A stretch of DNA of 64,000 bases from Diadema antillarum (Eukaryota): positions 1-64,000 of the forward strand of contig NW_027272210.1 of the NCBI RefSeq assembly GCF_040938485.1. Direction: 5' to 3'. The position numbers and the translations under genes were made by a program. How positions within the stretch are numbered: position 1 is the stretch's first letter; each line of letters starts with the position of its first letter. Under the pieces are notes generated by a model. The model was not told the origin of the DNA. It searched no databases and saw only the letters and a program-made list of their open reading frames with translations. Of this stretch, positions 1 through 64,000 are shown one piece after another.

Positions 1-670
1 AAATCTTGATCTTCAATGCAATGCCATGGTGTTCCATACTTTCACTAACTGTAACATGACAATAGATAGCATGGAAATGAGTCTCGGGATCAGGGACTGC
101 TACCAGAGATACCCACCAAGTTTGTGGCATGTAGAACCTACAAGATACACTCTTGTTCTTGTATAGCGTTCACACATGATGGAGCCACTCTACCGGGCTC
201 ACAGTACATTAGCATTCACTCTTGTAATTGTGTTATCACGTTTTGAGATTTCTTTTGTCTTTTCTTTTTTAGAAACGTGATCAGATATTTACATATCAGT
301 ATATAACCCAAGATCTTGTTAAAACTAGTATGTTGCACTTCCATTATGATGAACAGTTGTAAGGAAATTCTCATTACAACTAAATCAGAATTCAGGTCCC
401 AAAATTACATCTACATATCTTTATACACGATACTGTTCGGTTAGGAAATATTTTTTTTTTTGTAATGAATGAAAACTGCCGGTTCTGAGGACTTCATTAT
501 AATGGGAGTACACAACTCACTAGTAAACATGAACTGTGCAGGTACAGTACTGAAAGCTGACATCATCAAAATAGTGAGGGTGCAAATGATTCCAGAGAAG
601 AAACTGACACAACAAAGACTGTAAAACATCGCTAGAATGGAGTGGTAAGCACACAACCACAAATCACCCA

Positions 671-1894
671 TTTTTATGCCTCCGCCACGAAGTGGTGCCG
701 GAGGCANNNNNNNNNNNNNNNNNNNNNNNNNNNNNNNNNNNNNNNNNNNNNNNNNNNNNNNNNNNNNNNNNNNNNNNNNNNNNNNNNNNNNNNNNNNNNN
801 NNNNNNNNNNNNNNNNNNNNNNNNNNNNNNNNNNNNNTGAATTTTGTGGACAGGGTAACTACCAAAACCTTTTGAGGTATCCTAATGAAACTTGGCATGT
901 ATGTGTATTAGGGGGTGAAGTTGTGCCTATCAACTTTTGGGTGCACATGCTCAAGGTCAAAGGTCAAAAGGTCAAGGTCAAATGCTTAAAATTTTACTAT
1001 TTCCCCCATATCTATGCAATGCCTGAAGATATTTTCTTGAAACTAGTGTATACATGTACTACCCAATTAAGATTCTCTGGTGAAAGTTTGGGGTCATGAG
1101 GTCAAAAGGTCAAAGGTGAAAAGGTCAAGTAAAATGTTAAAATTTCACTTTTTTCTCTGTATCTTGGAAATTGTTCAAGGTATCTTCATGGAACATAGTG
1201 TATATGCATCTACTGACTGGCAGTGGTTATCTAGGGAATTTAGGGTTCATGGGGTCAAAGGTCAGTGGTCAAAGGTCAAGGGCAATACTTCAAAATCTTA
1301 CTATTTTCCTCATATTTGAATGCAATGCCAGCAGGATATTTTTTTTTTTATTTAAACTTGATGTATGCATGTCTAACCCAATAGAGATTCTCTGGGATTT
1401 TTTTTTTTGCCAAGAAGGTCAAAGGTCAAAAGGTCAAAGATCAAGTGAAAGTGCTGAACTTACTTTTTTCTCCATATCTCGGAAGTGGCTCAAGTTATCT
1501 TGAAACTTAGTACATGCTGAATTTATGTATGTTCTGCCTGACAGTGCTTCTCTTATAAATCAAAGGCCAGATGAAAGTAATAACAATTTACTGTTCAATA
1601 CAGAAATTGCGCTTTTTCTCCATACCTTGAAAATTACTCAGTGCATAAACTTATGAAATGGTCAAAGTCAAGTTAAAGTTCTTAAATCCCCAAATACATG
1701 CTCTCCTATTCATCCAATTAAACATAGGTCAAGGAAGGTAAACATGCAATACATTTGTGACAAACATGTCATTTTAATATTTTGCCAATTTTGTGAAAAT
1801 GCAATCACACATTGTCCACATGTACTATAGACCTATTAGGAGAATCATGCATTATGGCGGAGGCATACCAGTCGCCATAGCGACATTTCTAGTT
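671..1894 (-). mobile_element. Helentron-associated (HINE/DINE-1-like) non-autonomous element, reverse copy
   Basis: Terminal hairpin TGCCTCCGCCACGAAGTGGTGCCGGAGGCA (677-706); sub-terminal inverted motif GGCGGAGGCATA near 1856; AGGTCAA core repeats; both ends match the copy at 14507-15831; contains the N gap. Confidence 0.7.
707..837. other. Assembly gap / masked run (131 N)
   Basis: N run. Confidence 0.99.
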
Positions 1895-2554
1895 CTGGCT
1901 ATTATCCCAAGAAGATCTCGCGTTCAAAATCATAAGGTGTGTGCGCTGTGCATGGTCAGTGTTACCAATGCTAGAGATGAAATTATGCCCGAGACCGACC
2001 CAAAAAGTCTACGAAATTATGAAACGAGCTTAATAGCAAGACAAAAGAAACATTGAAACAAAAGCTGTCCTGTTACATTGAAAGACTGAGACCCACTACA
2101 TTTGTATTGAACCAGGTGAGCCCACCTTTATTAGTGTAAAATAGAAACTGATGAGTGATGTTTTTATGACTTCTTTTGTAATCACTGTGAAGACATGAAG
2201 ACAGTCATCCTACTTTAATAGTATCCACATTATATTCTCATAGTTAATTATTAATGGTTCTTATTTTGAAATTAAATTGATTGCCTAATGATTCTATTGT
2301 GTAACAATAGACCTGTTCTGGTCTTCCTTTGCCATAAATTAAGGTAGCTTGAAACCAACCAAACTCCTGCATGAAACTAAGGCAAGCTTTAATTACAGTT
2401 TTGTGATTAAAACAAAAACAAAAAAGAAGGAATGATGTGATTAGTGATGACAAAAATCTCATTCTGGATTGATTTAGCTGCCCCAATCAAGCATGCTGGA
2501 GGCTATCTGAAGTGGCAGGTTGCATGCATGACATTTTATTGATAGGCATGCCCT

Positions 2555-2698
2555 GGGAGCATTTTATGAAACCTTTTGTCAGATATTTTTTCTGACGAAC
2601 TGTTATAAGCTACTGAAATCCTTGCATCCGGGTGGCTGAGTAGAGAGCAAATGTGTCCAACAAATTTGCTGGATGAAATGCTTCATGAAATGCCCCCC
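2555..2698. mobile_element. PIF/Harbinger-type MITE (decayed)
   Basis: Colinear with 57246-57384 (TTTTGTCAGATATTT..GCTA..GAAATCCTTGCA..CATGAAATGCCCC). Confidence 0.62.
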
Positions 2699-2789
2699 CC
2701 CCCCCCCCCCCCCCCCCGAGCTCAAGCTTAATGACCTCAGGACAGATGGTTGTATGTGTGTTTGTAAGCAGCACAAATGTTTCAGCCAC

Positions 2790-3010
2790 TCCTTTGCTCT
2801 CTGCCCTGATCTATGGCATTGTTGGGTACGTGTAGCGTGATCTTGACCGCGCCCGTGATTAACATCGGGCAAGGCGTTCTTCTCCTGGTCGAGTGGAGAT
2901 GTTGCACATCACAGCCCTGGCTTGCATTGTAATGATGAGAGACTGGCAACGGGTCATTCCTAAGTCCATGACCTAGATTTGTAGACAATTTACATTGCAT
3001 CCATGTCATC
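2790..3010 (-). pseudogene. Possible decayed Penelope-like GIY-YIG endonuclease C-terminal fragment
   Basis: Minus-frame LRNDPLPVSHHYNASQGCDVQHL resembles the PVAxHFN motif of Penelope-like element endonucleases; weak. Confidence 0.25.
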
Positions 3011-5489
3011 ACAACTCACCATTTTGCAGCAGAATGGAGAAACTGCATGTAGTAGGCAGGTGCTAATGAGCATCTAAGCCATATTGATAAACATTTCAGC
3101 AGGGTTGTGAAATTTTCACTGATTACTACAAATGCATGTCAGGTTTCATACAGCAATTTTATTTGCTGTCATCTGAGAAGTTGGAAGTTATGGCTGATAG
3201 ATTGTAATCAATTAAAAGTTTCTATGTACCCAGTAATTGTGGGAAGGCATAATCCTGGATTTTTTTTTTCTCCTAGTAAAGTAGTATCTGGTGATTATAA
3301 GTCACAAGTGACTTGTGTTTGTGTGTTACTAACTTAATCTTTGTATTTCCCATGTGACATGTTGTCTAAGTGAAATCTTGCATAATGTGTTGATAATTCA
3401 GAACCGTGATTTGAATACAGTGTCGTTGTAGACTATACCAGTTTTTGGATCATTGGCCATCATAGATATTTAATCTGAGGCTAAATCCATTTATTTTTTG
3501 GCAAGCAATGCGTACTTTTGGCAATTAGATATTGTGTTCGACACATTTACAATGATTTGACTTTGGTCAGTTCATCAGCTGTGATAATAATGTTTCCACT
3601 GAACAAATTAAGGAAACAGGCACTACCACAAGAAGTGGACATCAAATATCCAAAGCCTGTTTTCCTTTCATGCAATGCTTCACAATTGCATTCGATCCTC
3701 TCCAAACCCCTGCTGTGGATATTCTCCCAACTCCACAACGTCACCATGCAATAGTTATGAGGCATGCCCAATTATCCTACCATCTAGCTGCAACATCAAG
3801 TGGATCTTTTGTTTATCAGATTCCTTTTTTTTTTCAAACACATTAAACACTATCTTCTTAAAAATACAACAACTAACACAAAACACCCTTCTCCTCTTAT
3901 GATGACACAAGAGAGGGGTATGGAGCAGAACAGCTCCTTGAAATCCACAAAGGGCATTGATTCTCCTCTACCCTATTGAGGAGGGATTTACGCAGTGGAT
4001 TCAGAGGAAAGGGAGCTCTTCTATTCATGGGCACCAAGCGTGATCCGGGATGAATGCCAGAAAGTAGTTAGACCAGCTCTGTTAATGAAAAGGCCTTCAT
4101 GGGCTCTGCCACTGCTAAAGAAGCATATCCAGTGTACATGTAAATTTATAGGTCATTCTGTTCTCTCAGTTTGGGCCTAACACTGTTCTGGTAAGAGGTT
4201 TTCCTCTGTCACACAAACCTAGGAAATACCAAGAAGCATTTACCAGGTATTCTTTCTCGGGAATTGGTTATCGTCAGGTAGTGACAGTTCCAGAGTGGCC
4301 TGTGACATGGCACACTGGTGATTGGCTCATTGTGGATGTATAGTTTCATGAGTTGTGCTACCATTCCTCATAGGGTAGTATTGAAGAACCTCGTTCACTT
4401 CACAAGTAAGTACAATATTCCACTGCTTCATGTTTTACACTATTCATCCCCCCCAAACATGTATGACTTCGAGCTATCGACACCATTGTTACACATTGTG
4501 AATATTGATTTGATTAAAGGTGTAATATCTGAAATTCAGCTCTTGTCCTATACATGTACACATGATGATGTATAATGTGACTTTTATTATTTGCATGTAG
4601 TAACATTTCTTTTTGTAATGTTACATTTGTAAGGATCCCATTTGTGAAATAATCACGACGTAAGAGCGGAAACACAAAATTAGATGGCCTACAAGACTTG
4701 GGAGGGAAAGTGAAGTTTATTAAGGATTTGTCCATGTAATAAGATCCTCTCTACAACTAATGATTCTGAGTGATAGGGTACATGTACCAACAAATGATTT
4801 TATATCAAAAGAAATTATCATTTACAGTCTTATTATATAATAACAGACCAGCGTGGGAGTGGAGTTAATACACCAATCCTGTTAACTCACCAGTAAATGC
4901 AATACAAGTTCTTTACACTCATGTGTGTATGTGTGTATGTTTGTTTGTTTTTGGTTTTGTTTTTTTTTTCATTTTGTGTACATGTTCTCAGCTTTATAGT
5001 TTTTTGTTCTTTCCATAAGTTTGTGTTCCTTGGTGTAGTTTGCACTTTGCATGCCTCATCTTTGTTTGCTATACATCCTAAATAATACATGTGTAACTCT
5101 GATATTTGTAGTATCTTTTTCCTGTATCTGTGTTTATGCAGAATCACATAACTGACCACAGATTATTCAAAGGACACTTTAATACTAATAGTGCATCTGT
5201 ATCATATGAGTGAAAGGCTTATTGTAGGAAATTGGTTTACTTCCTTGCAATGTTCATATTTCATGTGCAGTGTATAAACTTCAGAAAGTGTGCCTCAGTT
5301 CTTTTGATAACATTAACAATTATATCTTTATGTCTTGTTTTCAATTTCAGAGACTAGAGTGATGCAGGATGAGGACTTTACATGATGGAAACAGAATATG
5401 GTGATATAAATCATCTCATCTTGCATTTAGGGATATAACACCAGCGCAGTGTTTCTTTCAGCAGGGCAAAGCGTTCGAGGATAAAAATT

Positions 5490-6893
5490 ATGGAGAGCTC
5501 TGGTGACAAGCCTGAAGGCTTGTCCCAAGTGTCAGCTGATCCTAACGTGAGACTCACCAGGTCGTTTGAAGAGGAGGAGGAGGAGGATGCGTGGATGCGG
5601 GATTCCACACTGTCCCTGGAAGATGAAGAGGAGGAGGAGAGGGACAGATTGATGCCCTTCGGTCTGAACCAGTCATGGCCGAGGGCATCTGCTGCATCCT
5701 TGCAGCCCAAGTCAGCTCCCGTGCCGAGAGAGAGGAAACTCCTGAGGCAAATCAGTCAGGAGTCTCTGGATGAGTCCACTAACCTGCTCATTGATCACGT
5801 TGTCATGCTCCCGGACCTGCCAAAGGCGCAGGCAGTGCAACCACACTTGATTCTTTCATCTCTACCACTGGAAGGTGATGATTGCATCGGGGAGGAAGAA
5901 GAGGGGGAGGGGGAGGAGAAGACTCATGCTGCTGTGTTCAAGCCAGTAATGGAAGCAAGGTCAGTAGTCGCAGATGACAATGGAAATAATGCTAGTGATG
6001 AAGTCAAGCATGGTGCTGAAGCTAAGACTCAGGTCACAGATAGTAGTCAACATCATATTCTCCAAAATAGTGAAGAGATAGATCCACGTTTAAGTCATTC
6101 CCACAGTTCAGAATATGATACAACAGAAGAAAATTCATGTAAAGCCATAGAACAAAGCATAGATAGCATAGCTTTAGCTGAAGGGGAAGAGTTTCAAGAT
6201 GCAAAGACAACAGAAAACACTAGCTCTGTAAAATCACTACCTCTAGAAGCATGGATAAGCAAGGATCAGGAAAGTCACAGTGCAGCCAAAATAGATGCAG
6301 AAACTGAAGATGTGAGCAGTGAAAGGGCCACATTTGAGTCACTGAATTCTATGCAACCAGCAGAGGAAAACCTACAGGAGGAGACTAATTCAGGTGTATA
6401 CCAAAGTCACCATGACCATATCATCATTGACACACCCAAGGAGATTCCCCAGGATCTTGGTCTCCTGGGCAGAAGTGAGCAGACAGTAATCGACGACCCG
6501 GCCGGCGTGAAGAAGAAGTACCCTCCCACAGTCAGGAAGAAACCTCCGCTCCTGAGGAAGGTAAGCCAGGAATCGATCGAAGAGTCCACCAACCTCCTGC
6601 TGGATCACATCGTCGTGATGGACCTCCATCAGGAGCAGGAGATGATGGACGAGGATGATGAGGATGCCCAAAGAAGATGTCCATTCTTGGTAGATATAAA
6701 GGAGACACCCCTCCTTAGGGATGATGATGATGGGGGGCTAGAAGAGGAATTGGAAGAACGATTCATCTACAGAGGAGAAGTTGACAGTTGCGATGAGGAG
6801 GAGGAAGGGACTTGGGAATGCTTGCCTTCCAGTGATTTAACCAAAGTGACCACTGCTTCGATCATTTCTGACCAGGCTGCAAGCACTCTGCAG
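5490..6893 (+). CDS. FBXL coding exon 1 (giant acidic exon)
   Basis: 468 open codons from ATG 5490; donor CAG|GTGAAT at 6894; phase 0. Confidence 0.75.
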
Positions 6894-9800
6894 GTGAATA
6901 GCAAAGTTTCCCATTAATCAGTCATGAAAATGTACAAGCGCTTTTTAATCCAATGTGGAGCTTTCAGTGACTTCACCCTGAAGAAGAATGGACTGCCTGA
7001 CTTAAAACAATCTTGAAAGGATGCTCACAAGAAATTATTTCGTGAGAAAATTGGCAATCCTATTATTTGTTGTAGAAAATAGTGCACCCTCCTATCTTCT
7101 TGATCCCACTTTGTGCCCTTGCATGCGCATGTCTATATTGGGATGGGTTATGTTTTTCATCTAAACTTTTCTGATTACATTTGTTTGAAAAGTATAGTTT
7201 ATCATTCTTGCATTGATGGGAATATTCATATCCTTTGACAGGGATTACAATAGGCATTGTATGGTGGAGGTAACCTGCCAATTTATATAATATCATTAAT
7301 TCAATCACTGAAAGAAAAAACTCACTAATTCAATTAATTTTTGTTAAAACATGAAGCATGACAACCAATTTCCAATTCCAATTGTTGAAAATCATGCAAG
7401 GACACTTGACTTTCACAAGTTGAATGCTTTAATCTTCAAATCTGTACACACTGAACTGTCATCAAACTTGGTGCATAAATGATGCACATATTTCACAATG
7501 TACAGATTTGCTTTGGGCAATCTGGATATGTAGGTGTGTAGGCACAATCTCGTGAACGTTATGTTCAAAGGGCTAAGCGATATTTCTTGATTGCACTGTT
7601 CACATATACAGACTGATGATATACCATCATGATGTCAGGTGTAGGCCTACCAGTAATAAATGATGAGTGCTATTTGCATTTGTATGCACTGGAATAAAAT
7701 GGAATATTTAGAAATGAGGCCAGAGTTTTAAGAAGCAGTCATATCATATATGGTAAAGCTGTGCATGCAATCATGACAAAGATTGGATAAGATATCATTT
7801 TTACAGCAAACTATCGTAAATGTATGTTACCTTAATGAAATGATACTTTTAAATAGAAATTGAAAAGAGAAGAAGAAATGAGAGATGGACCACTTCAATT
7901 TTGCAGGAAATAGACCTGATACGGGTAGACCTGGATGATGCAATTCGCGATTTTCAGAATCTGAAACACGAGTTTCCCGATCGATGCGCTGACTTTGAGG
8001 GTATGCAATTCCTCAAGGATCAGGAGTGTGTCAGAGATGGTTTCACTGACATTTTGCAGGACGATCAGGACAGCGAGTCAGATGAGAGCGCCTGCTGCTT
8101 CAGCCGAATCCCTGAGGAGATTGTTCTCCACATCTTCAAGTACTTGTCCCGAACGGAACTATGCACGTCGGTGGCACCCGTTTGCAAGGCGTGGCACCAC
8201 CTGGCCCTGGACCCGCTGCTCTGGCAGCACCTGGACTTCTCCAGCAGGACCAGCATCCACCCGGAGGTGATGCGGGCGGTCCTCCGGAGGTGCCCACTCC
8301 TGCAGAGCGTGACCTTCCATGGCCGCGACGAGGTGAGCGCCTCGGAGATACAGGCGCTTGTCGAATACTGCCCCGGCGTCCGCGAAATCGACCTCGGCTT
8401 TGTCAGCAGCGTCCACGACGCCATGTTCAGCACCCTCATCAGCGGCTGTCCCATGCTCACGTCGATCAATGTTGAGGGCTGTGACCAAATCACTGATAGC
8501 CTCATCTCAAGGCTCATCTTGCTGCCAAGGCTCAAGACACTGAACCTGTCTCACTGCACGAAGCTGACGGACGAAGCAGTGTTTGAGATTGCCAAATTTT
8601 TTGATCATCTGGAGGAGCTGGACATCAATGGAATTCCATGGATAACTGACAGGTGAGTGAACCCTATGCCGGTACTCAGAGTTAATCTTTTCAGGCCTAA
8701 CATCTCAAAATGGCATTGACAATGTGTAAGAGCAGGTTGCCTCTAGTAATATGATGGTTAAAATGTGACAGAAAAGGCATGGTTTTTGAAAGATATTGTT
8801 CATCGTCTCTTATATTAAATACTTTTTATATTTGTCCTCCATTTTATTTACTCCATTTTCAATGTGAGGAGGTTTTGTAGCCTGCCTATTTCTCTTTTTT
8901 TTTGATGGTTTCTGTTTTTCTTAGTAGTTTCTGAAATGCTGTGTCTTTGGTCCTTTTGACCTATTTAATATGTTAGCAGGTATTGCAGACCTTTTGTTGT
9001 TCCTGTTTTCCTTCTCATTTGTAATGGACATGGATTTTCTGTAATTTTATAGGAAGGAATTTTTTAAAATCACAAATCACATCAAGTCAAATAGAAAGCC
9101 ATGCAAAGCAGTGCTGGAATGCCAAGTTACATAACTTACACATCTCCAAAATTATCACACTGCTTTATATATATTTCTGATTTCGTTCAAATTTTCACTG
9201 ATATACTGCTTGTATCCTGATTTACTGCATGATGAATTTCTGTAAGTAAAGGAAATAGATGCCTACAAGTGCGAGGTCTTTGAAATCTTTATTTCAACAC
9301 ATCTCAGGGCGGTGGAAATGCTCACTCAAGAGCGACAAGCCACTCTGCGCTGCCTGCGGCTGGACGGTGCCGAGTTGACCGATGTGTCTGTCCACCAAGC
9401 CATGCAGTGCCCCAACCTCAGCGAATTTGAAGTCTTCTTTTGCGAACAGCTGACTGATGACACACTGCAAAGCTTACGGGTAAGTGCATCTATCCATCCT
9501 TTGATGAAATAAATCGGTAATACATGTACAGGGAACTCCTGTCATAACGAAGTTCTGGGGACCGGCAGTTCTCTTTCGATGTATCGAAATTTTACTATAA
9601 CAGCTGAACACTGAAGTACACAAAGATTGTAGGCAATCATTTTGGGACATGAATTGTCGTTCTCTTGTTGTAACAACATTTTTGTGACAGCTGTATTTGT
9701 TATAATGATAGTGCAGTGTATAAAAGCAGAACTGGACTTCCCAGAAATATGATTTAATAATAATAATAATAATGATAAATAGAGAGACTCTTATTAAGCG

Positions 9801-12800
9801 TTCATTCTACCTAAAAAGATACTCATGCACTGTAGAATAAGAGTACATTATGTATCACAGAAGATATAAGAACAACAAACAAACAACTTAATATACATAC
9901 ATTGTTTGTTTCCCATTTGTCATTTATATTCAAACCATTCTTGTTAATCTTGCTTTTCTTAGTTTTACAAACATATCCTTACATATTAACCCTATTTTAA
10001 CTGGGCTATTTGAGACCAAGTTTTTACTGAGGGGGGTCAATTTGATGCCCCCCCCCCCCAGATCTCAGCCGCCGATCGCACGATCGCCTTAAAATGTGGC
10101 CTAGACATAGAGCCGGATGTCAACTACAAGATAACATGGTCATACAATAGAAAAATATTGACTTTTTATTTTGAATAAATTAATTATGCAAATTTATGCA
10201 TGAAATCATAGTTTCACCTGTAACTCCATTAAAAAGGCTGAATGATTGCTAAAGTTTTGTGTCAGAATTCCTCAAGAGACGTCAAACAATTTTCTTGTAA
10301 AAAAATAGCACAATCAAAATCAATTTCATTTGTTTTTTATTGTTTTGTTAATTTCTTATGTATTGTATTGTTTTTCCGACCTTTTGTTTTTCTATGGTTT
10401 TTTGGCCAGAATTTGTTGCAGGGACTCTTTCAAGCTTATCTACACTAAAATTGATTAATTTCTATGATTAAAAGCTGAAATAATCTAATTTATATCAATT
10501 TAACCCAAAAAACACAATTTGCATTTCATTTGCACATGATAACGTGAATTTGAGCTGTTTTCGGGTTGACATGCATATGCAAAACATTATGTAACTTCAG
10601 TGTCAAGGGGGGGGGGGTCAATTTAACTCCACCCCCCCCCCCCACCCCCCATAGGGTTAAGAAAGATGTGCATGTGTACAATTTGTATACCAGTGCAACA
10701 CATATCAAGTTGCATCCCATTTGTCTCATTACAAATACATTGTCCTTTTTGTCTTGTCCTTTGTTGAATCCATCCAGGACTGGGGCAACCCTGTCCACCT
10801 TCTGTTCCACAAGGGTAAGGAGTTCACAGAGTCGGCCCTGGCCAGCCTCTTCCTGTCCCCCCACCTGTCTGGCCTGACCTTCCTGGACCTGTCCGAGTGT
10901 TCGGAGCTCAAGGATCAAGGGCTCATAAATATTGCCCACAGGTGAGGATGTGTCTTCTTTACCCGGATGCATTGATTGATACTTTCTGCATCCATACTGG
11001 GCATTTACGGTACGGACGTGAAACTAAATTATTCAAAGGAAATTTAAATTGGAATTGAATGTAGCCATGAAAAAAGGTTAATCAGTAAGAAAATCAGAAT
11101 TAATGCAATTTTGTGTACCAAATCAGCAGAGCGTCCACAACTTGTGCCAAATTTGTTTAGATATTCTCAAATGATTGCTGTAGTTCTAAAAAGCAGTTAT
11201 TCCATGGCTAATCAAAGACAAGAAATCACTGATTGTTACCACTCATTGCAGAGTTACCTGTAATTGTACTGTCACCATCAGGAACGGCGCAGTGTTTTCA
11301 AAAGTGTGGCGGCCCACTTCCGGGTTTCATGAGCCAACAAAGTGATGACACCTTATGTATTCCTTTGTATGGTGCACAAAAAGTGTGGGGGCCCGAGACC
11401 CCACGGCCCCCACGGCTGCGCCGGCCCTGACCATAGTTTTATGCAACGGGGCCCTGGTCTCAGAGGCTGTGTGGGTGATTATCTCGTATCAGGGCAATTA
11501 CCCTCCTGAGGACAATTACCCTCTGGCTAAATACTGGTTAGTGATTAGGTATAGAGTATTAAAAGATTTGGGTTAGGATTAGGTTAAGGGTTAGAGTTTG
11601 GGTTAGGGTTAGGATTATGTTTAGGATTAGGATTAGGGTCAGAGGAAGGGTCTTGGGTAATTGGTAATTGTCCAGGGGGTAATTGCCCTAGAACCGATTA
11701 TCTGTGTAGAGATTTGGCCTCTGAAAATTTGTTTTCGTCATGAAATGCAATAAGATACCCGTACATCCTCTTGTGATGGGGTTTATGATTATGTGTGTGT
11801 GTGGGGGGGGGGGGGGGGGGGGGGGGAGGGGGGGGGGGCATAGCTTTCCAATGTATTCTTCCATTGGTGTAAAATCCACATTACCAGTGGCCAGCTATCT
11901 CCATTCTTCACAGGTGTCCGTATCTGAAACATCTCGCTGTGGAATGGTGCTGGTTCATCACAGACGTGGGACTAGTAGAAGTCTTGGACAACTGCAGGTA
12001 TAGTCTGTGTGATGTCTGCAGTGGCTTTAACATACATGCTAATTTTCATCTTTTTCATATTATTTGGGCACAGACAGAACACTGAGAAGGACATGCAAAA
12101 ATTGATTACTCCTATTATATACCAAGAATTGGTATTTCTGGGGAAAAAAAGAGAGGAAAATCATGATAATTGGTGACTTTTGTGTACAAACAGAATAGAG
12201 AGCTGCTAAACACCTAAATGTAAGTCACAGAGAGTTGCCAAGGAAGTTGTCTAAGGCGGTTCGTAAGGTGATTGTGTTTTTTTTTTTTTTCGGGAGGGGG
12301 GGGGGGGTGGTTTGCTTGTCCAATTTTCTCCCCAAAATTTTCTCCAATTTACATAATACCAAACATGTACCAGAATGGACTTTCCCTTTGATAAAGAGAA
12401 GTTTGGGTCTGTATCCTCAGGTACCTGGAACATCTGGATCTGCTTGGCCTCCATGCCATCCTGGGACACTGCCTTGCTGACATTCCTACCAAACTCCCGC
12501 AGCTGACCTACCTGGATCTCAGACAGTGCAATAGGGTAAGATTGGCTCTTTTAATCCTTTGTGTGTTTTGGGTGTCCATTGGCACAGTAGACCCCATAGC
12601 ACCACACACACTTTACAAAGTCCCTGCCACAGAAAGGGTTAATCATGGGAGACCATGACTTTATCCATAATGGCATCTTTGCCAACTTCTGTTAATTCTT
12701 CAATGATTTATTCAACTTTTGATTAAGGGGCAACCCCTTGAAGAAGAAAATAACCTTCTCTCTACTACAACATCAAGGGGGTGTTTCATAAAGCTTTTCT

Positions 12801-24400: not shown

Positions 24401-27400
24401 AAAGAACAAAAGCTAGCTATTTAAATAACATAATTTCCTTTAGCTCAAATGAAGAACAAGTGTGTGGTTTCCAAAAATGACAAAAGTCTTCCATATCAAT
24501 GGCACTAAAACTCACCTGTGACCTGATCTTGAGGTACCGATGGCTGGGGGTCAAAGGTCAGTTTGTATGGGGGTGCCTTCCTGTGCTTCAGCTGGGCCTC
24601 CTCCTCCTCGACACATGTTGGGTTGGTCTGGAGTCTCTCCAGCTGGAAACTTGTGGCTTCCCACACATCCCTGAGACCAGTCATAGCTGTATCCACCACT
24701 GACTCGCCCTTGACTGTGATCACAATCTAAAAAATATACGGGGTAATCACCCAATAGTTCAGGAAACAAAAAATCTGTAATGATGATGAAGGCATATCCT
24801 TTCTCAATCATAAACCACATTTCTAAGCAGTGCATATGTCGATTTTGTTGTCGTGTCACAAAGTACCAGTACATCATTTTTGATGATGTCCTATACAGTT
24901 TAAAAATAAGCTCCTTGGTTGCACAACATGTGTTTTCATGGGCATGATTTCCAACTAGTTTTCACAGTTTTGACACCTACAGCCAGACATACAATATATA
25001 TATAACTCCATGCTATGATGGGATATATACATATGAATACTGCATTTATCATTCAAAATGCTCCATTACACTTTCTTGTGCAATGCACTTGCATAATAAC
25101 TAAACAAAAACATACCTGAAATACTGCATATGGAATTTATATTTCACAGGGTTTACTTCTCATGAATTTTGCAAGTCGGGTGCTACTAGCACATTTCCCT
25201 AATAGTAACACACAACAGTAAATCTGATCCCAACATGAATGTGACGAACATGCGCACATTTCTTTGTTCATTACTGTATTCCACAATCGTGAATTTGACC
25301 ACTCATAAAATTTTCAGTAAGCCCTGATTTACAAAAAATTAGACTTGCTAAATATATGGTGAATACAATAACTCATAGGGATGACAAAGTACCTTTGGTG
25401 AGGATGCTTCTGCTACAGAGTAGCCAATGGCGGTGCAGGGTACATTCATGTCCGAGTACTTCTGACAGACCACCGCTGCATTCTCAGGCGCCACCTCCAG
25501 CACCAGTCCCAGCTCCTCTGCAAAGAGGTGTTCCAGCGTCGATGCTGAAAGTGGGATCAAATTGAGAACAGATATCCTCCTCTTGGATTCACTTTCAGAA
25601 TATCACCAAAGACTTCATTCACATTACTGGTGTGATTACCTCCAGTTTTGATATCCCTTCTCCTTATGACATAACATCATCTTCTTCAACACCTCTAGCA
25701 CTTTGCATTAATGAAGTCAAGACTATTGTGATTATCATTTCTCCATAATCACTTTGCAGTCATCTGCAACATCATTAACATTAATCATTGGTCACAAATA
25801 TTAGCACTATCATCAGTTCAGCAATAGTATGAGCAATTGCATTTTTTTTTTCAGACATGTTCTTGGTATATACACCTTTGTAATAAGAGTAGTAAGTTTT
25901 TGCATTTCCGCTTCACCAGATAAGTTCTGTCTGTACCCAAACATTTGAGAAATACTATTACTAAAATTTTGTGTACAAAACAAATAGAGAGCTGCTCAAC
26001 ACCTACATCACACAGAGTTGCCAACTTGTCTTACTCTCTAAACTTTAACAGTTCATAACGTTTTTAGTGTGTCTGATTTTTTTTTCCCAAAGATTTTCAC
26101 TGATCCACTTCTCTGATTTGTCTGCTTTTCAACAAAGCAACATAACATCAGGATGGAATATCGGGATGTGAATTATGAAACAAGAGCAGAATACACAAAG
26201 CACTCCATCAGAGATAAGTGGGACTTACATTTTGCAGAGAGATTGACTTCTATTCCACAGTTTCCTGCAAATGCCATTTCCAGGACACAGGTGACTAGTC
26301 CACCATCGCTGATGTCATGACCACCAGACAGAAGGCCACCTGGGTGGATAGAAGAGAAAGAAACAGACTCTTCAATGAAAGGTTTCAGTGGTGTAATCAG
26401 TGATGAAGACTTGGATAAAACTTTTTTTTCAGCTCAATCAGATAACATGGACATGGATAAATGGGACAAGAGCAAAAAAAAAAAAAAAAATCTCTTCCAT
26501 TCTTTTACTTTTTGTGCCAAAAAGAAAATGTCTTGGGATATACCAGAGACCTAATAATTAAGACATAGATAGGTAGACCAAGGGCAACTAAATTTTTCCT
26601 TTTTTTTTCTTATTTTCTTGCACTGAAAAAAAGTTATAGTTACTTAAAATTATATTCTAACTTTAGTCTCACAGTAATTTTCTTTTCCGCAATTTCCCAG
26701 CTTATGTCACATAGTTTTCATGTGTGAGACAACAAGAATAGTACTGTATTTGGTGGTTCTTGAAAACATTAAAACAGACCTCAACTTGCAAACATAAATA
26801 GAAATTTTATTCATGCAGTACTGCTACAAAGGTTTAAAAAGAAATTAGGTGTTACATGACACCTATGACAAGCTATCTACTCAGGATAGAGACTTTGCAC
26901 AAACCTGCAATCAGGTCCTGGGTTACATTGAAGGCGTTGACCAGCAGGGCAGCATCGTCGACATCAGGGACGACATCGCCAAGCTGGCTGTAGCACTGGC
27001 CCAAGGCTGACCCTCCCAGCCGCCTGTGGCCACAGCTCAGGTCAACATATAGCAGAGTGCCTGCAAAGAGGACAATAAGACACCCTCTCAGTCCCTCCCA
27101 GTCTATTTCATGTTGCAATGGCAAACATCCATGAAACATTTCTACATCCTCTGGGACTACAGAGTATCAACAAAATCTTACAAAGGAACTACAGGTTAGT
27201 TCACAAAAACAAAATGTACAATATACACCTTTTTATGCATGAAAGGAGGATTGGTAACTACTCTATATGCCAATTATGCTATATGCTAATTATTAAGGAA
27301 TTTAACAACAGGCCAAAATGCTTACTCTGATCCCAACACGAATGTGATGTGCACAAGTAAATTTGTCCATTCATTATTATACTCCTTGATCACGAATTTA

Positions 27401-30400
27401 ATCACTTGCAAAATTGTTTCTTGATTCGCTAAAAATTAAACTAATTAAACATATGGAATATGCAGTTACCTATATACAAAGTAAGTTTAAGGTGATTAAG
27501 ATTCTTTTTCTTTCATGACAGTGTTTCAACTTCTTTTTGGTGGTAAATATTGAGAATTCCTTTTGTTGTTGTTGCTGTTGTTGTTGTTGTTGTTGTTGTT
27601 GTAGTCGTCTTCATTGTTGTTGTTGTTGTGGTGGTGGTGGTGGTGAAAGAGGAGGAAAGCCATCAATTTTGTTATATTCTGTAATTCTGTTAAAAGCTTC
27701 ATCACTACCAACAACTAAAAAATAGCAATATCATATAGAAGTGTTAATCTTGACCTCCTAAACACATTTCTTCATCACAAACTAACTGAACATCAAGCCA
27801 CCTTTTCCTGCTGGGCACTTCAGATCTGGTGTCACAGTGGCTGTGATGTCAGGGCAGCCAACATACGTGGATATAACCAGGGCTCCTATGACAGTGGAAA
27901 GAAACAAACGCAATGATAAAGAAAGGTAACAAAGGTATGACAGATGAATCGCATTTCCAGTTCACATCATATCTAATCCCTTGAGGATGGATTGATTTTG
28001 CTACAACAAACAATTCCCACAGTCAACCGCCCGAGTATACTCAGGACTCGTCCTCAACAGGTTAAGAGCCAGTCATTTTATCCACAAGTCTTGTCACAAT
28101 ACAGCTTTCTATTGCATCAAAGATACCAATGAAAAGTCAATATTCTGGAACATTCAAACTGCTTTAAGTTCATCATCAATCAAAAATGCACCGGCCTTTC
28201 ACATTTCAAGTAACGGTTACCTTATGAAAGGTCAAAGATAAGGCAACATAAACATATTTCAATTCATAACAAACAAAGGATACGATATTGATGTACATAT
28301 CACAGTGACTGGACCTCTTTCATAATTTGACCCATTAACATTATTTTAGACTCCTAAAAATTACTAGACTTTTGAAGAAAGTTACCCATACTAGATTTGT
28401 TTGATATCTTTTGTGCAACATCAAACTACTTTGTCAAAACTTTGTTTCAGGAACGTTTTCATGGGACCTACACAGCTTTCTGCTACTAACATGCAAAAGA
28501 TGGTCACCCCTTGAACACATGGGGTGCCACATCCAAAAGCCCATTTCATTTTAGAAAACATAATCGCACTTTGGCGCTTTGCGCAAAATTGCTGCATTTA
28601 CCCAAATTGCTTGAGTTTGACTGACTGTTGTCTCATGGCATATATCAAAATTCCAGTTACTGCCGCACTGCAATGTCTCAAATTGCTTGAATCTGACCAA
28701 TTGTTGCCTAACTGCATATATAAGAAGTTGCAATTGCTGTGATGCACAATTCAAGATGGGTCTCTGGCTATTATAAAAGACAGGTGTCTCCCTCCCTGCA
28801 GCCTCACCCTTCCCCCTCCCCAGCACACCCCCCCCCCCCCCCCCCCACCATTTTCTCACCTGGAGCTTTCACAGTCTTGCCCTCCACCCTGGCCGCCATG
28901 CTCAGGGAGTCCTTGCCACCGTCCACAGCGATGCCCAGCTTGGCCATCAGCTCACACATGGCCTGGCAGGCATCATAGAGGGCGGCACCCTCACCTGGTA
29001 GCTTTGCCGGCCACATCCAGTTCCCGCTGCACTTCACATCCTATGCAGACAGACAGTGTAATGATTGTATCACTATTAGTGCATGTATATATAAATGTAA
29101 ATACTTTGTCGCCAGTTGTTGGGTCCCTACACTGGCTGTACGCTATGTGCCAATGAATGTGGTGATCTTATGAACCCACATGCAATACATGGAGGTCAAG
29201 CAGGGTCACACTTTTGGTGTCAATGCACTTCAAGTAATATGGAGTTACTGTGCAGCAGACACAGGCAGAGTGTATATGTGGTAATCATATCTAATTTTTC
29301 CATTCTTACCATGACTAAAACACTGTCAATTCACAACAGAATTACATTTTCAGAGCTTACAACTTCATATTTCTTTTTCTATGTGTAACAACTGCTGAGA
29401 AAATATACAACACTATGGTACTTTGGAGATAGATAAAGTACTCCATGTTTCTTGCCAACGATCAAATTAAAGAAAGACAAGATAGCGCAAGTGGTGAGTA
29501 GATCAAAGTTTCTGACATATTAATTATGTTTTCATTGAAAAATTTACCAATCTATGAGATTATGCCGCAGAATTCATCTAGATCTACATCTACACACTAA
29601 AAGACAAATTGTTACCCCCTGCTTGTTCTCACGAAATACAGGAAATAGCTATGGTCTGATGTTATGTTCCATTCAGCCTTTGGCCTCATGGAATATAGAT
29701 AAAGTGAACAAGCAAGGGTAACTGCATGTAATGATACCATACAAAAAAAAAAAAATAAATAAACAAATACATGTCACATCTGGGCCCCATTTCATAAAAA
29801 GTTGATATGATAGCAACTCTTGCTGGAATGGCAATTGTCATGGTAACAACAAGAATCCAGCTTCCTGATTGGCTGTTACTATTGTAAGTTGCCATTCCAG
29901 CAAGACTTTTTTCTTTTTATGAAATGGGGCCCTGGTTCTCATAATCCATGGGTTAATATGTACAATATTTGAATTGCCTTTGCAATGATGAATTGACACA
30001 ATGGAAAAGTAACTATGATGAAACGCTCGACCACTGGGCCTTACCTTCAGTGCTGTGACTCTGGCAAAGACCAGATTAGTCAGGGACTCGGCCACTGCCA
30101 TCCGGGCGCCTGCTGCCGCATCCACCAATCCCTTGATGGGCTGCTCCCCTATGGCCGTCGCCCCGCCAACCGTCTCAAAGTGCGAGAGAGCGGTGACGGC
30201 GACGTCTGCCAATGGGGTGTGGAGCGGTCCCACACACTGCTGCTGGGCAACCAGGCCCGTCACAGAGCGATCAACCTGCAAATCGATCAGTCAGAAATGA
30301 AATGATAAAATACATCATCAAGAGCTGTTGCCAATAAAAATTAAAAAAAAAAAAATTATTTTCTCATTCCCACAGAACATTATCTTTACCCATCGAAGAT

Positions 30401-33400
30401 TATTTCCAAGCACACTCGGGCAGGTGTCTGTGAGAATTGTGTATTATAGCAAAATCATCTCATCCTCAACAGGTTAATTAATTGGTAACAGAGCATTACA
30501 TGCAACATGCGAGATGAACTTTCCCCCTAGCTCAACATGGAAACAGAATGTTTTTGAATTTCCTGTCATCCAAATATTTGAGTGCTTTGCGCATCCACAT
30601 GGCTCCAATCCATACAGAACTTCCTAGCAGTTACTGCAAGTTTTGATAGTTGTATTTACTAGAGTAAGATCATGAAGATTATCCTGCTTGCTCTCAAAAT
30701 GATTACTTTTCACAAACACGACAGGATTGATGGCTATCCAGAGACTCCAACTCTCCCGTTTTCGACGGGAGATCTCCTGCCGAAAGCCCATTTTTGCAAA
30801 ATCTCCCGTTCTCCCGCTTGAGATTTGATTTCTCCCGCCCTGGCTCTGTGTCTCCCGGTGGAAAGGATTTCTTACTTATTGCTATCGTATGTTGAAAAAC
30901 TAAGCCTTAAATAGCACCAGAGAACATCTAGAACCCTAGGAACTTTGCGCTTCGCACACATCAACTTGGAGTCTCCCGTTTGCTAGGGGTTTCGGGCGGG
31001 AGAATCTCCAGATCAGAAGGTGATTGGGGTTGGAGTCTCTGGCTATCACAGAGCACTCACATGACTAGAAAGTATCTTTCACTTTTCTGAAAGTCTCACA
31101 ACTCTATTTATCATCAACATGTCCCCACTGACATGCAATATGTTAATTCATCTTTCACATGTGACTTCAGAAAAGATACCAAAATAAAAGACGTCATGTA
31201 AACCAAAATATTTGTACTTATGGAACTTTGGGCAAGAAAAAGGAATTCTATGATGCAAATAAGAAATCTGTCTTGAAGAGAGGCATGTAGGACATCTTCT
31301 TTTTGGGAATTAGCACCTTGGCTGACAACATATGTAAACCCTGTGGACCTTTGCCAAATATTTAATTGGTAGAGTTCTTCTATTGCGTGGAATACCTTGT
31401 TGGTCAGATAACGCTTGCTTGCCACCGAGGGCAGTCTGAGGACGCGGTCCAGGGCATCGCTGACAGTCAGTCCACTGGGCAGATTGAGGGCAGCCATCGT
31501 TGGCTTGATCCGGTCCAGCTTAAAAACCTGTTGACCAATGTACCATACAATGACCAATATATTCAACATCTGCACAGTCCAGCTCCAATCCTCACAATTG
31601 CCTCTGTCTCAAGATCACACCACTGACCGGCACGATACGTGACAATTTTGCTGTTGGCCCCCAAGAAAATTGACCCGTTGAAGACGAGTCCCAAGAATAC
31701 TCAGAAAGGTGTCTATGGGAAATGCATGCTATAGCAAAATCTGTCCATCCTCAACGGGTTAAAATTGGGATAGCCTTCTCTGACTGATTGATGAAGCATT
31801 CGCAGCAACAGTGTAGGTCATCAAGTTTTCATTCTAACTTCCAAAAGAAGTGAAAAGCTCTGTGTACTAATCTTCATCTGGCCTCTATGAAATGAAATAC
31901 TGACCAATCTGCTGTAGAAGACATCCATAATCATTGTATCAAAGTATAAAGAGCTTTGAGACTGAAAGATTTTTACGTCTTGACAAATATGACTTTGTTT
32001 AAAACAGCTAAATACTGGGCAGCTACTATGCTCCTCTTCGTAACACATGGGTAAACATTGATGACTGAGGGATGAAATCTCCAGAAGGCACTTTTCGAAA
32101 TTGTCAACGAAAATGTTGGATTTCTCTACTACACTACCCAAAGGATCATGGATTTATTTATTCACATGTTTCTCCTCTACTTGATAGAGAGAACATGATA
32201 TGAATCCTATAAAATAGAGACAAATAAAAATCTAAGACCTTAGCTAGGGCTAAGGTTTAAACACATCTACTTTAATATGTGCATGACTGTTGGGGATACC
32301 AAAATAATGTAATCCATTTTGGCAGTAAAGTGTTGAGTAAGTAACAAACCTTCCTAGGCATTGAACCTAGCACCCACTCCAAGTCCAGGTCCACAGGATA
32401 CTGAACCACTCTGCTCTTCTTCGTGGGTGACTGACTGCCATCGCCGGATCCATTCATCAGCTCTCTTTTCTCATCCTCCAAACGGATCTACGCAACATGA
32501 TAGATGAGGGTAACATGTGTTGGTCTTAAACATGCTCAGTTCAACATGTTATGTTCTGTACACACTGCAATATTCCCATATCTATCTCACAATTTCAATT
32601 TAAAAACCTAAAACAGGAAGAAGTACAAGCATACACATAGTACGGCCACTGAATGCAGACTTTACAGATTTGTGTCACAGCAAACATATGATTTTCAATC
32701 ATCTACAAGTAAAATGCACAAATATACTTATTCTCTCATTTGCATCACTTTAAACAGAGATCTTTTGTCCAGAAATTGATAAGACAGATCTTTATTTCTG
32801 AATTTTATGACGGAAAAAAAAAATCATAATTAGGTAAAAACATTCAGATGTAGTAGCATTATTGATACTATTAAAACACTACAACACTTTATAGTGTCAG
32901 TTATGAGCCAAAACGGTAGAGTAACAGCGCAACTTTTCTTACCTGACATCTACTTTAGGGTGAAAATGTTAACAGAGTGAATGAAGTCTAGTGAGGAAGT
33001 GACAAATAATGTAAATGTAATATTGAAATCAATGTCACATTATCTTTTTTTTTTTAAATCAAATGGGTGTCTCTCTTTCAAGAAAAAACCCCACCTTTCC
33101 ATCACCCGTGATCTCTCCGACAAAGTTGACAGGGCATCTCTCCCTCCGGCACATGTTGCTTAGCAACCCATCATCTTCCTCTTTCACCAGGATGGCATTG
33201 CTCTCCTGGTACTCGGCCCCCCAGATCTCCAAAGTTGTGAGGGTGGGGTCCCCCAGCTGGAAGGCCTTGGTTCTGATCACGGCTCCGGCTGGCTCACAAA
33301 TCTCCTTCAGGACATTGCCTGGGGAAACAAGAAAGGCGATCCCTACACCATTACTGGCATTCTCTTTGGTGTACCAACTTTTCTCTCAGCAATTTTCAGA

Positions 33401-36400
33401 TAACAACTTAGACACACCCAAGTCTACTGCCAAGAGGAAGATTGTGGGCATTTTTTTATATTTGTATTATTTGGATTAAATCTTAATTTTTTGGGTAAAT
33501 GCTCAGGAACATCCATACTAAGTGCTTAAAGGACAAGTTCACCTTCATAAACATAAGGATTGAGAAAATGCAACAATATTAGTAGAACACATCAGTGAAA
33601 GTTTGAGGAAAATTGGACAATCGATGCAAAAGTTATGAATTTTTTAAATTTTTGTGTTGGAACCGCTGGATGAGGAGACTACTACAGCTTGTGAGTCATA
33701 TGCGTACAACAGTATAAAGAAAATATAAAAGAAAATTCAACATATTTTCAATTTTTTCGCATAATAAAAGAGCAATTGACTTGCCTCTTTCTAAAGGCAG
33801 GGGGAATAATATTACCCATAACATTTATCGGTAACGAGTCAGGGGAATGTGTACTTTTTTCAAAAGATGGAATTTTGTGAAATTCTCTTTATATTTTCTT
33901 TATATTGTTGTACGCATGTGACATCTAAGTTATTCATACACTGCAGTAGTCTTCTCATCCAGCGGGTACTGCAAAAAAACTTCAAAAATTCATAACTTTT
34001 GAACGGATTGTCTGATTTTCCTCAAACTTTCAATGATGTGTTCTAATAATATTGCTACATTCTCTCAATCCTTATGTTTATGAAGGTGAACTTGTCCTTT
34101 AAGAAATGTATTGTATTATCATTATCATTATCATTTCAGGATTTTGTCCACAGATGTAATCACTGGGTAGTTTTCACACACAATATTTCCTGTTCATAAG
34201 AGCAAAGTATTCTTAGGAGTGTATGACCACAAAGCTATATCATTCCTTTTCAAATGGTATGAAACAAGTAATCCTTGCACTTCATGCAGCATTTGATACA
34301 GCATGTGAAATCCATTTTTTTTTCTTCCTCTTCTATTTTTTGTTTGCAAATGAAGCTTGATCAAATCAAGATGACATGTATCAGAGTAGAATAAGCATAA
34401 ATCTGTGATGGACAACAGTGAAGAATAGCCACTCACAATAATGCTACACTGAGTGAAGAAAAAAGGTCACTTCCGAAAAGTGAGAAATTTCACTCATTGT
34501 CCGGATAGTGGCACAAACATGGTGCAAAATAGCAGATGAATGAGGCCAAATAGATATAGTTTTACTAACCATTCCCGCCTGCTCCCTGGTCATGGATGCT
34601 ACAGATAGGGTTCTTCTCTCCCATCTCAATGCAGGCTCTCACCACACGGTTCAGTTTCTGCTCCATCTCGGCATCCCCTCGCTGCACAGCCCCAAAGTCC
34701 AGATCCTCCGTGTTGTCCCCCTGCACCTGAATGGAAGAGGCCGCTCCCCCTCCAACTCCAATGCGGTACACTGGACCACCGAGTTTCACCACCTTCATTC
34801 CTAGGGGTGTGGGACGTGAGTTGCAGAGGGGTAAGAGGGGAAGACAGCAAGAGTAACACCATGTACATTTTGACAAGTCGTACCACATTCTCTCTTTACA
34901 AATGAACTCTTTTTCAAAATAAGTCAAATGCAGAGAAAGTTTATGAGCGTAAACATTCTCAACTACACAGCTTAGCCCAAATCAAACCTCAATGTGACAA
35001 TGCCTTGTTTGACTTTCATCATAGACAGGCGATCAGAATCTCAATTCCTGCAACAAATGTTATACTGCTTGCTCATCTTTTCCCAGTCACCCGCAAAGGT
35101 GGGAAAAAAAAAACTGAGACTGTGCAATGAGGCACTTTTAATCTGGAATTGAACATGGACATAAAGCAGGAATATTGTTGACTACACCATCACAATCCAT
35201 CACAATGAGAACTTGCTTGTACTGCATACACACACCAAGCATTAGCGCTAAACCAAATATGGCACGCTCATAAAGAGTATGAACGGTACTGCCTAGCAGT
35301 TGGCACAGAACACTCACCTGTCGCTGGTTGGTCTTTCTTGATGTGTCCCTCTTCCAGAGACCCGATACCCCCCGAGAACATAATGGGTTTCACCCACTCC
35401 CTTCTCTCGTCTCCACTGATGAGCATCCCGAAGGACCGGGCAAAGCCGGCCAGGACCGGCTCCCCAAACTTGTTACCGTAGTCCGAGGCACCATTGCTCG
35501 CTTCCACGGCAACTTCCAGAGGGCGGGCCATGTTGCTGGGATATACGAATGAGGGGTCCTCCCACGGTAGCTGATAGCCTGTGATCAGAATGTAATGCCA
35601 CATGACAAGGTGAAGAAGCATTGCAGAGGTAAGCTGCCGTCAGCATGACCAAACTAAATCTAATACGCAGATTATTAAAAAAAATCATGGTCAATAGACT
35701 ATGGATGGTTTGTGCACTGGGTTGGGGCACTAAACATTTTCAAGTCTTTCAAAAAAAACAAACATGCACGTTGACATGTTGTTCCAGCATGCACTGCTCA
35801 TCAACCCAGAACTTAAGCATAAACAGACAGAAAATCTGAAGCAGTTACAGAATCCCAAATACACCTGATAAAGAGAGACATAATGTGGACCTATTAAAAG
35901 TACTCCAGGACTTGCCTGCCATTCTTTTACATGAACAGATGTACATGCAGGAGAAGATTTGGTGCAGCAGACTTTGCTTTTGAAACTCACTTATGACCAT
36001 CATCAAAACTTAAACCTTAACAAGAGACCCGCGGGTCTAGCGCTCACCTGAGTATCGCAAGTTAACCTTTCACGCAGTCACTAATCTAAATTATTACCTA
36101 TACGAGGTAGTTTTGCGAGGCAATTACAGTTGGTATTTTGCAGGGTCGGGAGTTCAGCGGGCGACATTAGAGCATATCACGAGCATCCGGGGGTTTTACA
36201 TATACAGTGGACTCCTGTTATAACGAAATCCTCGGGACCGGCAGTTTTCTTTTGTTAGATCGGAATGTTGTTATAACTGAACAAATAAACAACAGAAATA
36301 CATATAGTGGATGACATTGCAGCTCAAATTTTTACTTCGTTATAACCAGAATTTTGTTATAACCGTGGTCGTTATAATAGGAGTGCACTGTAAAACAGGG

Positions 36401-39400
36401 AGGTGGGAAGAGAAAGAGTGGAATCTCTCTCCCCACCTCCCTGCTTTAAACGTAAACATTCCGATCGACCACAAAAAGAAAACATTCCAGGACGTCCAGG
36501 GTGTCAGTTACACGCACCGCAGAAGAACGATAAATCAACTCATACAAGGTCGACCACTTACAGCAGCACTAGGCGTCAAACAATGACTAGTCCATTTGTG
36601 CTCAGTTATTGCACAGTGACCATTAGTTTTACAACTCTCCAACTTTAAACAGGGAAGTAAAAATAAAGTGTAAGAGCGTTCAGATGTTTGAAGTTTGCCT
36701 GTTACAACTACTTATGTATCTTTGAAGTTGGAGTTGAATGATATACATTGATGAACAATTTTGCAATTATTCAACATGTTGATGGTCTACAGGTAGTCAA
36801 ATGTGGCTTGATCGGTATCATAGTGTATAGCCGTATTCACATATTTTCTTAATTTACCTAGGGGATAGGTAATAATTATGATATTGACTGGCCTTTCTTT
36901 CGGGAGGTACCAGATAAATATCGCCCGCACTGAAAACATTGCCCTCGTCTTCGACTCGGGCAATATGCTTTCAGTTTGGGCAATATTTTCTGGTACCTCC
37001 CTCAGGGCCAGTCAATATTATATAATTATTCACAGCTCTACCAAAATTTGACCAGGCATTCTAAAGTAGAAGATGAAAATGTACAATAAGGGCCCAAATT
37101 TTTTAAGATTCCTTAATTTGGGGGTATTGGGGCCCCCTGGGGCCCTCTGGGTGGGGCATGGTGCTCATTTTGATAAATTGAGATCCTGACCCCCTAGGGA
37201 TGCTACTTGCCAAGTTTGACGAAAATCCATTATGAGGTTTTCAGGAAGAAGATGAAAATGTACAATTCAGGCCCCCATTTGGACCTTCCCAACCAACCAC
37301 CCCCCCCCCCCCCACCCCTGCCCCCAAGAGGGGCACCCCTGGATCTCCTATGAACAAACTTGAAACTACAGTCATTAATGTACTCACTCATAGTATTATC
37401 TTAGCTCTATAACTTCTGATTCTACAGAAGATTTTTAAAGATTCCTTCATTTTGGGGGTGTGGGCCCCCTGGGGGCCCCCTGGGTGGGGCATGGTGCCCA
37501 TTTTAACAAATTGAGATCCTAACCCCTTAGGGATGCTACCTGCAAAGTTTGGTGAAAATGGGTCATGGGGTTCTCAAGAAGAATATAAAAATGTACAATT
37601 TAGGCCCAAGTAGGACCCCTCCTCAACCCACCTCCCCTGGGTCCCAAGGGGGGCATCCCTGATTCTGCCATGAACAAATTTGAAACTGCAGTCATTAATG
37701 TACTCACTCATAGTATTAACTTAGCTCTATCACTTCTGGTTCTAGAGAAGAAGATTTTTACAGATTCCTTAATTTTGGGGGGTTTGGGCCCTCTGGGGGC
37801 CCCCTGGGTGAGGCATGGTGCCCATTTTAACAAATTGAGTTCCTAACCCCCTAGGGATGCTACCTGCCAAGTTTGGTGAAAATGGGTCATGGGGTTCTTA
37901 AGAAGAAGATGAAAATTTACAATTTAGGCCCCATTAGAACCCCTCCCCACCCCCTCCCCTGGGTCTCAAGGGGGGCACCCCTGATTCTGCCATGAACAAA
38001 CTTGAAACTACAGTCATCAATATACTAACTCATAGTATTAACTTAGCTCTATCACTTCTGGTTCTAGAGAAGAAGATTTTTACAGATTCCTTAATTTTGG
38101 GGGGTTTGGGCAACCCTGGGGGCCCCCTGGGTGGGGCATGGTGCCCATTTTAACAGTTGAGTTCCTAACCCCCTAGGAATGCTACCTGCCAAGTTTGATG
38201 AAAATCGGTCTTGGGGTTTTCAAGAAGAAGATGAAAATGTAAAAAGTTTACGCACGACGCACGACGCACGACGCACGACGCACGACGCACGACGGACGCC
38301 GGACGAAGGGCGATCGCAATAGCTCACTTGAGCCTTTGGCTCAGGTGAGCTAAAAACTCAATCTGCTAGCATTTCATGTGATGAAATGTTTTATTCATAC
38401 CTGATGTCAAGTCCTCAGTAATATACACTTGAAAGGTGCACATAATATAAACACAGTAGCTCTTCACCAGCTGTTTGACAATCCTGTTTAGAAGCAAAAT
38501 TCAAAACTGAAGAATTGTAATCCTATATGACCTGTCTCACATCTCTAAAAACAACTTGCTGCACTAATAAACAACTCTCATGAAACTGGTATTAAACTAA
38601 CTCTCCCCAAGCTTTGAAATACTCTCATGACTCAGCAAATGACCTCTGACCTGGTATATGCAAATTGCCAAAGCAGTAGCCTGCTGTCCCAGCCACGACG
38701 TGAGAGCCTCGTCCAGCAGACTGCACGTCTCTGATTCGCCCACCAGTCCCTGTTGTGGCTCCACTAAAGGGCGCAACACCTGGCAGCAAAATGGAGCAGA
38801 AAAAAAAAACCCACCATGAAGTTTGTTATTGAAATGGTAATAATAACAAAAAGAGAAGCAGAGAGGTGCAGAAGAGAGGAGGAAAGGAAAAAGAAGAACA
38901 AGAACACGAAAAAGAACAAAAATATAAGGAAGAAAAAAGGAGAAGGAGAAGTAAATGATTAAGAACAAAAGAATAGGTAAGGAGGGAAGGAGACTACAGA
39001 ACATATGAAGAAAATTGATGAGGCAGGAGGAGGGAGATGATGAAAAAGAAGAGGGATAAGAAGTGTCTGCAAATAATGTTTAATAACATTAATAGGATAA
39101 ATTCAAATAATCACGCTGCTATAACAAGACCAGGAATGGAGACACCTTGGCACTGGCAACCTCTGCTGCTTCCACCATCATTAAGGAGGATTTCATAGAG
39201 GTAGCAATATCTCCAGATCATCCCCAAAGGTAGCAATATCTCGAGATCATCCCCAAAGCATGGCAACCTCTGCTGCTTCCACCATCATTAAGGAGGATTT
39301 CATAGAGGTAGCAATATCTCGAGATCATTCCCAAAACATGGTAAGTATAAATGATCATCTTTGCCGAAAAATTTATGTGACAGAGCGGAGTCCAGTTATA

Positions 39401-42400
39401 ACGAAGTCCTCAGGACCGGCAGTTTTCTTTCGTTATATCAAAATTTTGTTATAACCGAACAAATAAACAATAAAAACACATAGAAGGGATAATATTACGG
39501 CCTGAATTTTTACTTCATTGTGACCGGAATTTTATTATAACCGTGTTTGTTATAATTGGAGTGCACTGTACAGCTCACAAGAGTTGCACATCATCGCAAA
39601 AACAACACCAGTGGCAAAACTTTCTTCTAGACCAGTACCACATCTGTTCCAATTAAGATTTATACCTGTGGGGAAGTTATGTGTCTCAGCCGTAAAGATG
39701 ATATGTCGGTCAAGACTCTTCTCCGTCATGGGCGTGGCCGTGGAACCGGGGCTGGCTGGATAGAGGGCCCTCATGGTAAATCCCTTGATGGCACTGCAAC
39801 AACAGTCACATAAAATTATCAAGGTCCTTCTCAGTATCTTCAAGAGAGTGTTTCATCATCTCTTTTCTTTCAGATATTTTCTGGACCTGACTCTACCTTG
39901 AAGAGATGAACAGTCAGATTGCTGTTTATTCCTCTATCCTGAATAGTCCTAAATCAACACATCTTATCATTCTGTCATCAGTCGATAGTGTACATGCAAT
40001 CATAGTTATGATTGAATGTACCAATAGTAAGTCTCATTGTTTTCTAAAATGATTGTTATTCCATTTGTGATTAAATCAATGCAGAAGATGCTGAATAAAT
40101 TTGATTTTGAATTTGCACATGACTTATTTTTGAATAGATGAAACACTTGTTTAAAAAAAAAAAAACACATCTTATAATGCACAATGTTTCTAGGCACTAT
40201 ACTGTAATTCAAAGTGCCATTTGTGCATTATTCACTCCCTGTGGCAGGTGGAGCAGCAGCATATGATTGGTAATTGTATCAATGTGACATTCTCTGAAGG
40301 ATTTCTAGAACTTTGACATGATTAAAACTTAACCCTTTGAAGACTAGTTGCACGCAGTCTTGGGCCAGCGTGTATGGGAATTGCGTATTAAAGCAGAATC
40401 AGCTCGTCCTCAATGGATCAAAAGGGGAGATCCATTTTCTTCACACTAAAATGTTGTGCTTTGGGGGGAAAAGGTCACAGAAACGGTACCTGCTGTTGTC
40501 AGAAAATTTGATGACATTGTTTGGGTTGCTCATCTCTTGGGTCTTCATCACCATCTTGAAGAGTGAGTCTTCCTTCTCCTCACCGTCCACCACCATCCGA
40601 CCCTTGAAGAACCAGTGACGGCTGTGCTCGCTGCAAACCAAAGTAGAAACAAAACTCTTAAATACAACGTAATGACACACAAAAAAAGAGAGCATCATAT
40701 AAACATATCGTCAAAAGGTGCCAACAATATCAACACTATCGTCTTTACATCACAAGGTACCAGTACCAACATGTTGAACTCTTTTCTCGTTTTTGTATTA
40801 AATGCAGGAAGATGAGTTTCTGTTTAAGTCAAGCTTTCAGATATTTCCTCTTACATGACAAAGGTACAGTTGCCAAAGTAAGATGCTTGCAAAAAAATTG
40901 AGCGGAGTTTCTTTAGAATATTAATGCTGATGACATTTTCCAACTATAACTTTCTACCTTCTATATTGGATATTCTTTCAATAACCAGTATGTTTTTTCC
41001 TTCTCTGTAATTTTTCAAATTCTTCTTTTTGTCTTTGCAGTGCAAATCACAATTCCCTACTTGAAAACATTTCTTACTTGCAAGAGAAGGGTGAAATGTT
41101 TGGAACAAACAAAATTCAGTCATATACAACTCAGGATGTAATCAAGTATCACGGTTGTGCGTGAGACTGTGTTTGGATGATACCTGTTTGATTGGGCAAG
41201 GTCAAAGCACTCCACGCTTGTTGGATTTCTCTTGACTTTGTTGACAAACATGTCGGTGTAGTATTCAAGATCCCATTCATCGAAAGCAAGGCCTGCATGG
41301 AAAAAAAAATACAGAACATCATAAACATTCTGCATTCTTTACTTCAAAACAAATGACTCTGCAAACATATAGTTACTGGCACAAGTCACAAAATGTTATA
41401 GATTGTTTTTACTCATCCTTTGAAAGCTACAGCAACTGCCAATCATTATGCAATGAAAACTTTTCACGAGCGAAAATGAAACTTGAGCATATATTGAATG
41501 GTGCTCAATAGTGTAATTGGAAGCTACAATGAGCCCACCCGATGATGTATGCAGGAGGCTTTATTAAGTGTTCAGGTATCTGATCTGGCTGCCTTGTAAG
41601 AGGTTTCTAACTAACCAAGATCTTTGTTAGCTTTCCTCAGAGCTGCTTGTCCCTGCTCCATGATATCCACATCATAGACGTCTTCCGGGTTTACATTGAT
41701 GGCAAAGCTCTTGAGTGGCTCCGAGTAGCGGCATTCTGTCATGCGATCATGGAGGGCAGCTACAATGGCACGCTCGGCATCAGCCAATGCGGCAGAGGCG
41801 TTCACTGCTATGAGGAAGCGCCGCGAGCGCTCGATGCGCGAGATGTTCCCGAGCCCAGCTGACTGGCAGATGGAGACTGCATTAGTTGACCAGGCTGTGG
41901 AGAAGTTTAACCTGCACAATGAACAGAACAGAAGTCAGGCTTGCTTACCATGTTAGATGAATTCAAAGTCTCTTTGTCAAAGCATATCACAAAGAGATGA
42001 GCTTTTTTTTCAGTTGAGTACAAGTAAAGTTCAATATATATCTCATAATGTGAATGCGAAAGAACAGCTGTTTGACAAAGATGTCACGAGATTACACAAG
42101 TCACACATTTGCCTGGACAAATACGAGAATCACACAAAAATGTCTGAAGAATGGCACAGTGTATTATGTTATGGCTTCTATTCTTTCAATTGTGTGTCTC
42201 TGAAGATATCAGTTGAAATGGATCCAATCTCAGAAAGCAATTGTCTATATACTACATAATTAAAAACAGCGAGGACTGAATTTTCTACCTAGGTAATAAT
42301 AATCACCGTGATGTTAGAGGTAAGTATGATCATGTATTGTATTCAGTTGAAAACAAATTTGAAAAATACTGCAAATCTCTTAATGCACAGCTTGATGCAC

Positions 42401-43726
42401 AGCTTTAATTGCAAGTTGAATTCAACTTCAGAACTAAAAGTCAACACAATTGAACAGTCCTCTGAGTATACATGTGGACAGATCATAGGATGCAATTGTA
42501 TGACTGGTTGAGGTGAGACATCAAATTTCACATGAATGGTTTATATGAGAGATCTGCATTACTTGCCTTCATACACCCCACAAACAAAAATTTCCAGAAG
42601 AACTCTTCACAGAAGAACCTTTTTACTTGTACGCTATGTACACATATTCATATCATTCAAAGTCAAACATGCCAACTGCAGTTTTCTTTTTAACAGGCAA
42701 GAACAGCCCTACAGCCAATGAATAAATAGGTAAATAGATAAATACATAATACACAGATAAAATAAAACAAAATACTAATACCATACATACTTTCACATTC
42801 TTGTGAAACAAAGGCACTTCATGTTTCAAGTGCACTGGCAGACACTTTCCTCCTAACTGCCACAACTAAGACACGAAAGCATGGCACCTCACCTAGGTCC
42901 TATCTCGATAAGTAGGGATCCATCCGTCCTTCTTGCATCAAGCACAGACGTAGACGAAATCCTGTCTTCCTGAAAGGGAATCCCGATGATGAAGAGCAGC
43001 TTCTTGACATCTTCAGCTGACAGATCTTTTTGAAAAGCAGACACAAAACAAAACAAATTGAATGGCCCAAAATTCAAATTTACACTCCCACCTCTCACAT
43101 GACTATATTTCTCTAAGAACACCTACAGTAACTTGTATTTTGGTTTTATTTTATCATTTTTCTTTGAAACAGTTATACATTGTTTTTATTCAAACTTTGA
43201 AATTGTTCACCAGCATGTATATGGAATCTGGTAATTTTTTGTTAGACACTCAAGTACCTTTGTACCATGAATGATCAAGACTAATCAAACTCGCCTCCTT
43301 TGCAAGTTTGCTGCTTTGTTGTTGGTAATCATTAACCTTTACATGACAAACAGAAGGGCTTTCAACTTACTGTCACACTTTGAGGAGTTACTGAATTTAT
43401 AGGAAAGGAAGAAAAAAAAGACTAAACCAGAAAAAAAGAGAACAAGAAAAAGATTCAAGGGGGAAAAGAAGAGGAAGAATTAAAACAAACAAACAAACAG
43501 AGATGGAGGAATCATCTACTGTACAGGATGAGAAAGTGAAGAGATAACACCCACAATACTGCATGATTATACACTCACCACCATCATCTACTTGGATGTT
43601 GTAGCATGTCTCTGTTTGAAGCGTCACATCGGCATCCTGTCCCACAATGCCTTTTACCTTGGCTAGTGTTGTCTGATGAGCCCCATCACTCAAAGCTGGG
43701 GTGGTAAAGTAGTGCAGGACAGCCAT
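18167..43726 (-). CDS. PFAS: Phosphoribosylformylglycinamidine synthase (FGAM synthase, PurL-type); 23 coding exons, 1338 aa
   Basis: complement join(43579..43726,42893..43025,41616..41911,41184..41292,40490..40630,39666..39793,38651..38779,35318..35578,34570..34800,33095..33318,32350..32487,31396..31527,30045..30275,28860..29040,27802..27885,26905..27060,26229..26339,25393..25544,24516..24726,23857..24057,23347..23508,20146..20295,18167..18474) = 4017 nt. All junctions GT-AG and phase-compatible. Motifs: [86 protein letters not shown], glutaminase GVCNGCQ, AHGEG, MPHPER. Confidence 0.97.
18669..18886. mobile_element. PIF/Harbinger-type MITE
   Basis: TIR GGCCCGAATTCACGAAGGTGGT(T/C)TAAATTTAAACCATG; 3-bp TSD GTT. 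Confidence 0.75.
19904..20080 (-). mobile_element. Tc1/mariner-type MITE (reverse)
   Basis: TA|CACTGCACTC..GTTATAACG..CTGCCGGTC..GATTG|TA. Confidence 0.6.
20146..20295 (-). CDS. PFAS: PFAS exon 22
   Basis: HNTSERYESRFVTV..LGIWVAHGEG. Confidence 0.95.
21538..22147. mobile_element. Foldback-type DNA element with repeated sub-terminal motifs
   Basis: TIR GCGTGTTTATACAG / CTGTATAAACACGC; internal GCTCATGC and ATGCGAGAGG repeats in both orientations; CpG-rich relative to the host intron. Confidence 0.65.
22335..22919. mobile_element. Kolobok-type non-autonomous element
   Basis: (C)TAA|AGGAAATCCAC ... GTGGATTTCTTCT|TTAA. Confidence 0.55.
22924..23008 (+). mobile_element. 85-bp piggyBac-type MITE
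   Basis: TTAA|CCCATTGAGGA ... TCAACAGG|TTAA; family also at 27977, 30389, 31674. Confidence 0.7.
23347..23508 (-). CDS. PFAS: PFAS exon 21 (glutaminase nucleophile)
   Basis: GWAAAIL..RPDTFSLGVCNGCQLM (not in ORF track). Confidence 0.95.
23857..24057 (-). CDS. PFAS: PFAS exon 20
   Basis: [39 protein letters not shown]. Confidence 0.95.
24516..24726 (-). CDS. PFAS: PFAS exon 19
   Basis: LRDVWEATSFQLERLQTNPTCVEEE; phase-1 donor G|GTGAGT. Confidence 0.92.
25393..25544 (-). CDS. PFAS: PFAS exon 18
   Basis: LEHLFAEELGLVLEV. Confidence 0.92.
26229..26339 (-). CDS. PFAS: PFAS exon 17
   Basis: [29 protein letters not shown] (not in ORF track). Confidence 0.93.
26905..27060 (-). CDS. PFAS: PFAS exon 16
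   Basis: GTLLYVDL..RLGGSALGQCYSQLG. Confidence 0.93.
27565..27645. repeat. (GTT)n/(GGT)n microsatellite
   Basis: Visible trinucleotide run. Confidence 0.9.
27802..27885 (-). CDS. PFAS: PFAS exon 15
   Basis: GALVISTYVGCPDITATVTPDLK (not in ORF track). Confidence 0.93.
27977..28061 (+). mobile_element. 85-bp piggyBac-type MITE
   Basis: Same family; ..TCCTCAACAGG|TTAA. Confidence 0.65.
28860..29040 (-). CDS. PFAS: PFAS exon 14
   Basis: [30 protein letters not shown]. Confidence 0.95.
29783..29931. mobile_element. PIF/Harbinger-type MITE
   Basis: TIR GGCCCCATTTCATAAAAA; 3-bp TSD CTG. Confidence 0.7.
30045..30275 (-). CDS. PFAS: PFAS exon 13
   Basis: VDRSVTGLVAQQQCVGPLHTPLADVAV..GEQPIKGL. 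Confidence 0.95.
30389..30473 (-). mobile_element. 85-bp piggyBac-type MITE (reverse)
   Basis: Same family, reverse orientation. Confidence 0.6.
30739..31041. mobile_element. hAT-like MITE
   Basis: TIR CAGAGACTCCAAC / GTTGGAGTCTCTG; flanking direct repeat GCTATC; internal CTCCCG repeats. Confidence 0.6.
31396..31527 (-). CDS. PFAS: PFAS exon 12
   Basis: VFKLDR..RVLRLPSVASKRYLTNK. Confidence 0.95.
31674..31758 (-). mobile_element. 85-bp piggyBac-type MITE (reverse)
   Basis: CCCGTTGAAGA ... TCCTCAACGGG|TTAA. Confidence 0.65.
32350..32487 (-). CDS. PFAS: PFAS exon 11
   Basis: IRLEDE..PVDLDLEWVLGSMPRK. Confidence 0.92.
33095..33318 (-). CDS. PFAS: PFAS exon 10
   Basis: GNVLKEICEP..LEIWGAEYQESNA..RERCPV. 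Confidence 0.95.
33530..34098. mobile_element. Kolobok-type non-autonomous DNA transposon
   Basis: TTAA target-site duplications on both sides; long TIRs starting AGGACAAGTTCACCTTCATAAACATAAGGATTGAGA (first 36 nt perfectly inverted). Confidence 0.85.
34570..34800 (-). CDS. PFAS: PFAS exon 9
   Basis: [33 protein letters not shown]. Confidence 0.95.
35318..35578 (-). CDS. PFAS: PFAS exon 8
   Basis: GYQLPWED..ASNGASDYGNKFGEP..KPIMFSGGIG. Confidence 0.95.
36205..36390 (+). mobile_element. Tc1/mariner-type MITE nested in HINE-like element
   Basis: TA|CAGTGGACTCC..GTTATAAC ... GTTATAATAGGAGTGCACTG|TA. Confidence 0.75.
36872..37028. repeat. ~155-bp imperfect palindrome (hairpin element) nested in HINE-like element
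   Basis: Arms ATATTGACTGGCC..GGGAGGTACCAGA..CTGAAA.CATTGCCC mirror each other around CTCGTCTTCGACTCG. Confidence 0.7.
38651..38779 (-). CDS. PFAS: PFAS exon 7
   Basis: [43 protein letters not shown] (not in ORF track). Confidence 0.95.
39154..39337. repeat. Local tandem duplication (107-bp period with 29-bp sub-repeat) in PFAS intron 6
   Basis: TGGCAACCTCTGCTGCTTCCACCATCATTAAGGAGG at 39154 and 39261; GGTAGCAATATCTC.AGATCAT three times. Confidence 0.85.
39381..39568 (+). mobile_element. Tc1/mariner-type MITE
   Basis: Same family as 36205-36390; ends GGAGTGCACTG|TA. Confidence 0.65.
39666..39793 (-). CDS. PFAS: PFAS exon 6
   Basis: [19 protein letters not shown]. Confidence 0.95.
40490..40630 (-). 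CDS. PFAS: PFAS exon 5
   Basis: [21 protein letters not shown]. Confidence 0.95.
41184..41292 (-). CDS. PFAS: PFAS exon 4
   Basis: LAFDEWDLEYY..RNPTSVECFDLAQSN. Confidence 0.95.
41616..41911 (-). CDS. PFAS: PFAS exon 3
   Basis: LNFSTAWSTNAVSIC..HDRMTEC..ANKDLG. Confidence 0.95.
42893..43025 (-). CDS. PFAS: PFAS exon 2
   Basis: DLSAEDVKKLLF..LLIEIGPR; AAG acceptor, donor AG|GTGAGG. Confidence 0.88.
43579..43726 (-). CDS. PFAS: PFAS coding exon 1
   Basis: tttcag|GA ATG GCT; MAVLHYFTTP..ETCYNIQ; donor G|GTGAGT. Confidence 0.88.
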
Positions 43727-44060
43727 TCCTGAAAGGTATCTGCAAAGGAATTCAACAACAGTAGCTGCTTGAAATCCTAGAATTACTTTCTTACAGCTGT
43801 AATTACGTGTATGCACTTTTAAATGTATAACAGACATCTCTATATAATTATCACATAATCATCTGATATTATACATGACCGAGAAAAAAATACCACTTAT
43901 AATACTCTGTAGATTGAATCTTATAGGCCAGGCTTTAATACATCAAAATTATGACTCAGATTCAGTCAGAGGAAGCCAACTAAGTAGGCTGCCTGAAAGC
44001 TTTACTTAAAATGTGCAACACAACAAGATTAGGCATAGGGGGCCTACACTGTATGTAGTA

Positions 44061-45155
44061 AGGGTACTAGATATCGCACAGGGACTTAATGGTCGCGCAT
44101 AGCGAAACTGCGTATAGCAAGCAATATTACGCGTAGGACTAAGCGCAAAATTTACCGATACGCCCATGGAATAAACATACCTGACAACTGCTAAACATGA
44201 GAAGGAAGCAGGTAAGAAATTTTGATTTCGAACAAATTTCTCACTAAATTTCCAATTTTTTCGAACGAATTTTTCACTAAATTTCCAATTTTTTACCTTG
44301 TAATTTACCTACCTTAGCTTAAAATCTGTTTTAAGGATGTTGTAGCCTATACATGTCATCTCGCTTGTCTCGTTCGTAGCCAATAGAATTCGCAATTTGT
44401 TCGATCGATCTTTTATGATATTCTACGAAAGCCCGTTACAGCCGCAGAGGGGCAGACACTTTCACGCATGAAACTACATAGGGCAGCTTCGCGACCTTTA
44501 CATACCCCGAGAAATCGAACGCATAAAATTAAGTCCAACATACAAACGGCGACAGCGCACTACTCCGTCATCGTATCATCAAGAGATTCTGGGAGGTGAT
44601 TTTTCTGCATTTTCGTGATATTTATTGAAAAATTTAGGTATGATTGTGGAATTAAGAGCATCACAAATTTTCGTGGGCAAAATCGTGAAATAGGCCCTAC
44701 CGCAGTGCGCGTGCACCCGTGCATTAGCAAGCAAGGGTAGGTCCTAGGGTTAGGGTTAGGTACTGTAGGTAGGGTTAGGGTTTTAGGGTTAGGTAAGGTT
44801 GTATTTATGATTAAATTGGCCGTTAAATTAGTCGAGGGACATTAGGGAGTCCTTCCGAAAGCAAAAAACGGGAGAAAGGGAGGACGAAAGATGCTATGCT
44901 GTGGAAATCGGCCCCACCGCTGTATCAATCTCGCGTAAACGCCGTTTGGTGGGGCCGCATTCACGAGCATTACACTGTGGAAGGAAGCCCCACCGCCATG
45001 CATACAAATGTAAAATTGTACCTACCGATGAACGCCACACGGTGGGGCTGAATTCACGAGTATAAACAGGCGAGCCGCCGTAGTATTAGTACGGACACGC
45101 AGTGGTGGGGCCTATTTCACGAGTATGCCTTTTCGTGCGCGATATCTAGACCCCT
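44061..45155. mobile_element. ~1.1-kb TIR-bounded element with TTAGGG core
   Basis: Ends AGGGTACTAGATATCGCACA vs AGGGGTCTAGATATCGCGCA (17/20); GTGGGGC..ATTCACGAG sub-terminal repeats; TTAGGG array at ~44745-44800. Confidence 0.6.
44228..44294. repeat. Two ~33-bp direct repeats
   Basis: TCGAAC.AATTT.TCACTAAATTTCCAATTTTT twice. Confidence 0.7.
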
Positions 45156-45582
45156 CAACCATACCATATTAATTTTAGGAAAAAGCATGTTGGCTGAAAT
45201 ACAAAAAAAAAAGAATAAACATTAAATGAAACCATGAGTTTCATAGTAATTAATAAAAGTTGCAAAATTAAGCTCAGATGTAATAAGACTGGAGAAAAGA
45301 CTATGTCTGGAGTAAAGCATTTAATAGAAAACACTAACGTTACTTGAGATTGATGTAGGAGGCCTAATTTACTGTATTTACTGAGCTGAGTTGAGTTAGA
45401 TGAGTACGTCGTTAACAAAGTAATATCTCAGACACACATATTTTAAGGTACGGGACTACATGGCAACAATGTGCACTTCAAGCTATGATGGACGTGTATA
45501 TGTAGCATTAACTGTTACCTGCCTTATCTCACGAAAAATGACAACTCCAACACATCGATGCAAACACAATTTCCGCTCTTAC

Positions 45583-45650
45583 CAATGATGTCCGGCAGTA
45601 ACGGGAGCAACCTTTGTCTGCACTTTTTCACCGAACGGTAACCCCAGATA
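45583..45650 (-). promoter_or_regulatory. Candidate non-coding first exon / promoter of PFAS
   Basis: The PFAS ATG lies 2 nt after an acceptor (43729), so an upstream UTR exon is needed. A CpG-rich stretch ends in a strong donor TTG|GTAAGA at 45582. The upstream limit is a guess. Confidence 0.35.
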
Positions 45651-45954
45651 AGGCCCCGTTCACACTGACCCACCTTCACAGCACAGTGCATACAGTAGTA
45701 ATCTGTATACAAGCGCCAGCGAAAGCTCGAAAGCGTGCGCGACCATTCATTCATTCATTCATTGTTCGTAAATTACCGGCAAGAAACCCCGGGAATATTA
45801 GTCTTTGCCCTGTACGTTTCTCTGCGTCTCATCTGTGGATTCGGGGAAACTCTGGCTAACAGTGCTTTAAACTGTGTTAATTGTGGTGATTGATATACAA
45901 TTTATCATTATTATACTTTGGCAAAGGTTTTAGACATAACATCGCATTACCTAC

Positions 45955-46444
45955 ACAAGAAATTTGGTTTTATGTTCTTTTCAATCCCTATGACCTTTTG
46001 ACTTCATGATCCCAAATTCACTTGTTTCTTTCAGTGCTTCATCATGAACACATCCTGCAAGTTTGGTGAAAATGTGATCGTCTGTTCCATTTCTTTTATT
46101 ACCCCCTTTGACCTCTGACCTAATGACCCCCCTAATTATTATTATTGTTTCCTTCTTCCTTCATTAGAAACACACCCTGCAAGTTTGGTGAAAATTCGAT
46201 TATCCGTTCTTGAATTATTGGGGTATATTAAGCTTATATGTCCTTTATGACCCCCTATGATCTTTGACCTTCGACTTCATGACTCCAAAACTTGATAGCT
46301 TCTTTCCTACTTCATTATGAACGCACCCTGCAAATTTCGTGAAAAAATTTCACCCAAACAGACAGACAGAAACGACAAACAAACAAACATACGGAACCGA
46401 AAACATACTCAGCCAGCCGTAGGTTTCACCTGCTGGCGGAGGAT
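45955..46444 (+). mobile_element. HINE-like element (degenerate)
   Basis: TGACCTTTGAC and CTGCAAGTTTGGTGAAAA tandem units, ACAG/AAAC microsatellite, terminal imperfect hairpin. Confidence 0.55.
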
Positions 46445-49264
46445 ATGGAAGACATGTATATGACATATTATACATGTATAAGTATTGACGTACATATAGT
46501 TATGGAAATAACACTTATGGCCGTGTCTTTCTTCATCCCTTCCCCCACCCCCCCCCCCCCCAAAAAAAGTGTTTTACTTTTTTCTTGTATACTATGATGA
46601 TGTTGTTATCAATATACTCTCCTTAACCATGACTTGGCAAATGTCATATTGGAGAGACACAAAGATGTTGTGTAGACATTTTCGTTTGGGGCACATTATG
46701 CCGGAGAAAAATATAACATACGATCCCTTGGTGTGCAAGCTCAATTTCCAACAAGCAATAAGTGCATTTCCACTGCTTACAAAAGGAATAAGTTAAGATT
46801 CTTGCTTAAGGTTTGCTTGTCACCTGATTAAACCCGGAAGTGGCACAAATTAGTGAAATCAAGCCGGAGCAACAACAATTTCGAAAATCAAAAGTAAAAA
46901 AAAAAAGTAACATACTGTGTTGCATAAGAAGTTTGTAAATAAATCTTTAACTTTTAGGAAAAAATATTAAAACTTAAGGCTTCTATAATATCACTATTAT
47001 CAAGAGAATTCCAGAATTTGGGTCCAGAAGAGGAGAATAAAGATTTTGCAAAAACCGTAGTCAAAGGCAAATGATATATATGGGATTGACGGGTTGAATA
47101 TGCATGAACAGTATATGTGCGTGTGTGTGTGAGTGCGTGTGTGTGTGTGTGTGTACACGATTCATTGGATCACGATGATTGTTTTTCTCTTCAAAGAAAA
47201 CAGAGGGAAATTCATGTTGATTTCATCATGATGGGGATCACCGGGTATCCAAAGTCGGCATCATTGGAGCGAAATTAATGAGGGAGGAGGGTGGGGGGTG
47301 GGGTGGGGGTGGGGGGGGGGGGGCAGGGTTCCACCTCAAATCGCCCCCCAATCGTTTGAAACGATTTGAATTGAAAATAAACTTGTTTTCGATAATGTAT
47401 TACTAGCTTGTGTGCGAGTATTATTCAGATAGGAATGCACGTATGATTACATGTGTGGATCATAATGATTTTTTTTTAATAAATTCTATTCATTTTCTAT
47501 TGAAAATCATGTTTTGTGCTATCGATAGATTTCAACCAATGAAAAGATCTATAATAATCATCATTTACATACCTCTATATCGAGTCAAAACTGCAAACGA
47601 AGGTTTAGCCAAAGAAGACGCAACTATCCGTTGGTCCTCATTTAATTTTTCTGAATATAAGCCTACCACGTTACGCATCACGCATTCATTTTGTCAATTA
47701 CATGTATTTTTTTAATTCCCGTTGTTAACCATTAACTTGTAGACTGTCCTCTTTGAATACAATAATATTACGTCAAGTAGCTTTATTTGCATAAACATCA
47801 GTAAGATGATCCACGAATAGGACGGTCTGTGCAAAGACACAAAATATACAAGACAGACAGACAGGCAAATGACGATATAGAAAAGTATGACGGCACTTCT
47901 GAATAAGACCCACATACTGAAAAGTCCAGTTACTATGTAAAAAGCAGAACAACAGAAGTGGGTTAGGGTCGACATCGACTAACAATGACACTCCATATAA
48001 CCATTTGTCATGATATTACAGCGAATGCGCAAATGTGACATTTTAGTGACCTAGTTATGCAAGTACCTGTTATATACAAGAAAATTCAACGAATATCTTT
48101 CAAATTGTTCAAAATCAATTTCAAACTGTACATCGTAATAGATGGTAGATGGAAAATTGGCACATATCAAAATCAGAGTCACCGTGCGTGCACTAAGGGT
48201 ATTCTCTGCTCTGAAACAAAGATGATAATCTATATAGCTACTGCTGGTATAACGATTTTTGAAGACAGGAGACGTAATAGGAACGATAATGATTTCAATT
48301 TCAATTTCAATTTCGCATGGCAACAACAGAGCAGTATATACAGCACAACACCCATATATACATGATAGAAAAGAATGTTCATGAACTTATCTACGGAGTG
48401 TAACTGTACGTCATAATTTGCATTTGAAGAATGATAATGATAAACAACATGTGACTTCAGGGGAGTGATATCGATAAGAAAAACAATATCGACTTCTTGT
48501 AGGCCTACAGAACCTAATAATTATAACATCAAACATTACATGTATATTCATTGCTGCATGTTTTCATTTAAATGTGATTGCTCTCAGCTTGTTTGCCACT
48601 GACTATTTAAAGAATTACTTTCTTTTTGTACAATTAGGATTCGGTTGCATTTCCTCCCTGCCCTTGTTGTCTCACTAAGATGTACTTCCGATGCAGTGCC
48701 ACGAATTAATCAATATAAACTGTAACATCAAAGTTTTAATAGGATTATTGTTCAAATTCTGATAAACAACAGCATTCTCAGCGGAAGCCCATTTCAGTGT
48801 GTTATTGAAAATATTTATCGATCATGTCATTCTCTTATCAATGAAATTGTTTATATAGCGATTCCATCAATGCTAAACCAGACCAACATGTAATTTACCT
48901 GCACAATAAACACCTCAAGAAAGTACCAATACACATTTTCTCCCCTTACATTTGACATAAGGTATTCCATGTAAATGAATACCAGCTCTACCCCGGGTCC
49001 CAGACTCCAATCAGAGTCAAGCTCTTCTTTTGATGTTCACGAAATTGTTTTGTTCCCTGCTATTTATAGTCCAGGCAATATCGCTATTATGCTTTATGTT
49101 ATCACGAGCAGTGTCACGGTTTTTAGGAAGCAATTCTAACATTAATTTGTATATTCCTCTTTCTTTGCATCGTATATCTTGTATCTATTTGTTACATGCA
49201 TTCTATCTGGAAAAGCAGCCACAATAAGAAATAAAACCAAACCATACACAAACTACAAATAGTA

Positions 49265-51017
49265 TTACACTCTCAGTCTAGATTCATAAAGTTCGTCATA
49301 GTATTTCATAACTGCATCCGTGCATCTGATGACGTCAGGAGTCACATGGTCCCGAGAAGGCATGGGACCCGGAGGCCCAAATGTCCCGGTCGTTAATGCC
49401 CTGTCGTAGAAACATTTGATGCTTTCGATTAAATCCGCTCCGGCCACATTCCATTTACCGGTCAACGACATGGACGCGTTCCACTTTAACAATGATTCGT
49501 CGTAAGGTAGCCCGATAGCTTCGCAGTATTTCGGCAACAGTTCGGCCGGATTCGACAACAGGTCGTCAGCATCGATCACGATCGGGTCACGGTCGAGGTT
49601 CTCGCGAACGTACTTCCAGAGTTCGTAGAGCTCCCCGAAAGCCAGCTTGGAGGGATCCATGAATATATAGTCCCGTCCTACATCTACAGTTTTCTCGTCC
49701 AACGATTCACCGCAGATCATGCCCAGCTCACTAAACCGTGTGTAGGTCGCCTTGCGTAGTGAGTTGAACACTCGGAGAGGATGTCTGATGAGAAATGTGT
49801 GCTTGTACCCTTTGGGCAGAAATTCAAAGTTACAGCTTTTCATCGCGGTTGCCATATCCTTGACGAAAACATGTATGCCTGTAGAACGCTCAAGGAAACG
49901 CTGGATGGATGCGTATCTGTAAAGAAAATTTAAGTTCACACGTTGATCACGATGTGGCGCCCTCAGACTTCTAAGAACTAAGGTCAATTTTTAAAGTGTT
50001 TATGAAGGTTAAAATATTATAGAAATTGTGTTTGTCATGAAAATTTTGTCTGTTAATGTTTTGGGTATTTTTCGAACGGCCAAAAGTGTGTGTGTGTGTG
50101 GGGGGTGGGGGGGGGATCTGCCGCAATCCAATCCCCCCACCCGTTCCGTGGCCCCTGTATGCCAGTGCATGGAACATGAATTGAAAGTAACGCAGTTGAA
50201 AAACCAGTGATTTAACTTTTTGTCTGTTTTTGAGGGGGTTGTTGTTTGTTCATGCCACATAACATCTATAATCACATGCATCATATAAGTATAATCATTA
50301 AGCAAAATCAAACCAGGCCATTTGTGATCCCTCTCCCACCCCCATCTCCCCCCCCCCCCCCGCCTGCACCCGATTTTCCCTTTGTGAGTAAATCTTTGAA
50401 AAACGGTTATTTTAGCCGTTTTGTCACAAAGATATGTACATGATATTCTTGAAAAATAAAATCAGTTGTAGAAATAGATTGAAATTAAAATTGGAGTTAT
50501 CTGTGAATCATCATCCAAACCGCATATAATGTTAAGATCTACTAAGATTTGATACCGTCTGATTAGTAACTGATTGCTTTTCAGGCATGTCATATAGCTT
50601 ATCCGAAGACGATGTCGCATAAGTCAGGATTGGGGCACGTGGGTTGGGTGTGTATTAAGCTACTTACGACAAGTGTTGAGGCTTGAGGGCATTCCATCGC
50701 CTGACTGCCTGTAAATAGTCCGCTGCTTGCTGATAGAGGTCTTCGTTTCCTTCGTATTCCTTCGGGATCGTTAGGTTGCGGTCCCTGGCAATCACGGTTT
50801 CCGTGCCTAGGCAGTAGAAGTAAGGTTCGAACCACACCTCGATGCCGTCGATGGCGGAAAAACACTTCGTTACCGCACTAGAGATGGTGCGCGGAACGCA
50901 CCACATGATGGTACGGCTCCGTGCCTCGGGAGGAGTTCCACCGCCGGGGTCGGACCCCGTATTTGCAGTTAATGTAGCCACACATGACGGCGGTATTCCT
51001 TTATTGGAGGACTCCAT
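49265..51017 (-). CDS. Sulfotransferase-like P-loop-fold protein, copy A (Sulfotransfer_5 / 'BCAT-like protein N-terminal domain' family), 333 aa
   Basis: complement join(50668..51017,49265..49916); donor TC|GTAAGT, acceptor ttacag|A. Motifs IMWCVPRTISSAVTKC (5'-PSB-like), VWFEP, VFVKDMA, HTFLIRHPLRVFNS (3'-PB-like), PIVIDADDLLSNP..LPKYCEAIGLPYDESLLKW. Family assignment is from motif recall. Confidence 0.85.
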
Positions 51018-52029
51018 ATTGAAATTTAGATTATCTTTGTATTTCGAAAAAGTCTGAAAACATTGCCAATGCGTCTGCAGTCACAAGACACAGCGTTATT
51101 GTCATGAGATTAGGTCCTATGCGTTACACGCATCACGCGGAGGAATCGTTGCAGAACTTACTCAATTAGTATTGCTTGCCGTGACTGTCTGTATTGACGA
51201 TTGCGAGTTACATTGAAATCATTATCAGTATAAACATAATCAATGAGAGAGGTCTTTGTCACTCAAGTGCACCTGAGAGTGAACCTTAGCACCGCTCACA
51301 GCGATTAAAGAGCAATTTCCACACCATGAACATTTGGGTTCTGATAAAAAAAAAGTTGTCGCTGCCTCTACTTTAAAGACCTGTGAAAATGGTTTAAGAC
51401 TTATGGAGTAGCTATATGGGTTGAGTCTTTTACATTTTATGATTTTCCACTTTAGAAAGTTTTCGACGACTGCTGAAACTTTATCTTCCAGAAAAATGAA
51501 TAGTTTGTCACATTATATTTCAAGGAGATACACTATGACATATTGTAAACTGATGTAAGTGCATTCTGTGACTTAAACATTTATGTTAAGGTTTCTGTAT
51601 GCACGAGATTTCTTCTTTTTTTCTACTGTTGTTGATCAGGAGATGTATATTACGAATGTAAAATGCGGAAACTCAAGAAACAAAACGAAATGAAGTGAAA
51701 ATGATACACTGTTTTCAAAATCATTAGACTGACAGCATATAGGAGATCATCTCTGTTTCAAAGCAGAATAAACAACCTTTATGCATGCGGCTCTAGTTTT
51801 TCAGGTGCCAACTTTCCTTTAACATCTAACATAGCATGCTTAACTGATTATTTATGAAAATATCACATTTGAAAGCAATTCCTTGAATTCGCATTACATT
51901 GAATATCAAGAAAGTAAATGGTTACGGAGTCGTCATGTTTATCAAGGTCGACTGTCATCCACTATAATTGATATTTTTCTTCACCGCTTTTCATTTTTTC
52001 TCTTTCATTTATGTCTTACCTCAATGTCA

Positions 52030-52483
52030 AAATGTCCACCAAATTTGATTTTAATTGCTTCAAAATTGTGGAAGCAGTTCACTCCACAAGATTCTCAAGA
52101 AAATATACAATTACCATGGCAACGCCTTGTCGGGTACAAATACAAAGTGTGTCTTGCATAACTACACCTATAGATCATTATACATACCAAATTTGAAAAA
52201 TAAATTGCTTAAATACTGTGGAAGTATAGTTCGCTCTACGAGGTTTTTGGGAAAATTGTGGTTACCATGCCAACACTTTCTCCGACAAACACACAAAAAA
52301 GACATGTCTTGCACATCTACACCTCAATGTCATCATGTACTCTAAGTTTCATCTGAGTTGCTTCAAAACTGTAGAAGGACTTAGCGACGCAAGATTTGCA
52401 ACGGACAGCCCGACAGACCGACCGACCGCCCGACCGACTGCACGCTGATTCCTATATACCCTTCGTGTATGCGGGGATATAAT
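52030..52483 (+). mobile_element. HINE-like element (degenerate, 5' end uncertain)
   Basis: Three ~155-bp degenerate units, (GACC)n microsatellite, terminal CCTATATACCC..GGGGATATAAT hairpin. Confidence 0.5.
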
Positions 52484-53399
52484 GAAAAAGTAACAGAATT
52501 TTATAAATTCACAAGCTTCCACAAAAGAGTGACTTTGGTGACAAACACACATGGAAAATTGGAATAGTTGATGATGTCATAGTCTTCCATTGACCAGCGC
52601 ATCAATTTCACCAGTTTCCCTTTTTGACATGAAATCTATTAAAATGATTTCTGTTGTCTCGTCAAATTGTAGTAGTTTTGAACTAACCCATCATCGGTGG
52701 CTTCTTTAGGTGTAAAGGGGTTGCAGTCAATAAATCGTGACCTGAAAACAAGATTTAGATATAGTTTACGCACGGATGACATTGTTTCTTCTAATTGAAC
52801 AGCGTGTGTGTGCTTTTGCATGCGATCAATGCCACTGTTCGATGAAAACGTGTAAAACTTTGAAATCTCATAGTTTCATTGCGTTAGTGCCGAATGGGAT
52901 GAAACTTTTTTCATTGTGTTTGTCTGCTGATACTTTATTCATGAAAGTCAGCTTCAAATTGGCGTTAATTCGACTTAAAGAGTTCGAGTAAATCAGACAA
53001 ATAAAATGAAACAACTTTGATTAAAATCGGACATGATGTTAGAAAGTTATAGACTCTAATTTGGTACGAGTGTTTTAACCCAATGGTCATAATCAGAAGC
53101 AACCAGTGTTTTTCTTGGTTCCAAGCAGAAAATAGTCAAGACAGAAACAAAACAAAAAAAGTCATCTCTCTTAATCAATCAAACTTCAAAGTGACTGATC
53201 AAGCAATACTGCATAAAGTGCGAATAACCGTACTTATTATCACATAGTCCATGCAATATTATGTTATTTTTTTCAACATTAATATATTCTGTGGTAACTG
53301 CTTTTACGGAATTGACAAGCGAGTTCTATCTTGTTCCTTTGTTACTCTATAGCTAGAGAAAGTTTTACGCATGGTGATACAGAAGCAAATAGTATTATA

Positions 53400-55177
53400 C
53401 TACACTTTTAGTCTTGATTGATAAAGTTCGTCGTAGTATTTCATGACTGTATCCGTGCATCTGATGACGTCAGGAGTCACATGATCCCGAGAAGGCATGG
53501 GACCCGGAGGCGCAAATATCCCAGTCGTTAATGCCCTGCCGTAGAAATCCTTGATGCTCCCCAGCAAATCCTCTCCGGCGACATTCCATTTCTCGGTCAA
53601 CGCCATGGACGCGTCCCACTTTAACAAGGATTCGTCGTAAGGTAGCCCGATCGCTTCGCAGTACTTCGGCAACAGTTCGGCCGGATTCGACAACAGGTCG
53701 TCGGCATCGATCACGATCGGGTCACTGTCGAGATTCTCGCGAACGTACTTCCAGAGTTCGTAGAGCTCACCGAAAGCCAGCTGGGAGGGATCCATGAAGA
53801 TATAGTCCCGTCCTACATCAAAAGTTTTCTCTTCTGAAGATTCACCGCGGAGCATTCCCATCTCACCAAACGTTGTGTAGGTCGCCTTTCGGAGCGAGGT
53901 GAACACTCGGAGAGGGTGTCTTATCAGAAATGTGTGCTTGTATCCTTTTGGCAGAAATTCAAAGTTACAGCTTTTCATACCGGTCCCCATATCCTTGACG
54001 AAAACATGCTTGCCAGTAGAATGCTCGAGGAAACTCTTGATAGACGCGTATCTGCGAAGAAAATTTCAGGTAAAACAACATGATTATTCGTTAAGAAATA
54101 ATGAAGATTTTTTTTCAAGCGCTTAGGCCTATAACAGTTACATGGAAAATGTGTAAATAATCTAAATTTCGTCTCTCGAGAAGACGTTCAAGAAAGATAA
54201 ACAAAGTAACAAGTTTAATAGATTGATATCAATGGGCTGTGTGACTCGTAGGTGTCAGTCTCGTGAAGTGCACCCATTTTCTTATACCTTAAGTTCAATT
54301 TTACTGAAACTGCGACAATTCTGCTCATCTGATTTTTATTCTGTTCATGGCAGTTAATTTTACAATATTGAGGAAAATCCTCTTTCCTCTCGAACAGATG
54401 TAAAGGAGCTGAGGCCTAGATAGTAGGTATGGTCAATCCACGTTGCGGAGTGACAACTGCATCAGTTTGATTTGCTGTTGTTTCGGGGTGTCTTCTTTTT
54501 TATTCTTTTTATTTTTACTCCGCTTATTATTATTATTATTATTGAAATTTCGGGAGACGTTCTAATGATAAAACTGGGAGGAAAATGAATATCTTTGTAA
54601 ATACATAAATACATAAATACATAAATAAGTAGAACGTTTGAAATTTTTTTCCCTTTATGAATTTCGTGCATCATCTTGCAATCATCATTAAGACAACCAC
54701 TTGTCAAGGTCAATTATGATACCACCTGATCAATTGATTGTTTTTTCATGTCACCATAAAGGAAGACGGGGTATAGCAGTGAGAATGGAGTCTGTGTATT
54801 GGGTGTATCATTCTTCTGAGGCACACTTACGACAAGTGTTGAGGCTTGAGGGCGTTGCATCTCCAGAGACCTCGAAGATAGTCCGCTGCCTGCTGGAAGA
54901 GGTTTTCGTTCCCTTCGTATTCCTTCGGGATCGTTAGGTTGAGGTCGCTGGCACTCACTGTCTCTGTAGCCAGGCAGTAGAAGTAAGGTTCGAACCACAC
55001 CTCGATTCCGTCGATGGCGGAAAAACACTTCGTCACGGCACTGGAGATGGTGCGCGGAACGCACCACATGATGGTACGGCTCTGATCGGAAGGAGTTCCG
55101 CCGAGACCGGGTCCTATACCAGCTGCAGTTGGTGTAGTCACATGTGACGGCAATACTCTTTTGTCAGAGGACTCCAT
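53400..55177 (-). CDS. Sulfotransferase-like P-loop-fold protein, copy B, 332 aa
   Basis: complement join(54831..55177,53400..54051); same phase-2 intron as copy A; TAG stop; intact frame. Confidence 0.85.
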
Positions 55178-56677
55178 ATTGAAATGTAGAATATCTTTTA
55201 AATCAGCTCTCGTTGCTCTATAAAAAAAACCCCCAAAACAACCCATATATATTGCGAATGCGTGCGATCACAAGACACAACGTATCGCTTTTTAGGAATT
55301 ATTGCGACATTTACACTCGTCAAGGTAGAGGACCGAATCATGACAGAGGTTCTTGAGTTATTGCTTGCTCAATGATAACGGTATAGACCCTATGTAGACA
55401 AGCCCGTCTTGTAATGAAATCATGTTTGCACTTGTCAATGACAGAGATGTTTTTTTACAAGTGCACCTCAGAGTGAACTTTACCACAGCTTATAACAATT
55501 CCACGTCTTAAGCATTATGGCTATGAGAGAGAGTAAAATCAATAGCGATCACTGCCCTTCTAGCGCAAATTTAATATTGCTTGCACTTTGAACAGTGTAA
55601 GCTTGATCAGTCGCTTTGAGTGTTGGTAGACCGGTTTGTTTTGTTTTGCTTTTGTTTCTGTTTGTTTTGTTTTGTTGGGGTGTTTTTTTTTTTTTTTTTT
55701 TTTGCTGCTGCTTTGAAAAAAAAAGAGAGAAATATCGTCATTTTCCATTCTGTAACTACCTCGACAATCCCCTATACAGTCAAAGTTGATGTCCCTGTCA
55801 ATGTCAGTGTCCATGTGTATGTCCCTGTCTTTGTGTCTGTTTTTGACTGTCTATATCTCTACCTTTGCCCTTGTCCTTACGTCGGTTTTGTATTTTTTAT
55901 TTGCTATGATACTGCATATTATGGAATATCAAAATTATTTGTATTGAGGGCACACTCGTCGCAAGTTTTTGCGCTTCTAGAGATGTGCCGCAGTATTTTC
56001 AAATTGATCGCATGTTACTTATACTTATATGTATCTATATTTGCAGGAAATAAATGTCATTGAACCATGAATCATGAACCATGAGTATTCTGTGAAAAAA
56101 AGTGATACTCAAAATTTGCACAACTTTTTTATTTCCTGACCGATTATATTCGACTGATTCGCTCTATCTGTATTCATAATGGTGAAAGTGTCAGTGAGAG
56201 ACTATGGCGTTAACATCATCCCGTTTTCCATACACATTGCGACTACTAGGCCTACACAGTTTTGTGTGGCAATGCGTGAAACTTTTGAATTTCTGTAACT
56301 TTTTTATTTTTTATGTAATTCTGATGCAAAAGTCTGCCATATTTCTCTGTTCGCCGGCTTCTCTCTAACTTTTAAAGTCCTATTCCATGCCACTGTGAAG
56401 TTGACTTTCATTAAAAGAAGATTTAATTGTGATCTATACTCTTTTCATCAAAGGCAAATTGTGGAATTGCGCTTTAAAGTAAACTTGAACGCTGTATGTG
56501 TGGAATCGCATTTTCAAAAGCTGGTTCCCAAGTCCAAGCCTTGATCACGACCAATGTTTACTCTATTAAAAAAAAAAGAAAAACAGTTCTCCCTTTCCTG
56601 TTCTGTCTCTCTCTCTGTCTCTCGATCAGCCTGATACATGCTTGAAGAAAGAAAGGAAGAAAGAGTTACAGAGGGAG

Positions 56678-56842
56678 NNNNNNNNNNNNNNNNNNNNNNN
56701 NNNNNNNNNNNNNNNNNNNNNNNNNNNNNNNNNNNNNNNNNNNNNNNNNNNNNNNNNNNNNNNNNNNNNNNNNNNNNNNNNNNNNNNNNNNNNNNNNNNN
56801 NNNNNNNNNNNNNNNNNNNNNNNNNNNNNNNNNNNNNNNNNN
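56678..56842. other. Assembly gap / masked run (165 N)
   Basis: N run. Confidence 0.99.
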
Positions 56843-56951
56843 TAGATGAAGATATAATAGATGTTAATAATTCCTCCCGCTAACTCACTCTTCCTCTTCA
56901 GCCACTTTTTCACTGAACAATATTACATGTATTTTACATGTATCAAACTGA

Positions 56952-56954
<3 letters not shown>

Positions 56955-56999
<45 letters not shown>

Positions 57000-57001
57000 T
57001 G
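56955..57001. repeat. (GT)n microsatellite
   Basis: Visible run. Confidence 0.95.
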
Positions 57002-57245
57002 TTTTTGCGAGGTGAGACGAAGTTTAACTGTCTGAAATATGTTTTTCCCCACTAAATTAATAACAAACTGTAATTGCACGAATCATAATTGGACTAGGCA
57101 AGGACTGGAGAGATGTGCATCAAAGCTTTGAGACGTTTGTCAGTAGGCCTATATTAATTAATCATATAGGTAATGCAAGCATGACACGATCAATCACATT
57201 TCCTTTCAAGTCGCTACGCTGCTTTTCATATTTTTGTCACATCAG

Positions 57246-57384
57246 GGGGGCATTTCATGAAGCGTTTTGTCAGATATTTCGTCTGACAAAATGTTAAAAG
57301 CTACGGAAATCCTTGCACCTGATTGGCTGAGAGCAAAATTTGTCCGACAAGTTGTCGGACAAAAGTGCATCATGAAATGCCCCC
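57246..57384. mobile_element. PIF/Harbinger-type MITE
   Basis: TIR GGGGGCATTTCATGA; 3-bp TSD CAG; decayed sibling at 2555-2698. Confidence 0.72.
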
Positions 57385-58378
57385 CAGAACTCGAAAAAGC
57401 CAAATGACATTAAAAACTGCATGCATTAAAATTACATCGACATTGTCGAATACTCGAAGCAAATGCTTCTGCTAAATTGTTCCATAATGATATGAATATA
57501 ATATAGTTTAAACTTTGATAATATTTTGGTGCAGATTTCATATTGAACTTTCACATAAATAGATATTTGTTATACAAATATTTGCAACAGAGCCAACAAC
57601 GACAAGACGTTATCATTAGATTGTATAGGGAAACAAGTTCGTGGTTATCAGCATAGTTCGCTGGAACGGGGCTTCCTGTCACGTGACACAGTGTTTTCGA
57701 ACTTTGAATGGCGTCTGGTTCAGGAAGAAGAGGACAAACCAACAGCACATTAATAGGGATCTGATCGAAAAGTGGAAATACAATACACAACGATGTCTGA
57801 ATAGCTACGGTACAGCTATGAGAGATATTACAGTTTAATAACGAAAGTAAGCTTCGTGAAACATTGTTTAGTTCAGTTCAGTTCATTTTTATCTTTGATT
57901 TTCATTGTCAATACAGCACTAAAAGTATAAAAATAACAAAACCTTGGAATAATCATATGAACAATACACGCATCAACATACGTTGTATGCAGAATCATAT
58001 CGTACGATGTATGACATAGTAATAATGTAGTACGTTGTATACTCATATACTAAGGCAGCCAATATTGTCTGTCGGATAACAAACAAAACAAAACAAACCG
58101 AAAAATATAAAGCTATAATGTGTTGGTGCGGCCATGCGTATGCGTGTTATTAATTTTCCCTAACGATAATCATTCACTCAATCATTGTAGGATTTGATCA
58201 TTAGTTTTGATGACTAAGATTTCGGCCTAAATGCATGAGTATCACCAGATTTCTCTTTATCGTTTTCCCTCTCAGGGGGTTCTCCAAATTACATGTAGCC
58301 CTCAATAGGCCGGATGCATAAAAGCTAGCAATTAGATAAGATTGAGAACATTATCTATCTATTACAGAACATGAAATC

Positions 58379-58678
58379 AAAGCCCACGAGTTCGACATTG
58401 AAAACAGGTCCATGAGTCATACAGCTCACGAGTTATACAGCCCACGAGTTCGACACTAGGTAAATAAAGCCCAGTTCGACACTAGGTAAAAACAGCCCAC
58501 GAGTTCGATAGATACAACACGGGACTTAATGTGTCGGTCTCGTGGGCCTTGTTAGCTTATTGTCGAACTCATGGGCTGTATGACTCGTGAGCTGTATAAC
58601 TCATGGGCTGTATGACTTGTGAGCTGTATGACTCTCGCGCTGTATGACTCGTGGGTGTCGGTCTCGTGACGTGCACCC
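58379..58678. repeat. Foldback element made of ~16-17-bp repeats
   Basis: Left (A)CAGCCCACGAGTT units are inverted relative to right CTC(G/A)TGGGCTGTATGA units; ends GTGCACCC; a fragment also lies at ~54227-54275. Confidence 0.6.
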
Positions 58679-58827
58679 ACATTAGATGTTAGGATATGGC
58701 TTTAAAATGATCGAATTTGTTACTTTCACTCAATTCAGAGTATAATTATAATTCTTTTGATGATTCTAGGATTATAAAAAAAATGAAGGTGTTTTAACCA
58801 TATCCCCGATTGGAGCACTTTGCGAGA

Positions 58828-58828
<1 letters not shown>

Positions 58829-58874
<46 letters not shown>
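58829..58874. repeat. (GT)n microsatellite
   Basis: Visible run. Confidence 0.95.
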
Positions 58875-58878
<4 letters not shown>

Positions 58879-59071
58879 TTTATTGCAGTGCGTGGTACAC
58901 GAACAAATTAAAACAAGAATGATTTGCTGGGAGCAAAGTAATATGAGTATACTGTTGACTAGAGATCTCCCTCTATCGACAAGGTGTCAACAGCAATGAA
59001 TGTTGAAGCATCTACAGCTCATAAACAAGATCATGATTTTTAGACGAGTGTTTTTGGCAGTCTATTCTTAA

Positions 59072-59443
59072 AGGTATTGTTTACCATTGGGAGCAGTGAT
59101 TTTAAAAAAAATATTCGAGTTATCATATTTTGATGCATATGTGTCTGTCATGTAATTTGTACATGTATCACAAAATATTCTACCAAATATAAATTTTGCA
59201 ATGAAGCCTAAAAAATAAGGAGATATCACTATTTTTCTGATTAAACCATAACTGTAGGCGGTTTAGCCTAGAAACAATTTTATTATAACTATCGTTTACA
59301 TTTTGTATATCTAACAATACTTAACATTGATTGTACTGATTAACATTATTACATTGGTGTCTCCATCCCTATAACTCACATTTTAGAACTATTTTGAAGC
59401 ACTAAAGCTGGGTTTTCGAGTCTGCAAATGGTAAATAATGCCT
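59072..59443. mobile_element. Kolobok-type non-autonomous element
   Basis: TTAA|AGGTATTGTTTACCATT ... AATGGTAAATAATGCCT|TTAA. Confidence 0.7.
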
Positions 59444-60025
59444 TTAAAACTATTTACAGAAGTTGCTGAGATGACGCATTCAGGGAGACTATCCTATTGA
59501 CAATCTCTATTTCCGTAGAAATGCATCCTTTTGGAAAAGTGAAGCTGAGACTTTTCAAGCAAATGTTGTTTTTTTTTGTGTGTGTATGTTTTATTCACAG
59601 AATGAAAGATAACAATCATAGTATAAGCAACGACAAAAAATAAATGAATAAGAAAAAACAGCATATTAAGATACAAAAAATATAAATACTGCAGCATAAA
59701 TTACAAGAGCAAATGTTTTCATAAGGTCCATATGCTGTTTCCAAATAGCCAAAACAACATCATCAACAACAACAAACAGCAAAATAAAAACAAACAAGTC
59801 CCCTCTCTTAATCAACCCAAATTCAAAGTGACTGATGAAGCTAATTCCACTCGATGTGCGAATATTTACGATTATAATCCGTCCTATATTATATTGTCTT
59901 ATCAACAGCAGTGTATTCCGTGGTCACTTATCTTACGGAATTGACAGACTTTTTTTTTTCTTTTCTTTTTTGCATCTATTTGTTACTTTAACAGAAAAAA
60001 CGAAAACAGAAGCAAATAGTGTACA

Positions 60026-61591
60026 TTACACTTTTAGTCTTGATTGATAAAGTTCGTCGTAGTATTTCATGACTGTATCCGTGCATCTGATGACGTCAGG
60101 AGTCACATGATCCCGAGAAGGCATGGGACCCGGAGGCGCAAATATCCCGGTCGTTAATGCCCTGTCGTAGAAACCTTTGATGCTTCCGATCAAATCCTCT
60201 CCGGCAACATTCCATTTATCAGTCAACGCCATGGATGCGTCCCACTTCAACAATGATTCGTCGTAAGGTAGCCCGATAGCTTCGCAGTACTTCGGCAACA
60301 GTTCGGCTGGATTCGACAACAGGTCGTCGGCATCGACCACGATCGGGTTACTGTCGAGATTCTCGCGAACATACTTCCAGAGTTCGTAGAGCTCACCGAA
60401 AGCCAGCTGGAAGGGATCCATGAATGGATAGTCCCGCCCTACATCAAAAGTGTTCTCTTCTGGAGATTCACCGCGGAGCACGCCCAGCTCACTAAGCGTT
60501 GTGTGGGTCGCCTTGCGTAGTGACGTGAACACTCGGAGAGGGTGTCTGATGAGGAATGTGTGCTTGTATCCTTTGGGCAGAAATTCAAAATTACAGCTTT
60601 TCATCGCGGTACCCATATCCTTCACGAAAACATGCTTGCCTGTAGAACGCTCAAGGAAACGCTGGATGGACGCGTATCTGCAAGGAAGATTTCAGGTGAA
60701 ACGACATGATGTTATTTTAGTGCCTTTTGGGTCTATTCTGGTCGATTCATGCTATTTATGAATTATCATTCCTTTTTAAAGGGCATTCTACCGTCTTGAT
60801 CACATCGAAATATCTGACTTTACTCTGTTCATATAAAAACAAACTTTCTTTTCATTTATTTTCCATAGCCAAATGATACAAAATTGTTACAAACTTGACG
60901 ATGGAAATGAGTTTCTTTTTCCTCCCTGTAAAGGAGGTGATACGTGGCTAGTAGGTGTGGTCAATTGATGCTGGAGTCACGTTTTATGTACCTGTTTGTT
61001 TTGTTTCTGTTTTGGGCTTTCTTTCTTCTTCTTTTTTGTCCACTCAATAAAACTGAGGGGAAGATAAATATAGCTTTAAATGATTAATTGCGTGCATCGT
61101 CTGATGGCAATCATGACCAAGACCACTATACGTGTCAACGTCAACCGTCTGATGAATTGATTGTTTTTCACATTATCATAGAGGACGGGGTACATGTATA
61201 ACAGCGGAAATGGAGCCATGTTGATTGGGTGCATGTATACTTACGACAAGTGTTGAGGCTTGAGGGCGTTGCATCTCCATACGCCCCGAAGATGGTCCGC
61301 TGCCTGCTGGAAGAATTTTTCGTTCCCTTCGTATTCCTTCGGGATCGTTAGGTTGAGGTCGCTGGCACTCACTGTCTCCGTAGCCAGGCAGTAGAAGTAA
61401 GGTTCGAACCACACCTCGATGCCGTCGATGGCGGAAAGACACTTCGTCACGGCACTGGAAATGGTGCGCGGCACGCACCACATGATGGTACGGCTCCGTG
61501 CCTCGGGAGGAGTTCCACTGGGGTCAGACGCCATACCAGCAGTTGGTGTAGCTACATGTGACGGAAATACCCTATTGTCAAAGGACTCCAT
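60026..61591 (-). CDS. Sulfotransferase-like P-loop-fold protein, copy C, 332 aa
   Basis: complement join(61245..61591,60026..60677); same phase-2 intron; TAA stop; intact frame. Confidence 0.85.
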
Positions 61592-61619
61592 ATTGAAATG
61601 CAGAATATCTTTTAATTAA

Positions 61620-62248
61620 CCCGCTGAAGGGTTTTTTGGGCGTTACACATTTTTGGGGTATTCAAATTTTCAAAAAATAAACAAAAATATATATTTTTGC
61701 TACTAGGCCTAAATACGATGCAATATATCATTTTCAAGAGAAAATGTTGAATTTTTTCATCTCAAAAGTTTCAGAATGATTTTATCAACTAATTTGACAT
61801 AAACTGACACCAAAAATGAAATTTGACCTTGAGAAAATAATCATTTTTCAGAAAAATTATGAAAAATTATATTTCTTCTAAGTTTATGCTTTGTTTCTCA
61901 ACTTTTTGTGGTTATGTTGTAGAGGCACTTGTCAGGAATCTTACATGAAAGTTCCAGTTATTTACCTCCTTTCATCTCTATTTGTATGGGAAAGATTGAA
62001 AATTGTCGTGTAGTCCCACATACTATCTTTTTTTGTGGTACATTTTCAAAAATAGCATAATTTGACATCATTTTGCCCCTAAAATTTCACTTTTTGAAGA
62101 CATTCCTGTTTTTGTTTATTTAGGAGATAGAACTAAGTAGGTTTCAGCTAGCACTTATGTTAAGGGTACAAATTTAGTCAGAAAATGTGAATAAAAATAT
62201 GTCAAAAATAGTGTTGGGCCAGTAAATTGGCCCTTAGTAGGTTACGGG
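61620..62248. mobile_element. piggyBac-like insertion immediately upstream of sulfotransferase-like copy C
   Basis: TTAA|CCCG ... CGGG|(T)TTAA; the flanks rejoin to match the empty site in copy B (ATATCTTTTAAATCAGCTCTCG). Confidence 0.7.
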
Positions 62249-62719
62249 TTTAATCAACTCTCGTTGTCTTTATTTCAGACAAGCTGGAAATGCATGTACT
62301 GCGAATGCGTCGATCTGCGATCACAAGACACAACGTAATCGCTATAAGAATTACTGTGATATTTACACACGCCAAGAGGAGTAATCATAACGGAAGTTAC
62401 TCAGTTATTGCATGCTTGCCTTTGACTTTGCTGACTATGTAGACAATTGCATCTTGTAATGAAATAATATCTGCATGAACTTGTGAATGACCGAGGTCTC
62501 TGTTGTCAAGCGCACCTCATATAGTGGACTTTGTCACCGCTCATAGTAGTTCGACACCATGAACAGGTTGGCTCTGATAGACAGTATAAGTCAATCAAAA
62601 AATGATACGATTGTCGCTGCCCTATACTTCTAATTAAAGGGGTGTTCTAGCGCAAATTCAATAGTGTTTGCACTTTGAACAGTCTGAGCTTGATCAGTCA
62701 TTTTGACCATTGGTAGATA

Positions 62720-62737
62720 TTATTATCATTATCATTA

Positions 62738-62813
<76 letters not shown>

Positions 62814-62815
62814 CA
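62720..62815. repeat. (TAT)n microsatellite
   Basis: Visible run. Confidence 0.95.
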
Positions 62816-63479
62816 TTGCTGCTGCTGCTTTGAAAAAATAAGGAGAAATATTACCTGCGTCCAAGATTACTATTCCGTCAAAAAAATTTGATACTTAAAA
62901 TTACATAACTTTCTTACTACCTGTCCGATTATATTCATCTTAATCTCATCTATTCATGTAAAAAATGGATATCAAATGAAATTCATGTACGTGTCAGCGG
63001 GAGACTATAGTAAGGCTAATATCGTAATCTCTTCCAAATTTTCGAATGTAGTTAATTGCGACTGATGTACTGTTTTGTGAAGCAGGCATCGAGGAAATTC
63101 TTATTCTGCATCTAATTTTGATGCAACCTCTGTCTTTCTGTTCGTCTGATTTTCTCTTTAAGTCCTCTATTCCATGCCATTTCGAAGTCGACTTTTATTG
63201 AAAGGAAATTAAATCATAATTTATACTTTAAAAAAAAAATCAAAGTCAACTTGGGGAATCGTGCTATAAAGGCAACTTTATCGTTGAGTGGAAAGAACGT
63301 TTGCAAGAGGTGGTTCAAAGTCCAAACAGTGACCACGATGAATGTTTACTCTATTCAAATAAGAAAAGCAGCTCTGCCACTCCTGTTCTGTCTGTCTGTC
63401 TGTCTGTCTCTCGATCAGCCAGATATATGCATGGAGAAAAGACGAAAGAGTAAGTTACAGAGGGAGGAATGACATATAC

Positions 63480-63526
63480 CTATATCTATATCTATCTATC
63501 TATCTATCTATCTATCTACCTACCTA
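63480..63526. repeat. (TATC)n microsatellite
   Basis: Visible run. Confidence 0.9.
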
Positions 63527-64000
63527 TTATAAATCGTTCCTCCAATTCACTGTTTCTCTTTTTGTTCAGCCACTTTTTTTTTTCACTGAACTTGATTATT
63601 TTATATGTATCTAATTGATGTGTGCGTGTGTGTGTTTCTGCAAGGTGAAACGAACTATCTGAAATATATTGTTCTCTACTAAATATATGTAAAAATTGTA
63701 ATTACTCGGATCATTAATTGGATAAGGCAGGGACTGGAGAGATGTGAATCAAAGCTCTGAGAAGTGCGTCAGTATATCTAATCATAGGTATTGAAGTAGT
63801 TTCCCGTTTGAGGTGGCCAGATCGACGGAAATTCACCACCTCAGGGTTATTTATGCTATAATATGATTCGTGATATAGATATATACCCAGTCAGTAAAAG
63901 ACTTACCAAGCTGCCCTTTGAAAGAAATAGGGTTATCTCATACACTGATGGAGAGTGGGAAATCTGAGGACATCACATGTTCCTATATAGGCCCCTATAC

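Follow-up and report, generated by a model that had tools for sequence, protein, structure and literature searches.

A conserved tandem trio of stand-alone PF19798 (Sulfotransfer_5) genes in the sea urchin Diadema antillarum

Sulfated small molecules abound in echinoderms and, to our knowledge, the enzymes behind these compounds are largely unassigned. Three tandem genes (g1, g2 and g3) in a 64,000-nucleotide stretch of Diadema antillarum DNA (contig NW_027272210.1, positions 1 to 64,000, here called the window) raise the question whether they encode working sulfotransferases, what kind of acceptor these would use, and from where the genes descend.

The gene models confirmed what the first-pass annotation had described, namely three intact, co-oriented two-exon genes encoding 333, 332 and 332 aa with one phase-2 intron. 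All three are on the minus strand, have frames open from ATG to stop and share the position of a single GT-AG intron (GTAAGT...CAG in each), which falls between the second and third bases of a Ser codon, at the junction of ...QHLS and YASI.... They were the only copies found in the window with tblastn. Exon 1 of g1 (51017..50668, 350 nt) begins with the ATG at 51017, ends after the second base of the Ser117 codon and encodes a disordered tail, the 5'-PSB loop VPRTISS (with Arg43) and Glu64. It is followed by an intron of 751 nt (49917..50667, GTAAGT...TTACAG) and by exon 2 (49916..49265, stop included), which carries Lys136, the 3'-PB motif R161-H-P-x5-S169 and DADDLL. The spliced g1 product is identical to the NCBI entry 'uncharacterized protein [Diadema antillarum]' (P0001). 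The g2 gene consists of exon 1 (55177..54831) from the conserved ATG (MESSDK), an intron of 779 nt (54052-54830) and exon 2 (54051..53400, stop included), and g3 of exon 1 (61591..61245, ATG at 61591), an intron of 567 nt (60678-61244) and exon 2 (60677..60026, stop included); both spliced products have 332 aa. The NCBI model of g2 has 355 aa and starts at an upstream in-frame ATG at 55246. D. setosum lacks this ATG and a second contig has it out of frame, so the conserved g2 product is the one of 332 aa.

An assembly gap of 165 N (56678..56842) lies 1.4 kb upstream of the g2 start and 3.2 kb downstream of the g3 stop. As the gap is intergenic, no exon or intron of the trio is touched, and the spacing between g2 and g3 is the sole quantity that it makes uncertain. 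The adjacency of g3 and g2 is backed independently by the same gene order in D. setosum; additionally, a near-identical counterpart of g3 (P0004) was located on the same second contig as the counterparts of g1 and g2. Downstream of the array is the 5' part of the gene for a 1338-aa FGAR amidotransferase (PFAS, purine synthesis; 39265..43726, minus strand); the second contig has the same neighbour, whose function is unrelated to that of the trio.

P0001 matched Pfam PF19798 (Sulfotransfer_5) with 52.5 bits against a gathering cut-off of 23.2, in agreement with the family assignment made earlier, and the exon-2 translations scored 44.6 (g1), 35.0 (g2) and 36.8 (g3) bits. The products of g1-g3 are stand-alone PF19798 proteins with a sulfotransferase fold. 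The core motifs that had been quoted as nearly invariant were present and identical across the three. The residue set that characterizes PF19798 (W-x-x-P-R-x-x-S-[ST], Glu at +21, Lys, H-x-F-L-I-R-x-P-x5-S and D-x-D-D-L-L) is invariant or shared by 90% or more of the sequences of two alignments that include bacterial members, and was complete in g1, g2, g3 and their D. setosum orthologues. Seven of these residues (R, S, E, K, R, P and S) were invariant or nearly so in 73 echinoderm-centred and 26 distant sequences, bacteria included. In the literature searched, no PF19798 member with a demonstrated activity and no characterized animal member was found, which fits the earlier statement that no such animal member is known.

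The sole solved structures that could be reached by sequence were those of CurM ST and olefin-synthase ST (PDB 4gbm, 4gox), with E-values for the family profile of 1.1e-14 and 1.3e-9, respectively. These are PAPS-dependent activating domains in cyanobacterial PKS modules, with an ACP-bound beta-hydroxyacyl chain as substrate. The features that align between them and the family are the P-R-S-x-S-T loop, the Glu at +21, the Lys, R-H-P-x5-S and a segment around D-L-[LV]-x-x-P. In the alignment with CurM ST, PRSxST was placed on PRSGST, Glu on Glu, Lys on Lys and R-H-P-x5-S on its equivalent. For g1, VPRTISS lay over SPRSGST and IRHPLRVFNS over VRHPYSVIES, and Arg43, Glu64 (+21) and Lys136 aligned with the equivalent Arg, Glu and Lys of CurM ST. 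The catalytic roles of the CurM ST residues were reportedly described by McCarthy et al. 2012. Unlike these domains, the sea-urchin proteins are stand-alone animal proteins without PKS context; they have Ile in place of the loop Gly, contain two echinoid helical insertions and are only about 13-16% identical to them.

The first-pass annotation had doubted PAPS use because of the loop PRTISS. The loop does depart from the canonical one, as its Gly is Ile, Val or Leu throughout PF19798, and we counted this against the reading as a PAPS enzyme. However, the family-wide loop is P-R-[STC]-[VIL]-S-[TS], so PRTISS is the family's usual form and not a sign of lost cofactor use; with the triad and the 3'-phosphate motif also intact, the doubt is weakened.

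The AlphaFold model was confident (pLDDT 91.2, pTM 0.88) and matched the sulfotransferase fold, which is defined by a five-stranded parallel sheet and the strand-loop-helix PSB motif. In the VIA-align search, ranks 1-22 were all PAPS sulfotransferases (Z 9.2-13.9), headed by olefin-synthase ST (4gox; Z 13.9, 228 aligned, rmsd 3.8) and including the TPSTs (Z 12.8-13.6) and Stf9 (Z 11.6), and nucleotide kinases came behind them (Z at most 8.5). Foldseek gave the same families with CurM ST (4gbm) as the top match, although the TM-scores to solved sulfotransferases were only 0.35-0.47, which again counts against a PAPS enzyme. Two helical cap segments, at about residues 65-116 and 168-209, are the echinoid-specific insertions.

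TPST1/2 and tick TPST (PDB 5wri, 3ap3, 8w5z) have the same fold and the same arrangement, in which the Arg of the PSB loop is followed by a Glu base 21 residues later and by a Lys on the next-but-one strand. In human TPST, Arg78, Glu99 and Lys158 form the triad and their mutation lowers activity (PMC10951654), and the spacing from Arg to Glu is 21 there as in the trio. TPSTs are membrane-anchored and sulfate tyrosines of peptides and proteins, and the tick enzyme became soluble once its membrane-binding and stem regions had been deleted (PMC10951654). The trio, in contrast, has neither a membrane anchor nor a signal sequence, no N-terminal hydrophobic segment was seen in its products, and no sequence match to TPST chains in the PDB was obtained at E up to 10. 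The resemblance to TPST is therefore confined to the fold and the catalytic residues.

Classical cytosolic SULTs (PF00685) are soluble, PAPS-using enzymes that often form expanded tandem families for small-molecule conjugation, and their hallmarks are the classical loop, a catalytic His and a C-terminal motif. They share the overall fold class with the trio (Z about 9-11). The trio differs from them in its PRTISS loop and in having Glu at the aligned base position, and gave no PF00685 match at E up to 0.1. SpSult, a sea-urchin pigment-cell gene, is not of the same family as the trio: its published qPCR probe, translated here, encodes GDWKNHFTVAQ, which is of the SULT1 type. Sulfated steroids, saponins and pigments, put forward by the first-pass annotation, are no more than candidate products of the trio.

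We consider it likely that g1, g2 and g3 are functional paralogues that encode soluble, probably cytosolic, PAPS-dependent PF19798 sulfotransferases, with a small molecule as the probable acceptor. From the homology with CurM ST and TPST, one would expect the strand-loop-helix V-P-R43-T-I-S46-S47 to bind the 5'-phosphosulfate of PAPS, and R161 and S169 in the FLIRHPLRVFNS segment to hold its 3'-phosphate. Glu64, located 21 residues past Arg43, would deprotonate the acceptor hydroxyl, and Arg43 and Lys136 would stabilise the sulfuryl group during transfer and PAP as it leaves. The two helical caps would hold the small-molecule acceptor.

In D. setosum we found the same array (332-332-333 aa) with 1:1:1 orthology, and tandem duplication made the array before the two Diadema species split. 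Between orthologues, dS was 0.16-0.21 and dN/dS 0.22-0.33 (0.11-0.28 in the folded part); between paralogues, dS was 0.25-0.36 and dN/dS of the core 0.18-0.27. The trio is under purifying selection. The N-terminal 33 aa or so evolve fast (dN/dS 0.6-0.9) and are predicted to be disordered (pLDDT < 50), so that the N-terminus noticed before as hypervariable is a disordered tail. In g2 this tail has strongly diverged from that of the D. setosum orthologue (tail dN 0.48), as might be seen if one or more copies were decaying or unexpressed duplicates with frames that are still open. We regard this as very unlikely, since all six genes of the two species have intact frames, canonical splice sites and all motif residues, the folded part is constrained at a dS of about 0.16-0.2, and AATAAA or ATTAAA follows each stop codon after 430-525 nt.

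Differences within the trio were concentrated in the caps, which had 0.35 and 0.43 variable sites per residue, compared to 0.08-0.16 in the catalytic core. The folded part (residues 34-333) had 15 changes that were specific to a paralogue and conserved between orthologues; nine were located in the two caps, and several gain or lose an Arg. As most paralogue differences lie in this putative acceptor-binding region, it is probable that each of the three enzymes prefers other acceptors. The 1:1:1 trio in two species thereby offers a compact and tractable set for de-orphaning PF19798.

The PAPS scaffold may also have been kept for another role, which we judge rather improbable: activating sulfation, which makes a leaving group for later elimination or replacement as in CurM ST; N- or C-sulfonation of an amino-acid-derived metabolite; or non-catalytic nucleotide binding. 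That the nearest sequence relatives with structures, CurM ST and olefin-synthase ST, are activating enzymes is in keeping with such a role, as are the missing PSB-loop Gly across the family and the gene context in bacteria and plants. In 23 of 35 Pseudomonadota loci, the homologue directly abuts a gene for a class IV aminotransferase or a member of the Asp/Glu-racemase superfamily, on the same strand in all but one of these (L029). A plant protein has the PF19798 domain fused to a D-AAT-like domain, as the first-pass annotation had stated for plants, and some relatives do carry the 'BCAT-like' name that it called misleading. The plant and bacterial proteins are of the same Pfam family as the trio and have the same invariant residues. 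That the bacterial operons mirror the plant fusion is a new observation, and these ties suggest that the chemistry of the family may be something other than plain O-sulfation of an acceptor resembling a xenobiotic. The echinoderm genes, however, are stand-alone, without an aminotransferase domain or such a neighbour: in echinoderms and Lingula, the genes next to the homologue were PFAS (here), another family member (Patiria), unrelated genes (S. purpuratus) and an IspD-domain gene (Lingula). The conserved catalytic Glu and Lys argue against a non-catalytic role, and dozens of diverging copies per genome are more easily explained by a variety of acceptors than by a single housekeeping reaction.

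From the bacterial operons with class IV aminotransferases, those with Asp/Glu-racemase-type genes and the plant fusion, we tentatively suggest, as a doubtful possibility, that the ancestral job of PF19798 was coupled to enzymes acting at the amino-acid alpha-carbon, where it would sulfate or activate an amino-acid-derived metabolite. Marine invertebrates would have kept this function, and echinoderms would have expanded it to dozens of genes, the trio included, for lineage-specific sulfated metabolites. The operon and fusion link provides a first testable hint at the ancestral substrate class and, if the suggestion is true, it would mean a sulfation chemistry not yet described in animals.

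Members of PF19798 were found in all five echinoderm classes, in Ptychodera (hemichordate), Acropora (coral), Lingula (brachiopod), Capitella and Dimorphilus (annelids), Lineus (nemertean) and Macrostomum (flatworm). D. antillarum has at least 20 family clusters at 90% identity, and Strongylocentrotus, Lytechinus and Amphiura have many members each. With bacteria as outgroup, the tree recovered (values in brackets) Lophotrochozoa (97, starred), asteroids with ophiuroids (81), holothuroids with echinoids (99, starred) and the echinoderms (92), in which the crinoid rows were the first to branch and did not form one clade. The gene tree thus mirrors the species tree. The trio is a minor offshoot of a large echinoderm expansion, inherited vertically, within an old animal gene family.

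The first-pass annotation had proposed a lineage-specific, possibly horizontally acquired system, which would require transfer from bacteria or fungi to echinoderms followed by expansion. Bacterial relatives do abound, with over 6900 proteins in a single search, and many are from marine Gammaproteobacteria and Alphaproteobacteria; the animal matches listed, next to fungi and bacteria, were from invertebrates only, with no vertebrate, arthropod or nematode name among them. Yet such a transfer is highly improbable given the occurrence in echinoderms, a hemichordate, a coral and Lophotrochozoa and the groups recovered in the tree, a vertical pattern that the annotation itself had named as evidence against its proposal. 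Also, Diadema and S. purpuratus have their intron at the same position and in the same phase, four introns or more interrupt the Lingula gene, and identity to the bacterial proteins is merely 22-33%. An echinoderm-level transfer is therefore largely refuted, and the trio consists of old vertical copies that were acquired neither recently nor from a foreign source. A transfer that took place far earlier, when animals arose or before, is possible on this tree of animal and bacterial sequences.

Upstream of g2, an element at 55247..55630 (minus strand) is about 67% identical to stretches that precede g1 (51064-51346) and g3 (62294-62717), and it could be an ancestral promoter or 5'UTR region.

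Using the ORF list, splice-site sequences and explicit splicing, we built models for three minus-strand genes in the window, which is the first 64 kb of JBFRCO010001322.1 (GCA_040938485.1; record and window coordinates are identical). Gene g1 has exon 1 at 51017..50668 and exon 2 at 49916..49265 (333 aa, intron of 751 nt), g2 has its exons at 55177..54831 and 54051..53400 (332 aa, intron of 779 nt), and g3 at 61591..61245 and 60677..60026 (332 aa, intron of 567 nt). The single intron of each gene reads GTAAGT...CAG, lies in phase 2 and splits a Ser codon after the second base. These models bear out the three-gene tandem array proposed in the first-pass annotation, and an NCBI 'uncharacterized protein [Diadema antillarum]' (P0001) is identical to the g1 product in every letter. 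A tblastn search with six family members as queries detected only g1, g2 and g3 as family copies in the window. An assembly gap (N run) at 56678-56842, between g2 and g3 and more than 1.4 kb from the nearest coding base, leaves uncertain only the spacing of these two genes, as their order is backed by the matching order in D. setosum and by a second contig from this assembly, on which all three genes have counterparts.

The 355-aa NCBI model of g2 begins at an upstream in-frame ATG at 55246 (MGCFGG..., window 55178-55246, minus strand). On the second contig this ATG is out of frame, where a homopolymer run differs in length, and D. setosum has no ATG at the matching place. The conserved g2 product is therefore the 332-aa protein starting with MESSDK at 55177. 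A compensated frameshift in the g2 tail was ruled out, as the nucleotide alignment consisted of two 3-nt indels and substitutions. AATAAA or ATTAAA was found 430-525 nt past each of the three stop codons. Additionally, an element of 300-400 nt, about 67% identical across the copies, lies 5' of g1 (51064-51346), g2 (55247-55630) and g3 (62294-62717); in g1 and g2 it directly adjoins the start codon, and in g3 it is about 700 nt further away. It may represent the promoter or 5'UTR of the ancestral gene, separated from the g3 start by an insertion or a 5'UTR intron. The intergenic region between g2 and g3 also contains (CA)n/(TG)n microsatellites (56960-57000 and 58825-58870), seen as 'CVCVCV' or 'HTHTHT' in the ORF translations.

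In Pfam, the three products fall in PF19798 (Sulfotransfer_5), g1 with 52.5 bits against a cut-off of 23.2, which agrees with the earlier family assignment; NCBIfam gave no match for sea-urchin, coral or bacterial members. We found no characterised member of the family from any organism in the literature searched or in NCBIfam. An AlphaFold2 model based on a 73-sequence alignment had a pLDDT of 91.2 and a pTM of 0.88, with disorder confined to residues 1-30. In an exhaustive structural comparison the top 22 matches were all PAPS-dependent sulfotransferases, including the olefin-synthase sulfotransferase (Z 13.9), tick and human TPSTs (Z 12.8-13.6) and mycobacterial Stf9 (Z 11.6), and the Foldseek results were consistent with this. 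Nucleotide kinases entered the ranking only from Z 8.5; a kinase reading was ruled out, since they ranked under every sulfotransferase and the proteins lack a Walker A motif (GxxxxGK[ST]).

The family profile matched the CurM sulfotransferase (4gbm) with an E-value of 1.1e-14 and the olefin-synthase sulfotransferase (4gox) with 1.3e-9. In the alignment with the CurM enzyme (g1 numbering), P-R43-T-I-S46-S47 corresponds to P-R-S-G-S-T, Glu64 to the Glu at +21 from the loop Arg, Lys136 to a Lys, and I-R161-H-P-x5-S169 to V-R-H-P-x5-S. We take the aligned CurM residues to be Arg39, Glu60 and Lys133, which agrees with the 4gbm chain numbering at an offset of 3, and McCarthy et al. 2012 reportedly described catalytic roles for these three. 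TPST has an equivalent triad with mutational support (Arg78, Glu99 and Lys158 in the human enzyme; PMC10951654), and the Arg-to-Glu spacing of 21 is the same in TPST and in the g1 family. The aligned Arg, Glu, Lys and 3'-motif residues are invariant or nearly so among the echinoderm members, and another alignment, made from distantly related animal and bacterial members, gave the same result.

It had been suggested that PAPS use was not assured because the loop reads PRTISS rather than PKSGTT. However, PRTISS fits the family-wide loop P-R-[STC]-[VIL]-S-[TS], which is of the TPST/CurM type with an aliphatic residue in place of the Gly across all lineages, bacteria among them. That g1, g2 and g3 are PAPS-dependent sulfotransferases with a Glu base is a well-founded prediction. 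Sulfuryl transfer from PAPS would use Glu64 as the base, and the acceptor is probably small. A signal peptide or membrane anchor was not evident in the products, which suggests a soluble and probably cytosolic enzyme.

The N-terminal stretch, described earlier as hypervariable, corresponds to the disordered tail and has a dN/dS of 0.6-0.9. Within the folded part, variation centred on residues 65-116, with 0.35 variable sites per residue, and 168-209, with 0.43; the catalytic core had 0.08-0.16. The two segments, which are insertions relative to the asteroid, coral, hemichordate, brachiopod and flatworm members, may cap the putative acceptor site. They hold 9 of the 15 substitutions of the folded part that are paralogue-specific and conserved between orthologues, and several Arg gains or losses among these cap-segment substitutions set g1 apart from g2 and g3. 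Acceptor preference probably varies among the three paralogues.

The D. setosum counterpart, on chromosome OZ188196.1, is a three-gene array with matching order and orientation (332-332-333 aa), and a codon tree strongly supported 1:1:1 orthology with the D. antillarum array. Orthologues had a dS of 0.16-0.21 and a dN/dS of 0.22-0.33 (0.11-0.28 in the folded part), and paralogues a dS of 0.25-0.36 and a folded-part dN/dS of 0.18-0.27. The tree and dS values indicate that the duplications are older than the divergence of D. antillarum and D. setosum, and the dN/dS values indicate purifying selection on all three copies since then. The second D. antillarum contig (JBFRCO010000093.1:1400587-1422288, our locus L002) is collinear with window 39265-61017, covering the array and PFAS, at 85-99% nucleotide identity, and the g2 coding sequence does not differ between it and the window. 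This contig is most likely the other, uncollapsed haplotype, so genome-wide copy counts from this assembly would be inflated. PFAS, a 1338-aa FGAR amidotransferase of purine biosynthesis, lies downstream of g1 on the minus strand (window 39265-43726 and below) and adjoins the array on the second contig too. In D. setosum the 10 kb past the array is without a called gene, though the flanking DNA is collinear.

The first-pass annotation had proposed that the genes are lineage-specific and possibly horizontally acquired. The named matches covered all five echinoderm classes (Diadema, Strongylocentrotus and Lytechinus; Patiria and Asterias; Amphiura; Antedon and Anneissia; Apostichopus and Holothuria), as well as the hemichordate Ptychodera, the coral Acropora, Lingula, Capitella, Dimorphilus, Lineus and Macrostomum; among the matches listed, none was seen with a vertebrate, arthropod or nematode name. 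Further echinoderm, cnidarian and Mucoromycota clusters were present in the ESM Atlas. A maximum-likelihood tree of 102 sequences, rooted on bacteria, grouped Lophotrochozoa (97), echinoderms (92), asteroids with ophiuroids (81) and holothuroids with echinoids (99). Crinoid sequences branched first within the echinoderms, not as one clade, and there were heavy within-lineage expansions. The phase-2 intron is found at the same codon in S. purpuratus, and bacterial relatives are only 22-33% identical. Together, the breadth of the family, the tree, the shared intron and the low bacterial identity argue against a foreign or lineage-specific origin and make up the plain vertical pattern that the annotation itself had named as refuting transfer. 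A very ancient transfer of the family is possible, since fungi and plants lie outside this tree.

In Lingula the gene is interrupted by at least four introns, at positions other than the echinoid one. The Patiria miniata members are intronless and in tandem (locus L085:6001-6909 and 10285-11187), so either echinoids gained the phase-2 intron or asteroids lost it.

No functional study was found in the literature searched on Sulfotransfer_5, the echinoderm aminotransferase-like 1/2 proteins or six S. purpuratus loci. The pigment-cell SpSult was ruled out as a family member, as its published probe encodes GDWKNHFTVAQ, a classical SULT1 signature. A Logan contig encoding a related protein (P0012) was also rejected as a transcript: homology begins exactly at the exon-2 boundary, which identifies it as a piece of genomic DNA whose ORF extends into the intron and gives no evidence of expression. 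'BCAT-like protein 1' has been named in two sea-cucumber proteomics papers, an identification by name only, which gives a lead that family members may be translated.

We also counted the neighbours of relatives at 80 bacterial loci (35 Pseudomonadota and 45 Actinomycetota). A class IV aminotransferase gene directly adjoined the homologue in six (L018:2057-3741, L077:1988-3717, L073:2084-3723, L051, L082 and L029), on the same strand in five, often with overlapping stop and start, and divergently in L029. An Asp/Glu-racemase-superfamily ('Amdase') gene directly adjoined it on the same strand in 17 (L012:2144-3741, L039:2142-3723, L047:2093-3732 and 14 more). One or other partner was present at 23 of the 35 Pseudomonadota loci, whereas none of the 45 Actinomycetota loci had either. 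This pairing mirrors the plant protein, in which a D-AAT-like domain is fused to Sulfotransfer_5 (PMC13725701), and the bacterial operon and plant fusion together hint that the ancestral acceptor or pathway was amino-acid-like. An aminotransferase or racemase-type partner was not found near the echinoderm genes, and the echinoderm enzymes may since have come to use other acceptors. In several MAGs of marine bacteria, two or three family genes lie in tandem (L016, L047, L030, L060 and other Gammaproteobacteria or Alphaproteobacteria loci), showing that tandem duplication in this family is not confined to animals.
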